Assembly (NCBI GenBank): GCA_027923505.1
Contig: BROI01000016.1
Coordinates: 1-64,000, forward strand
Length of the DNA stretch: 64,000 bases
Source: Mayamaea pseudoterrestris
Taxonomy: Eukaryota
Direction of reading: 5' to 3'
This document shows positions 1-64,000 of the stretch, in pieces. The translations under genes were made by a program, and so were the position numbers. The notes beneath the pieces are model-generated. The model made no database searches. It was not told the origin of the DNA and was given only the letters and a program-made list of their open reading frames with translations. How positions within the stretch are numbered: position 1 is the first letter of the stretch; every line of letters begins with the position of its first letter.

Positions 1-1962
1 TGATGTCAGCACAAAGAGTAACGTCTCGAAACGACTCATGATAGCCGAGAAGTTGCTCAACAATCGCAGGCTTCACCAGATGGACGCGCGACGCGTCGTC
101 TTTCCTTTTAACGAGCCAACATCTGGTCCAAAGATGTGCTCAGCAGCCAGGATGTCGGCCTTCGTCACAGGACAGTTCGGCAACTGATTGCTGTCGATGC
201 GCAGGTAATCCTTGAGGCTTGGCCGTTCAATTTTGATTTGCAGTTCCCAGCTCTAACAGCGCGTAAATAGTCATCATTGGTGTAGTTAGTACGGTTATCG
301 TCTACCGTAGTCAACATCGCCACTCCATCCTTGACATCGCCCTTGCCCTTTGAAAAGCTCTCGCAAACATACAGCCCAGAGTCCGTCTCGACAAACTCGC
401 TGCTTACCGTCCGCTTCTCACGACGGAACATTGGACGCTCCACGCCATGCATGAGATACTCCACGGTAAACTTCTTTCGGACTTGCGCCAAACTCAAATG
501 TTCGCCAGCCCCTGCGGATACCACCACACCGCACCATAGCCCTCCAGGTCGCCCATCATGTTCGTCCTTACTGTACCAGCGTTGCACTTGATCACCATCC
601 ACGTTGGCACCGGGCGAATGTTCGTCAGCATCTTGGCGTTACAGAACAGATCCACTGTCGACTGATTGTCCAAGAGCACAGCCTTCTTCGAGATGTTCAC
701 CTTGGCGGCTGCGCGAACATGTATCCGACCTCGTCGTCGTCGTCGCTATCTTCCTCGCTACCCAGCGTGAAGTGCTGCGCCCCACTAGCCTCTGCAGCCG
801 GGCGCATCTCCGTAGACTCCGCTCTCGTGGGACAGTCTCGCTGCACATGACCAACCTGTTGGCAGATCCAGCATCTGGGAGGGTCACGCGCTGTACCAGT
901 CGTGTGAAACGCCCGCCCTCGTTCGTTGGCAACGTGGCTTCTCCATCCGCATGCTCACGACGCTGCATGATGTTGTATGCATCGTGGATCGTCAACGGGA
1001 AGTTGTCGTGCCCGTCGAGGTAGTAGTTGCGCAAGTGCTTGCAATACCCAGCGTATTCTGCCGTTGCGCCGCGCACGAAAAGCATCGCAAGCTCGAGCTC
1101 TTCGGCGGGCTTGATATGCTCCTTGTTCGCCTTGTTAGGATTGTCATCCTTGGCAATGTTCAGCGCCACAATCTCGTTGTGCATCGTGACGCCAACCGCC
1201 TCGCCACGTCTGCCAGCGTGACCATGCTTTCGTAATATTTCTGCAGGCTTTCGCGCGCTCCTTGAGTACGTCGAACAACTCAGCTTGAATGTCCACGACT
1301 CTGATCCACAAGTTTGCAGCGCCCGCCGTCGTGTGCGAGATCTCCTTGATAATCGCCAGCAACTTAATTCCGTCCGTGTCCTCCTCGGCGTCTCGGAACT
1401 TGGCGTGCGACTTGACACGATCCTTCATACGCTCCGTGCATTGCCCATACAACACGGCGTAGAGACCAGCGAGGAAGTCGGAGTATACACGCACGCGCTC
1501 GACATGCTCTTTCTTGTCGGCCTTGTATTCCTCGAGCATTATGGACCAGTCCGAGTCCGTCGTGTCGGCATCCTTCGTTGGACGCGCAGGCTCGTCAGGA
1601 ATCTCCAGTTCCACGTTGCGCATGCCCTTGAGCAGCTCCTTGGTATATTTCTTGTAGGAGCGCCCGACGAAAGTGATGATCTCGTTCGTCGTACGGATGA
1701 ATCCATCGGGATCGCGCGAACCGTTGTAGTCGTAGATGAAGCCAGCGAGCGTCGGCTCGCTTCCTTGGAAATTTCCACTCGGCGCACGACTCGGTCCGTT
1801 GAGTCTGTTACCATTGCCTTGGTTCCCGGAACGATTCCCAGCACGATTCCCACGACGATAATGACGGTTACGTCGGTTTCCTTCGCTTGCTGGCGGAGCG
1901 GGAGGTGCACCTCCACCGCTCGACGCCGTTCCTGTCGTCGGAGTATTGCTCGTCGAAGACAT
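1..1962 (-). pseudogene. gag-pol polyprotein, broken by several frameshifts in this sequence
   Basis: Coding signal jumps between ORFs 1144-1962, 639-1418, 494-700 and 165-602. This is either real decay or unpolished assembly indels. Confidence 0.75.
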
Positions 1963-1989
1963 GTCTTTTCACTCCCTTCTTGGAGAAAA

Positions 1990-2200
1990 TGTTGGATCTA
2001 GAATATATCTTGCGCGCCCTTGAAGCGACACTAATGATTAAGCAGAACAGAGTCAATAAAACCACTTTACTTATTTTCTCCAAGAAGTGATCGTCCTCGA
2101 TCCACTCCTTCGGTTGCCGCTTACCGCGCTTACTTAAACGTGACCGTCTTCGTGACGTCACCGCTGTCTCTTCGGTTTGGGTTCTCATCCATGCTCAACA
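1990..2200 (-). repeat. 5' LTR, 211 bp
   Basis: Minus strand starts TGTTGAGC (2200) and ends ATCCAACA (1990), giving TGTTG...CAACA inverted termini. It contains a TGACGTCA box (2153-2160) and an Inr-like TCACTTC (2090-2084). The partner LTR is outside the window. Confidence 0.8.
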
Positions 2201-2422
2201 CGTGGCTCCAATGCATCGAACACTGCCGATTCCTGTTTCGTACAAGCTGCTGGCTCGCTGCAGAAATCCAAACATTATTGCGCCCATGTATCCGCCACTG
2301 CCCAGCACGGCGATCCGTTTCTTTGATAGTGGAGTTGCTGCTGATCCCTTTGGTGCGTAATTTGGTAATGTCATTGACAGCGTATTGACGGAATGGACGG
2401 AGAAGAGAAGAAGGAGGAGCAT
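2201..2422 (-). pseudogene. 5' fragment of a host gene (signal peptide + Rossmann NAD(P)-binding start) interrupted by the LTR
   Basis: MLLLLLFSVHSVNTLS...KKRIAVLGSGGYMG (GxxGxxG). The reading frame ends within 2 codons of entering the LTR at 2200. Confidence 0.7.
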
Positions 2423-2761
2423 CCAGCTTGAACGGTCCATAGCTCCTGTAAACATTAGAATATCCTTTTTTTAATACTTATTTCTTTTAAGCAATCGTCT
2501 TCCAATAAAGCTTGGCAAATTGCTTGTATATCCGCTTAAATGGAGAAGGCCAAGCTGGTGAACGTCATGGCCGATATCGACGTCTTTGAGTGTCGCAGCG
2601 AAACCCAGGTCCAAGCATTTTTGGCAAGAAAGCCGCACACAAGTAAGATAGGGCTTGGCGATTTACTACCTATATGGTCAAACTTATTCAGACAGCGTCT
2701 AAAGCACTACCGAGCAAGTTAGTAGCTGTCATTTGTATTTCGGTCTAGCAAGGCGTGCATC

Positions 2762-3967
2762 TTACTCGTCAGGACGAAACGAGGCGAGTTGGCGCGTTGC
2801 TTGACGCGCAATATCTTCCAAAATGTCGCTGTATCGGTAGGTTTCTGCGTCGTCTTTTACTTTCCGAATCTTTCGCGGTAAAGGGCGTGGTTTTGAGCCG
2901 TCATTTACTTTGAGAATCTTTCGTGGTGAAGAGCTGGACCGAGTAGCGGATAAAAGTTTCCCAAACTTCTGTTCGATTCGCGCTGCAGCCGCGTTTCGAA
3001 CGTCGGAGGATCTACCATGAGTCGCAAGCTTCACTTCGGCAAGGTATTCTACGGTACTGTCAAGAACCTTGGTTCGAATCTCTTCCTCCGATAAATGACT
3101 GCCTTGAAGCTTGGCCTCTATTTGAGCTGCAATTTTGTTGAAATGTGCCTGCTGTTGATGCGATGCATCCGCCACAACCGCTTTGACATATGTCTCTTGG
3201 CCTTGCATCAATTGTGGCTTGATGTCTTGCAGATTGCTCAGAAACTTACCGCGTTCGCGACGGGCCACTAAAAGATCCGCGTCAACCTTCCAAATGAATC
3301 CAGCGTCAATCAAAAGTTGCTTCCGGTCCTGACGAATATCGTTCCGATTATTCAAGTATCTCTGTCGAATCATCCACTTGCAAAACGTTGTATCATTGTT
3401 ATAGAAACGAGGAATGTCGCAATGTCCGTAGGTATCACGAAACTCGAGCAGCTTGAGGTACTGTATGTTCCACTTGCAGTCAATCTTGGGTGTGTTTAAA
3501 TGCTGATGCGATCTAAAGCTATTATTCCACCATTGAAAGTTAATTTCGTCAAGCATGGCGATGCGATCCGCTCGCAAATGACCCTTGGAATGCGTGAGGC
3601 GCTGGGTGTTTACCCAATTCACCAATTTCAAATCATGATAATGTTTTGGTGGATTTGTGCTGTTGTATCGCTTTTTGTATGCAATTAGTTTGTTATACAT
3701 GTCTAGCCATATCTCGTCGTATGCAGGCATGATACGTGGCAATGATGAAGTCGCAGAAACAGCAACAGGCTTCCTCTGGACCGGCTTCTTCGTTTCACTC
3801 TTATATGCAGTCATGATGTGCGTACGTGAAGGTGCTGCAGCATTAGCACCAGCCATAGGACTTCGTACGACCATCTTCTTCATTTCAGTCTTTGATGCAG
3901 GCATGTTATTGCCGTAACAAAGGATTGGTAGTGGCTTGCTTAATAGCGGACGCTCCTTCCCTTTCAT
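2762..3967 (-). CDS. Helicase-associated (HA) domain protein, two HA repeats
   Basis: WLDMYNKLIAYKKRY...LVNWVNTQR...RIAMLDEINFQW and WNIQYLKLLEFRDTYGHCDIP...KWMIRQR...LLIDAGFIW. Start codon uncertain. Confidence 0.85.
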   Translation of the reverse strand: MKGKERPLLSKPLPILCYGNNMPASKTEMKKMVVRSPMAGANAAAPSRTHIMTAYKSETKKPVQRKPVAVSATSSLPRIMPAYDEIWLDMYNKLIAYKKRYNSTNPPKHYHDLKLVNWVNTQRLTHSKGHLRADRIAMLDEINFQWWNNSFRSHQHLNTPKIDCKWNIQYLKLLEFRDTYGHCDIPRFYNNDTTFCKWMIRQRYLNNRNDIRQDRKQLLIDAGFIWKVDADLLVARRERGKFLSNLQDIKPQLMQGQETYVKAVVADASHQQQAHFNKIAAQIEAKLQGSHLSEEEIRTKVLDSTVEYLAEVKLATHGRSSDVRNAAAARIEQKFGKLLSATRSSSSPRKILKVNDGSKPRPLPRKIRKVKDDAETYRYSDILEDIARQATRQLASFRPDE

Positions 3968-4195
3968 TCCAAAGAAGAACGAGAACGAAGGGAGGTCGAG
4001 TCATGGTGAAGTCACGTCACTCCCAAGATCCGAATGCACGTCGCAGCGTTACATGACGAGAAACGTGTTGCCTTTCCCGGTACGACTTACACGGAAACCC
4101 GCGCCGTCGCGCCTTCGCCCACCATGAACGCACATTCCTTGATCCACAATCTTACCATCTTCATCAATAGGGCGTCTGATCATAGTTATCAAGCC

Positions 4196-6059
4196 ATGGA
4201 TGAACCATCCCGGAAACGCGCTCGGAATGATTCAACTGCTGCTGAGCGAGAAATTAATGAGGACAATGACGGCCACGATGACGACACGCAGGAGCAGCAA
4301 TTGCTAGCCATGATGGATGGAGACGACTTTGTCACGCAAGCGCAAAAGGAAGAAATGGAAGCAAAGCGAAAGCGAGAGTTGAGGAAACAACGTTTAGTAT
4401 TACTGCAGCAGCAGGAGCAGCCAGAGGAGATGCAAGCGGAGCCTCCGGAAGCATCGAATGAAAACTCTCAACAACCGCATGCTGCTGCTGCTGCTGACTC
4501 TGCTACAAGAGATGAGATAACGAATGAGCCTGACGCTCACGGCTCCGATTTTTTGCGAAAGCAAGATATTAACAATGATTATAATGACGACGACAATGGA
4601 GACGAAGATAGCTTTGACATGTTTTCCAGCTCCGTTTCGCCATTCGCTGAGCGATTGACAAAGCGATCGTCGGACGACGAACATGTGAATAATAGTCATG
4701 TAACGAAACATCACCGACAGAACAACCATCACCACGAGCAGGCAGACTGGGACGACGCGGAAGGCTACTACAAGGCTGTCATTGGTGAATCCATATCCAT
4801 GGAGCTTTCGTCGACGACGACTGGAAGCGCAACGTCTTTGCAGTTTCGCGTGGCAGGGTAAGTGCGAGCAAGAATATGGCTTCAGTTTGAGCGAGCGTCA
4901 AACCTTGTGTTCTGCTGTACACGATTCCTTATATTCGTTGCTCTTCTTAATTTTCTGTTCAAGTGTCATTGGCAAGGGTGTCTTTTCCACCGTCCTCAAA
5001 TGCTCCACCGTCAGCAACGCATCTAGCATTGAAATTCCTCCCATTGTTGCACTCAAGTGCATTCGCCACAACGAAAGCATGGCCAAAGCCGCTCTCAAGG
5101 AGCTAGCCATGTTGCTCAAGCTAAAGGGCGCTCCTGGCATTGTACCGCTATTGCTACCTACCACGACGGCACCGATTGAGCATCGTGGGCATGTGCTACT
5201 TGCCTTTTCATTCATGGAATACAACTTGCGCGACGTGTTGATTAAGTTTGGTAAGGGTGTTGGACTGAGTCTGCAAGCTGTCCGCTCGTATACAGGTCAA
5301 TTGCTGGCGGCGCTCACGCAACTAAAGAAGCATGGCATTATACATTGCGACCTCAAGCCGGATAACATTTTGGTGAGCAGTGACTTTGGGCACTGCCAAA
5401 TTGCTGATTTCGGGTCGGCCGTTGAAGCTAACAATTCAGCCGACAATATTGCCACGCCGTACCTTGTATCGCGCTTTTACAGAGCACCCGAAGTAATTTT
5501 GGGCTTGCAGCCAACCTACATGGTTGATCTCTGGAGCATTGCCGTGACTGTTGTGGAATTATTCTTGGGAGATGTGTTGTTTCGTGGTCAAACCAATAAC
5601 GACATGCTTTTCACCATGATGCAACACTTGGGCCCAATGTCGAACCGACATATTCGCCAACACTTGGTGCAAACGCAACGCATTCCAAACGTTGTCAAGC
5701 AGTTTCAGCAGGAAGGTCCAAACTACAAGTTTGTGCAGCAAACAATGGATCCAGTCACGCAGTCTAGTGTCGTGAAACTACGGCCACTGACAAGTACGAA
5801 CACTGGCAACTCTGCCAGCAGCGCCGACAAGTTCCCCAGCGCCACGCCGCTGGCTACAAAGATAGTAAAGGCCCGCTCCTCCAATGACCGCAAGAGTTTG
5901 GTGCAGCAATTCTCCGACTTGATGCTCAAGTGCTTGGCGCTGGATCCGACCCGGCGCATGGAGCTTCGCGATGCCTTGCGGCACGAGTTCTTTGCGAGTA
6001 GCGCAGCCGCAAACATTCCTTCCTCCGTCACGACGAGTTCTAATGGTAACGGCATCTAA
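4196..6059 (+). CDS. PRPF4B: Pre-mRNA splicing kinase PRP4 (CMGC family); intron 4858-4963
   Basis: WDDAEGYYK, GKGVFSTV, HCDLKPDNIL, DFGSA, TPYLVSRFYRAPE. The GTAAGT...AAG intron joins the two ORFs in frame. Confidence 0.93.
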
Positions 6060-6179
6060 TGATTACTTTGCTATTTCAAGTGCTCAATGTACTATATTCT
6101 TTAGTCACAATTTTCACTACCGGTACTTTAGTATCACCTTTTAACGGAGCTCTTCCACCTTCCACGCCCCAAAGCAATG

Positions 6180-6695
6180 TCAATGACCATGACTACTATT
6201 CTTCTTCTTTTGCGTAAATCTCAAGGCGCAATACTTGCACGGCTCGACCGCTCCTGGAACCTTGAGCGAAATGTATTCCACCGGATGCCCCATGGCCCCG
6301 CCACCTCCGTCGCAAATGGCCATTTCTCCGTCCACCTCCACGGGCGGAACGCGCTGCACCAGTTCCAACGCGTTGGACCGGTGCTTGCCGAGTTTGTACT
6401 GATGAAGAGATATAGTTGTTAGAAAGTGATTTAAAAAGTGAGTAAAGCAAATAATGACGCCTTCAACAACATGCGTTACTCGATATTTCATTCTTACCAT
6501 ACTCTCCTCTCCCGTCCGATTCATTTTACGTAAATCCTCCGGCTGAAACACCACATCCGCCGGATTCGTCACGGGAGGACCTCGACCGGGCGTGGAGATT
6601 GGTTGCACGGCAAAGGAGCGAGTCAGAACGAAGGCTGGGCCTCGACGCGACAGGAGTTTGGATGCAGCGGCACTAGCAGCAGAGAGCGTAGTCAT
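6180..6695 (-). CDS. NDUFS6: Mitochondrial complex I zinc-finger subunit (13 kDa); in-frame intron 6399-6497
   Basis: CDGGGGAMGHPVEYISL...PCKYCALRF (zf-CHCC) and an Arg/Ser/Ala-rich presequence. Confidence 0.9.
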   Translation of the reverse strand: MTTLSAASAAASKLLSRRGPAFVLTRSFAVQPISTPGRGPPVTNPADVVFQPEDLRKMNRTGEESMVRMKYRVTHVVEGVIICFTHFLNHFLTTISLHQYKLGKHRSNALELVQRVPPVEVDGEMAICDGGGGAMGHPVEYISLKVPGAVEPCKYCALRFTQKKKNSSHGH

Positions 6696-6966
6696 TATCA
6701 GTAAAATCTTTTATATTTTAAATGAAGAAAGAGTATTGCCACTTGCAATGGAGCAGCTTGATCGCACACAAAGGCGGCTTCAAAAGGTGCCTTTTCGTCA
6801 TGGTGAAGCAGCGGCTGACGTTCGAAGATTGAGTCCCGATGAGATTCCAGTAATGGTGCGACACTATGATTCGTTTCAACGCTTGGCGCGCTGCGCCTCG
6901 AATCAGCATGGGATTTGTTCCGCCGCGCGCTACCGGTATCTTTTTACTTGCTGCCAAATGTAAAGC

Positions 6967-9159
6967 ATGACTACAACTGACAAAGCTGATGCAATAACAA
7001 CTCTAGAAAATGGTGAAGTCAAGGAAAGCAAATTGATTAACGGTGTTGGCAGTAGCGTCAACAAGGACCATACATCCGCCAACAGTAATTTCTCCTCCAA
7101 GATTCTCTGCCGCACCATTCAGGAGCTCACGACGCGCCACGAGATTGAAACATGTTTAGCAAACATGACGGCCGACTTGGAGCTCTCCACCAGGCTCCAC
7201 GACGAACTGGTGCACGAGTCGCTCGTCAATGACTTGCTTAGCAAGCTGGCGCAGGCGCAAGCAGCACTGGATGAAGTGGAAGCGGTTCGCAGGCAACAAC
7301 GCGACCGTGACGTCAAAATGGCCGATTCGCTCCTGCAGGAAATGCTCGCGTGGAGCCAGGAGCATGGGCTACTCAAGCGAGTGGAGCAAGACTACAAGAA
7401 TTTGCTGCAGCAACATGATGAAGTAGTGGCAAGGTTACTGCAAAAGGAAATGGAACTGGAGGATTTCTCCAAGCGAGTCAAGCAGAATCGCAATGCGAGT
7501 AGCGCGAATGCTACTGAGAATGACAAGCAAGAAGCAGAAGCGTGCGAAACTGCGCAAAATATTGTTGGTGACGATTTACTGCAACAGCAAGAAACTGTCG
7601 CTCTCGCCATTTCCGACTCGCTGAACGACACCTTGCTGCAATCCACCAATCCTCCAGCGCCGCTGCAAATGCCATTGTTGGAATCTACCAAAACTGATGG
7701 CAGTGATTTAAAAGACGAAATGATACTGGAACCAAAGTTGAAGGATTTTGTTCCGTCGCCGCCGCAGTCGCCTTCGCGTTTGGTGCAAGCGACGGAACCG
7801 ACTGTTTCATTGATTGCGGAGAATGCTGAGAGTGACACGTTACAGCAGCAAGAACAACAGCAACAAGATCAGGGCAACGTGAGTCTCGATGAGCTCGACA
7901 ACAAGTACTTAATGCTCATTTGCTCCTACTTGGACGCCCTTGATATATTGAATTTGGCGCAAACCAACATTGGCATGTACTCGAGGATTGATACCATGTT
8001 TGGCATGGGCGGGGATGACAATGACTCGACCATTGCCAGTGATGAGCAGCAGATGCAATATAGCAACATGAATACAAGTGCAGAAGCGAGTAGTGACAAT
8101 ATTGGTGATAGGACTGGAGCAACAACAGAGTCGGTGGCGAATAGCACCAATGCAAGTACAGCCTTGGCCACATTGCAGGAGCCACCTGCTGCCGCGCCGC
8201 AGCAACCACAAGCAACGATTGTAAACATTCCTCCTGCACCCGCCACTGCGTCGATACCAGTTTCGACGCCGACGCGCGCCACAACAAAGTCGGATCCAAA
8301 CGGCAGCAGCAGCAAGATGAACGTTTACTCGACACCGACTCGGGAACGCTCCAATAGCTCGGCGGCAGCGACGACGCCAGCGCCGATTCAAACGGCTGGA
8401 TCCTTTGACGGCCCACGCAACATTTTTGCCAGCCTCTTGCAGCCGCGTAAGAGTCCCATTGCTAGCAGTAGTCAAAGCAACAACAACAATAGCAACAAGT
8501 CTTCCATTATGAGTGCCGCCATGGCCAACTCCATGGGCGCCAAGCTATCCGACGCTGAATTAAATGCCATTATCACAATGACAAAGCGACTCAAGGAGAA
8601 GGAGAGTTTGGTAGAAAGTCTGCAGCAGCACGTGTCGGAAACAACGGCCAAACTGGAAGGAAGTGAGGCGGTCAAGCAGTTTTTGGTGCAAAAATGTCGA
8701 GAGATGGAAGATTCCTTGGCGGCACTGCAAGACCATGATTCCAAGGTTGCCTTGCAGATTGCGACCGACCAGGATGTCATTGCCTATTTGGATGGCCGCG
8801 TGCAGGAGCTTGAGGGAAAGATGGAGGAGCTGCAGGCGCAATTGGATCAGTCGGTCGCCACGGTTCAACGTGTTCAGGAACAAGCGGAGCAAAAGAGCAT
8901 TGTCATGGGTGACATGCTGCAGTATGAGCGCGAAAAGCTTCAGGAGAGCGAGCGTGAGTGGAAGGCCACTAAGAAGCTATTGATCAAGGAAGTCAAGCAT
9001 TGTCGCGCGCAAATGGTTTCGCTGCAGGCGGAACGAGATGGTTATCGCGAGCAAAATGACAAGTTAAAGAGTGCCGTCTTGTCATCCTCGTCTGTTTCCT
9101 CTCCATCGTCTGCGGTGCAAAGGAATTATTCACAGTCTCTGTCATCGAGTGGTTATTGA
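6967..9159 (+). CDS. Large coiled-coil protein with central F-box-like motif
   Basis: 730-aa ORF with N- and C-terminal heptad regions. LDELDNKYLMLICSYLDALDILNLAQTN at ~7885-7970 resembles an F-box. Confidence 0.75.
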   Translation: MTTTDKADAITTLENGEVKESKLINGVGSSVNKDHTSANSNFSSKILCRTIQELTTRHEIETCLANMTADLELSTRLHDELVHESLVNDLLSKLAQAQAALDEVEAVRRQQRDRDVKMADSLLQEMLAWSQEHGLLKRVEQDYKNLLQQHDEVVARLLQKEMELEDFSKRVKQNRNASSANATENDKQEAEACETAQNIVGDDLLQQQETVALAISDSLNDTLLQSTNPPAPLQMPLLESTKTDGSDLKDEMILEPKLKDFVPSPPQSPSRLVQATEPTVSLIAENAESDTLQQQEQQQQDQGNVSLDELDNKYLMLICSYLDALDILNLAQTNIGMYSRIDTMFGMGGDDNDSTIASDEQQMQYSNMNTSAEASSDNIGDRTGATTESVANSTNASTALATLQEPPAAAPQQPQATIVNIPPAPATASIPVSTPTRATTKSDPNGSSSKMNVYSTPTRERSNSSAAATTPAPIQTAGSFDGPRNIFASLLQPRKSPIASSSQSNNNNSNKSSIMSAAMANSMGAKLSDAELNAIITMTKRLKEKESLVESLQQHVSETTAKLEGSEAVKQFLVQKCREMEDSLAALQDHDSKVALQIATDQDVIAYLDGRVQELEGKMEELQAQLDQSVATVQRVQEQAEQKSIVMGDMLQYEREKLQESEREWKATKKLLIKEVKHCRAQMVSLQAERDGYREQNDKLKSAVLSSSSVSSPSSAVQRNYSQSLSSSGY

Positions 9160-9335
9160 CTGGGCAGCTTTAAATATATTGGAGGCTGCTAATAAGAATT
9201 AAGCATCTTATTGATAAGATTTAGATAAAGCTTAAATTCTTTTTAGAAGCTTTATCTATATTTAAGTTGTGAGTGGGGCATCTTAATGACATGGAGAAAC
9301 AGCGTCGATGGACGCGGGTGGAGGTCTCTATAAGA

Positions 9336-12300
9336 TTAGAGCGGGCAGATTTCCACTTGACCGGACAAGTACTTTCGGTCGTCGGTGCCCAAGGGAAAGA
9401 CTTCATAGACAGGACCCCAGTTACTTCTTACAGTGTTGCTACTGTTGAATGTAAAGGTATTCGACGATTGAGGTCCTGACGTAAGGGGGTACGTGTCGGG
9501 GTCACGCGCGAACTTGGCGACGTCGTCTGCCAGGCATACTCCGGTGTCCAAGTGGTCGCCAGAATCGTTACCGATGCATTCGCCAGCATAGAAATTGAAT
9601 TCAAACGTATAGGCGTCACTCGAGTAAGGGGCAAGAAGTGTGACACTGAAAGAGCTTGGGGTGATTGTAGCTGTTCCAATTTTTGTGCCTCCCTCGCAGT
9701 TCTCGGCTTCGATAAAGACTTCGCAGTCATCAACGACTCCATCGACGGAGCTATATTCAATGTTCCAACCCCAAGGCTCTTGCCCATCTACACCAGCAAT
9801 GCAGTTGAATGATGAATCTAGGAAGCACGTCGATCTGTCTGCACATTTAACGTATGCATCCATGCATGGACTCGGAGTTGAACTTGTTGGGACACCAACG
9901 ACGTCGTCATTAATCGCGGCCAATTTGGTTGGAACAAGCGTAGTGAGAGGGAGGGCAGAGGTGGGACTTGCCGTTAAGTCGCCGTCACCATCGCCGCCAA
10001 ATGGGGGGTTAGCCGTACTAACTGTAGTGGGTGTTGTTGTAGCCGGGCTAACGGTAGTAGCCGGAATTTCTGTGTGCTGTGACGGTGGGCAGTCATCCGT
10101 GAGAGGATCACTAGAGGGCACTGGTGTTTCCTCAGTAACAAGCAGCGTCGTTGGAACCTCTGTGGGTGCCGCAACAGCGACTGGCGCTTTTGACACTGGA
10201 GAAGCGGACACGGGCGCTGCTGAAACTGGAGCAGCAGAGGCAGGCGCTGCAGAAATTGGAGCCTTAGACACAGGCGCCGCTGAAACTGGGGCGGCTGAAA
10301 CTGGAGCCGCGGATACAGGCGCTGCTGAAGCTGGGGCGGCTGAAACTGGAGCCGCAGAGGCAGGCGCTGCTGAAACTGGAGCCGCGGATACAGGCGCTGC
10401 TGAAGCTGGGGCGGCTGAAACTGGAGCCGCAGAGGCAGGCGCTGCTGAAACTGGGGCGGCTGAAACTGGAGCTGCTGAGACTGGATCGATTGAGACGGGC
10501 GCCAAAGACACAGGCGCAGCCGATACTGGAGAGGCAGTAACTGGTGCAGAGGTTGGCTTGACAGTCTCTGGGACATTGTACATTGTCGGTGTGGCGGTAA
10601 CTTCCGGAGTGGTTGGAAGTGGAGCGGGTGCTATCGTTGGCGTAGAAGTTGCATCAGGGACTGGTTTTGATGACGGTTCAGGGGTTCCCTGCTCAATGAA
10701 AAACGGAGTCGGAGCCGGTGTGGTGGGGCAGACGCAGACGCATTCTGATGGTGCTTCGACGGGAGCCGCGGCTGGTGCTGCGACGATTTGATTGACCGGT
10801 GACCGAGTGACTGCTCCAAGTGAGGCCGACGGTGCAGAAGTCATGGCCAATGAAGGCTTGGCCGTTGGACGAGAGGTAGTTGATGGTGTTGGAAGCGGCG
10901 TTGCACGACCAGTTGGAGCGCCGGTGCGTGGACGCATGGTGCGACGTGGTGTTGAAGGCGAAGTTGTCGGAGTTCCAGTTGGGACGGCTACAGGTGCATT
11001 CATGGGTGCAATCACTGTCGCCGGATTTGGGACCACCAATGATGTCGGTTCTGCTCCTCCTTGCTCAGCAAGGGGTGCTGTTGTTGGCTGTTGCGGCGTG
11101 TATGCGCAAATCTGAGCATGACCCGAAAGATAAAGTGGCGTGTGCGTGTCAAGTGGAAAAGTTTCATACTTGGTGGTCGCAGATGCCCATGCAGCGGTAG
11201 TATAGGTTTCCTGGTTGTTAAAGTCGTACAACCATCGGTTCGTGGCGGACTTGATGTCTAGCGGTGTTGAGACAGGGTAGTTGTAAATATCATACGGTGC
11301 ATATTGATAGCTTCCGCACTCCATGTCATTCAACCATGAGCCTCCGTTGTCATTCATGACACACTCGCCAGCATACAATTGGAATCCCATGCTGGCATAC
11401 CCCTTTTTAATGTACCAAGTCACAGTGTCGCTGTCAATGGTGGCAGTTCCAAGCAACTCTCCTTCGTCCATGGTACAGCTAGTTGCGCCGCCCCAAACCT
11501 CACATTCCAAGGGACCGCTTGCGCCAAAATCGTAGTCTGTCAAATTAATGACCCATCCACTGGCAGCATCCGGTGCCATGACACCGGGGTAGCTGTCAAA
11601 ACAAGTCGACATGGCAGCACCACAGTAGATCCAAGAGTAGGAGCAAGTTTCTTCCGACACGCTCGACGAAGGTGTTTCCGCTGGTGCCAGCGTCTGCGGA
11701 GTCATGAATGACGTTGGGAGCTCCGGCGACAATCCGGTCGGCGTTTGTGCTTGGGCACCGGTCTGCGGAACCAGCAACGATGTGGGTAGATCGGTAGACG
11801 CTGTCGGCGAGACTGCTGGTGCAAGTGTCTGTGGTACCAGTTTTGCTGTTGGTAACTTGGTGGGAGACAATGTCGCAGGTACGCCTGTCGGAACAGTCGT
11901 TGGCTTTGGTGTTGGTCCTTCCGAAGGAACGTTTGTCGGTGAAACAGTCTGCGGCACAATGTTCAAGGTGGGTTCCAACGGAATGAACGGAAGTGTATAC
12001 TCTGGAGTCGGAACGGGGGATGGCCGAGGCGTGGCGCTGGCACTGGTGGGCTGTTCCGTAGGAGCTGGCGTTGACCCGCTCGTTGGCAGTGAAGTCGGTC
12101 TTGGGGATGGAAGTGGAGTCACGCGAGCCGTTTTTGGTGCTTTCGATGGCGACGCGGCCAAAGCCTGTGTAGGTGCTGCGGTAGGCAATGGTGTGGGTCT
12201 TGGGGAAGGAAGTGGGGTTGGGCGAGCCGTTTTTGGGGCTTTGGACGGACGCGTGGTGGTAGCCTGTGTAGGTAAGTTCGTCGGCAAGGGCGTCGGAGGT

Positions 12301-13230
12301 AACGTTGGAATAAGAGTCGGGCTGTTAGTCTTTGGTGCTTTGGTCGGTGATGAGGTCGAAACCGGATTGGGGCGATCAGACTTTGGTGCCTTTGTTTCCT
12401 TTGGGGCTGGCGTGATTTGTGGCTGAATGTTTTCAACCCGAGTGGGCCCTGGCGTCGGTTCAGGACCTCCGAGCTGCAGGAAAAGGAGAAATTAATCAGT
12501 AAAGGATATCTCATTGATTTAAAGAAGCGCGTCAATATATACATACCGTTGCAAACGGCGCTTCCGTCTCATCATTCGGCAAGAGAGGCTGCTGCGTGTC
12601 AATGTCACCAACGGTAGGCTGTTCGGAAGGCATCGAGGACGGTTTCGCGGATGGTCGCTTTGACGGTCTCGAGGAAGGTCTAGCGGATGGAGCTGGAAAC
12701 ACGGTGATGGATGGCTGCTGCGTGTCAAGCGTTGGAGTTTCGACGGGTGACGTAGTAGGAGCATCGGTTGGCGATGGAACATTGGCTTGTGTCGGTGAAT
12801 TAGTTGACGGCGACGGAGCATTGTTAGCTGATGGCTGTTCATTATCGTCAGGCGTGGGAGCTCGGACGGGTGATGGTGCGCTCGCTGACCCCGAATTTGA
12901 CGCCGACCCTGAGATTGTATGAACGCTCACTTTTTGAGCCGAGCCGCCAGAGTTTGATCCGGACTGCGCCGCCCTTCGCCTACGCTGGTACTCTTTGATT
13001 TGCTGCAATCTGCTGCGATCCAAGGACTTGCGAGTGCTGCCTCGAACGTTGCTTGCTTGACTATTAGTCTCAACGTTCCATGCGCTGGCTGCTTCGTTGC
13101 TTCGTCCGTACTTTTCACGCACTTGTCGCCACTTTGGAATCGACTTGTCTTCGTCTGTGGCTGCTGCCTGCGTTACTGCAGCACCAGCTGCGCACATGGC
13201 AAGGACAGCTAGTAAATGTAGCTTCATCAT
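9336..13230 (-). CDS. Secreted Pro/Thr/Ser/Ala-rich mucin-like glycoprotein A with two Cys-rich globular domains; intron 12474-12546
   Basis: Signal peptide MMKLHLLAVLAMCAAGA and basic propeptide. The splice APFAT|LGGPEP keeps frame into ORF 9336-12287. SAAPV repeats; Cys domains at ~11100-11650 and ~9340-9870. Confidence 0.88.
10180..10545 (-). repeat. 15-bp coding tandem repeat encoding (S-A-A-P-V/A)n
   Basis: More than 20 consecutive units such as tcagcagcgcctgtg / tcagccgccccagtt. Confidence 0.92.
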
Positions 13231-14205
13231 AATCAAGTATATGTTATCTGCAATACAAATTAAAAGAAAATGATAATAGATGTGAGATTTTTTAACAGCC
13301 TGCCTTGATGATCGATCATTGATCATCGATCATCTCTGAACGAAGTCAACCAGTCGTCGAGCTCGTACAGTCGACCTTTCGATGCGCTCAATCGATCCTA
13401 CCTTAAATCACTCTTCGCTATATACTAGGAATAAAGGAATTGGGTGCAACAAAAGAGTCGATTGATGGATTTTGTGTTGGTGCGAGACGAGTTGCGACCC
13501 CGCACACACAATTTGAAACGTAACGGACCCACCAAAGCACGCCGGCCGAGGCTGCACGATCATAAACTTAGGGCAAGTTGTGCTCGACTTTTTCCGTTGT
13601 AATTCAAATCAGGTTGCGTGTTCCAAATTTGAGCCAATGGAAACGCTGCAGTTTCATTACAGGAGTCGGAACGGTACTCCTCGACGCTTCACAAGTTCTT
13701 TCTTCTTTCTCCAACTGTCAATAATCTGTTATCTTGTACCATGTCAACTGGTAATTTCATAAAGAAGCCAAATGAATACGATCAAATACGTTTGTTGATC
13801 CTTTTACAAACGGCGAGGCGATTGCAAAGCTATCGTCCGTCGTCCTGTCGTCCAGCGTCAATCGTCAATCGTCGGTCAGGCAGATGCATGACAAGTAACA
13901 AAATCCACAGCGTCAATAGACACTTTGCTATACCGGAAGTCCAAGAAACTTTGGAAAGCTTATGCGTCTACTGGTACACGGTTATTGCATACAGTACAAC
14001 TTACCACATTCTTTAAGCACCAAGGATCTTTAATTGGCAAACGAACAAACTGTGTCGAATACCGTACAACTACTCATTAGTGTGCTAAAGAGATGTAGAA
14101 GTAACTGATATTCAAGTTCTAAATATATGCACTGTCCAAGACTCTATTTTCGACGCAGTTTCACATGTTGATTGTCAAGTTCGTGTGGGGCTTGATAGAT
14201 TTCCT

Positions 14206-17200
14206 TTACACGTCCGCGGAAGCTGAGAAATATGTAGGATCTAAGTTTGGATCGCCAAGCGGATCCAAAGCAAACGTTGGAGCTAGAGTTGGTGCAGCCG
14301 TGACAGGTGCAGCAGATACAGGCGCTGCAGTGGCCGGCGCACCAGTAACCGGTACACTTGTAACTGGGGTGGCTGTTGGCTCTTCTGTCAACTCTGGATC
14401 GCCAAGAGGAACAAGTGCTAGTGTCGGAGCTTGAGTAGGTGTAGCCGTGACTGGAGCGATCGAATCGATTGCTGCCATGGTCGGTGCTTCCGTCATAGGG
14501 ACACTTGTTACTGGAGCAGATGAAATAGGTGCGGCTGAGATAGGCGACGCAGGAGCTGTTGTGACAGATACTGGTGCCGCAGAAGGAGCGTTCGAAATTG
14601 GAGCAACAGAGGGACTAGCAGACGCAGGGGCGCTTGAAATCGGTGACGCACTCACTGGGCTGGTGGAAGCAGGGACGAATGTCTCCCCAGCAGTCGGAGT
14701 TGAAGTTTCTTCTTCACCTCCTTGCCCTCCAAAAGGAGCTGCAGTGCTTGGGCTTTCCGTCAACATTTCTGAAGGAGGACAGTCCTCAACAGCAGTTGGA
14801 ACAGGTGTCGCTTCAGGAACTAGTGACATCGTTGGTGCTGCTGTGACTGGCGAACCAGAAACTGGTGCAGATGAAACCGGGGCGACAGAAACTGGTGCGG
14901 AAGAAGCAGGGGCAGCCGAGACTGGAGATGCCGAAAGAGGAAGCGTTGGCGCTGGAGTGTCTTCTTCATTTCCTTGGCCACCAAAAGGTGCTTGGCTACT
15001 TGGACTATCCGTCATCATTTCTGAAGGTGGGCAATCCTCGTGAACTGGCATTACGGAAGGCGCTGGAGTCGCCTCTGGGACTAGGGGCAACGTCGGAGAA
15101 GCAGAAACTGGAGCCACCGACACTGGCGCAGCCGAAACAGGTGCAAGTGACACTGGCGATGATGTAGGCTTGGTAGTTTCTACTGCGTTCGGAAGTGATG
15201 GCGCAGAAGTGACTGGTGCAGACGACACAGGCGAGGCACTAATCGGAGCTGCTGACACTGGTGCAACACTGACTGGAGCGGCTGACACTGGTGCAACACT
15301 AACTGGCGCACCTGATACTGGTGCGGCTGAGACAGGCGAGGCACTGACTGGTGCGGCTGACACTGGTGCAGCACTGACCGGAGCGGCTGATACAGGCGAG
15401 GCACTGACTGGTGCGGCTGACACTGGTGCAGCACTGACCGGAGCGGCTGACACTGGAGCAGATGACACAGGTGCTGCCGAGACGGGAGCAGAAGATGCTG
15501 GTGCGACTGAAACTGGTGCTGCTGATACAGGCGACTTGGTTGGCTCAGGACTGCCCTGTTCGATGAAGGAAGGTGTTGGAGAAGTCGTTGGGCACACGCA
15601 GACGCATTCCGAAGGAGCAGCTGTAGTCTCAACGGGTGCCGGCGATGGGGCTTGCGTGGTGATTGGTAGCGTTGGTGCTGCAGTCATTGCAAGAGTCGGC
15701 TTGGCCGTTGGACGCGGCGACGGCTGAGGTGTTGGACGTGGAGTTGGTCTGCCAGAAGGCATGAAGGTAGGCTCGCTGGTTGGACTCTCAGTTGTCGGTC
15801 TCCTTGTGCGAGGAGCCTTGGTAGGCGAAGAAGTGGGCCGTCCAGTTGGTGAAACAGTCGTGGGTGCCTTTGTTGGAGATGTGGACGGTGCCTTGGTAGG
15901 AGATGCGCTTGGTCCTTCGGATGCCGTGACAGTCGGTGAAGCAGTCGGAGACGCAGTCGTTGGTGCCTTGGTTGGACTGGTAGTTGGAGCCGGCGTCGGG
16001 GAAACACTGGGTCCCTTGGAAGCTGTGACGGTTGGTGAAGCTGTAGGGCTTGCTGTCACTGGCGCCTTGCTTGGAGCCGCTGTTGGCGCCGATGTTGGCG
16101 CCTTGCTGAAAGGAGCTGCCGTTGGCAAAGGAGTTGGTTCGGCTCCACCCTGTTCCTCAAATGGAGCAGCACTTGGAGTCTCAGCAGCATACGCACAAAT
16201 CTCGGCTTGTCCGGATAGGTACAACGGCGTGTGCGAATCCAAAGGAAAGGTATCGTATTTTTGTGTTCCGAACGTCCAGGCGACAGATGTGTACTCGTCC
16301 TGATTGGTAGAGCTGAAGGACCAACGGTCAGTGCCGTCAATGATTGGCATCGTCGATGAAACAGGGTAGTTGAATACGTCATATGGGGCATATTGGTAGC
16401 TTCCGCATTCCATGTCGTTCATCCACGAACCGCCGTTGTCATTCATGACACACTCGCCAGCGTAAAGTTGGAACCCTGTGCTGGCGTAGCCCTTCTTGAT
16501 GTACCAGTTGACCGAGTCAGTATCAATAGTTGCAACACCAAGCAACTCTCCATTGGCCGTGTCGCAACTTGTTGCTCCTCCCCAAATTTCGCATTCCAGT
16601 GGTCCTTCGGCTGCGAAGTCATAGTCAGTCATGTTTATGACCCAACCGCTAGCCTCCTCAGGAGCTTTGATTCCTGGGTAAGTGTCAAAGCATGTTGACG
16701 TTTCAGCACCGCAGTAGATCCAGGAGTAGTAGCAAGGGCCCTCTGGCTTTTCATGGGCGCAATCAGTTGGCGCAGGCGTCTGTGGGATCTGAAGCGCCGT
16801 AGGAATACCGGTTGGTGATGCAGTAGGCGACACAGATGGAGATCCAGTGGGCGAATCCGTCTGTGGCACCTGAAGTGCCGTCGGGACGCCAGTTGGAGAT
16901 GCGGTGGGAACGCCAGTAGGAGATGCGGTGGGGACGCCAGTTGGGGAATCGGTTGGTGATACTGTTGGGCCTCCCGTTGGTGCGCCGGTCGGTGAAGACG
17001 TTGGCGATCCCGTAGGGGAATTGGTCGGTGCACCGGTTGGGGCCGCCGTCGACGAACCAGTCGGAGCAGGCGTCCCTTCTGGAACAAATGGCAAGGTTGG
17101 CAAATCTGTTGGAGAAGCAGTGGGTCCATCGGTGGGATTGCCAGTTGGTGATGCAGTCGGTCCACCAGTAGGTAAGCCAGTTGGGGCGCTCGTTGGAGCC

Positions 17201-18579
17201 GCCGACGGACGTGAAGAAACTGGTTTCATGGTCTTTGGTGGCTTGGTAGGACTTGAAGTCGGCGAAGCAGTAGGAGATCCAGTTGGTGACTTGGTAGGAG
17301 AATCAGTTGGACTGCCCGTTGGCTTGGATGTAGTTACTTTATCTGTCGGACGAGGCGTGCGGACAGGAGCAGCCGATGGACTTCCAGTGGGCCTGCCCGT
17401 GACTGGAGCCTTGGTAGGTTTGTCAGTTGGGGATGCAGTCGGTCGGCCAGTAGGGCGCTCTGTTTCCGGAATTTGAAGAAGCGTGGGAAGGCCAGTCGGT
17501 GAACCAGTCGGCATCGGAGTTGGAGACGCAGTTGGTGCATTTGTTGGAGCTGGACTAGGCTTGCCAGTGGGAGCAGGCGTCGGCACAACAGTTGGCTCAT
17601 TCGTCGGCTCGGGTGATCCAAGAGGAACGAATGGAAAAGTAGGCAACGTGGTTGGCGCCGGCGTTGGAAGTGGAGTCGGGCGAGGCGTTGGCTGAGCAGA
17701 CTGGGGCGCTGGGGTTGGCTGCGGCGTCACTGGAGCTGGAGTTGGTCCATTCGTCGGACGAGGAGTGGGGACAGGTGTCGGCCTGGGGGTCGGATTTGGA
17801 GTTGGTCCATTCGTCGGAAGGGGTGTTGGGGCAGGCGTCGGCTGAGGAGTAGGATTGAGTGTGGGACCATTCGTCGGGACGGGCGTTGGAGCAGGCGTCG
17901 GAGCTGGCGTAGGTGCTGGAGTGGCAATTTTGACTGGAACAGTCGGCTCGAGAGTTGGTTCAGGGCTTCCGAGCTAAATAGACGGAAAGAAGTAACGGTG
18001 AGCAAATGGTTCTGAAAAACGATTATGCAGCCCAATCAATAGAATCAATCTTACCGACTCAAACGGAGCTTCCGTGCAATCCTCAGGCTGAACTGGCTGA
18101 CCGGCAGGCGGCCAAGTGTAAGTAGGCGACTGGACCGGTGGACGGTTCTCCACGGACGCAGATCCTGAGCCCGACCAATACGCGGCGTTTACGTCAGTCG
18201 ACGACGATCCTGAATACCCTGCCGTTCGACGCTTGTTTTGCTGCAAGTGACTGCGGTCCAATCGACGAGTATTACCGCGAAAGCGACTGCTCGAGTCGGT
18301 CGTTCCGCCGGCTGCAGTGAACTGCGTGCAGTCGGATCGCTCCTGAATATCAGTTTCGGGCGATCGGTCTTGCGTCGTCGTCGTCGTCGATGTATCAGTT
18401 TCGCCAGCTCCGTAAATGGCTCGCGCCTGCCGCCACTTTGGAATGTGCTCCTTGGAAGCCGCAGCTTCGTACTTGCGGAGGGGCTTGTCGCTGGACGCTT
18501 CCGTCTTTTTGCCAAAGAGTGAGGCATTGGAAGTGCCGGCGCACAAGGCGAAAATGAACAAGTGATGCAGTTTCAACAT
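14206..18579 (-). CDS. Secreted mucin-like glycoprotein B, tandem paralogue of A, one Cys-rich domain; intron 17974-18054
   Basis: Signal peptide [19 protein letters not shown] and shared IPKWRQ. Same intron position as A (APFES|LGSPEP). PTxS/SAAPV repeats; Cys domain ~16190-16740. Confidence 0.88.
15205..15535 (-). repeat. 15-bp coding tandem repeat encoding (SAAPV)n
   Basis: Alternating units tcagccgcaccagtc / agtgctgcaccagtg. Confidence 0.92.
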
Positions 18580-20150
18580 GGTTTGCTTCTTTGCGATATT
18601 TCGATCAATATTTGGCTTTGGTTCTATTATGATAAAAGAGAAGGAGGACGAAGAGATGAGAAACGCTATCGGTCGTTGATGCTAGGAAATTGCTCCGTCG
18701 GCGTTTCCTCCTTCGTCTGATGCTGCCTTCCCTACAACGTACCGCTATTGTGTTTTTGCAAGTCGACTAATATTGAATAATCTCTGTTTCTTGTTGAGAA
18801 AGAGGTCGTCAATGGTCAACTCGGAGAGAGGGATGGAGCGATAGCAAAGGATCGATTTGAAAAAATGATGGTCGAAAGCACGTGATGCGCGGTCGGGTCA
18901 AAATGTAACGGCACGCGGGTCATGCTGACGCGGGTATCCGGTACATAGTGACAAGCTAAATATTTCGCTTTCTCGCCGTTGAGTTTTAAACTTCGTTGCA
19001 AGGTCGCAATCACCCAATCAGAAACGTTATATTTCAAATTGAGTCGTCTTGTGCGCCGTTACTCCAGTCGGGCTTGTTCCTTAGCATTCGGCTTGCGCGC
19101 ACAATTTCGCAAGGCGAGATCCAGCTTTTGGACAACGACCATGACCAACATGCCAACATGATGTTCCTTGCCGCTCTGCGGCGATAAACATTGCCTTACA
19201 GTGCATGAACGCTGGTCTTTTGATCACTTGAGAAAAGTAGTGACGGGCCTGTGACGTCGTTGTCAAACCGAGCAGCAGCTATCAATAAGGCGTTGCGTGT
19301 CGTCACTCGACCCCATTCACCAAGCAATAAGGACCAAGGACCGAGGATAAAGGGATTACAAGAAATGTATTCTCGCAGTCGACAATGGATAACTCCAAAC
19401 CAACAAGTCCTTGCTATGATGCGATTGGATGACTACTGAGATCGCAGCTTCAACAGCATGCATAGTAGGAACTGTTACGTCGACGCAGATGTCCGCTGTC
19501 AACTTTCCACCAACACGCTACCAGTATGTTGGACATGGACCGACAGCTGGCGTCAACGATACCGGTATGTAAGATTATTGTTCGTTTTAATGTAGCTGTC
19601 TATACTATCGCGTCAACATCGTCAATTTACGTTGTCATCACGCGCCATTACGGCAAGCCATTTTAGTACGAAGGGCTGCCGTAATATGTTACTCACTAAT
19701 GGTAGTCAGACGGATGTTGTTACTGTGAAAGCATTGTGCTATAGTGCATCTTACAATACAGTTATCGTATCTGACTTTGCACTCCTCTCCTCGTGTGCAT
19801 TGTACCCACGAATTGAAACATATTTAGGCGTTAGCATCTTTATTGACGTCATAGTAGTTCCACCACATGACAGGCGCGTCCATTACGTATTAACCATCAG
19901 CTGCCTTACAGTCCTTAAGGGCTCAACATGATTTATTTGTTAGGCTTATCAACGAAGAACTACACTGCAAGTTGCAAAATCTACATGGGGCGTCGGTACG
20001 GCACTGCTGTCGTTTTGTCGAGCGTTCTGATTGGATTCTTGAGAAAGTAAAATCGGCAAGTCAAGTTTATTGGTACCAGCCTTTCCCGCGGCAGGTGCTA
20101 CCACTTTTCGCAATTCGTCCACGTTTACCCACTCAAGAAAAACGAACTAG

Positions 20151-22798
20151 ATGACGACACCTCACCACTGCGTACTCAATGTTGGGCACTACCGCACTGG
20201 GTCAGCAACGCTTGCCAAGGCAGCCAAGATTGCTGGATATCGCGTGCATCGAGCCTTCTTCCAGACGCTCGACCCATCGTCCCATAAGCTACTCCTGCTT
20301 GACCCTGAAAAAGCCGTGTGGAAGTGGTGGACTGAGCAGGATGGACGGAGCGAGCTGAGTAAGCTCATTGAATCGAACGACTTTGTCTGTGATGGATACG
20401 TCCCCTGGTTGCTTCTGCTGCCAGAGCGCATTGTAAGCTCGTTCTGCCAAGAAATGACAGCGAAGGGCATATCGCTTTCATTTATCGCCACAACTCGCCA
20501 GTTGGAAACACTTGTTGTATCCGAGCTCCACCATTGGGTAGTTCATGCACTCGAAGCGGAAGCTGGCCTTGATGAAGCAGAGCGCGACAGTTTGGAAAAA
20601 TCGCTACGTAAACGCGCCACTCTGCATTCCAAAGTGTTGAAGCTGCATTCGATTACTTCCTTGGCTCTGGAAGAAATAAGCTTTTGGGCCGGCAAGCTCG
20701 ACAAGATATTTGACTTGCCCGGCAAGGCTTGGTCGAAAGCGTTGAAACAAGCAGGGCATCAAAATGTCGCTCCGACCCTCCCCTTGCAAGGAGTGCTCTT
20801 AACGTTGCGCATAGGAACAGCTTTAACTTCAGTCACGCATAGAGTTGGAACAATGATAAAAAGTCTGAAGCAAGACCGGTTGTGCAACATGATTGTTGTT
20901 CTAGCTCTCGACGACGACGAAGAAGGCTCGCCACTTGCTGATCAATTGGTTGAACATTTGCAACAGTACTGCCGCATCATTATTATGAATAATCCTCCCA
21001 AAGACCCGTCGTCTCCCTTTCCAATTTGTCAAGTGTGGGATCGAATGGCAGCGACTGCCTTTGAAGAAGGTTGCGATTGGGTCATGCTGCTTGGGGATGA
21101 CATTGCAATCGACTGCGCCATCCATTTCCGGCTGATCTATCGAGCGTTTCTCGACATTTCAAAAAAGCTTGGCTGTCCTTTCGGCTTTGGTTGCCCCTGG
21201 TGGAACGATACGACTTTTAGCGGGTTTCCAACGTTCCCGGTGGTTGGAAAGGCTCATTATGAGATTTTCGAAAGCCTCGTCCCTCCTCATCGTGCCCGAG
21301 CTTTTATCAACCAAGACTTGGATCCGTACATCCAACGTATGTACCTAAAGTTTGGTGCTGCACCGTTGCTCCAAGCAGCGAGATTAAGCAATAACACGGG
21401 TGGCAATAACATCAATCCTACCCGCTACGAGAGAGTTGCAGCGACAGGATGGCGAGATTGGGTGTTGCAAGACGTTCGACCAGTCAAAGAATACCTCTCC
21501 AAATATACTGATTTTGAATGCATTCTTTTAGACGTCGTCGTTCCTTCCTATCGAATCGATTTAGAGTATCTGGAACGCATTTGTCGTCTCCAGGTCCCAG
21601 AGAATGTGAGAACAACATTCATTATCGTCATTGATAATCCAGTGGAGCTCAACCAAATGTATGGCACTAACAAAGCGGACGACGCCGCGATCTTGATGGA
21701 GATTGACCTGGCTGAAAAGACCAAGAACAATATCCGTGTGCGTTGTAACTCAGTCAACTCGGGTGCCTCGGCGAGCCGAAACAGGGGACTCGATGAAAGT
21801 GCCGCAGAATACATCCTCATGCTCGACGATGATGTTATTCCAAATAATGACCTGCTCTATCAGTACGAGACAACTTTGCAAACTATAAGTGCATCGACCG
21901 TTGGTATCGTCGGCATGGTCCGTTTTCCGAGGAGAAGCGACTTGCCATTGTTGCACGCTGCAGTTCTGATGAGCTATCTGACGTTCATGTTCGAAATCGC
22001 ATCCAATGAAAAGTATAAGAATCCAGCCTGGGGTGTGACGGCTAATTTGCTTGTCAGACGATCTGAAATCAGGTTCGACACCGTCTACGCAAAGACTGGC
22101 GGCGGCGAGGATGTTGATTTCGCTCTGCGCCTCGTTCAAGAAACCGGCGGTCGCCTACTCACGAATCCGCAAGCGTTGGTGACGCATGAATATTGGCCTG
22201 GCGGAATGACTGCAATCTTGGCTCACTTTTATCGCTGGGCTATTGGTGACTCGGCGTTATTTAAAAGGTCAGTTCGATACGTCTGATGTCAATAAGCTGA
22301 CATCGTCAATGTCTGGTGAGATATTCTCATCTCATGCATAACTACAGATACCCAGATCATTGCTACCGGTCATGGCCAAATGCCGCCGAGTCGATTGTGT
22401 TTTGGGTGGTAGTGTGCCTCCCTTTTATAGTTACAGGAGATTTGGCATTGCTCTTTATTTTTGCGCAGATTCTGGGGATCTACATGGTTGACGTCGGGTC
22501 CGAGTTGTTTAGTATCAGTGACTTTCAGCACCGTTGCTCTTTACTGAAGCACAAGTTTCCCATTTGGTACCTTGTCGCTGCGCATCTCATTGCCAACATT
22601 TACGTCATAGCGCTGGAGTCCGGCCGATTGTACGGTCACGTCAGTCGCGGCGAGGTTTTTCAAAATGCGTGCCGACGGTTTGAATGGCATTGCGGAAAGT
22701 TGCCACACGCAAGGGAACGTTTCGTTCGTCGTGAGGCAATCAAGTTTGTGGGTTTTGTTCTTGTGGCTGCGCTGAACCTCAACCTTTGCTTGAAGTAG
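20151..22798 (+). CDS. Fusion: sulfotransferase-like P-loop domain + two GT-A (GT2-like) glycosyltransferase domains + C-terminal TM helices; intron 22268-22347
   Basis: VLNVGHYRTGSATL; LALDDD...WVMLLGDD; VVVPSYR...GASASRNRG...ILMLDDDV...GGEDVDF. The splice gives FKR|YPDHCYR. Confidence 0.82.
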
Positions 22799-25067
22799 AT
22801 GGTAGACGTTACATAAGAAATATTTGTTGCGTTTATCTGCGTATTCCTGTCCGCTTTAGTAAAAGTAGTACTGCGTCGCTTCCAAAAAGCAGCGAGTAAA
22901 CACTGTCTCATCAGAGTCGCTTGGAACATCACGTTCGCGAAACAATCCATGCAGCTGCCCATGGAACGGCTAGAACCCGCCTTCAAGATTGGATTCGACA
23001 AGTATAAGCAACACCTCCGCCGAAAAACTGTGCGCCAAATATGCCAAACCGATAGTCTGTTTGAGACACGCGACATTCCACATCTTCACGCTAAAGCGTT
23101 TACTAAACCTCTTACCAGCAAACAAACTAACGAATAGGCGCGAGCACGTATTCGACGGCTGACTTGTCCCTTTTCCATTCGATTGACCGCCTGCCTTACG
23201 CATCATCGACGAACAAACTGGCCAGCTTTCATGTTCTATCGACAAATCAGCTTCGTGTAAGCAGCTGAACGCGCAGTTGTCTCATTTCGTTACTGTCTGA
23301 CTGCTTACACCCAACGCACTGACTAGTGAACTCGAGCAAGTCATGGCGAAATCATTCGCTCGAGGGATACAAGCCGGCTATTATTCATCCCAAAGCAAAA
23401 GATATGGGCCATTCACGCGGCAGTCATGCGTTAAATTTTAAGCCGCCTATTGCCAACTGGTAGATAAAATTATCGATCTCAATACGTCGGAAGCCAAGTG
23501 GATCGACGCTTGACTTAAGCATCGTCTTTTCGAAACCAGCCTGGACAGTCTCGTCCGTTCCAAAAACTATGCTGATGAGCACGCCGACTAAAGGTTGCGT
23601 GGAGGAGAGCATCCTGCGTCGTGAGAGGAAGAGACTGCGACTTGCCAAGCTTTGACAGTTGGTGGATCAATCACAGATGAGCTTGCATTGCCAAACGTTT
23701 GGCCCAGCAATGTCATGTAACATCTCCTTGCTCTTGCATGTCCCTACTCGTTACATCCAGCATCAGAGTATTGCCGCCAATGTGAATTGCTACGATCGCG
23801 CCTTATTCCTTCCTTGCAACGGGCACACGACAAGAGGAAGCGTAATATTCGCAACGATAGCCCGATATTCCTCAATGTACCCGCTTTGGTCAAGCGCGTG
23901 AAACTCACTTTCTGCTCGACTGCGTCGTACAGCATTCGTCACGTTGTACAAGTGCTCAGCAGGCGTGCTACCATGCTGGAATCATTTTGTCATCCAAGTA
24001 TGTATGATACTGCAATGAGAAAATGCAGTCGTCGCCCCTCCGCTAGCGACTGTCATAATCGCGGTTCGTTGCCCGCGGAAACGTGGCAGCACGGCCAATC
24101 CATGCGCGTGCACTCTGACAGTGTACACGTATTTATTAAATGACGTGTCTAAAGCAGGGAGTTTTGTGTTGTATCGCCGTTCACACCAGTGTGATTATGC
24201 ATAACATCAGGTAGGCCTCCTTGTTGTAGCATGGTAAGTACAGCGGTCTCGTTGTCAAACTGTTCTTTCGATTGGCAAAAACCATGATAGCTTGGTAAAA
24301 ATTTGGTACCGCTGCCATGGTCGTTGTGAATTGTCGTGTGTATCATTGCAATCAGCCAAGTGCGAGTGTGGTAAGAAGAGAAGAAGAGGGGCAACAAGGC
24401 AACGATGCTGCTACTCGTCAATCCTGCCACCATAATAAGGTGCATGCAGGTGTACGGAATCGTTCGTTTTGATTTGTTCGTAGCATCTAGTCACCATGCA
24501 ATATGATCCATAGTGAATTGTTGATGCTGCTGCTGATAAGTATCCATTGAAAACATGGTGCTGCGAACCTTCCTTCTGCTCTCGTTACGTCGTCGCTTCA
24601 ACGCATACAAGTTACCAAATAGCATCACTGAGTGGCATGCTGCCTCTGTTGCAAATCAAGCTGAACGGTATATAAAGGCATGAGCCGACTGCAAAATTTG
24701 GCAATGATCAAGCAAGCATCTCATCGTTGATCGTCGCAATCGCAGCCTCAATTTTGCTGCAGTTAAATGAGCCCATTAGCATTTCGAGTCGTCACGATCA
24801 AACAGTGTAGTCGACTCGTCTATTGCTTGCGTATCCAAATGGCCGCCGCCGCCGCAAGTCGCAGGCTGCTGGTCCATGCATGGCGTGTTCATTTTTGTTG
24901 GCATGCAGCGCAATTGTGACGTTTCATCGAGTACCGCAACGACAAGATGCTTCATCGCGGCAGCAAGCAGCATGCATCACATAAAGCGCAGCATCAAGTC
25001 CGCTCCATTTTATATTTCTGTCCATACTCCTTGACCTACTGCTACTAAATATACTTACTATCATCGC

Positions 25068-27155
25068 ATGACTACATTTCTGTCATCGCTCGAGCCATGG
25101 ATCGCCAACGTGGTTTCGGACGTTGCCCTGTTTGGAGTCGCTCCGACCGAGGCTCGCATGGGGCAGGTGATTGGCCTACGACGAGATGATCATAATGCAG
25201 TGACTGCAAATAACAATGCAAATAACATTGCAGCAAGTAACACAGATGAAGACTACTCGTTGTCAAATAAAAATTTTACGAGCGATACTGGACTCGATAA
25301 AAATGATGATGCAACTGCCATTGTAAAGCGCGCAAAAACAAAAGCAGCTGCAACGACAATATTCATGATTCTCTCCGACACGCGCACCAAAATTCCTCTC
25401 CAGGTCGTACTGCAAGATGACAATTCAGAGTCAAGCAGCAGCAATCATCTTCACTTGGAGCTGCTATCCGTCGGTTCCATTGTGCGCGTCGGTGGACTAT
25501 CCGTCACGACGGTAGCCGACGTCTCCAGCGGCGACAATAACACTAGCTATAATGCCGTTGCCGCCGCCAGGAGCCAGCACTTGTTCAGTTTGCGCGCCTC
25601 CCAGCTGCTCGTACTTTCGGATCATTCCACGGGCATTGTGGGAGATCCAGTCGATGTCATGCTAACGACCAGGGTGAAGCAAGCCATGGCGTATTTACAG
25701 AATAGACGAGACGAATGCAATAATATGGAGACGAGGCGAAATGACAATCAGCAGGCGAAATCGCGAGCATCTTTTTCGTTGCAACAGCATTTAAGGAAAC
25801 AAGTGCCGCTTGGTAATTTGCAAAATATCGTTGTCGCTGCTGCAAGTGAGGATGACGACCAAGGGAGCAGCAGCAGCAACAACAACGACAAGACTTGCCA
25901 CTGGAACGACTTTTATCAAGCCGCAATGGTGCAGCTGCACATTACATCCATGCATGCAGCGCCAATAATAGTGGCAGGTGAAGGAGATGGAAACGACGAA
26001 GGCGAACTACCGGTAGTTGAGGAAACGGCAGCAGCGGCAACGCAATTGACAGAGTCGACTGTCGCCAGCGCCTTGACTGACTTGCACCAGCAGCAGCGAA
26101 CCAATGGAAGCGTTCCATCTAGTCCAATTGCTGTTGATTTGCTAGAGAAATCGACAAAAGTGGACGCAAATATAACGCAAACGGATCTCATAGACGCAAA
26201 AGAGGAGGTCACAGCAATGATTGACCATGATCGTTTGCAGCAGCCGCAAGAGTCAATGACTTCCGTCATGGAGATAGAGCAGATACCTCGGGAGCATGTC
26301 GATGAAGACGAAGAAGTAGAAGAAGCACTGGAGACGCAGCAATCAACCGCCGACGAAATACTATCGGAAGAGCCTATAGCGAAAGCAGCAGCAGTCAATT
26401 TGCCGCAGACGGAAGCTGCGAAGGACAATGGGTTGGAGTCGCAACCAGAAGCAGAGGCGAGAGTCTACTCGCCCACCAACATCAGCCGCGGCAAGCAACT
26501 CAAGCGGTTATCTATGCAGTACGAGCGACAGCAACAAGAGCATCGTGACGCATCCATGAGTAGCGACGTTGGTGATGAAGAAGATGATGACGATAACATG
26601 GGAATTACGAAAATGCTTGTGGAGCAGTCACCTCAGCAACCAAACCAAAACACTGCACCGCAACGTTTTGGTCAACGGCTTTTGCAGAGGAGAACTATGC
26701 CAGTGCTCGCAGAGTCGACTATTACGACGACTGACGCGATGACTGAAAACGGCAACGATGATGATGTTGGCCTCAATCTGTTGACTGCGGTTCATCCTGC
26801 AGAGGAAGGTGGCTCGTCATTGACAGTTGCAGAACAGACTAATGCGATGGATGCATCGCACTCCGCGACGGCGAATGACGAGTTTACTGAATCCCCTGCA
26901 ACCAGCAATGGCAAAAAGCGCAAGCAATCAATTGATGAAAGTGTGTTGCTACGAAATGAAAACGTTAGTGACGATGAGATGCAGGATGAAACCGAGCTTG
27001 AAACACAGCAGCAGCATGTACAGTTTGTTTCCGAACCGCAGGCAATCGCCCCTACTATCTTACCTACCATTGATCGATGGCTTGGTCTCATGGGCAGTGC
27101 CGCGACTGAAGAAAAGCGCGACAAGCCCCGACTCCGCGACTTTTTGCAGCGCTAG
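25068..27155 (+). CDS. Hypothetical protein: N-terminal OB-fold-like (TPP1/Est3-like) domain + long acidic disordered region
   Basis: 695-aa intronless ORF with LEPWI...GQVI...MILSD...I...GSIVRV...FSL...GDPVDV. The ORF is secure but the family call is tentative. Confidence 0.65.
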   Translation: MTTFLSSLEPWIANVVSDVALFGVAPTEARMGQVIGLRRDDHNAVTANNNANNIAASNTDEDYSLSNKNFTSDTGLDKNDDATAIVKRAKTKAAATTIFMILSDTRTKIPLQVVLQDDNSESSSSNHLHLELLSVGSIVRVGGLSVTTVADVSSGDNNTSYNAVAAARSQHLFSLRASQLLVLSDHSTGIVGDPVDVMLTTRVKQAMAYLQNRRDECNNMETRRNDNQQAKSRASFSLQQHLRKQVPLGNLQNIVVAAASEDDDQGSSSSNNNDKTCHWNDFYQAAMVQLHITSMHAAPIIVAGEGDGNDEGELPVVEETAAAATQLTESTVASALTDLHQQQRTNGSVPSSPIAVDLLEKSTKVDANITQTDLIDAKEEVTAMIDHDRLQQPQESMTSVMEIEQIPREHVDEDEEVEEALETQQSTADEILSEEPIAKAAAVNLPQTEAAKDNGLESQPEAEARVYSPTNISRGKQLKRLSMQYERQQQEHRDASMSSDVGDEEDDDDNMGITKMLVEQSPQQPNQNTAPQRFGQRLLQRRTMPVLAESTITTTDAMTENGNDDDVGLNLLTAVHPAEEGGSSLTVAEQTNAMDASHSATANDEFTESPATSNGKKRKQSIDESVLLRNENVSDDEMQDETELETQQQHVQFVSEPQAIAPTILPTIDRWLGLMGSAATEEKRDKPRLRDFLQR

Positions 27156-28139
27156 TGCGCTAAACTGTGATTTGTCGACATTTGGTGCGGTCAACGGAGC
27201 TGCGTGTTGGGTGACTGCCTCTTTCAATTGGCTTTGTAATCTTATTTGCTCGTTCGAATCGCCGCCCATTGGTGAAAATGCTGGAGCTGACAATCAACAA
27301 TTTTTTTGTTGGCAAGTTTGAGCGGGTGCAGCTCAGTCGATGTTGGATTGGAATAAGAGTCTTGTTCTAGTCCCCAGGCGGTTGAAGTGGATGCTTTATG
27401 AGATCGCTATGTTCATTGACTCTCTTTCTGTCTGTCGGCATCTGCATGCGCATACTGTCATTGCGAGGTATACCGATACGCTTTGCGTTTTGAGAGCACT
27501 ATAACAAACTTGAGTGCATGCTTTGTCAAGCAGTTTGAGAACTTTACATGAATTACAGTAATTTGATTTCCTCTATGTCTCTGTGTGAGGAATCGAGCCT
27601 TCGAGCGTTTCGAAGCAGCACACTGCAGCAGCGCGTTTACGACGACAATTTGGTTACTGAGGTTGCGAACTGAGTTGAAAGAGGTGTATATGAGCTCCCA
27701 ACGCCGTGGGCAACGTGCGGGTCGAGTATGGCTCACCAGCATGAATAGCATTCATGGGCCCGCAGTGACGATATCGCTACTGAGTGTTAAAAGGCGACTT
27801 TAATAGTCGATGACCGTCTCCGTCATGCAATGACGGGTGTTTTGTGAGATGCTGTGAATGAGAAGTGCTGCTGCTCCTGCGTTCCATATTGCGGGGTGTC
27901 TTCCGCATCCTTCGACCATTCGCTAAGTCAAATTTATCGGCACCGTCCTCGACAGAGGGCCGCGACGAATAAATACGCGTACAATCACTAAAGAAATTAG
28001 AAGCAAAACAATAACAAAGTCAGGAATTGTTGTCAAGGAAGATTGCCATTTTGTCATGCGACTACACACTGATTCTCGCGCGAACCCTTCTTTAAAGGCG
28101 TTCACAAGCTCCAATAGAGACAACGAAAGTTCAAATATC

Positions 28140-29045
28140 ATGACGTCCATGCTATCTAGCGACTTGTTTGATCATGTATTGGACTTTTGCCATCGCATGG
28201 ATGTCAAAAGTTGCATGGCAATCAAGTTATTCTCCCAAGCTTTTCAGTTACACGCAAGCTATTGTACCGAACACGGCACGCGACTCGAGTCAGGTATCGT
28301 CTCGCCATGTATTGATTGTCGTATGAAGCATGAGAATTTATATCGCTGCGACTGGTGCGATGGATTCGCTCCCATCTACGAGCTCAACACGGGTAAATGC
28401 GGTGACACTGTTTGTGAATCCTGCACAGGTTCGCTGTCCTGTGATTCATGTGGAGATTGGACCCATGATGAGTGTTCAGGGTGTGACTGTGTCAGGATTC
28501 GCGAGGGTTGTCGAGTGGCACACTGCAGGCATTGCGCTTACGAGGCATGCAACGAATGCGCAAAAGCCTTCTTTTGCGAATATTGCGCCGACAATCATTA
28601 CATTCGGTGCACACGATGCTTAAAAATTTATTGCTGGCGCTGCATGAAGTTCGGGGATAAGGCTCTTTGCCAAGCATTCAATTCATTCTTCTGTACAGCT
28701 TGTGAAAGTGTTGCCAAGTGCGAGGACGGCCGCCTTCCTATTTGCTCCAATTGTCGCCATTGTTGCAGTGTATGTCACAAGACCTACTGCTATAAATGTA
28801 GGAAGTTTAAATTCTGCGACGACTGTGAGAAACCCCTTTGCGGCGAGTGTGCAAGGACAGCTTGCGTGGATCTCTGCTCGCTATGTCGACGTCGTTTTTC
28901 GTGCGACCAATGCAGTGGTATGAAGACCTGCGGTAAATGCGGCAGCCGGATGTGTAAAAGTTGTGGTACCTTCAAAAGCAGTGATGATGGCAATGGAGTT
29001 ATTTGTCGAAACTGCGCGAAAAAACGACGACGTCGCGGCGCATGA
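28140..29045 (+). CDS. Cys-rich CxxC-repeat (zinc-binding) protein with degenerate N-terminal F-box and C-terminal NLS
   Basis: MLSSDLFDHVLDFC..., more than 20 CxxC motifs, ends KKRRRRGA. Confidence 0.78.
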   Translation: MTSMLSSDLFDHVLDFCHRMDVKSCMAIKLFSQAFQLHASYCTEHGTRLESGIVSPCIDCRMKHENLYRCDWCDGFAPIYELNTGKCGDTVCESCTGSLSCDSCGDWTHDECSGCDCVRIREGCRVAHCRHCAYEACNECAKAFFCEYCADNHYIRCTRCLKIYCWRCMKFGDKALCQAFNSFFCTACESVAKCEDGRLPICSNCRHCCSVCHKTYCYKCRKFKFCDDCEKPLCGECARTACVDLCSLCRRRFSCDQCSGMKTCGKCGSRMCKSCGTFKSSDDGNGVICRNCAKKRRRRGA

Positions 29046-29352
29046 TGGGAGATGCGACTGAGAAAGATTGCTTCATTTGCATTTTTATTGATCTGTGCGA
29101 CTCTTTGCGCCGCAATTCACTATTCTGTGATATACCGGACGTATTCCACTTGTTTTTGTTTGATATTTCGGCTGCACGATGCCACAAAGTGGAGCAGAAG
29201 CACCTTGTCGCGACAGGCAAGTATGCCATTGTACATGTTAGACCTGATGTATGATAAACTACATTATTTTATATCTCATATACTATCAAGGCGTTTTGCC
29301 ACGACCCGCTGCATGGTTTGAACCTCATCGAATGAAGTTCATCCAATACCAT

Positions 29353-30249
29353 TCATTCATACTGCGTTCTACCATGTGGCATGGCGCCCCAGGCGCCTTC
29401 TTCAACCTGCAAGGTGCCAGGCTGCGACGAGGTAGGACTGAGATTGTCACCGACGCTCATGGCAGCATCGTCGCGCTCCACCGTCTTGCCCTTGGCGCCG
29501 CAGCAAAAAGGCTTGGGCTTTGGAGTGCAAACCATTATTGTCACGGCTATTCCATAAAGTACCATGGCAGCAATGTTAAAAATGGCGCCCTTGCTTAAAT
29601 TGCAGCCGCCATTCTCCGAACAAACTTGTGAATCAAGCACCAAAAAGACGAGACCCGAACATAAAATGGCCATGCCGTACGAAAGCGTCTCTAGTATTCG
29701 CGCACACTTGACGCGGAGACAGCAAGTCTCAAAAAAGACTAGCAAAAAGCCAACCCCGCCGCCAACAATGGCTAGTAGAATGCAAGCTTGCGCGACGCGA
29801 ATCTTGGTGCTTTCCTCGGATCGCCAAGCGTAGTCGACACAATCCTGCGAGGCTGAAAATGTTGCACCAGAAGCATCTTGAGCTGTAGTATCATTATTAA
29901 AGTTCGTTGCATTTAAATTAAAAGTCGCGTTCTGAAAGTCTTGCAATGTGCTAGACTGCAGCTTGAATAGACCAAACTCTCGCTCGCTATTGTCATCACT
30001 CGAAAACGAAACGAATCGACAGTCGAGCATGACAAAAATGACTTGAAAAGCGACCTGTGAAATGAATTAGTAACATGTAGTTTGTTAAGAGTAATGCGAG
30101 AGAAAGAAATACTTGTGGAGAGCCTTTTTGCAGTATGACTTTCAAGCAATCAGGTCATTTCGTTCCATCAAGAGAATGACACTTACAGCAGCACCAGTCG
30201 CAGCCAGGAGCACCAAGCGACATATGACTCCAAATTTATCCTCCACCAT
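29353..30249 (-). CDS. Claudin/PMP22-like four-TM protein 1; intron 30055-30186
   Basis: Spliced MVEDKFGVICRLVLLAATGAA|VAFQVIFVMLDC...FGLFK...CVDY, three further TM helices, CTPKPKP. Confidence 0.8.
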
Positions 30250-30725
30250 GTTGCTTTATAAGAATTACAAGTGTATTTGTTACTAAAGGAACGATTGAAT
30301 GAGAGAGTGAATGTGATGTGAGTTGACGGAAGAACAAAACTGGACCGTTGAGGCGAGGACGATGGCGCGCGCTTTGCACGAGTCGACTTCAACTTGTGTG
30401 TGTCGTAAAAGAACCGCTCCGACACCGGTAGCTAGCTATGTATTGATGGCCTTTGCAACGAGTACCAATGGAGATAACTCCCTTGACCAGTACGGTATGT
30501 AAGGAGGCTCTGGCTTATTATATATACCTGTTATATCCTATAGTAATACAGCAAAAAATATACCGGTAGGCAGCAAGTATTTAAACATCAATGATGCTAC
30601 CGTATTGATACTTTGCACACGCGACACACTACACCAGAACCCTTCCGTCCCCAAGTCACTAAACTATATTATACACACCGACCATACAACATACAAAATC
30701 CCCTCATTCATCTTCGCCAAAGGCA

Positions 30726-32737
30726 CTATGTCCAATCGTGTCGTGACTCACGACGCTCCGCTGATCCAGACGCACCCATGCTCATGAGCTGCACGACATA
30801 GATTGGCGGCCCATCGGCATCGTCACTGTCGGCAATGGCAGCAGCATGGCCTGGTTCAACAACCAATGGACTCGAATTGTTCGCCACCCCATCGACAAGG
30901 GCAATGTCGCTGTCCACAGTGCCAGCGTCGTCGAAACGTTGCGGCTGTGCGTTTAATGCAACATACGGCGCGGACTCTTCATTCTTCAAACTTCCAGTTG
31001 GTGAAACATATGGAGACTTGGACCCTTCATATTTAGAGCTTTCCGTGACATAAGGAGACATGGAACTAGAGCGCTCATGTTCCATTGCCAAAGGCAGTGT
31101 CGGATTCACGCGCTCGTTCGTATACGAGCCACCACCTGGACGAGCCGCAACCCCTGAACTGACTGATTGGTCCAGGTATTCGTGCGAGTCTGACCACCGA
31201 TCCTTGCTTAAAACTGAGTTTGTTGGACTGGACGCACTATTGCCGTCCGTTCCCATGGCATGTTGCTCACTCATCTCTGGCAGCAATGGAGCGACAGTTC
31301 CGCTCACACTATTTTGCGGACTCGTGGCCGACGTTGACGTGCTGGCGGTTTCGTCTTCTGCTTCCATGACAGCTGACATGGATGGTCTCTTGTGCATGGC
31401 TTCTCGAGGTGTAATTACAGTAGGTGGCGGCATTGCGGCAGCTTCTTGCATCTCTGGAGCATGACGCAGTCGAGGTTCTTGCCGCAAGTTACCTCCATTA
31501 TGAGTAACCGATCCTGGTGGCCCATCATTTTGACCCATGACGGCATCTGACGGTGATTTTCTGCATGACATGCCAGGACTCGTATTCACACTCATGAAAT
31601 CGGTAATGGTCATGTTTTCGTCTTCCAATTCTCGCATAAATTCCGACGGAGTCCGATCAATTCTACGCATACTATCCTGCAGTCTCGGGTCCACGGTCAA
31701 TCCATCAGCCAAACTGGCGTTGCCATCTTGCACTTCAATCATGTCGACGGGCGGCGGCGGTCCATTATGCTGACTAAAGACGCTGCGATCTTGCTTAGTT
31801 TCTAAAGACATAATGCCGCCAAGACTGACCGTTTCCTCGTCCATTTCTCTGACAATAGCGGAAGGTGTTCTACGAATGCGCCGCTGGCGACTGCGTCTCC
31901 TTGAAGGCACTCCAACCGTCATCAAGTCGTCCGTCGCCGTAGCATTCGTCCCTTCCTTGTGTTTATCGTCGTCGTCATTGTATTGTAAAGTACCAGGGCA
32001 GCATAATTGACGAAAAACTGGCCTCGGTTTTGGCGTGCAGCACATGATCAAGCCGGCAAATGCGTAAAGCACCATGGCGGCAATATTGGCCGCTCCATTG
32101 GATCCAATCACACAGCCATCGTCCGTCTCCTCGCAAGCATCCGACTTGATCACAAGAAAAACAAGCCCGGAAAAGAGTACAGCCATTGTTATGCACAAAA
32201 CATCCAAAATGGATGAGCCAGGTACTCGCTGACAAGTCGTTTCCAAAAATACGAGCAAGAAGCAAAGGCCGCCTCCGATGACGGCGAGCAACACGCTCCA
32301 CTGCGCGACGCGAATGAAACCGCCGCCGTCGCTTCCAAGCCAGTCGTAGCCGACGCAGTCCGCTGAGCCTCCGTATAGCATGCGTCCATTGTAATTGTTG
32401 TAGCGTTGGTTGTTGTTATTGCTATTTCGATCGTTGTTGTTACTGCTGCGGCCTCGACTGCTGCGCGCAGATTCTTGTAGCTTGAACAAGCCAAAACCTT
32501 GCTCTTCATTATTGTCCGTATAAGAAACCAAATGACAGTCGAGCATGACATACATGACTTGCACAATGACCTGCGATGGAAGAGCTGAAGGTGTCAGAAA
32601 AGGTCAACATACATCATGCTCGTTCCTTCGCCGGATCGCTCATCCATCGGCCGTTACACTCGATGCTTGGCACTTACCGCAACGGCGACCGCCGCCAGAA
32701 TCATGAAGCGGCATAGGATACCAAACTTGTCCTTCAT
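30726..32737 (-). CDS. Claudin/PMP22-like four-TM protein 2 with long disordered cytosolic tail; intron 32571-32677
   Basis: MKDKFGILCRFMILAAVAVA|VIVQVMYVMLDC...FGLFK...CVGY...CCTPKPRP. Same intron position as paralogue 1. Confidence 0.82.
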
Positions 32738-33121
32738 GTTTGTATTCAATATTTTCTGTTGTATTGAACGACGATGGTTGTGCCGAAGTTGGACGGAGGA
32801 AAGAATCGCAATGTGCGCCAACCAAGATGATGAAGGAGTTTCTTCGAACGAAGAAGTGACGCGCAACGAACGCAACACGAGTCACAGTTGGGCGTGCCGC
32901 GCGCCTTCGGGGTATCCTTTAAGATCTTCTTCAGCAATGAATAGTGCCGTGTTGAAGCGTTAAATTAGCGTTGCTGGCGTCTCGCCGAACTGCATCAGTG
33001 CCGGACCGACAAATCTGCTAGTACCAGCTCTCACGTAGAACCTACGTGCAAGACCCGGAGAGCATTCATCGCCCACACGCTTTGGATCGGCAGTTCGACA
33101 AACCAAGCAACAAAAACGACC

Positions 33122-34038
33122 ATGACGGGTGAAGCGGTGGTTGCCGGTTACGAAACCTGCCCCTCGTGGGCGCCAGTGTTGTGAGTAGACATAGAAAGGA
33201 GAATAGAGATTGTAGTCGGCTGCTTGACTGTTGAGGCAGCTTGAGCCAAAGCTATTTTTGACTCGATCGAGCAGCATGACAATGGCATTGCTTACGCATG
33301 GACTACGGAAGTATCAAGAAAACCTTCTTCTCACCATTACAACTCGCTTTCCCTTCTGCAGAGGATTCCTTGGAGCATCATTATGTATAATTCTTTCCAA
33401 TTGGGGAGCTGCGTAAGTTCATGTCCACGCTTGTTGGAGGCAGTCATCAGCGACGAAAGTCGAGTCTCTCGCCTTTGACATGCCGAACCCCAACAAATCA
33501 CTCACATACCCATTAATTCAACCTACATCACTACAGCTGGGGCACTTGGAAATGCGGACTCGGCCTATGCCAAATGGGAGTCAAATATTCCGGCGGCATT
33601 ATTAAGAATTTGGTTGGAATTATCATGGCTGGTGTCTTGGGCATTTACGGACTCATCGTCGCCATTGTCATTTCCGGAGCCATTAACAGTCCCAACAAGG
33701 ATAATGCGACAAACATGTACTCGCAGTATACTGGATGGGCCCATTTAGCAGCAGGACTGTGCTGCGGCTTGTGCAACTTGGCGGCAGGTGGAGCAACTGG
33801 CATTGCCGGCGAGGTTGGCATTCTGGCGACTGGACTGCGAGCGGAATTGAACCATGCGCGAGCCAACAAAATGACGGGTCTTTCGGGAGGCGAAATTACC
33901 GATGAAGGTGATGCTGGCAAGCTGTATATTGGATCTGTCACGATTCTCAGTTTCAGTGGAGCGATTGGCTTGTATGGATTCATTCTGGCGCTCATTATCA
34001 CTTCCTCCAATGACTATCCTTGCGATTTCGCGCAGTAA
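33122..34038 (+). CDS. V-ATPase 16-kDa proteolipid (subunit c)-like, divergent; introns 33181-33361 and 33413-33536
   Basis: CPSWAPVLGFLGA...GAAWGT...IIMAGVLGIYGLIVA...HLAAGLCCGL...AIGLYG. Confidence 0.88.
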
Positions 34039-34713
34039 TGAAAGACGACGGTCATTATTCAGCAGTTGTTATTCTTCTGCTTGCGTGCATTTTGGCAACG
34101 GCAGCAGGTCTTGTTATTTCTGGCGAAGACATTGCTGCAAACGAAATAGTCTCATATTCTGCTCACTTCTAGATATTTTCACTATTCCACTACTCTGAAT
34201 TATAGACTTTGCTTCGTACATCGACAATAGAGTTCGTCGTTTGCACAAGTATCTATTTTGCCTTGTGCGAGCAAAGGCGTGGCCGTCGGCTCGGAATAGG
34301 TGCGAGCGAACTACGTCAGTCGGCGGCGCTCGATGAAAGAGATTGGCATTTGTGGTCGACAAACTACAATGCCATCTGTAACGCAATGTTCTAACAGCTT
34401 GTTTAACTGTAAGTTCGTAAACTTGCAGGCTGCAAAGGTGCAGCATTCGATGACATAACTCGCTTGAAAGGCACAATGGCATCGAGCTGCGTACCGGTAG
34501 CAGTAAGTGAGGTCTGGAATGTATAAGGTAGTTTTGCTTCTAAAGTTTTTCTTATAGAAGCCTTTGATGCGTTATTGCGCTAGGCTTGGCTCTTAGCTCT
34601 CCATGGGTACTCCCGTCGCATGGGTTAGCTAAACTTGTCGCACCGGTCAAATCGCATTGGCCTCCTTGGCGCGCCTCGTCACGATCTCGCACAATCCTGC
34701 AGCATCGTTCACC

Positions 34714-35700
34714 ATGGCGTCCCTCCGTCCCAACAACTCCACCAACCCGCCTCCGGCTCGTCCATTTGGAGCCATGCAGCAGGCGAATGCAGCTCCCGGC
34801 GGCAATACCGCCGCCAAGAATCAGTTTGAAGCCTGGGCTCGCGAAAAGGAAACCTTCATCAAGGAAGCCGAAGCAGCCGACCGCGAGCTAGCCGAAGTCG
34901 AGAACAAGACGGCCGAGCTTCGGGCCCGCCAGCAGGAGTTGCTCGTCAAGATTCGCATTGCGAAACAAAAGGCTGGCGCCGTGGAATCCCAGAAGCAAGC
35001 CTTGATGCAGCGCAAGGAGCAATTGACCAAGCAGTATTCCATCGAGCGCACCGCCTTGGAGGAATGCGCCAAGGAGATTGAACGTTTGACGCAGGTGGAG
35101 CGTCAGGCCAAGCGCGACTTTTGCGCCAAGACCAAGGCAGCCAATGAAGAATGGGGCCGTCTCTTGAAGAAGCAGGAAACCTTGCGTATGAAGCGCTTGA
35201 TTGGAATCAATGTAGGTACGGTTCACGCCATGGCGGATCGCATGGCGGCCTCGACGGACGTGGGACCGGAGGTCAAGCAGGAAATGGAAGCAGCCGTCAG
35301 CTTGTTTGAACACGCCTTGGCCAAGTACCAGGAGACCAAGGCGCAGTTGGAGAACAAGCAGCGCATCATTGGAGAGTTGCGTGAGCGCGCCAAGTTGATT
35401 CCCATGACGAACGACTCGTCGCGCGAGCCGCAGGCAAGTAAATGGTTACAAAAGTCGTATGATTTGCAAAGATTCATGCTTATTATCTTATTTCTACACT
35501 TTCATTTACTTTCATCACAGTTTCTGACGGACGATGCCTTGGATACGCTTGAGCAAACCTGGTTGGACCGCCGCCGCAACATGGCCAAAGACGACTCATC
35601 GACTACGGAGCAAGCCATGGACAAGGATTCTGTTGGAATGGATCTCTTTTACGGGAACGGCGAGTCGCAGGAGAGTAGCGTCGCCGAGTACATTGATTAG
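34714..35700 (+). CDS. Coiled-coil hypothetical protein; probable GC-AG intron 35434-35520
   Basis: Strong codon bias, E/K/Q/A heptads, and an AT-rich in-frame 87-bp insert bounded by CAG|GCAAGT and CACAG|. Confidence 0.78.
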   Translation: MASLRPNNSTNPPPARPFGAMQQANAAPGGNTAAKNQFEAWAREKETFIKEAEAADRELAEVENKTAELRARQQELLVKIRIAKQKAGAVESQKQALMQRKEQLTKQYSIERTALEECAKEIERLTQVERQAKRDFCAKTKAANEEWGRLLKKQETLRMKRLIGINVGTVHAMADRMAASTDVGPEVKQEMEAAVSLFEHALAKYQETKAQLENKQRIIGELRERAKLIPMTNDSSREPQASKWLQKSYDLQRFMLIILFLHFHLLSSQFLTDDALDTLEQTWLDRRRNMAKDDSSTTEQAMDKDSVGMDLFYGNGESQESSVAEYID

Positions 35701-36151
35701 TATTGGTGTTTGTGGAATGAAAGTCGCTCGGCGGCAAGTTCGATGATGGATGACGGAGTCGGAGCACAATTCATCGATTTCACGCGCTTTTGGTGTCATC
35801 AAGAATATTTACGTCTATGCAATAGTTTAGTTTGAAACGTTTAAACTAAAAGTAACCAATGTTTGTATCCATGTTGCGCCGAAAGACCTTAAAAAGCGCG
35901 CGCAAGTTCGGCAAGATCCTCATGGTGATGTCACTCGGAATTCCGAAGATTCGCTGTGTCTCGGTGCGACGTTTCAGTTTCAAACGCATCGCCAATTGCG
36001 TTGCACGCACGCGCATCACGATGATGGCGGCCGACTCACACTTGCGTTCAACTCCTACGCTCATTTTCGGCCCAAGTATTGATGTATACGCTTGTTGTCA
36101 ACAACACGACTTCTCAATTCACAAGATTTATAAGGAGAGGCAACAATCATC

Positions 36152-37333
36152 ATGGGCTGCTGCGATCCTTGTGGAAACCTTGCGAGACTGTGAGTAGAGC
36201 GTCCGGAAGCAGAGGGTCGCTCATTCTTGATTATTGTCACGCCTCGTGGTGCGACGAAATAGCGATTCGACTTGAGAGAGGAGTTGGTCAAACTTGATGT
36301 TGTTTTCGGATGAAAGTTGCTCTGCATGGGAAGGATGCTGTTGCATGCGCATGAGGTGATGCTCGCCACATTCGTTGCCTCATTCATCGGCCTTCGGCCC
36401 TCGAACACACTAATGAGTCGAAAGTAGGACTTGAATGATCAAACTGAGAGTAAAGGCTTTCGGGCTTTATGCGAGGTTAATGCGATCAGCTTGCTCGTTG
36501 TCAAAGTTAATATTGGCGACAGCCGCCTTGGACGTTCGTTTTGTCCGCACCTCGCACCTGTTCCATCCTTTTGTGTATACATCTGACGCGAACTCTCACA
36601 ATCCCATCGCTACATGTCACCTTTATAGGGCAATCATTGCGCTAACAGCCATTGGAGTACGTACTTTTGCAACAAGGACGAATGATTGTCGCAAACGATT
36701 CACTCATTTGAAATGTTCTCTCTCCACTCCATGCACCTTTTTCCAAAGATTACGCTTCAAACGTTCAGCTCGAAGGAATGCGACTGGATTCGTTATACGA
36801 GTGACGAAACCGACGAATCGGGCTCATTTGGTCCTTTTTACTGGCAGCTTGTCGGGTCAAGTAACTGCACCGAGTATGGAGCATCCAATGTTGAATCCGA
36901 TACACTGCTACGGTGAGTCAACGACGAAGAACGAGTGTACACAATAGCATCGATAGCATTATATCTACAACTGACACTGCTCCTCACTTTAACCCATTTG
37001 CGTCACTTTGGTAGAGCGTCCCGATCCATGATGGTGCTTGCACTGATTTGCGCGTTTGTCGGAGGCTGCATGGTTGTCTTTGAGTTTCTTTGCTGCAAGG
37101 TTCCATGCGCTGGCTGCTTGGAAAGTCTTTCCTACGGAGCCGCCATTGTATGCAGCAGCCTCATTTACACGGCCTTTGGCAGCAAACTTTGCTACGAGAA
37201 CAGTTTTGACTGCTCATTTGGCATGGGATCGAGCTACAATCTCATGGCGCTGGCTGCTTATGGTGGAGCATGGGTAGTCTTGTGCTGTTCGCCCAAGCCA
37301 ACGCCACTGATTGGACAGTGTAGAAAGAATTGA
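36152..37333 (+). CDS. Claudin/PMP22-like four-TM protein 3; introns 36190-36628, 36657-36748, 36913-37014
   Basis: Spliced MGCCDPCGNLARLAIIALTAIG|ITLQTFSSKECDWI...FGPFY...CTEY...RASRSMMVLALI...CCSPKPTP aligns with paralogues 1 and 2. Confidence 0.75.
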
Positions 37334-37469
37334 GAAGTGACGGATAGTTGAGTTCATGAGGTTTGAAGCGATAGGATCGCCGTTCACATCTAAATTTGTA
37401 GTCGGACGACGTTGAAAACGATAGAGCATTAAGCTTAAAAATGATACATAAATTCATACAAGGGTTGCA

Positions 37470-40400
37470 CTATACAGAGATTGGATCATTAGGATTCTCA
37501 AGCACACACATATCGTTGAGGCAGGCGTAGACGTCATCGCCCGACCAAACGCCAAGCTGCTCTTGCAGGGTTTTGCGAAATGCATCATTCGCAAACATGC
37601 CCTTGATAAACGACTTGTCAGCCAAGTGCATCAAACGTGACATGACGCGTTGCGCCTTCTCTTTAGTTAAGCTTGCATCCGCAACACGTTTATCATACGC
37701 AACTTTGCCAGTCTGATCCATCTTCGTGTTCTTGAATGCGCTCGTAATGAATTCCATTCGCTTCACAGAAAGTACAGCGAAGAGTAAAGCGCGTTGGCGT
37801 TCACTATCTGAAGCCATTATTTTGCGTTCATATTGCTCATTGGCAAATGTTTCGAGAAAGGCAACATTGTCAGCGACAATGCAAAGCGGAGCGTCAATTA
37901 AATCCTCGATGAAAATTGGGATCTCGGCTTTGATTTCAGTCTGCAACCTCTTAAGCTCCGCACCGTTGACGCGGGGGTAGTTGTTCTTGACGCGAACCTT
38001 CTCGTAATCAGCCCCGTAGTCAATTTTTATCTCGATCGGCTTGTCCACTTTGAGAACAAATTCCTGCCGAAAATGTCCCAACAGGTAGTGCATCTATTTG
38101 AACCGCAAAGAATAGTAAGGCACACAGTTTCATCTGAAATTGATAAAAACACTCCAAGCACTCACCTGCCCAGCTGGATCCCTCCGTGCAATCACACATG
38201 GAATCTCGATTCCGTCAGTTTCGTTTACAAAGGGAAGAATATTGCATCGTGCAGTCTCCTTAAGCTGGCCAGTACGGACATTGTCTCCAATATCGATAAA
38301 GTCGGAACCATCCTCATCAAGCACCCCAAATGCGTAGGTGTCAGCTTTGAAATTATGAATAGAATTCTTGCAACGAAACTGCTGATGAGGCATGTAGTCC
38401 TCAGGTCGACCGTAAACACCGATGTCAAGAAATACTCCCGGAGACAGCTTGAAGCACTTTGAGTTTTTTGTACTTCGAGAGGCCGATTTACAAACTAGAA
38501 AGCATCCCAAGTTAGCTTCCACATGATTGATGGCAGATTGAGTAACAAAGAAAGTAAGTTCCCAACCATTGTACGAGAGCGTGCGGGAAGGCAGACCATT
38601 TGCGCCCAACTGTGCCCGAACTGTGCTTGGAACTCGCCAGATCGCGTAATCGTCATGGAACTTTTCGGTGTTCGTCATTGAGTATGAATGACAATACCCT
38701 AAATACCCTCCAACAGTATCGGAGTAATCGAGGTTACAAAGTGTGGTGATAGGGGTGCGACGGTCGACCGCTTCACTTTTCAATCGATTCACCGATGACT
38801 CGTTCAAACAGACTGTAAAGCGCTCCACTCCACCAGCGACGTAGCAAGCCGATATGGTCCCTTCAACAGAGCAAGGCCTGTTGTTTGCATCCCACCAATC
38901 GTGTCTGTAGTCTTTCCCCAGAAGTGGATGCTTGTCGAGTTTCTGCATGTACGCCAACCCGAAAAAGTCATTCAGCACATCGGTCATTTCCGGAGCGGCA
39001 TCATTTTTTTGGGTAAACATCGGAAAGGTTTTCCAACCATAGACCCTGCCGCCCGGACTGAAGAAGCGAAGGGACACAGAATCAAGTTTCGCGTGAGAGC
39101 TGTCGCACTCGTCGCGGTCGGTGCAAGCAACAACAGTCAATGTCCATCCTGGCCACCGCAAAGGGAGTTTTGCCTGCATGCGGCTACACAACTAAAAGAT
39201 GTAACGATGCTGAGAGAAAGAACGCTTAAGTTCGAATGAGATAAAAAGAAAGTCATCATATCGCACTCACCTTGTGCAAGCAAACAACATCCTTCGTGTT
39301 TGTCTTGCACATCAAGCATGCGCCACAATCATCCTTATCGCACATGGCACAGATACCACAAGATCCATTCTTAAGCAAACGGATATATTCTATGTAGTTG
39401 AAAGTTTTACATAGTGCGCTCTCATTGGCATCGGCCAAAGCATCATGTTGCGTCGGACACAAAACATCTGATGCGCCGCTGCGTTCGTTACGCGTACCTG
39501 TGTATTTCAGGGCACTCCCACTCCCACTTACCGCATCTTGATTGTGCTTTAATCGCCGGCCAGGCGACGATCGAAAGCCTACCTGCTTTTTCTGCTCTAC
39601 GCCCGCATGCGTGTAGAAAGCCACCACATCGACATGCTCGAGTTGCTTTCGACTGTGGTTGATAGCATTTTCGAACGAGATATACCGACGTACGCCGTTT
39701 GGAGCTAACAACACGATATACGGAGCTTGATGTTCAGGCCGAGCCATTTTATGGAAGGCAAATCTCCATCCTTTGGGAAAGCCCTTCGCAGCGAGCGCCT
39801 TTGATTCCAATGGAATTTTTTGGCACATGGTCTGTAAATGAAATAGACAGAGCGGTTAATAAGAAATCGCGAAATAGAAACACGAAATGCACGATGCATA
39901 CTACCTGAATGCAACTCGGTCCTTCTCGACAACCGTAGCAGCGAGCGCAAGGCGCCGCCGTGCAAAAGTAACAAGATCCGCATCGCTGTGTAGGAGACAT
40001 CGATGCTGCTTCGTCCTGCTTCAACAATCCTCGATCCAGTAATCCTTGCAAGGCTCCCAAATAAGCAAGATTCTCATTCGGAAAGTGTTTGATCAAATGA
40101 GTCGCAGTGTAATAATCCTGAAGAATAAAACACAGATATTTGTTAGGTTGATACTGGTCGACCCATCGAGTCAGCGAGAAGTCGTACCTTACGAGGGACA
40201 TCATGGCGTCGGTCGCCGTCTTCAAACTCCACTGATACAAAAACTGATCTACCAACGTGTCGCTTCTCTGTCACCTCGCCCCAATAGTATCGCTGTAGAG
40301 CAGTGTAAATAGATGAAACCAGTGTGAGGCAAGTCAAGTGATTAGCAGCGCAAGAGATGAGCCTTTATATGCCACAGAGCAATATATACGTACCCCTTTA

Positions 40401-41086
40401 TGCTCATCACGGTCCCATACGCAGTAAACAAGTGATCCTACTCGCACATGATGCATGTCGACTAGCAGGTCATCGTCCGCATCCTTGGGCTCGCCGCGTG
40501 CTTGACGCGCTGACACCTTTGCCGAAGCTGTACCCTTACTAAAAGCTTGCTTTGTTGCAGCCCCCATCTTTGGATTGGCGGCTGCTTGCGCAACGTTCAT
40601 TGGACTGCTGACCATTGTCTTGCGTGAAGATAGTCGCTTGTACGCGGTAGTGTTTGCGGCCATGGGGGCTTCCTTGCGCTTGGCAGCACTTGTACGTGTC
40701 GCTTCGACTTGGGCGACTCCAGCCATGGGATCCATAGTGGCGGGATACTCGTCATCCATTACTTCACTCTCGCTGTTCATTGGCTCCGCGCGAGTCGCAA
40801 AGAAGGATGATGTAACGACTTGAGGAGGAGCATGAGCTGCTGCATCAATCAAGTCTTCGTCTTTAATGTCACCGCAGATGGAAATGGCTGACGAGTCGGA
40901 TCCATCATCGCCATTGCTATTGATATTATTGCTGTTACGATTGAAGGTTTGATTCAAATGATTCATTCGGCTTGGAAGAGCAAGCGGGGAATCTCCCGCC
41001 GAGAAACCTGATGATGACTGATCATCATCATAGTCCTCAAACTGTCCATTGCTGGCCAGCGAATGCTTGAAATTATGAGCCGACAT
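37470..41086 (-). CDS. Putative chromatin protein A: Tudor-like, CXXC, MBD-like, CXXC, MBD-like, SET-like; 6 exons
   Basis: Introns 40293-40393, 40118-40187, 39832-39904, 39192-39270 and 38094-38165 are all GT-AG, phase 0, and join the ORF pieces in frame. Confidence 0.78.
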
Positions 41087-41703
41087 TGCGTCAAAATTGT
41101 CAGTATTGCGACTCGACGTTATTCAAGCAACTCTTGTAGTAGCTGCTCTTCTGTTATCGAATGGCTTGAGAGTAAGTAGAATGATTCTTGCTGGAAAACT
41201 CGGCGAAAGTTGCTGCCAAAGAACAAAATTAATCGAGAGCTTGACTGTCACAACTGAGCGATCAATGTATCACTTCAATCCTCCCAGCTTTGTACTATCG
41301 CTACAATATGCGACACCTGGAAAGAAACGTCGTCAATCTCAATACTCGCCGGCAATGGGAGGCAGGAATAATCAACAAGAAAATCTTGCGGTCGAAGCGC
41401 GCACTTGTGTCGCGCACGTGTGTGACGCCCCGATGCCGCGCCAAGATACAGTTAAAACCGCTGCGTCGTCGTTACTGTCGCGAGCGACAGTGAGCTACCG
41501 TAGGCATACGATACGATAGTTTGCGACGCCTGCCTTACGACAGCTAGCTTGATACAAAATGAATCATCAATTAGAGCAAACATACAGCTAGTGTCTTTGT
41601 CTATGTTGTGGAGTACTCGTAATCAAAACGTGTGGCGCGACTCAAGCATCACTGATGACACCCAGTGCCAGCAAGTCATGGTTTAGGTGAGAGCTGCCAC
41701 AGA

Positions 41704-44700
41704 TCAAAGGCACATTGTATCGTACCAGGCATCAAAGTCGCCAACTGTTGCTAATCCAAGAGACTTTATGATTGGTTCAAGATAAAACGGATCCGCAAGC
41801 ATGTTGTGCAACAATGATGGCGCCAGCATGTTCACCAAAATTCGTACCGCAGCCAGAATGTTTGCCTTCATGGTAGCAACGTCGATCGCGGCTGCCTCAC
41901 GATTCGCGCCCATTACCGCTACATTGTCGTCTTGGGCATTGATCTCATGCAGCAAAATAATGGCCACCAACAGTGCGCGCTGATGCGCTTCATGCTGAAC
42001 GACATGTACGCGGCGTTTGACTTGCTTGGCAAAGTTTTTCAAAAAGGCAGCATGTGCGGCGAGTACATCCGGTGTTGCGTTGACGCATGACTCAATATAG
42101 TCAGAGTCTTCTTCTTCAATTTCGCGTTTAAAAACGTCCAACTGCTTACCAGTTACGCGCGGATAGTTGTTTTTAATGCGATTCTTCTCGTACCCAGCGC
42201 GGTAGTCATTTTTCACTTCATATTGCTTGCCTGGCTCAATTTTGAATTCTACAAACTGATGGCCTAAATGGTAATGGATCTGCGCATGTATAAGGGTATC
42301 GATTGAGACGAGGAGCGTGGAAACGGAAACGAAGAACCGCCCTTATCACTTACTTGGTTAGCAGGGTCAGTTAAAGCCATGATGCATTCGATTTCGATGC
42401 CGTCCGTTTCGTTTACATAAGGCAAAATGTTCCTGCGCGCGGCTTCATTGAGATCTCCGGTAAGATCATCGCTAACATCCAAAACCCGGCGCTGCTTGCC
42501 AATGGCAGGGACATCGAATGCGTATCTGCCAGGCTTGCCCTTGTGGATAAAGTCCTTCAATTTACCAAGCGATTCAGGTATACAGTCTTCAGGTCGTCCG
42601 TAGACACCAATGTCAATAAACTCGCTGGCGGCCAGCGTCATGTACTTGAGATTTTTGGTGGCGGGTGAACAGCTTTCGCAGGTGACAAAGCATCCCAAGT
42701 TTGCCTCCTTGTGGTCAATTTTGGACCGCTTCACTTCGAATTTCAACTTCCAGCCCCGATAGAAAAGCTCACGACATGGCAAACCACTCGCATCCATGTA
42801 ATTGCGAACGCTTCCAGGCACGCCCAACGTCAAGGCACAATCGTCGGTTTTTACGGCAGGGAGCTCAAGTGAATGATGCTGAGCATACGCAGCGACACCG
42901 CTCCAAGTGCACATATGCTCAAGGCGCTGGACAGCTGAGACTGAAAACTGGCCGCCGTTGGCACTATTATGCGACTGGACATATGCGTCGTCATAGCGGA
43001 TAATGAACTGTGTCTTCGTGACATTTGTAATCGTCCCTTCGATGCATTGTAGCCGACCTTCCATATCAAGCCATTCGCGTCGAAAGCCTCGCCCCAGAAA
43101 CGGATGATTCGCAGCGCCAGTGCTCGTGATTTTGAGTCCAAACATGGCTTTGACAAATTTCGCCTTGTGCGAAGCTCCGTCGCGTCTTTTTGCAAAGGCA
43201 GGAACACTTGCCCACTTGTACACCCTACCGCCGGGGCCGCCGAAACGAATCGACACGGAGGCGAGATCTGGATGAACTACGTCTTCATTGTCTTTCTTAG
43301 TCCGGATGACAACTTTAAAACTCCAGTCCTTCCATTTTGCCAAATGCAGAGGAATCCATGGCGGCTTCATTTGGGAGCATGGCTATGTTGGCGATTAACA
43401 ATTTTTAGCATGTGGTCATATTACACATCGGAAAGCAGCAGCCATCATCCTTACCTTAAGTAGACAGACCTTGACGTTTCCTTTCATCTTGCAACCTTGG
43501 CAATTACCGCATTCACGCTTCATACAATTGGAGCAATTGCCACAACATTGATTCCGCATCGTCACGAGGCCTGTTTTGAAGTCAGCTGGCCCGACGACAC
43601 TTTTCGTGCCGCGTTTGTTCCACAGTCCCTTCTCAATCAACCCCGGCAAAGCTCCTATGTATTCGAGTTCAGCTTTGTCGCCACTGGCGACCATGAAGTC
43701 CGCAGTGTAAAAGTTCTAAGCGTGGGGGACGACGCAGGTCAGCCAACGGTAGCGCAATGGTTCATGTAATGACAGCACACCAAGACCATACCTTGGGCGG
43801 CACATTGTCTAGAGTATCGCCATCGTCAAACAAAATGGACACCGTAAACGAATTGCGATTCGCTTTCTTCGCAATTACCTTACCCCAAAAGTAGCACTGC
43901 AGGTTCGAAGGAATCGTAACTGTAAGTGAGTCTGGCGAATGAATAGAAGACAAAAATAGACCATGTCAAGACTTACTCCATCAGCCTGATCGCCTTTCCT
44001 CGTCCATTTGGCAAAGACGATTGATCCTTTTTGAACATCTTCGCTACCAGTTCCTTCTTCCATTCCCACTTCGTCCACATCCGCACCCGCGCCGTACGCA
44101 TCAGCATTGCCATCCAGTCCAAACTCCTCCTCGTCGTCATCATCCTGCAAACGCTTAGGCATGCTTTGACGGCGTCTTTTTGTTGTTACATGTGTAAGGA
44201 TGAACCGATCGGTACGGGTTCGAGACCGCTTGGCTGGCAATTGCTCTTCTTGTGTTTTTAATTCGTCACTTGCAATCGGATACGCCAACAGATCATCGTT
44301 CTTCTCGTCGGCCTCACTACCACTTTCTTCGTCTTCAAATACAGCATCCATTGCCGACGATGCATCTCCAAATTCCGATTCGCTCGTCGAGGTCATTTCA
44401 AGCTTTTGCGCAAGTGACTGTGGGGCAACAAGAGACGGAGCAGCCGCGAACAAATTGCTATTGTCACCTGGACTCATCTTCAGCAGCGACTGATTAGAGA
44501 ATATCTCGTCCAATATTTCATGGTCTAGATTGGTTTTTGGCGCTCTAGCCGACTTTGCACCGAAAAGTTCCGAGGGTCCGTCCGTGCCATGTCGAGCCGC
44601 GGTTGCCCGCGCTATTACGTCTGCACTCTGCAGCACTGAATCGCTTCCAAGTGCATGAGAATGCGCCGTCGCGGCAAATCGAGACGACTTGATGTTGTTG

Positions 44701-44858
44701 CTGCTGCAAACGGAGACTGGAGGTTCAATGTCTGATGCGACTGAAGAACGATTGTCAATTTTGTTCTCATCATTCATCGAGCTACTCTTCGCGCACTTTT
44801 CATCATTTGCAGACGAACTGACTCGATCATTCTCGATACAGGGGTTCTCCTCCAACAT
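41704..44858 (-). CDS. Putative chromatin protein B, tandem paralogue: Tudor-like, CXXC, MBD-like, SET-like; 5 exons
   Basis: Introns 43897-43976, 43716-43791, 43383-43454 and 42280-42353 lie at positions homologous to gene A. Shared EANLGCF, DIGVYGRPED, NILPYVNETDGIEI, NNYPRV. Confidence 0.78.
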
Positions 44859-45534
44859 ACTCGCTCCTGCTAATGTTGATGTCGTATATAGAATGAATTG
44901 CTTGCAATATTCTGATCTCGGCTGTACGGTAACTGTTTCTCACGCGAAAATCTTGCTCAATTTTACGACTAAGCTTGCGCAGGTCTCGCTGACGGTAAAA
45001 GTTGAATGGTGCAAACAAAAGGCAGATGTTGCAACTGAAGTGAATAAGTCGATGCGTTGCTCGTCAATAAACAACTCTTGCTTGCTAGTATCTCGTTGTT
45101 CTCGCAACGAAGAAGTGAAGATCCGCGACGCGAGAGATTTTTTGCGCGCCGTGTGCCTGGCCGGCGCGACGAGAATTGAGTACCGCTACGATTAGTCGAC
45201 ACACGAAGCACACACGCCCACATTCGCTTTACCCGTTACCGCCGTACTATTCGACGCGCGCGCGAGCCATTGAGCTCATCGTCGTCGTCTCGAGCTTGTC
45301 GATCTCCTTGTATTCTCGTCGAGGTGAGCATCATGGGGTTGTTTTATGCTGAAGAGGCGAACCAGTCGACTGAATTATTGATAGAAGGCCATGCGTAGCG
45401 CAAAATCTTCGGTTGCAGGAATCAAAGCTTTGCCTTCATCGACTGCCGTCATTGTATGAGCTTGTTTCTCAACTTCCATTTTCTTGTTTCACCTCCATTC
45501 TTCAGTCTCTAATATCAAATAAATATAATAAAAA

Positions 45535-45819
45535 ATGGGTAAGCGCACAAAGAAGGTCGGAATCACTGGTAAATACGGAACCAGATACGGTAGTACACTC
45601 CGTAAGCTTGTCCGCAAGATTGAAGTGAGTCAACATTCCACCTACCGCTGCGTCTTTTGCGGCAAGGATTCCGTCACGCGAAAGTGCGTCGGTATTTGGA
45701 AGTGCAAGTCCTGCGCCAAGGTGGTGGCGGGTGGAGCCTACACGTTGAGTACGCCAGCGGCGGTGTCGGTGCGATCCACCATTGGACGACTGCGCAAGAT
45801 GCAAACGGAGAATCCTTAA
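45535..45819 (+). CDS. RPL37A: 60S ribosomal protein eL43 (L37a)
   Basis: [24 protein letters not shown]...CVFCGK...GIWKCKSC...GGAY. Confidence 0.98.
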
Positions 45820-46136
45820 ACGTGACATTGCAGCAGTGAATATAGAACAACCTACCATCTATCAACGCTAAAGGTTGTACTGTTAGTATTGCATTGTCTT
45901 GCTCTGTCAACGTACATGTTTGTCGACAAGACTAAAAACTTGCGCCTTGCTGTGACGGTCAATCCACAGCATCCAATCCTGAGCACCCTACGAATACATG
46001 AAACATCAGATGCATACATAAATTGCTAGAGTTGGGATGCAGGATACGTTTTGAGCTGTGAGCTGTGAGGTGCAAGCCTGGCTCGATTCATTCTTCCGTA
46101 GCGCAGCACCAGCTTATGATGATTTCCTCGTCATCA

Positions 46137-46766
46137 TCATATGGCATCCAGCCACTTGTGAAAGACACTCTCCACCTTGACTGGCGGACAGTCTGCCGGA
46201 TTCAGATTCATTCCCGCATCCTGGCCAGTCAACGCGGCCACTAGCTTTGTCACGACGGCTCGTTCCGAAAAGATCTTTTGGCACGTTTGCCCCCGATCGT
46301 TGCGCTTGGCCGTCACGAGAATCTTTTCGTCACTGTTTTGCTCGACAAAGATGCGAATCCCTCCATCCACGCCGGGCTTCTTGTCGGTTGGTTTGCGAAG
46401 AAACTTGACTTCCACGCCGCCGTTTGACGTAGGCAAATATGTCAGTGGCTGGACGGGAAGAGCGGCGGCAAACGGAAAGGATCGGATAAAAGCTTGGAGG
46501 CGATCGAAGGCATCATCTTGTGTTGGAAGCAGTTGCATGCGCAGCAAGACTTCTTGAGATTCGTAGTAGGCAAGCTCTTCATCGTCTTCGTTGGCCGATG
46601 AAGACGATGATGATGGCTGCGATGGAATGTCGCCGCTTGCTGCAAGGAATGGAAACGATGCTTGCCGAGATTGTCTACCGATAGGCACGTTCGATATGAA
46701 CCCATTGATGCATGGGAGCAGTAAAAGCAGCCACGTTATTTGGAGCGCTGTTGTTAATCGAAGCAT
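46137..46766 (-). CDS. Unknown protein with signal peptide+Phe (likely plastid-targeted), paralogue 1
   Basis: WLLLLLPCING-F; core FIRSFPFAAALPVQPL...GGVEVKFL...DGGIRIF...KRN...HKW. Confidence 0.8.
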   Translation of the reverse strand: MLRLTTALQITWLLLLLPCINGFISNVPIGRQSRQASFPFLAASGDIPSQPSSSSSSANEDDEELAYYESQEVLLRMQLLPTQDDAFDRLQAFIRSFPFAAALPVQPLTYLPTSNGGVEVKFLRKPTDKKPGVDGGIRIFVEQNSDEKILVTAKRNDRGQTCQKIFSERAVVTKLVAALTGQDAGMNLNPADCPPVKVESVFHKWLDAI

Positions 46767-47390
46767 GGTGAAGGTGAAGGAGTCATTGCATGAGCAATGA
46801 GCGACGTCGAAGAAGAAACTTCTTTGTCACGCTTCATCGCAACGGTTTTGAAATCGCACTTCATGCGCGTGCAGAAGTGAAATCAGCTAAGCTGCAAGCA
46901 CAAAGATCTCATATTTTACCATTGGCATGCGGTATGCTCGGCCAAACGCTTTCCAAAGGTTGATTGACTTGTCTGATCACTTTAAAAGTCTCAGTGATGG
47001 CAAGACAGTATTTAATTCTTGTCCAGCCTGCCAGTTCACTAGAGCCAAAAGCGGTAGGCACCTTTGAATTACTATTCCAACCACGAGAATTCTGCTCTCC
47101 TGTATGACTAAAATGGTTATATGAACCACTGACTTAACGAGTAAGTATCTTAAGTAGCGGTGTATGCTTTTTCAAGCGTCAATCAGTACGTTCACCATGA
47201 CCTGCTGTATGCAAATCCTTGCCAGGGCCTGCGCGCACCAAACACCAGCTCTTCGATCGTATACCAGTCGTCAGACAAAGCGCTTGACCGCATGCGGCTA
47301 GTGACATCGTCATGCTCAATCGTGAAAGGAACTGATCGATAATCGTCGAGGCGAAGGCAATCAAGCATTCGTCTCGTCACACCTGTTTAT

Positions 47391-48475
47391 TTAAAAGTCA
47401 CCAGCGACCCCATTCTGCTCCTGCCAAACACTTGGAAACCAATAGTAGAGCTCGCCCTTGTAGTCATCAAGCCATACCATGCCCTGCTGGAGTAGCATCT
47501 CCAAGACTCGATCGGCGCGCTCCTTACTCCAGCCAGCATCTTGTTGCACTTGATGCGACGTGACCTTGGCCCCTCCTCCTCCTCCATCTAAATTTCCATT
47601 GCCATCCCGCGTCGCTAGTTCCAAGACTGTCATATGATCCTGATCTAGCTCCATCGGTACGCTGATAACCAATGTCGTTGATCCAACTTCCACCATTCGA
47701 AAGCCTCCTCCAAGCTTGGCCAGCTTTTGTATCGCTACAACAATATCCGGCGTACTAATCAGCTTCCTATCATTGTTGCTACTTCCATTGCTGACTGCCA
47801 TGGATCGTCCCAGTTTGGTCGTTCGCTTTGAGAGTAGCGTTTGCACCTGCGTCAAACTCATGATTCCACCGTTGCGCGACTTGCTCGCCAAACAAACTTC
47901 CGCGACTTGAACGGCTAGTTCATGGTAGTAGTCGCCCATTCCCAAGAGTCCAGCCCAAAATCCCTTCTTTGCCGACAGTGGGTCGATTCCGAGTGGAGCG
48001 CACATGGCAAGGAAACGTTGGCGAAAGACGGGGTCCGTCTGAATCTCGTTCTTGTGCTGGAGAATGACAAGAGACGACAGAACCATAGGTCAGAATGAGT
48101 AAAAACTGAATGTTTCATTCCTAAATTGCTTGCACATATGATGCATGCATCAAGACGAACCTTTTTGGCAAACTCGGTAAGCTTCACCTCAAGCTTTTCA
48201 ATCGTATCCAGCGCCGACTGAAACGACATGGCCTTCATTTCATCGGCCTTTTGCTGGGTATATCTGAAACATACGACGAAGATAATTGAATGTTTTAGTA
48301 ACTAATTCGATGCAAATGATTGGTTCCGTGCCTTTACGCAACACTGCCTCCTCTCTGTTGTGTCAAGCAGCCCATCAATTCCATCACCCTTGCACTGACT
48401 AAAAGAGTACAGCCCCACGTACTTGGCATTTGCCCCAGACCGACCAACGCCGACACCTCTTCTCCTATGAGACAT
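47391..48475 (-). CDS. SNF8: ESCRT-II subunit SNF8/VPS22; two introns
   Basis: MSHRRRGVGVG..., FAKK|HKNEIQTDPVFRQRFLAMCAPLGIDPL, GDYYHELAVQ, SVPMELDQDH, GMVWLDD...YWFPS. Confidence 0.95.
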
Positions 48476-48743
48476 GAGTTCTCTTTGTAATGATAAGAAT
48501 CTTGGCAGCAAGGGATGGAGAAACGGCAGCAACAAGTCCGAAAAATAACGATGGCACCGCCACGCCGCGAGTGACAAGAGAGAAACGGTGCGACACGCCT
48601 GCTATGAACCGCTACGACGCACTATATCTTGCGCTATTCAAAAAAACGAAAACGCTGCGCTCTACCGGTATAGCATACTCGGGAGCAAACAGTGCTTACC
48701 GGTACGTGCTAAGATAGTAGTCAAACGATTTTGCTTAGTTCTG

Positions 48744-50837
48744 TTACTGATATCCCTTTTTGTACTGGATGAATCGACTTGCATTCACCGCCGTTTCCTG
48801 GAAAAATTCGACTTCGTCGCTGCCCCGATACAATGAAATCTGTCGCTGCAACAACGGCAGCTCTCTCTGAAAGTAGGATAGCATCCCGGTCTGCTTAAAG
48901 ACATTATCGCGGTCGTCTTCCGAAAATAAATCAATAAGAACGTTCAATCGCTCGGCACGAATGGCAATCGAATCCTCCAGAGAGGACGCATTGACCAGAA
49001 CCGACGTGCCTGCAGCCAACAAGGCATCCGCACTCGTCGGAAGAATGCTACAACCGAGCATGCAGATCATGTCGCGCGTCAAAAGCTCAAGCTCGGCCGA
49101 ATCATGCTCCTTGTCTTCGACAACAATTTTTCCTTTCGTTGCCTCGAGCCACTCCATGACAATCTTGGCCACAGACTCCTTGTCGCAAGCAGGGCCAGTC
49201 ATCTTTTGCACACATACCACCATGGCATGGGATATCCCAGACACCATATAGACGGCCAAAGTCTCGTGCAACTGACGCCATAGCTCTACACTTGCCGCAA
49301 AGGATGGCAAATGCTGCAAGGCATGGGTAACGCAAGTGCCTAGTTTACTAGCCAACAAGTTGAGCAATTCTTTCACCGGAGGAGGAACGATGGTCTGAAC
49401 GATAGCACTGTCGCCGTCTGAAATGCTGCGCAACCAAGTCATCATATCGATCGTATACGTTAGTAAAGAGTGCTTGTCAATAAGCGTTTGCATCAAAGGA
49501 TGCACCTGTGAGGCTTCCCCCATGACGGCATCACCATCCTCCTCAAAAGGTAGCAACAGATTCGCCGTAAGTTCCAGCGCCAAAGAAACTGGTCGAATCA
49601 TTTGTGAGTTGTAGTCAAGCAGCAATGTATACCATACTTCCTCCTTGTTGAATTGACAGATGCCCGCTGTAGCAACGTCATCCGCGCCGACTTTGACAAG
49701 TTTGTCTTGCAGACAGTCAGGCGCAATGTCCATATTCTCTGCTTGCTGTTGCTGCTTCTCTTGTCGTTGTCGGGCCAAACGCTTGACAATTTGCCTCGCT
49801 GGCTCCTTTCGCGCGTTAACCTTTCGCACAACATCGCGATCAAGCTCTTGGTCGACCATGTCAGCTTGCCATTCCTGGTATGCTTGACTCAATGTTTCCA
49901 GACGCAAAGTTTCATGCTCCTGCAAGGCATGTTGGATTGTTTTTGAAAGAATGCCAATGCATGCATCAAGTCGCGACTCTAGCAACTGCAAGAGCGACTG
50001 AAGGCGATCATCTCCGTCATTGCCATCGCCGCTCTTGCAAATGCTCCAGGCGGACAGCCATGCACCAACTAAGTGTAAGACTGCCACTGAGCTTGTCGTA
50101 GGCATAATTGGCAGCAAGTCCGATAGATTTTGAAACATGGACATTATATTCAAGGAGTCCGACGCATACAGCAGCTCGAATAGATCGGCATTGTCTTGAA
50201 GCAGCGACTCTAGACACCGAGCTGCAAGTATCTGCATTGTTTGTTCAACGTCACTTCTGGTTGATACAGCAGCAGCGGTCGATGCTGTGTCAGACAATGG
50301 AAGCTGCCAACTAGCGTTTAGCCAATGCAGGATTCGCTGCAGACAAGACTCTCGAAGGTCCTTGTTATTAATCAATCGATTCATTGCCACTGTATTGTCT
50401 TCGATGAGTAATGCCAGCATTTGCAGCGACTCGGACACTAGATTCAGTCGATTAATAGAGATTACATCATCAGGTTGCTGTGGTTGCTGCAATCGATCCA
50501 CCAGCAAGGCAACCCATCCAGCAGTCAGCTGCTCATCCACTTGATCGGAACATTCCAGATAGTCACTCAAACATTCTGCCGCAGCTACAGCGCAATCCAC
50601 ATTTTCGTTCATGTATTGCTCGCGTACCGCCAGCAGCAGTTTCATGGAGGAAGCGTCGCTTCTGCGATGGAGCATCTGCGCGTGTAGAATGCCGGAGAGG
50701 GCGGCTTGACGGATGGAAGCATCGGCGTGACGAATTCTCTGCAGAATTACGGGACCAGAAGGCTTTTCGGATATTTCATGCTTGCTACTGCTGGTGCTTG
50801 TCGTGCTTTTAATCTTGCGTCGCGTCTTTTTTCCCAT
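48744..50837 (-). CDS. HEATR3: HEAT/ARM-repeat symportin Syo1/HEATR3-like
   Basis: Basic N-terminus MGKKTRRK, helical repeats, and C-terminal LNVLIDLFSEDD...NASRFIQYK typical of Syo1/HEATR3. Confidence 0.72.
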   Translation of the reverse strand: MGKKTRRKIKSTTSTSSSKHEISEKPSGPVILQRIRHADASIRQAALSGILHAQMLHRRSDASSMKLLLAVREQYMNENVDCAVAAAECLSDYLECSDQVDEQLTAGWVALLVDRLQQPQQPDDVISINRLNLVSESLQMLALLIEDNTVAMNRLINNKDLRESCLQRILHWLNASWQLPLSDTASTAAAVSTRSDVEQTMQILAARCLESLLQDNADLFELLYASDSLNIMSMFQNLSDLLPIMPTTSSVAVLHLVGAWLSAWSICKSGDGNDGDDRLQSLLQLLESRLDACIGILSKTIQHALQEHETLRLETLSQAYQEWQADMVDQELDRDVVRKVNARKEPARQIVKRLARQRQEKQQQQAENMDIAPDCLQDKLVKVGADDVATAGICQFNKEEVWYTLLLDYNSQMIRPVSLALELTANLLLPFEEDGDAVMGEASQVHPLMQTLIDKHSLLTYTIDMMTWLRSISDGDSAIVQTIVPPPVKELLNLLASKLGTCVTHALQHLPSFAASVELWRQLHETLAVYMVSGISHAMVVCVQKMTGPACDKESVAKIVMEWLEATKGKIVVEDKEHDSAELELLTRDMICMLGCSILPTSADALLAAGTSVLVNASSLEDSIAIRAERLNVLIDLFSEDDRDNVFKQTGMLSYFQRELPLLQRQISLYRGSDEVEFFQETAVNASRFIQYKKGYQ

Positions 50838-51157
50838 GGTAAATTGTTGCCTTCGTCTGGAAGAATGTGGAAACGGATGGCCGAGCGCGGGTCGCATCGA
50901 TCGATGCTCATGTCGCGAAGATATCGTAGCGGCACTCGCTACATCAACGCCTCATCAATAATATGAACGAGGACCATAGCAGCATGATCATCGACATCTG
51001 TAGCTCTTGGAACGCTTTAAAGCTTGGAAACATGCCAGTAAGTTGGGCAGGTCTCATAGATATGCATTTCATGCGCTACTTGCGCTACTCGCGTCTCTGG
51101 GCAACCTACAATGACATTCGCAGGCTATGCAACATGAATCTTTACTATTAGCTTCAG

Positions 51158-51781
51158 CTACACTTCTCCATACATTATCGTACTCGGATCGGATTGCAAG
51201 TCATCCAGCATCCACATGTGATAGATACTCAAGATCTGGGCTGCCTTTGTCAAGCCTTGTTGCAGACCAACGTCGTGGCCAGTCAAACCGGAAACAAGCT
51301 GCGTGACAACCACCTTTTCTTGTTCAAACTTGTCACAAACTTGGTCGCGTCCATTGCGCTTCATTGTGAGTACGATTCGTTCGTCGTCGTCGTCATCTTG
51401 TCGCAGAAACAGCCGCATGCCGCCATTTATGCTTGGCGTGCAGGCTTGTGCATTGCTTTTCAAAAACAAGAGCTCGACGCCGCCATCACTCGTCGGAAGT
51501 GACATTAATGGCTGTTTCGGCAAAATGATAGAGAAAGGAAAAGTCCTTACGTATCTTTGAACATGGTCAAATGCATCATCCGTTTGGGCAGCAAGGTGAA
51601 TGCGAAGCAGCGTGTCGTGCGTTTCGTGAGACGTCGAGTCTGATGAATCGGACAAAGGCGACAACCACTGCCGACGAGACGATGCTCTTGTCACATAAGG
51701 CAAATGGAAAACAAAGCTGATCACTTGACATGTAGACAGAAGTATGACTAGCGCGGCGGCGAAGATGGAGAAAGTCGCCAT
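51158..51781 (-). CDS. Unknown protein with signal peptide+Phe, paralogue 2 of 46137-46766
   Basis: LVILLSTCQVIS-F; DDAFDHVQRYVRTFPFSIILPKQPL...GGVELLFL...NGGMRLF...KRN...HMW. Confidence 0.78.
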   Translation of the reverse strand: MATFSIFAAALVILLSTCQVISFVFHLPYVTRASSRRQWLSPLSDSSDSTSHETHDTLLRIHLAAQTDDAFDHVQRYVRTFPFSIILPKQPLMSLPTSDGGVELLFLKSNAQACTPSINGGMRLFLRQDDDDDERIVLTMKRNGRDQVCDKFEQEKVVVTQLVSGLTGHDVGLQQGLTKAAQILSIYHMWMLDDLQSDPSTIMYGEV

Positions 51782-52006
51782 GGTGTCATGGTTTTGTGAT
51801 GGATCGACGACGAAAATGGAACGCAATCGTGCATGACGTCACTTGCGCGGGCGCCGCGCGTGCATTTTGGCGATGCTATCCATCACGGTCTACAGCCGAC
51901 CAAAAGCGAATATTGTTATACTTTGCCGCTAGCTCCTTGGTACAAAAGCAGAAGTAATAGACTACCGGTAGGATTTCATCATTAGAATACTGTAATGCCT
52001 AACTTC

Positions 52007-53305
52007 CTACTCTGCAATGCTTTTCCCATCCGTCACAGCGTGAATAGCTTTCGCAACATACTCGAGATTGTTGTCATTCAGCCCTGCAAGACTGATGCGC
52101 CCATCCTTGGTCAGGTAGATGGCATGCTCATCCGTCAGAACATCGCACATGCCCTTGCTCATACCCGTAAAGGCAAACATACCAATTTGTTCACTCACAT
52201 GGGACCAATCATGCGTCGATCCAACTTCGCTCAGCTTTTGCACAAGTTTCGTCCGCATGTTTTGAATGCGTTTCGCCATCTGAGCACACTCCTCGTAGTA
52301 TTGACTCGTCAGCTGCGAGTCGGAAAGCACCGTTTTCACGATACTGCTCCCGTGCCGCGGAGGTGAACTGTACATTGGCCGAATGACGAGTCGTAGCTGA
52401 CTCAGCAAACGTTCCTTCTCTTTCGCGTCCTTGCAGACGATGGAGAGCGTTCCGCAACGTTCGCCGTACAGGCCAAAATTCTTGGCAAACGACTGCGCCA
52501 GCAAGACTGGTAATCCTCGTCCCACGACGTAGCGCAAGGCTGCCGCGTCGCGCTCCGCATCGCCCGAGGCAAAGCCTTGGTACGCACTGTCAAAGAAGGC
52601 AACATGTTTCTTTGCTTCCAACGCATCGGCAATCAATGCCCATTGCGCCATGGAAGGATCGCAGCCCGTCGGATTATGTGCGCACGCGTGCAGCAAAATG
52701 ATGGATCCGTCGGGCGCGTCATTGATATCCGCCAGCATGCCGTCGAGATCCAACCCGTTCGTTTGGCGCGAGTAGTACCGATACGGTGCCGTTTGGAGCC
52801 CACATTCTTCAAAAATCTTCCAATGGTTTCCCCACGTTGGTGTCGGAACGTAAATGGTTTTTTGTTTAGGCCAGAATCGTGCCAAGAACTCGCCGCCGAT
52901 GCGGCACGCGCCGGTGCCAGACAATGTTTGCACACCAGCGAGCCGATCCAACTCAAAATCGTTGCCATAGGCAAACAGTAGAGCCTTGTCGACATAATCC
53001 TTGTCGCCTTCAATTGGCAAGTACTCTTTATTGTCTTGCAGCAACAGCTCCTCCGCTCTTTGTACGCTCGGTAGCACCCACGGATTTCCGTCCGCGTCGC
53101 GATAGGCTCCGACGCAAACGTTGACTTTGCGTGCATCCCTACAGGCACGAAAGGCTTGCGCAATGCCCAGTATGTTGTCGGCTGGTCCCGTTTCGACCGC
53201 GCTCCAAACGTTGGAGGCAGTAGTCGTTGTACTAACGGATGGCAAGGAGAAACTGTCGGCCGAAACACCGAGCAGCAACAGCAGAGGCAGAATCATGACT
53301 ATCAT
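52007..53305 (-). CDS. Aspartate aminotransferase, probably plastid-targeted
   Basis: VGAYRD, QTLSGTGA, LLHACAHNPTG, DSAYQGFASG, SFAKNFGLYGER (PLP Lys), QIGMF, DGRISLAG. Signal peptide VSADS-F. Confidence 0.95.
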   Translation of the reverse strand: MIVMILPLLLLLGVSADSFSLPSVSTTTTASNVWSAVETGPADNILGIAQAFRACRDARKVNVCVGAYRDADGNPWVLPSVQRAEELLLQDNKEYLPIEGDKDYVDKALLFAYGNDFELDRLAGVQTLSGTGACRIGGEFLARFWPKQKTIYVPTPTWGNHWKIFEECGLQTAPYRYYSRQTNGLDLDGMLADINDAPDGSIILLHACAHNPTGCDPSMAQWALIADALEAKKHVAFFDSAYQGFASGDAERDAAALRYVVGRGLPVLLAQSFAKNFGLYGERCGTLSIVCKDAKEKERLLSQLRLVIRPMYSSPPRHGSSIVKTVLSDSQLTSQYYEECAQMAKRIQNMRTKLVQKLSEVGSTHDWSHVSEQIGMFAFTGMSKGMCDVLTDEHAIYLTKDGRISLAGLNDNNLEYVAKAIHAVTDGKSIAE

Positions 53306-53580
53306 GCTACGTATTCTGTCAAGATGAAGAAGCTTGTTTTAATAGGCGACAGCAAGTTCTAGCGCCAAGGTCAAAGGGAAGTGACGATGAATGAGGCAAA
53401 CATTGGTGCATTCGATTTTGTCGTCATCAGTAGCGGTGCGACAGCGTATTCAATGGTCACGGCGCGCACCTTTTCGCACGACCCAAGACTTCTTTGTCTT
53501 TTTCCAATCACTTTTCGACAACAAACATGCCTCGTAAAGAGTGAATCTATCCACTACTAAGCCTCCATTCATTACTAAAG

Positions 53581-54921
53581 ATGATGTCGACAGCAAGACT
53601 AGGTCGGAAACACGTCTGTATACTTGTTGCCGGATTGGTGATCCTGATGGACATAAATATTGCCCGAAAAGGTTCCAAGTTTGTGGATCTGTCGGTATTG
53701 TGGGCGGAGGACGACCAGCAACCCATTCACCGTCGACCGCCGCAAGTGCCTCTTTGCCCCGAATGTTTGGAGATTATCCAGAGGGCAAACCTCACGGACA
53801 CTAGCTTTGTCGACGTTGCAACGAACTACTCGCACATGGGAGCCGTCGACGAACGAAACAAAACTGGATACGTTCACGACGTGACTACACTTCGACGAAA
53901 TCAACCGAAATGGAACATGACCGACCAAGACATTGCGGCGCAATGCGAAAATCAAGATGACTGGTACAGAATGCTCAAGCAGCGAGTTTTTGTTGATTGG
54001 GAGTATGAGCAACGAATGCAAGCGTCAAGCAAGAAACGAATTAAAATTCTTTGCATCCTTTACACGTCGACCAAGAGCCACGCAAAAGTAGTAAACATTC
54101 GAGAAACGTGGGGGTACGTATGTAATTGTTGCAGAATACGCTGTCTCAATAAACACGTGGCGTTGTCTCAAGCTCATTCATGTTTCGTCGTCGGCAGACC
54201 CAAATGTGATGGAATGCTAGTGGCATCGGATACGGCAGACAAAACAATTGACAGTGTGAAGCTTCTACACAAGGGCCCGGAGGAGTACAAGAACATGTGG
54301 CAGAAAATCAGAAGCATGTGGGAGTACGTCTACGACAACTACTACAACGAATACGACTTTTTTCACATGGGTGGAGACGACATGTACCTCATTGTCGAGA
54401 ATTTACGACGCTATCTGGAGAGTGACGAGATCCAAGCCGCTCAGAATGGAGGCACGTTTGTTTCCAGCAAACCGGAGAAGATGCAATATCCATTGTTCCT
54501 TGGAAATCGAGTCAAGCATAATGGTGACGTAAAACAAATGTACAACGGAGGCGGCTGTGGATACACGCTCAACAAGGCTGCACTGAAACTACTTGTCGTC
54601 GACGGCTTGCCAAACTCTCACGTTGACGTTGTGGGCTCCGCGGAAGACTTGTTTGTGGCGGAAGTCTTTCGCAAGTTTGGCGTTTATCCTTACGAGACGA
54701 AGGATGAGAATCGCGGCGAGCGATACATGGCTCACAATCCAGGATTCCTCTACAACTTTCGCAAAAATAATTGGGTGGGACGATTGACCATGGACCCAGT
54801 GGAAGGTCATAACCACACGTCGCCACAAGCCATTGGGTTTCACTACGTTAGTGGAGAAATGATGAGGCGCATGCATGCCCTTCTTTATCATCAATGCCCG
54901 CCAACGCTAATGACAACTTGA
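53581..54921 (+). CDS. GT31 beta-1,3-galactosyltransferase (core-1 / C1GALT1-like), type II membrane; intron 54114-54197
   Basis: KILCILYT, ETWG|PKCDG, MWQKIR, YDFFHMGGDDMYLIVENLRRYL, GGCGYTL, AED, IGFHYV. Confidence 0.9.
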   Translation: MMSTARLGRKHVCILVAGLVILMDINIARKGSKFVDLSVLWAEDDQQPIHRRPPQVPLCPECLEIIQRANLTDTSFVDVATNYSHMGAVDERNKTGYVHDVTTLRRNQPKWNMTDQDIAAQCENQDDWYRMLKQRVFVDWEYEQRMQASSKKRIKILCILYTSTKSHAKVVNIRETWGYVCNCCRIRCLNKHVALSQAHSCFVVGRPKCDGMLVASDTADKTIDSVKLLHKGPEEYKNMWQKIRSMWEYVYDNYYNEYDFFHMGGDDMYLIVENLRRYLESDEIQAAQNGGTFVSSKPEKMQYPLFLGNRVKHNGDVKQMYNGGGCGYTLNKAALKLLVVDGLPNSHVDVVGSAEDLFVAEVFRKFGVYPYETKDENRGERYMAHNPGFLYNFRKNNWVGRLTMDPVEGHNHTSPQAIGFHYVSGEMMRRMHALLYHQCPPTLMTT

Positions 54922-55176
54922 TCCGCATGCAGTACTCTGTTTGTAATCTTACTGCTGCTTTCCACGAAGTTGAACGACGCTGAAAAGTCTGCATAAACCG
55001 TCGGTTTGTGATTCATCCGAGTCGGCGTTCAGTAGGCGACCCTTACTAGGGACACTGTGCATTGGGAAAACGACAGCGGGCTCGTGCGAATTCACGCTAC
55101 ATCGTGCGAGCAACACTCTTTAGATAAACTATAGATGCATGCTATAGCTATGTGAGTCTATCAACTTTAGTCAACG

Positions 55177-58100
55177 TTATATTTGACGTCTAAGGACCCT
55201 TCGATTCGTCGTCGAGCCGTCGGCAAAAGTACAGAGTGAGCCCTTGCAACATGTGTCGTAAGCCGTTTGAGTGTAGCCCGCCGCACATACATCGGGATCA
55301 TAGTCGACGACAGACTTGGTGCAGAAAACGCCGCCGCCTCCGCCGCACTGTGATGCTTGAATCCTGAACGAGCCATAACCAAAGTTCGGAAGACGTATTC
55401 CGTTCCGTTCAAATCGCGGAATTGCATAATTGACCTCGTCGCGAGCAATCATATTCCAAGTTGGGACACCCAGCCAGTCTGGATTCCCTGTCCACGTGCG
55501 CGCTAGCATGAAGACGCGAAAGGTTAACACGCCCGAAGCATCGACATGGTACACGTTGCCCGCTCCCGTTCGTACAAGATCGATTGAAGCAACCGAGTGC
55601 AGATACTCATGGCAGCTTGACGAGCCATCCCAATTATCCCAACACCAACTTTCAGCGTCTGCACTTATGCTAAACACAGTCCCGACAGGATAGGCAATGC
55701 TGAGCAGAAGAGTATCCTGAGGAGCAACCTCAATCTGTGATATTGTCAAATCGCGAGGTGCTCCGCCGTTCAGCTTCAATATCCAGCCAAATCCGCCAAC
55801 TGGGCCGACAGTGTCCGGATTGGCAGTAATAGCAAGGCCTTGGCTGGTACCAGAATGCATTGGACTAAATTTATAACCTGCGTGTCGAATGTAGCCTTCG
55901 GCAGGACATGGTGCATTGTTGCCGTTCCCGCAGTAGTCATTTCCCGTTTTGTCATGCAAGGCTGGGTTCCATTCAAAATGGACATGAGCAAGTCCTCTAC
56001 TAGGTCCATTGTTCTTCTTGATAAAGCTCACAGGACCTTGCTCGTCAAACGTGACATCATCGTCCACCCTCCACCAATCTTTTGCGCTTAGTAGGCCCGA
56101 TCCAATTAGAACTGGCTCACCAAGTCCAGACGCTGTCCCATCCATGTCCAACCAGTTCTGGCAGCGGCCCGACACAGTATCCTTAGAACCCATGGTGTAC
56201 TTAAATCGACGACCGCAGTCTGTAAATGTGAGCGCCTTGGTGGCTTGCATTATTTCTGGCACAAACTGATCAGAATGTGTTAAAAAGCCAAAGGTGGTAG
56301 ACGAGTCGCTGCATCCCTTGGCACCGTCCAACTCGGTACCACAACCTCGCGTCGGCGACGTTTCGTATTGGTCGAGATCATCTGATCGATAGCCACAGTT
56401 CTGGAAAACAGCATTAGTTATAATGTGGCTCTGGCCAGTATCGTACCAATAGAATCCGCTGCCCTCTAACTTGGCAGCTGTTCCGGGAATGGGGAGGCCG
56501 AGATCTTCGCCAGTTCGACAGGCGACATACATGTTGTCTATCCAAAACCCGTCAGAAAGCGCTTCAATAGCGAGTCTTTGATCGTACGCTTCAAACCCTT
56601 TAACATTCATTTGACCAGTCCACGAGTTGAGACCAACGCCGGCTGTCAAAAAAGTCTTGGTGTTGGTAAAGTTGAGCGGTAAAACATCCTCTTCAGCGCA
56701 CCAGCAATATGCGCCCACACAGGACTTATACTCGGCGCAGGGCGAGCGCAAGTCTCGGTCAAAATTTCCACGACCAGGGTTGTAGCGCAGACTACCATCT
56801 TCTTTAAAGTATAGCGACCCACCGACGTAAAGCGCGCCTGCATGCTCCCACCAAAACCCAGTCGAATGAGCTGTGTTGCCGTCAAAGGTCAGTACACTTG
56901 CACTGCCTGGTCGCAAAATGACATCATTGTGAAGACCAATGGGCTTTTCAAGCACTGGAAAGGCAAATCCGGACCATCCCTGTTAATCGTAAGAGGAAGG
57001 TGACAGGAGATCGTAAGAACATCTCACAGGACAAAACATTGTTCGCACCAATAAAACTTACTCCGCTGGCAGCATTACCAAAAATGCAATTGTGAACATT
57101 GGTGATGTAAAATCCAGACGCTGCTACATCAGCTGGCAATGTCAGCTCGCTTCCAGCCACTTTCGACGCATCATAGTCACTCAACCCTTGGCTGCTGCCC
57201 GACGGAAGCTCGGGACCAAGCGTATGAATGTGAGCGGCGAGGTTGTAGGAGATCGTATTTTCCTCTTCCACGCCATCTTCCAGATAGTAACAATATCCAG
57301 TGACGTCGTAGGCAACATTTTCGGAAACGGTTGCCTTGTTTGTACCATGCACGGATATACATCGATAGTATGATCTATGTACCGAGCTTTCGCGAAAATA
57401 GCAGGTCGGACATTCGTTAAGCAGATGAAAATGCATTGGATAGCGACCCAAAACATTGGTTTGGCCCATGCGATAAAGCTCAATACCTTCAACCTGAGCA
57501 GTTCCAGTTCCAAGCACCATGACGTGTCCGCCAAACCCAGTTTTCATTGCGTTCGTGTTGGGCCTTGGAAGGTTGTAAAGAAAGTGCCAATTTGGATACG
57601 TGGTCACTTTAAGGTTCAATAAATCTTGGTCAGTTGGCTCCGAATCGTCCGCTGCACCTTGAATGACAATGGTCCGCGACAAAAGGCCCGCTTCTACTTG
57701 ATAGTAATTGTTGGCAACGTGCTTATACTTTGTCGGCTGCATCAAGTGCACCACAGCACCAACTCCAGCCGGTGTATCTGCCGCACTGGCAACTTGATAG
57801 ACTGTGACTACCTCGTTTTGATGAAATGCCCGCGAGTCGTACATGATGCTTGACGTCAAAACTACTTCTTGTCCACGTTCCCAGTTGACTGGTTGCTGAA
57901 GCAAGAGCACTGTTTTGCCAGCTTCTATAGTTTTGGCAAGTCTTGACCATGTTGCGTAGTAGCGCTTCCCGTGCAGACTCAATTTTCCAGTCACCACAAT
58001 ACCCTTGGTAGTCGGACTTGGAACGTTTTGAACAACGTCCACTGGCCGCGCGCCCCAGAGAGTGATGCTCGTTGGCGTTTCAATTCGACAAGTCTCGCTT

Positions 58101-58732
58101 CCAGCCACAAGTTTGCCCTTAACGTCCACACCTTTGACGAGCATTGTGATTCCAGCAGAATTCTCTCCCAAAATCAGGTCAGTCGACGCTGGAACAGTAA
58201 TAACGCCAAGTTTCTCCAAGACGGACTGTCGAACGACAATCTTGGATCTAGCCGGAAGCGTCACATCGGCTCCAGCGCTGGGAATCGCACCACTTGGCCA
58301 AGTGCTCGCATCATGCCAACTCTTCAAGCCACTCTGCAGATGCGGACAGTTGGTTCGTGCGTTGCCTTGTATAATTATTGGAACTGGTGGATTTGGCAGA
58401 GAAATGACTTTGGAGTTTGTCGCCGATGTAATGTAGGGACCGCTAGGTACTGGACCCAAGGTGACCGCTGCCGATGGCGCTAACGTCGGCTTGATGGCAC
58501 ATTTTGCTAGGCACTGGTCTTGACACCTCTGCTTGACGAGTTTGCCAGTCGACAAGTCGGTCATGCGGCAGTACTTGCGCTTGCTTGCGACTTGACTGCA
58601 GCGAAGCGATTGTCGTACGTTATTGACGCGAACGACGACCTTCAACCCGACATCATTCTTGCACGCATGAGCAATCGAGTTGAACAAAACGATGAGGAGC
58701 AACAGTGCCCGTGGCGCCTTGCTGTGCCCCAT
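55177..58732 (-). CDS. Secreted G8-domain / beta-helix protein (fibrocystin/TMEM2-like); intron 56980-57061
   Basis: Signal peptide; WHDASTWPSGAIP, GKLVAGSETC, EAGLLSRTIVIQG, MGQTNVLGRYPMHFH, RCISVHGT, CYYLEDGVEE. The splice gives AASG|GWSGF. Confidence 0.9.
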
Positions 58733-60809
58733 TATCGCAATCCTTGGTCCCTTGTTAATTGACAAGCTCGATGCTGCGTGCTGCGCGTTTCCCTTCCCTC
58801 GATTCCACTTCCAACAACTGTTGTAATACCAAGCACGCCTAGAGAATTCTGCAAGCTTATTGAGTATCACGTAAAGTTGATCGAGTGGGATCAAACAATG
58901 TCGTTGCTCGCTTGTCTAAAGTTGTCGTCCCAAGCAAGAAAATTTTTTTGGGAGGGACCGGAACGGTCCCCCGGGGGACCGCAGGTCCCTCGAAGCGCGC
59001 GAGCGGGCGCCCGCTGACTCGGGAGATGGTGCGACGTGCGTGCATGAACAGCCATCCACACAAATCGTGTCATGTGCCGAAATCAACCAGCAAACAGGAA
59101 ACCAGCATCAGCAACAGCATCGAACGTTCGACAACAAACACAACAAGCAAAAGGAGAATAGAAAACGGCGACAACAACCTACGCACCTCCATGGCAATAC
59201 ATAGTGTGACGCACCTCAGCGCAGCAAATAACATGAATGGCGCGCCTCAGCATCGACGCCCGCAGCGGCCAGCGGTAGTCGAACGTCGAACATCACAGAC
59301 ATGCAGTCGAACCATGGAGAAGCGACAGACAAAGGCAGTTTCATTTGATCATACATAATGACAACAAGTTACAACTTTAATCAAGGAGAGTTGTGTCAAT
59401 GTGCCAAAATCAACTCGCAGCAGCAGCATCAAACGTTCGTCAAAACCAACACGCAAAAACGGCAAGCTCCTCCAAGCAGCCCCATCTTGTTGTTGCTAAC
59501 ATTGTCATTTGTTCTTTAAATCTTTAAAAAGCCGCCTCCAATGCTGCTATTGACAAGGAAATAAATGTGAGTGCAATTCACCATGGCCGCCGTCATGGAG
59601 CAGACACGCCTGCCGCAGCGCCGCAGTCCTTCCAGTTGTCAGAGTCATTCTCCCTACGGCCTCCTTCCTTGCCCGTTACATTGAGACAAATGATGATTCT
59701 TTGAATGGTGCATCAAACTCACTCTGACTGCTGATCCTCCTTTAAGTACTTGATTGGATTGACCGACATGCCCTCCGAGAACATTCCCATCCTTGTCGCT
59801 GCTCTGATTTAAGGCCCACACGGTGCATTCAGGGCCATTGTCTGCGCCCAGCGGTACCTTGCCATTGCGGGCTATACCACCCGCTGGATTACTTGATTCA
59901 CCGGTTTTGGTTTGGAGGTTTTCCGAGGCCCGGCAGGCGTCGAATTGACGGTGGCAGATTTCAGCCTCACTGTCAGTCAATTGGAGGCCACTTCACCAAT
60001 GTGCCAGTGACATTGGCGTGAACAATTAAAAGATTGCAAGCTTTGCGAGGGAGTTTCAAAGTGAGTGCAAGTGTGCACCTCTAGAATTGAGCACACTACC
60101 TTGCGCGCATTGGCTGACACAAAGTGGCAAGCTGCAAAGCAAACGGATGCGAATAGCAAGGTTCCTTTCAAGTCATTGAAGAATTCTATTGGGATCATAT
60201 ATTCCCAGTTTAGCAACCTACAAGAGTTCAAGTGGACTATTTAATGCTTTTATGGCCAGTAAGAGTAATAGTTAACACTATATTTACGTCCAAAGTACTT
60301 GTCACTTTTCTCTCGCGTCGGGACGCGCATCTTTCGTTCTCGCTTCGGTCAATACCGCAAAGACGGTTTGGTGTCGTACCGGTGTGGTCCCTCGTCGGTC
60401 CCTCGCATGTCTTCTATGCTAGAAAATCATCCTACCAGGTCACATACATGATGTTTCAAGCAAGACCAACATGGCACTCCAAGTTCGTAGAGGCTTATAT
60501 ATGTTTTTACTCAAGAACTCTTTGGAACATGTGGAAACGGCCATAAATGACCCACATGATAACTCGTTGGGCCGAATGTTCAATATCATACGAGTAGCGG
60601 GCATGCGGAGCAAACTTTAAATTCGGTAGCTAGGCAACCAGACCAGCGTCAATTTGGCTATTATATTTGATAGTTGCAAAAATGATGGTGGCGACAGCTG
60701 CAAACTTTGAAAATTGTGCTATACGATTGGAAAGTGACCTGCTTGCATCGAGACTCTCAAGGGAGAACTACAAAGCCGGCCTTCATTAGCAAACGCCAGA
60801 CGCTGTCAC

Positions 60810-62399
60810 TTAGGCTCCACTCCGCTTGGCCATGGCTTGCCGTTGCTTGTCTTTTCGCTTGGCCATTTGATTCTCCTTTCGTCGCTTGCTAAATGTCTTG
60901 CTGTCTCCTTCTGTAGTCGCAGGTTGATCAGCGCTGCTGCCCTGGCCACTTGTTGTTGCTTCCGATGCAGACTGCGGAGGCTGTGGACCTCCTCGACCAG
61001 CTGCCATCCCTCTACCTCGTCCGCCACCGCCGCCTCGACCAGGCACTCGCCCGCCGCGGAGCTTGTCGGGTCCACGAAACGTTTTCGAATCACTTCCAGC
61101 AATATCGTTCCCGTTTCCAGTGGCACGAATGTTTGTATTGGCCGTTTCTTGCCAAAACTGTTGATCAGCTTCAACTTGCTTCAACGCCTTGTTGTAAAGC
61201 AGTACACTTTCATAGTCCGTGGCAGTACTCTTGCCGCCACTTCTCTTGCTAGTCTCAGCTTCATCATTGTCATACAGTCCAACATTTGGCGCGTCATACT
61301 CGTGATCATTGTCCCACTGATCGTCATAGTCGTCATTGTACAAGTCATTGTCAGCCTGCATGACAGTTTCAAGCGCCAATTGCTCGCGCATTGCCTGCGC
61401 CTCCGCCTCCTGCAGCATCTCCTTGGTTTTCAATACGGCGTTGGCGCGCATGGTTTCATCGTTGCGACTGGCGCTGCGGATGCGGGGAAGGTTGCGATCC
61501 AAGTGCTGCAGCGTGGCTGGTAAAGTGGAGCCGTCATCGAGTAGGGTTGCTACGGTGCGTTCCACGTCGCCCTGTGTGACGCTCAAAACGGCTTCCACAA
61601 AGCCTTCCCCCAAATCGGGTAGGACTTGCCGCACCAAGTCAATGCGTCTCTGCATTTCAGCTTCTGCTGCTGCTGTAGACGTTGCTATTGATGCTGGTTG
61701 TTTTCGCGTTTTCGTTTCTACAACTGGTTGAATAGGTGCCAGCAACTGTTGTTTGATTGGCGCGACAGGAAACAGCAATACACGCAAGTAGTCTTGCCGC
61801 GCCGCATCATCACAAAAGACTTGCAACACTGACTGCTTCCATTCCAAAGGCTGAACCGCGACAAAGTCGTTCCAGCGAGCTTCGTGTTGTTGTTGAAGTG
61901 ACTGAATCGATTCCATCATGACATCGGCAGACATGTTTAGCAGAATTAAAGCCAAGAGCTTTTGAGCAATAGCTGCTGTTGCCTGACTTGTTTCATTTTG
62001 AGTCAATAAATGAGACGAACTTAAAGTAGCCTTTGTTGAGCTTGCCATTGATTTTGCGGCCTTGGAAGAATTGGCTGCGAGTTGCTCCACGGCTTGGATT
62101 GCGTCAAGGATTGCTTCGTCTTCCTCTAGCGTCACCAAGACATGCTCAAGTCCCAGGCATAAATCGTGAAACATTTCATGGCAGTATTCTATTGACAATG
62201 TTTCCATGAGCCGCTGATAAGCGTGCTGGAGTTTTGTATAAACGGCTTGATCGCTGCTCGTGACGTCGCTGCATAAGCTTGCCATGATGCGACCCAATTG
62301 AAACAAGTCCAAGGCATCAATCATAACATCATTATCACTTTTTGCTGCCTCCAGCTTGTCAAGCAGTTGTTGCGCAGTTATTGTTAACTGAGTATGCAT
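60810..62399 (-). CDS. ASCC2: CUE-domain protein, ASCC2/Cue3-like
   Basis: IDLVRQVLPDLGEGFVEAVL...DVERTVATLLD, YNDDYDD, RGG tract and a basic C-terminus. Start uncertain (62399 or 62489). Confidence 0.78.
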   Translation of the reverse strand: MHTQLTITAQQLLDKLEAAKSDNDVMIDALDLFQLGRIMASLCSDVTSSDQAVYTKLQHAYQRLMETLSIEYCHEMFHDLCLGLEHVLVTLEEDEAILDAIQAVEQLAANSSKAAKSMASSTKATLSSSHLLTQNETSQATAAIAQKLLALILLNMSADVMMESIQSLQQQHEARWNDFVAVQPLEWKQSVLQVFCDDAARQDYLRVLLFPVAPIKQQLLAPIQPVVETKTRKQPASIATSTAAAEAEMQRRIDLVRQVLPDLGEGFVEAVLSVTQGDVERTVATLLDDGSTLPATLQHLDRNLPRIRSASRNDETMRANAVLKTKEMLQEAEAQAMREQLALETVMQADNDLYNDDYDDQWDNDHEYDAPNVGLYDNDEAETSKRSGGKSTATDYESVLLYNKALKQVEADQQFWQETANTNIRATGNGNDIAGSDSKTFRGPDKLRGGRVPGRGGGGGRGRGMAAGRGGPQPPQSASEATTSGQGSSADQPATTEGDSKTFSKRRKENQMAKRKDKQRQAMAKRSGA

Positions 62400-62537
62400 A
62401 TTGTTGTTGTATTGTATAATTATCCATCGACGTGCTTTTGTGGTTGATCCATGGGACGACGATTTACGATGAGACATAGTTTTCATCATCGCTTAAAAAG
62501 CGCGGTCGCCGCGCGCCCGTCTCAAAAAGGTTTCACC

Positions 62538-63302
62538 ATGACCACCACCAAGAAACGAAAGGCATCCAACGTTACCAAAAGGAGCAAGGATGCGACTGCA
62601 TCAAGTGACTGGCTGAATGCGCTTGTCAAGCAGACTTCTTCAGAAGATCCAGAAAACAATGTCTCATCAAAGCAAGAGCGCATCGACAAACGACTAGCAA
62701 AGAAGCAGCGCCAGCAGGAGAGACGTCAGGCGACCACTGCCATTCATAACACGTCTACTAGCGCTATTACGGAACCCGCAAAAACTAATTCGAATAAGAC
62801 AAAGGCATCAAAGACGCAGTCATTTGACTCTGACCCGACGAGAAAAGGTCTCGTCCGAGTAGCCGGCAAGGTTCATTCCGCCATTGTCAAAAGCAGCGAG
62901 CCGCAGCATGCACCATCGTCTACCAATATGTCTCGCCGACCTCGTCTCTACCAACCAGATACTAGTGCAACGACGACAAACTTTAAAAAGCGCCAATGGG
63001 AAGTATCCAGTATTCAGCCGCGTCGCAACGACTACGGTGGCATTGGACTCGCCCGAGATAGCTTGTACTTGGAACTGAGCGACCCTAGCTTTGGCGCCAA
63101 GCTCCAGCAGGAATTTGCGGAACATGTGTCTGGCTTCTTTGGCAAGCAGCGCACCAAGGCAATGAAGAAGCAGCTGAACAGCAACATGCTGTGGAAGCAA
63201 ATGGCGACGAAAAAGGATTTGCGGATTGATGGAAAACGATTGGGTGACATGAAACCAGATGATCAAGTCGAGGCATTAATCAAGGCTGGTGTAATAATGT
63301 AA
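62538..63302 (+). CDS. Basic hypothetical (probably nuclear/nucleolar) protein
   Basis: Lys/Arg-rich ORF with an ordered-looking C-terminal block QPRRNDYGGIGLAR...FAEHVSGFFGK. Confidence 0.72.
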   Translation: MTTTKKRKASNVTKRSKDATASSDWLNALVKQTSSEDPENNVSSKQERIDKRLAKKQRQQERRQATTAIHNTSTSAITEPAKTNSNKTKASKTQSFDSDPTRKGLVRVAGKVHSAIVKSSEPQHAPSSTNMSRRPRLYQPDTSATTTNFKKRQWEVSSIQPRRNDYGGIGLARDSLYLELSDPSFGAKLQQEFAEHVSGFFGKQRTKAMKKQLNSNMLWKQMATKKDLRIDGKRLGDMKPDDQVEALIKAGVIM

Positions 63303-64000
63303 TAGTGCGCAGTCAAGGTTTTGTAGTTACCAAGTATGTTTGTTTGCCAGTTTTTCAGTCGGCGAATACTGCAACTGTTACATTAGTGGAACCAGATGCA
63401 CAGCAAAGATTCATCTTTCTCAAACATTAAAGAGGTGTCTCTGCCATTGCCGGCCAAACAAGAAATCGCCCTCGCTGACTCGTGTTGTTGCATTCAATGA
63501 GCAAGTCTTCCGCCTCAACACCAATGGATCCTCCTTTGCTGTCCGTCTGTGAACCGTCGTCACTCAAGTGACTCATTTGCGGCGGACACTGATCCGTTGT
63601 ATCTTTGGCCATCTTGAAAATACTTTCGAAAAGCTGAATTGGATGGCAAACAGCCTTGACCGCATTGTCGTCACTGCACGGCATCTTGGCCAAATGCAAA
63701 GGCGGTGCCGAATCGGAGAAACATTTTGTTGCCATCGATGATGCCGGATCGCGTTTATTTCAAAAGTCCAAACTCCGATTCGTGAAACGAAGGGCTTCGC
63801 GTGTACGTCGCTGGTGGATCAGAGGACGGATGTAACACTGAGGGATCCATCAAGTCGGTCAAGTCACTTTCGACGCAAGTCAAACTGACACCAACGTCCC
63901 TTCCGACTACAACTACTGGCAATTGGGGAGCCACCATTACTCTAAACAAGAAATGTCTTCTTCCTCTTCACTGTTACAACAAGTCTATACTGCTCGGTGC

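Follow-up and report, generated by a model that had tools for sequence, protein, structure and literature searches.

How does an LTR retrotransposon begin reverse transcription when the bases at its primer site do not resemble the 3' end of a tRNA? The question is raised by a Ty1/Copia-like element at one end of the 64,000-nt stretch of the Mayamaea pseudoterrestris genome that we analysed (contig BROI01000016.1, called the window below). The sequence at the inner end of its 5' LTR is complementary to a segment within the same LTR, and the initial annotation of this DNA read that arrangement as a signature of self-priming, in which the transcript of the element would serve as its own primer.

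The element and its primer site

The element runs off the start of the window, and its features and surroundings, all on the minus strand, are these:

2201..2455, minus: host flank, with an 86-aa ORF running into the LTR; summed contig depth falls at 2201
1990..2200, minus: 5' LTR, 211 nt, with a TGTTG...CAACA terminal inverted repeat
2088..2200, minus: inferred U3, whose first ~70 nt are the end of the pol frame when the LTR is the 3' one
2086..2090, minus: initiator-like TCACT, matching the diatom motif TCAH+1W; predicted +1 at 2087
2073..2087, minus: predicted self-primer, which would form the opening 15 nt of the transcript, where R begins; it is the complement of the primer binding site
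1991..2072, minus: rest of R-U5, the loop between primer and primer binding site, with internal hairpins in the predicted fold
1976..1990, minus: putative primer binding site, whose first base, 1990, also ends the LTR; it has no TGG
1975, minus: first unpaired base after the primer binding site; G in the window copy, C in family contigs (four runs)
1144..1962, minus: gag ORF, 272 aa; ATG at 1962-1960; tail out of frame
1..1143, minus: in three different frames, degenerate remains of gag with a CCHC knuckle, of a protease-like region and of the beginning of the integrase region, by comparison with P0001

The gag ORF matches, at 90% identity over 33% of the query length, a 1,477-aa polyprotein of M. 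pseudoterrestris (P0001, named hypothetical protein in its source) that is an intact relative. The reverse transcriptase of the window copy falls outside the window, and the RVT_2 assignment was made on P0001, in which Pfam places zf-CCHC at residues 223-238 and RVT_2 at 968-1191 (E = 2.8e-16). No integrase family reached E 0.01 in a Pfam search of P0001, but the spacing of its domains fits the Copia order: the reverse transcriptase lies in the C-terminal third, with about 730 aa between it and the zinc knuckle and only about 290 aa after it. TG...CA LTR ends were found around the coding region, both in the window LTR and in the LTR pair of one relative (L034). Pfam searches of the window's own ORF pieces gave no significant family; a PTPlike_phytase match to these pieces was sub-threshold and was disregarded. 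The gag match to a polyprotein bearing RVT_2 supports placing the element in Ty1/Copia, the class named in the initial annotation.

The outer end of the LTR lies at 2200/2201, since Logan contigs of other insertions diverge from the window at 2201. The inner end, at 1990, was placed by homology to relatives whose LTRs end in CAACA. L034 has a true LTR pair in which both copies end in CAACA, with a primer site after the 5' copy and unrelated flank after the 3' copy. The last 22 residues of P0001 are encoded, with one difference, by window positions 2198-2133, and a TAA stop follows at 2132-2130; therefore the pol frame ends about 70 nt inside the 3' LTR, and 2200-2130 is independently identified as LTR sequence.

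In run X1, summed contig depth, which is not a copy number, was 5,634-42,562 in bins lying wholly inside the element and 52-139 in the flank (1,024-8,941 and 18-37, respectively, in run X2); it fits a multi-copy family. Within the window itself, a BLAST search of positions 1-2250 against all 64 kb returned only the query region. The element extends beyond window base 1, and because one contig links that base to the LTR start through 2,795 further letters, a complete element would be about 5.2 kb long. The window copy shifts among all three reading frames, and contigs of other copies carry single-base, frame-restoring insertions or deletions relative to it. Judged by these multiple frameshifts, the copy is dead, and because of them its features mirror the family and not current activity.

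On the host side, the 86-aa ORF (2195-2455, minus) has a signal-peptide-like start and a GSGGYMG motif. It continues directly into the LTR, so the insertion appears to have disrupted a gene. The contigs also hold a second version of the flank at this ORF, with 32 differences in 225 nt. Elsewhere in the window, positions 10151-10570 hold a tandem array of about 19 units with a 15-nt period in a coding-like region, unrelated to the Copia element.

At the primer site, the minus strand reads ATTTTCTCCAAGAAG at 1990-1976, and CTTCTTGGAGAAAAT at 2087-2073, where TCA precedes it at 2090-2088. The two segments are complementary at 15 of 15 bases and no TGG follows the LTR, exactly as had been claimed. 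The claim that the site begins right after the LTR needs adjusting: it does lie at the LTR end, but by homology to the CAACA-ending relatives 1990 is the last LTR base, and so the duplex extends one base into U5. A repeat search lists the pair as an inverted repeat of 18 nt at 94% (I6), and the 15-mer occurs exactly twice in the 64 kb, at these two places and in opposite orientation. The site is not palindromic. In the window copy the gag ATG follows 28 nt after the LTR, and in one relative (L041) it overlaps the end of the primer site, so there is no space for another site. ARAGORN found no tRNA gene in the window and none in 24 of the 79 loci of relatives.

Primer sites and LTR complements in related elements

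A search with P0001 gave 270 relatives, and named proteins of Nitzschia and Fragilaria are among the 120 listed. Twenty of these were aligned (A1), and this alignment was used to fetch 79 metagenome loci; the proteins that they encode have 33-68% identity to P0001, and 15 contigs are circular permutations with one collapsed LTR. In ten loci that have an ORF of at least 1,500 aa and an upstream or collapsed LTR in view, the bases after CAACA differ from element to element, and in each of the ten their exact complement is present in the element's own LTR.

We scanned 80 sequences (the 79 loci and the window) systematically for perfect complements of at least 12 nt counted from the LTR-terminal AACA, and obtained matches in 47 of the 80 compared to 3 of 80 in a minus-strand control. 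Three of the 47 (L046, L054 and L064) were removed as chance-level matches; their complements are 12-14 nt long and enclose loops of 441-1612 nt, and they have neither a TCA motif nor, within the locus, a gag N-terminus. The LTR/gag junction is present in 48 loci, and 44 of these 48 have a perfect 14-18-nt complement inside their own LTR, a rate that excludes the remaining 32 of the 80 sequences, which have no junction and are uninformative. Only four loci with a gag 5' region fail to match: L034, an old copy, has 15 pairs of which two are G·U (giving 44 perfect and one wobble-tolerant of 48), and in L031, L032 (together one element) and L073, all of which bear the junction, no recognisable LTR end was seen. 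Downstream of the site, 39 of the 44 have gag N-terminal homology, mostly with the start of gag within about 100 nt; 12 of the 39 have longer leaders or gaps before gag. The complement sits in the LTR, 52-150 nt upstream of the primer site.

Although the complementarity is kept, the sequence is not. The 44 relatives carry 34 distinct 15-mers at the primer site, which differ from one another at a median of 8 of 14 positions; most are very AT-rich, and none of the 34 begins with TGG. One fixed host tRNA would hardly account for sites that are so different, so AT-rich and never TGG-starting. Each site matches its own LTR over 14-18 nt, compared to mostly 5-8 nt in 1,122 cross comparisons with the LTRs of other elements; the few cross matches of 11-14 nt presumably come from related families.

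Two loci hold tandem elements with one common LTR (L025:7240-16237 and L037:4500-10706). Their tandem copies are 92% and 97.5% identical, respectively, so these are no mere collapse of the assembly. Tf1 makes shared-LTR tandems by integrase-independent insertion at primer-site homology (PMC11042837).

Covariation, folding and the predicted start of the transcript

With the last LTR base numbered as position 0 of the pairing register, positions 1-13 are Watson-Crick pairs in all 34 distinct elements, each position occurring as two to four pair types, and position 14 has 33 Watson-Crick pairs and one G·U. Position 0 is paired in 23 of 34. Beyond the duplex, positions 15 and 16 are paired in 9/34 and 7/34, which is the chance level. 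The scan chose perfect complements, so this per-position table is partly circular; the 44/48 rate, the controls and the unprompted RNAalifold result described below are free of that circularity. Close pairs of elements are informative: the L002 and L003 sites differ at one position, and in L002/L003, L006/L007 and L008/L018 the differences are compensated.

In a MAFFT alignment of 25 R-U5-PBS segments (A2), 93.6% of the cells in the helix are paired, compared to 56.4% in shuffles and 38-48% in controls in which the arms were slid. The first of these values is conservative because three rows misaligned at their 5' ends by MAFFT (L006, L007 and L016) were retained. The covariation score is 0.89 compared to 0.21 in shuffles, and 0 of 500 shuffles scored as high. 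RNAalifold predicts the helix unprompted, with compensatory changes in 14 of 14 pairs. The initial annotation had proposed looking in related elements for compensatory covariation and for conservation of the complementarity, and both were found there, in the form of 44 perfect complements among 48 loci and a compensatory change in every pair. Taken together with the pair counts and the RNAalifold result, these comparisons lend strong support to the proposed self-priming signature.

The helix also appears in folds of single sequences. For the window RNA (2088-1970), the minimum-energy and centroid folds both pair nucleotides 2-16 with the primer binding site, at -32.3 kcal/mol (z = -2.72), and 0 of 200 shuffles folded as well. 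The same helix is present in the minimum-energy fold of all 25 relatives that were folded. Many folds have a three-branch layout with six unpaired bases (TTCAAC) directly before the primer site. Some 25-45 nt short of the LTR end, a U5 hairpin (A2 columns 107-130; approximately 2035-2012, minus strand, in the window) recurs in many relatives; it has some compensatory changes and 64.6% of its cells are paired compared to 53.6% in shuffles, figures that hint at conservation. Right after the primer segment (A2 columns 21-29), many relatives have in common a T-rich motif, approximately TYTRRTTTA, which might be a polyadenylation or structural signal.

The 5' limit of the paired LTR segment is sharp and coincides with an initiator-like motif. 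The four bases before the segment are CTCA in 18 of the 34 distinct elements and GCTC in four more, in which the A itself is paired; 27 of the 34 have A at position -1. In diatoms, the initiator-like consensus is TCAH+1W, with CAY+1A for FCP genes, and both motifs set +1 on the base after CA (Kadono et al., PMC4686930). In the 34 elements, +1 as given by TCAHW falls on the first base of the duplex in 22, one base further in for five and one base ahead of the duplex for one; the other six have no exact match. A halt of the pairing at CTCA is what would be expected if the bases upstream were absent from the RNA. By this motif and by the place where pairing ends, transcription of the window element would start at 2087 more probably than at 2088. 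The two most distant elements (33-43% identity; L068:852-1000 and L079:2340-2515) keep complements of 17-18 nt and have no TCA motif. Their paired segments are preceded by AAGA or AGAC instead of CTCA, and they may have a different start-site motif.

Probable self-priming and its alternatives

The Copia sequence in the window is the 5' end of one frameshifted member of a high-copy diatom Ty1/Copia family. We consider it very probable that this family, together with a broad diatom lineage around it, self-primes in the manner of Tf1. Transcription would begin within the LTR at window base 2087, just past the conserved CTCA. The RNA would fold back across the ~80-100-nt R-U5, so that its opening 14-15 nt pair with 1990-1976. 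The element's RNase H would then cut the duplex and free a 3' OH, from which reverse transcriptase would extend through U5 and R. The sequences show the complementarity, where it lies, that it is kept through compensatory change, its sharp 5' limit and the lack of space for a different primer site; where transcription starts, that the duplex is cut and that the 5' segment primes are what we infer. The source of the primer may be either copy of R, the 5' or the 3' one, or a partner RNA.

The explanations that compete with self-priming fare differently against the comparative data. That the inverted repeat arose by chance, or is an artefact peculiar to the window copy, is suggested by its short length and by nothing else, and scarcely deserves credence: at up to two mismatches the 15-mer has 3 matches in the window compared to 0.22 expected, a number that 0 of 100 shuffles reach; none of the 40 contig differences listed for the four runs, out of 92, touches either arm, and the nearest of those listed is at 1975, adjoining the primer site; and the presence of the feature in 44 of 48 testable relatives already refutes it. 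Slightly less improbable, yet still very hard to sustain, is priming by a tRNA, a half-tRNA or an internal tRNA fragment, as in other Copia elements, with the LTR match incidental. Half-tRNA and internal-fragment sites without TGG are indeed described for Copia lineages (PMC6317226; PMC5445492), and the window site, taken by itself, could conceivably match a tRNA fragment. The 34 diatom sites, however, diverge as set out above and are mostly very AT-rich, and each of them fits its own LTR, with no sequence common to all.

A more serious competitor, although we regard it as unlikely, is that the helix is a structure of the leader RNA with another role, such as packaging, dimerisation, control of gag translation or cyclisation of the genome, and that some other primer is used. 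In Ty1, leader pairings over long distances are known to have roles of this kind, and the diatom helix does close a multi-branch R-U5 fold in all 25 of the relatives folded. Against this, the 3' arm is always exactly at the LTR end, the usual place of the primer site in LTR elements, and no other candidate site is available before gag, whose ATG overlaps the site in L041. Moreover, the predicted +1 is exactly where the 5' arm stops, a coincidence that priming requires and a mere structure does not. Self-priming thus remains the reading that we favour.

The base that follows the primer site suggests a further, much more tentative extension of self-priming. It is C in 21 of the 34 distinct elements, compared to a background frequency of C of 0.20 (binomial p = 1.5e-7), and although the window copy has G there, the contig comparison at 1975 (C>G on the plus strand) shows C on the minus strand in the family's contigs from all four runs. 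The would-be partner of this C in the LTR is almost always A, so the C is not kept for pairing. Reverse transcriptases are known to copy caps, and we speculate that the C could derive from the cap guanosine, if plus-strand strong-stop synthesis runs through a retained primer that still has its cap. On this reading a large Copia lineage found across diatoms would self-prime in general, with the capped 5' end of the RNA itself as the primer, a possibility that we hold to be doubtful but worth stating. If it were true, the C would be a genomic footprint of the exact transcription start and of cap copying. In every cycle the primer site would also be written anew from the RNA's 5' end, which would explain how perfect pairing coexists with free drift of the sequence. 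Such a mechanism would fit the idea that self-priming is old in LTR elements (PMC3601003).

Comparison with known systems and significance

To our knowledge, self-priming is known experimentally only for Tf1 and Tf2, and it has been proposed for the Tf1/Sushi group. In Tf1 of Schizosaccharomyces pombe, no tRNA is used and fold-back over R-U5 is needed (PMC7175516). The diatom elements are like Tf1 and Tf2 in that a primer site at the LTR end pairs with the predicted 5' end of the transcript across R-U5. They differ in belonging, by RVT_2, to Ty1/Copia, whereas Tf1 and Tf2 are Ty3/Gypsy elements, and they are not members of the Tf1/Sushi clade. Their duplex is 14-15 nt long (up to 18), compared to the 11 given for Tf1. 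Self-priming was shown by experiment in Tf1, whereas the diatom elements are known here from sequence alone.

Closer in classification are two groups of Copia elements. Neumann et al. predicted that 12% of plant elements self-prime, among them those of the Copia TAR lineage, to which Houba and Osr-1 belong (PMC6317226). Like these, the diatom element is a Copia element with a site predicted to be self-primed and not tRNA-primed; unlike them, it has a diatom and not a land plant as host, a comparison made with TAR by description only. Fungal GalEa Copia elements have no primer binding site and carry instead a Conserved Hairpin Site, a palindromic 9-bp structure that overlaps the last LTR base, and the authors state that they found no complement of it in the LTR (PMC5445492). 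The diatom element resembles GalEa in being a Copia element without a tRNA-type site and with a conserved structure at that place, but its site is not palindromic and its complement is present in the LTR.

Diatom-specific Copia elements have been described as CoDi, with a length of about 5-8 kb and short TG...CA LTRs of 153-844 bp, according to the main text of Maumus et al. 2009 (PMC2806351). Our element, a diatom Copia with short TG...CA LTRs, is like the CoDi elements as they are described there. The main text of that paper never discusses a primer binding site ('PBS' occurs in it only as a buffer), and a full-text literature search, which covered the CoDi paper by its main text, found no report of self-priming in diatom retrotransposons.

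The priming of reverse transcription is a defining step in the life of LTR elements, and tools that annotate LTR elements by seeking tRNA-type sites will miss or misjudge elements like these. Ty1-Copia elements dominate the repeats of at least one diatom genome, in which repeats make up 19% and are mainly Ty1-Copia (PMC9724779); according to the same paper, RNA-seq of M. pseudoterrestris exists. The match between site and LTR would also allow the transcription start of each family to be predicted from DNA sequence. Copia elements have been linked to self-priming before, by the prediction for the plant TAR lineage (PMC6317226). What the diatom elements add is a second Copia lineage with probable self-priming (TAR being compared by description), in a different eukaryotic supergroup and with an unusually clear comparative signal, 34 primer sites that each match their own LTR. 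Because this second lineage belongs to another supergroup, the trait would either have arisen repeatedly or be ancient, and either origin bears on the evolution of tRNA priming.

Follow-up and report, generated by a model that had tools for sequence, protein, structure and literature searches.

Two tandem diatom genes for candidate chromatin proteins with Tudor-like, CXXC, MBD-fold and divergent PR/SET-like domains

The window analysed here, a stretch of 64,000 nt of DNA from the diatom Mayamaea pseudoterrestris, carries two tandem paralogues on its minus strand, genes A and B. We consider it probable that both are expressed host genes of this raphid pennate diatom for large chromatin proteins, running from a disordered N-terminus through a Tudor-like barrel, a single CXXC finger or a pair of them, with an MBD-fold domain after each, a small beta domain and a PR/SET-like domain to a helical C-terminal bundle. 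In such proteins, the CXXC and MBD-fold modules would serve as the anchor to chromatin or DNA, a methylated histone residue would be recognised by the Tudor-like domain, and the PR/SET-like domain would methylate lysine with S-adenosylmethionine, most likely on a histone tail. The association of Tudor, CXXC and MBD modules with a divergent PR/SET-like fold appears to be new, whereas the gene models, with their domains unnamed, were already public in GenBank. The family had been called apparently undescribed in an earlier note on this DNA, and no description of it was found in the literature searched, which lay outside subscription journals and supplements.

Gene models, transcripts and relatives

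Manual splicing gave a model in which all nine introns of the two genes are GT-AG, in phase 0 and 70-101 nt long (Table 1). The region begins at 37470 with the final base of the gene A stop codon and ends at 44858 with the A of the gene B ATG. Letter for letter, the spliced products agree with the proteins P0001 and P0005 of the database (1073 and 950 aa), both of which are named "hypothetical protein" in GenBank and have an empty precomputed Pfam field ('-'). The two proteins share 37% identity over 583 aa (BLASTP, E 3e-109), with 35% identity in the Tudor region (E 1e-20).

Table 1. Genes A and B and their domains, in nucleotide positions of the window; all features lie on the minus strand
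Feature	Position (nt)	Residues (aa)	Strand	Remarks
Gene A	37470..41086	1073 in total	(-)	6 exons; GenBank MPSEU_000746700
Gene A exons	41086-40394, 40292-40188, 40117-39905, 39831-39271, 39191-38166, 38093-37470		(-)	stop included
Gene A Tudor-like	40188..40447	about 214-266	(-)	split by intron 1
Gene A CXXC finger 1	39823..39982	312-340	(-)	eight Cys by regex; 5-residue Cys6-Cys7 loop
Gene A MBD-fold domain 1	39592..39801	about 348-417	(-)	extra module, absent from gene B
Gene A CXXC finger 2	39186..39360	495-526	(-)	regex; 8-residue Cys6-Cys7 loop
Gene A MBD-like domain 2	38964..39173	about 531-600	(-)	aligns with family MBD-like consensus
Gene A small beta domain with helix	38769..38945	about 607-665	(-)	AlphaFold2, pLDDT >90
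Gene A divergent PR/SET-like	37971..38744	about 674-907	(-)	interrupted by intron 5
Gene A C-terminal helical bundle	37506..37964	about 910-1062	(-)	AlphaFold2 helices H386-537
Gene B	41704..44858	950 in total	(-)	5 exons; GenBank MPSEU_000746800
Gene B exons	44858-43977, 43896-43792, 43715-43455, 43382-42354, 42279-41704		(-)	stop included
Gene B Tudor-like	43792..44036	about 275-329	(-)	split by intron 1
Gene B CXXC finger	43377..43544	387-418	(-)	regex; 8-residue Cys6-Cys7 loop
Gene B MBD-like	43131..43364	about 423-500	(-)	limits approximate; BLASTP to gene A MBD-like domain 2
Gene B PR/SET-like	42157..42935	about 566-800	(-)	limits transferred from gene A (BLASTP)

Transcript evidence comes from the public runs X3 and X4. 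All five introns of gene A are absent from their contigs (joints 38093|38166, 39191|39271, 39831|39905, 40116|40187 and 40292|40394), as are three of the four introns of gene B (joints 42279|42354, 43715|43792 and 43896|43977), the third, 43382|43455, lying outside the contig coverage. In runs X1 and X2, the DNA is present in its unspliced form. We take X3 and X4 to be RNA-derived because the introns are precisely removed. A single contig of 2817 nt runs from exon 6 to exon 1 of gene A with every intron removed. These data support A and B as one transcript unit each.

The earlier note had spliced the two genes by hand, and its observation held. The motifs that it quoted are all present in the minus-strand translation where it placed them, the splice models bear out a tandem pair of diatom genes, and the X3/X4 contigs confirm eight of the nine splices. 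Transcripts of the pieces as separate genes, which it named as an outcome that would speak against it, are contradicted by the 2817-nt contig. Its concern that automated annotation could miss the architecture was misplaced for the gene models, which are identical in GenBank, but justified for the domain names, given the empty Pfam field.

The family comprises about 177 clusters at 50% identity. Organism names were obtained for seven clusters, 30 of the 150 listed representatives having been looked up, and all seven are from raphid pennate diatoms; the named members include Seminavis, Entomoneis (two), Epithemia, Nitzschia and Amphora. Relatives from other diatoms have the same domain order. 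Word-indexed searches returned 2 proteins with the gene A query, 5 with alignment A2 and 61 with the consensus-like member P0056; the two smaller numbers reflect the insensitivity of this kind of search rather than a lack of relatives.

Domain modules

The CXXC fingers are recognised at the profile level. In the family (alignment A4), each of the eight Cys columns shows no or almost no variation, and the family profile matches the solved CXXC structure of DNMT1 at E 9.2e-10 and those of TET3, KDM2A, FBXL19, KMT2B and KMT2A at E 2e-4 to 9e-4. The Pfam zf-CXXC model by itself gives E 0.56 for finger 1 of gene A (ORF fragment), E 1.5e-3 for finger 2 (19.0 bits, under the cut-off of 26.5) and E 0.23 for the finger of gene B, which aligns with gene A finger 2; the cut-off is passed by the relative P0123 with 28.1 bits. 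In gene A, introns 3 and 4 precede the last Cys of fingers 1 and 2, respectively. We assign the two predicted fingers of A and the one of B to zf-CXXC. The loop between Cys6 and Cys7, which is the CpG-reading loop of CXXC domains, has 5 residues in finger 1 of A and 8 both in finger 2 and in the finger of B, versus a mode of 13 among 38 family modules, and the profile alignment to the DNMT1 CXXC domain has a five-residue gap in it.

For the first MBD-fold domain of gene A, AlphaFold2 gives pLDDT 83-97 for blocks 1-80, Foldseek lists an MBD or a TAM domain at each of ranks 1-36 (lowest E 0.027, prob 1.00, TMt 0.63), and the top eight VIA-align rows are all MBDs, with MBD2 at Z 6.4 over 63 aligned residues (chain 68) and the first unrelated row at Z 3.2. 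We therefore regard this domain as having a predicted MBD fold. The Pfam MBD model (PF01429) matches a single one of the 98 family members (E 0.092), with A unmatched among these and the fragments of A and B likewise unmatched. Domain 2 of gene A, modelled at moderate confidence (pLDDT blocks 52-89), occupies the place of the single MBD-like module of the family; it and the gene B domain are probably MBD-like, as judged from alignment to that family module only. In the family MBD-like consensus, variable or hydrophobic residues stand where motif order presumably puts the methyl-CpG contacts, which we take to be two Arg, an Asp and a Tyr. Exon 4, the extra exon of gene A, is a phase-0 unit that contains one MBD fold and Cys1-7 of a CXXC finger. 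With this exon, the family illustrates module growth through exon duplication.

The Tudor assignment in A and B is weaker. Pfam BAHCC1-like_Tudor matches gene A at E 4.5e-4 (20.5 bits, under the cut-off of 28), and in gene B both Tudor_5 (E 0.022) and BAHCC1-like_Tudor (E 0.03) are sub-threshold. The homologous region of the relatives P0093, P0123 and P0130 clears the Tudor_5 cut-off, and the family profile reaches just E 0.08-0.8 with the solved Tudor domains of KDM4C, BAHCC1, SETDB1 and 53BP1.

The PR/SET-like domain is visible in structure and nearly invisible to sequence models. The AlphaFold2 model of the gene A C-terminal part has pLDDT 89.1 and pTM 0.86, and its best Foldseek matches are SET7/9, SMYD2, PRDM9 and MLL1. 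Independently of Foldseek, a wide VIA-align search gave SET8 at Z 9.5, with SET/PR domains in 26 of the 50 matches listed and helical-bundle matches to the C-terminus in the remaining 24. A second look gave PRDM9 as the best match, with Z 10.4 and rmsd 3.7 over 158 aligned residues (chain 173), and SET/PR domains in 45 of the 50 matches listed. Since the stated background of VIA-align is Z 7-8, the SET-like values of Z 9-10 are only modestly higher. Among language-model neighbours, 27 of 30 fall in sets with Pfam SET or PRDM2_PR (score 0.92). Pfam SET (PF00856), on the other hand, matches none of 98 family members at E<=1; a precomputed match is likewise found for none of 61 relatives and for neither P0001 nor P0005, and the PDB profile search yielded, for SET, just PRDM16 at E 0.12-0.29 over 18 positions. 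The model thus points to a SET beta fold in the gene A domain, and the domain is too divergent for standard domain libraries.

The positions G753, Y784, N847, E848, E887, Y892 and Y896, which resemble SET motif positions, are invariant or at least 90% conserved across the 98 sequences: G753 and N847 are invariant, and for Y784, E887, Y892 and Y896 conservation reaches 93% or more. A retains 30 and B 27 of the 32 conserved positions checked. However, Glu replaces the His of the NHS motif in 98% of the members, and A and B both have Asn in place of G751, which is the initial Gly of the GxG-like motif. The definitions of the GxG, NHS and ELxxDY motifs are those we take to be standard, and their mapping onto the family follows motif order rather than superposition.

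Two further regions flank this fold in the gene A model. The small beta domain before it has strands E83-85, E94-100, E106-119 and E122-129 and a helix H131-140 (model numbering), with H612, L614, W623 and G635 conserved, and several SET matches reach into it, from about model residue 95. The bundle that follows the fold matches generic helical bundles only (Z 7-9), which is uninformative. A viral origin was also considered and dropped, since giant-virus SET matches in a viral structure library are weak (prob >=0.9, E >=8e-3) and no closer than cellular ones.

The Tudor-like, CXXC-type, MBD-like and SET-like domains had all been proposed from motifs in the earlier note. The CXXC fingers are upheld by the eight-Cys pattern and the profile match to solved structures, and both the MBD fold, for gene A domain 1, and the SET-like fold are borne out by the AlphaFold2 models together with Foldseek and VIA-align. 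The Tudor-like proposal stands in part: three relatives pass Tudor_5, whereas A and B themselves do not.

Proposed function and alternatives

Because the SET-motif-like positions are under purifying selection, we infer that the predicted PR/SET-like domain is catalytic, and we regard A and B as candidate members of a diatom family of histone-methylating enzymes that has so far gone unrecognised. A coupling of DNA methylation state to histone methylation, as the earlier note envisaged, goes beyond the evidence, as the CXXC loops are short and the MBD-like consensus does not seem to keep the presumed methyl-CpG contacts.

It is possible, if somewhat unlikely, that the SET-like domain is a pseudo-enzyme whose fold has been kept as a binding or scaffold module, so that the proteins would act as multivalent chromatin readers or adaptors. 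The total lack of Pfam SET matches among the 98 members is in line with this, as are the family-wide change of the NHS His to Glu and the Asn in place of the first Gly of the GxG-like motif in A and B. The PR domains of PRDM3, PRDM5 and PRDM12 are also among the best structural matches, and to our knowledge many PR domains are without detectable activity. Nevertheless, the positions that resemble the cofactor site and lysine channel (G753, Y784, N847, Y892 and Y896) are very strongly conserved, and the top single match is the SET domain of PRDM9, which is enzymatically active and, as far as is known, also lacks the classical NHS His.

We regard as quite improbable an active methyltransferase whose main substrate would be a non-histone protein, as for SET enzymes with helical C-terminal lobes. 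The big helical bundle after the SET fold would suit such an enzyme, and SMYD2 and SMYD3 are among the Foldseek matches, with about 300 aligned columns. These SMYD alignments, however, have rmsd of about 20 Å and TM 0.11-0.15, and Tudor, CXXC and MBD domains are chromatin or DNA modules.

It is highly improbable that A and B are transposon-borne or recently captured chromatin modules instead of host regulators. The family is multi-copy, fast-evolving and lineage-restricted, with its 177 clusters and the tandem copies at this locus, and a preprint on chromatin evolution mentions the capture of chromatin reader domains by transposons (10.1101/2021.11.30.470311). Against this, none of the 28 large ORFs across the window showed a domain of a reverse transcriptase, an integrase or a transposase, A and B are flanked by housekeeping genes (ribosomal L37ae, V-ATPase subunit c and EAP30), and the paralogues share the positions of their spliceosomal introns. 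The idea that the pieces belong to different genes, or that the motifs came together by chance, can practically be dismissed: the raw ORF track is fragmented and nothing else spoke for it after testing, while the long gene A contig links exons 6 to 1 with introns removed and the domain order recurs in the diatom relatives.

Surveys of eukaryotic chromatin enzymes rely mainly on domain-library models to detect SET enzymes; since Pfam SET matches none of the 98 members, surveys of this kind would not count the family. Diatoms have H3K9 and H3K27 methylation, with CpG methylation on transposons, and H3K9 methylation is present in Phaeodactylum. Su(var)3-9-type enzymes are reported to be confined to unikonts and plants (PMC6586856), and according to a review no H3K9 methyltransferase besides E(z) is known in Phaeodactylum (PMC8566409). 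We regard it as fairly unlikely, yet worth stating, that the family fills the place of a missing heterochromatin lysine methyltransferase in raphid pennate diatoms. It would then be a functional counterpart of SETDB1, writing H3K9 methylation or another repressive mark at the DNA sites that the CXXC and MBD modules select. If true, this would bear on the lack of an H3K9 methyltransferase besides E(z) in Phaeodactylum, provided that Phaeodactylum has a family member. The family offers a tangible candidate that can be cloned to test how the targeting of histone methylation works in diatoms, an ecologically important group.

Comparison with known systems

In fold, the diatom domain is closest to the PRDM proteins, an animal family in which a PR/SET domain is followed by an array of C2H2 zinc fingers. 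PRDM9 (PDB 4c1q) is the top structural match to gene A, PRDM3, PRDM5, PRDM2 and PRDM12 follow at Z 8-9, PRDM2_PR is carried by language-model neighbours of the family, and at the level of sequence the one hint comes from PRDM16, around the GxG-like motif. The absence of the NHS His and a C-terminal YGxxY-like motif presumably also link the family to PRDM proteins. The differences are that the sequence identity to PRDM9 is 16%, that Pfam finds no C2H2 zinc fingers in P0001 and P0005, which have a helical bundle at the C-terminus, and that the diatom PR/SET-like domain shares its protein with Tudor, CXXC and MBD modules. Membership of the PRDM family was rejected on the absence of the C2H2 array, though a PR-like fold is the best match.

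The analogy with SETDB1 drawn in the earlier note holds for the domain order, in that Tudor, MBD and SET follow one another as in SETDB1 and SETDB2, which are H3K9 methyltransferases. In addition, Tudor_5, the Pfam model of the SETDB1 Tudor domain, is passed by three diatom relatives, and the SETDB2 MBD is among the MBD-fold matches of gene A (Z 3.5). The analogy does not extend to the SET part. The SETDB1/SUV39 clade has pre-SET and post-SET cysteine clusters, and in the family consensus no such conserved clusters border the SET-like core; PRDM9 gives the best structural match with its PR/SET domain, and the only SUV39-type chains listed, SUVH6 (Z 8.0) and G9a (Z 7.5), fall below PRDM9, SET8 and MLL. 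The diatom family also is without the large insertion that splits the SET domain of SETDB1 and SETDB2, and it has CXXC fingers. We therefore do not place it in the SETDB1/SUV39 clade.

KMT2/MLL and CFP1 resemble the diatom proteins in having a CXXC finger within a protein that contains, or recruits, a SET enzyme. The family profile matches the CXXC domains of KMT2A, KMT2B, CFP1 and MBD1, the last of which combines an MBD with CXXC, and the SET domains of MLL1 and MLL3 match the gene A model at Z 8.6-9.3. The PHD, FYRN and FYRC modules of KMT2/MLL are absent from the diatom proteins, and the Cys6-Cys7 loop of A and B is shorter than in KMT2, CFP1 and MBD1. What sets the diatom proteins further apart from these three is that every CXXC finger has an MBD fold directly after it, the two together forming a repeated unit.

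Gene structure and transcripts of the tandem pair

All motifs quoted in the earlier note, which had seen tandem genes for a Tudor-CXXC-MBD-SET-like protein, lie within minus-strand stop-to-stop open reading frames between 37470 and 44939 of the translated window. Manual splicing gives two paralogues, genes A and B, whose nine introns, of 70-101 nt, are all in phase 0 and of the GT-AG type. A 583-aa alignment of the two proteins shows 37% identity (E 3e-109), and their Tudor regions match separately at 35%. Intron sites are equivalent in the two genes in the interior of the Tudor region, directly before the last cysteine of each CXXC finger and in the interior of the SET-like domain.

When 1.84 billion representative proteins were scanned in full with gene A exon 5 as the query, the hits included a 1073-aa protein (match at residues 525-866) and another of 950 aa, the Mayamaea pseudoterrestris hypothetical proteins MPSEU_000746700 and MPSEU_000746800. 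Both are identical to our spliced models, which confirms the tandem genes and implies that their structure is already correctly annotated, only the domain content being unrecognised. The suspicion that automated annotation may miss the architecture therefore fails for the gene models but holds for the domains, since neither protein carries a precomputed Pfam domain.

Contigs from four coded sequencing runs of a single study (X1-X4), which cover the stretch, were aligned to it. Those of X1 and X2 have the unspliced form; those of X3 and X4 skip exactly the five predicted introns of gene A and three of the four of gene B, intron 3 of B having no covering contig. Because GT-AG introns are precisely removed, we infer that the X3 and X4 contigs are cDNA-derived, the run type not being on record. 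One X3 contig of 2817 nt joins gene A exon 6 through to exon 1, so that the pieces of gene A belong to one transcript and not to separate genes. In the 5' flank of gene A (41228-41245, about 140-160 bases upstream of the start codon), a series of single bases is absent in X1 and X4 contigs, and elsewhere each of the four runs shows scattered differences from the window; these most likely represent strain or haplotype variation.

Coordinates of genes A and B and of other features in the window
Feature	Position	Strand	Remarks
Gene A	exons 41086-40394, 40292-40188, 40117-39905, 39831-39271, 39191-38166, 38093-37470	-	1073 aa; manual GT-AG joining
Gene B	exons 44858-43977, 43896-43792, 43715-43455, 43382-42354, 42279-41704	-	950 aa; manual GT-AG joining
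Ribosomal protein L37ae gene	45532-45819	+	Pfam E 9.8e-39
Very long ORF	9336-12491	-	within GC-rich block
Very long ORF	14206-17973	-	within GC-rich block
ORF with G8 and CEMIP beta-helix domains	56948-58915	-	E 9e-19 and 3e-50

The L37ae gene lies about 670 bases upstream of the gene B start on the opposite strand, and the two may share a divergent promoter region. Elsewhere, a GC-rich block (9336-17973; 0.55-0.57) has a strongly positive GC skew that reaches 0.235; the second of its two very long ORFs has a PT-repeat match, and no other domain was detected in either. The pairing of G8 with the CEMIP beta-helix is better known from animal proteins.

The SET-like domain

Pfam SET detects none of the 98 sequences of the family alignment at E<=1, and none of 61 relatives carries a precomputed Pfam SET domain. 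For the SET region, PDB profile searches gave only PRDM16 (E 0.12-0.29, 18 positions). The AlphaFold2 model of gene A residues 525-1073, with the 98-sequence alignment as input, has a mean pLDDT of 89.1 and a pTM of 0.86. Its best PDB matches in Foldseek are SET7/9 (E 9.5e-4), SMYD2, PRDM9, MLL1 and fission-yeast Set7, with probabilities of 0.99-1.00 for compact alignments. VIA-align, an independent structure aligner for which Z of 7-8 is common background, gave SET8 (Z 9.5), Set1 (9.2), PRDM5, PRDM3 and EZH2 (9.1 each) and SET7/9 (8.8) among 48,161 representative chains; by manual count of the best 50 rows, 26 are SET or PR domains, and helical bundles that align with the C-terminus make up the remaining 24. 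In a second look, PRDM9 reached Z 10.4 (rmsd 3.7, 158 residues aligned to a 173-residue chain), with SET or PR domains in 45 of 50 rows. Language-model neighbours at a score of 0.92 are mostly clusters with Pfam SET or PRDM2_PR. The predicted SET assignment thus rests on agreement between methods, not on the height of any single score, and the models bear out a SET-like fold that is invisible to Pfam SET.

The order of conservation in the 98 sequences parallels that of the classical SET motifs, with positions assigned by motif order. The GxG-like motif has an invariant G753 and a G751 conserved at 91%, but replaced by Asn in A and B; Y784 of the Gly-Val-Tyr motif stands at 99%; Asn-Glu occurs instead of Asn-His (N847 invariant, E848 98%); and the Glu...Asp-Tyr-Gly-x-x-Tyr motif is conserved (E887, Y892, Y896). 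The conserved positions checked are kept in 30 of 32 cases in A and 27 of 32 in B. We read this conservation as a probable mark of purifying selection at a site that binds a ligand, and lean modestly towards the domain being an active enzyme.

Tudor, CXXC and MBD-like modules

In A and B, the Tudor-like region scores below the Pfam cut-offs (BAHCC1-like_Tudor 4.5e-4, Tudor_5 0.022). In three relatives (P0093, P0123 and P0130) the homologous region exceeds the 31-bit cut-off of Tudor_5, the Pfam model for the SETDB1 Tudor, with 37-41 bits. With the family profile, the Tudors of KDM4C, BAHCC1, KDM4A, SETDB1 and 53BP1 score no better than E 0.08-0.8, all of them aligning to the same positions of the profile. 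The domain in A and B is likely to be a Tudor.

Both proteins have the full eight-cysteine CXXC pattern, the last cysteine of every finger falling just after an intron. Pfam zf-CXXC stays sub-threshold in A and B (at most 19.0 bits vs a cut-off of 26.5) and passes it in P0123. The family profile matches the solved CXXC domains of DNMT1 (E 4.5e-6 in one search, 9.2e-10 in another) and of TET3, KDM2A, FBXL19, KMT2B and KMT2A (E 2e-4 to 9e-4). In canonical fingers the Cys6-Cys7 loop carries the CpG-reading residues. Against a mode of 13 residues among 38 family modules, this loop is 5 and 8 residues long in the two fingers of A and 8 in that of B, and the profile alignment to DNMT1 has a five-residue gap there. 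The fingers of A and B are therefore at most candidate CpG readers.

Gene A has one exon more than B, exon 4 (39271-39831; aa 338-524), a symmetric phase-0 unit of one MBD-like domain and Cys1-7 of the second CXXC finger. It looks like a duplicated module, and such an exon-duplication unit could explain the one to five CXXC-MBD repeats among relatives. Pfam MBD is blind to the module, with one of 98 members at E 0.092. The AlphaFold2 model of exon 4 is confident at residues 1-80 (block pLDDT 83-97), and MBD or TAM domains occupy ranks 1-36 of the Foldseek list, led by MBD2 (E 0.027, probability 1.00, TMt 0.63). A Foldseek-independent search places MBDs in its top eight, MBD2 leading (Z 6.4, 63 residues aligned, chain of 68) before MBD1, AtMBD6, MeCP2, MBD4 and SETDB2; unrelated entries begin at Z 3.2. 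The model and both searches thus favour the MBD fold for this module. By alignment, MBD-like domain 2 of A and that of B occupy the site of the family's standard module. The family consensus has variable or hydrophobic residues at the positions presumed to correspond to the Arg, Asp and Tyr that contact methyl-CpG, a mapping that serves as a lead only.

Family distribution and comparison with known systems

The exon 5 scan yields 177 representatives at E<=0.001 and 83 at E<=1e-10. Organism names were found for 7 of 30 clusters looked up, namely Seminavis robusta (UniRef name "CXXC-type domain-containing protein"), two Entomoneis, Epithemia, Nitzschia and Amphora. Entomoneis/Amphiprora and Amphora came up once more in another search. 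Named members are raphid pennate diatoms throughout, the remainder coming from environmental assemblies. The core conserved in the family matches residues about 600-1000 of gene A, and what precedes it varies between members: the CXXC fingers number one to five and the Tudor-like regions one or two, with MBD-like modules as well. Among the 97 other rows of the alignment, 36 start with Met-Cys at precisely the position homologous to the exon 5 start (residue 525-526). The intron at this point therefore appears to be conserved, and many environmental "proteins" would be ORF calls truncated at it.

Matches to giant-virus SET proteins are no better than cellular ones. The window has no transposon signs: 28 large ORFs across it give housekeeping domains (ribosomal L37ae, V-ATPase subunit c, EAP30, aminotransferase, kinase, glycosyltransferase) or none. 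We rejected a PRDM protein, as C2H2 fingers are missing, and SUV39/SETDB1 membership, as conserved cysteine clusters occur on neither side of the SET-like core.

In the library of full-text papers searched, no account of this architecture in diatoms came to light. PMC3145265 lists diatom SET proteins, none of the A/B type. H3K9me3 is present in diatoms, and Su(var)3-9 homologues apparently occur only in unikonts and plants (PMC6586856); Phaeodactylum is stated to have no H3K9 methyltransferase besides an E(z) homologue (PMC8566409), and the animal SETDB1 MBD is contrasted with plant SRA-type readers (10.1101/2021.11.30.470311).

The earlier note had proposed a lineage-specific protein coupling DNA-methylation state to histone or protein methylation. 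The part that stands is that A and B belong to a lineage-restricted family in which a PR/SET-like domain that Pfam does not recognise is combined with Tudor, CXXC and MBD-fold modules. Their domain order is like that of SETDB1, and the family, a putative methyltransferase, would be a variation on the known reader-plus-SET writer design.
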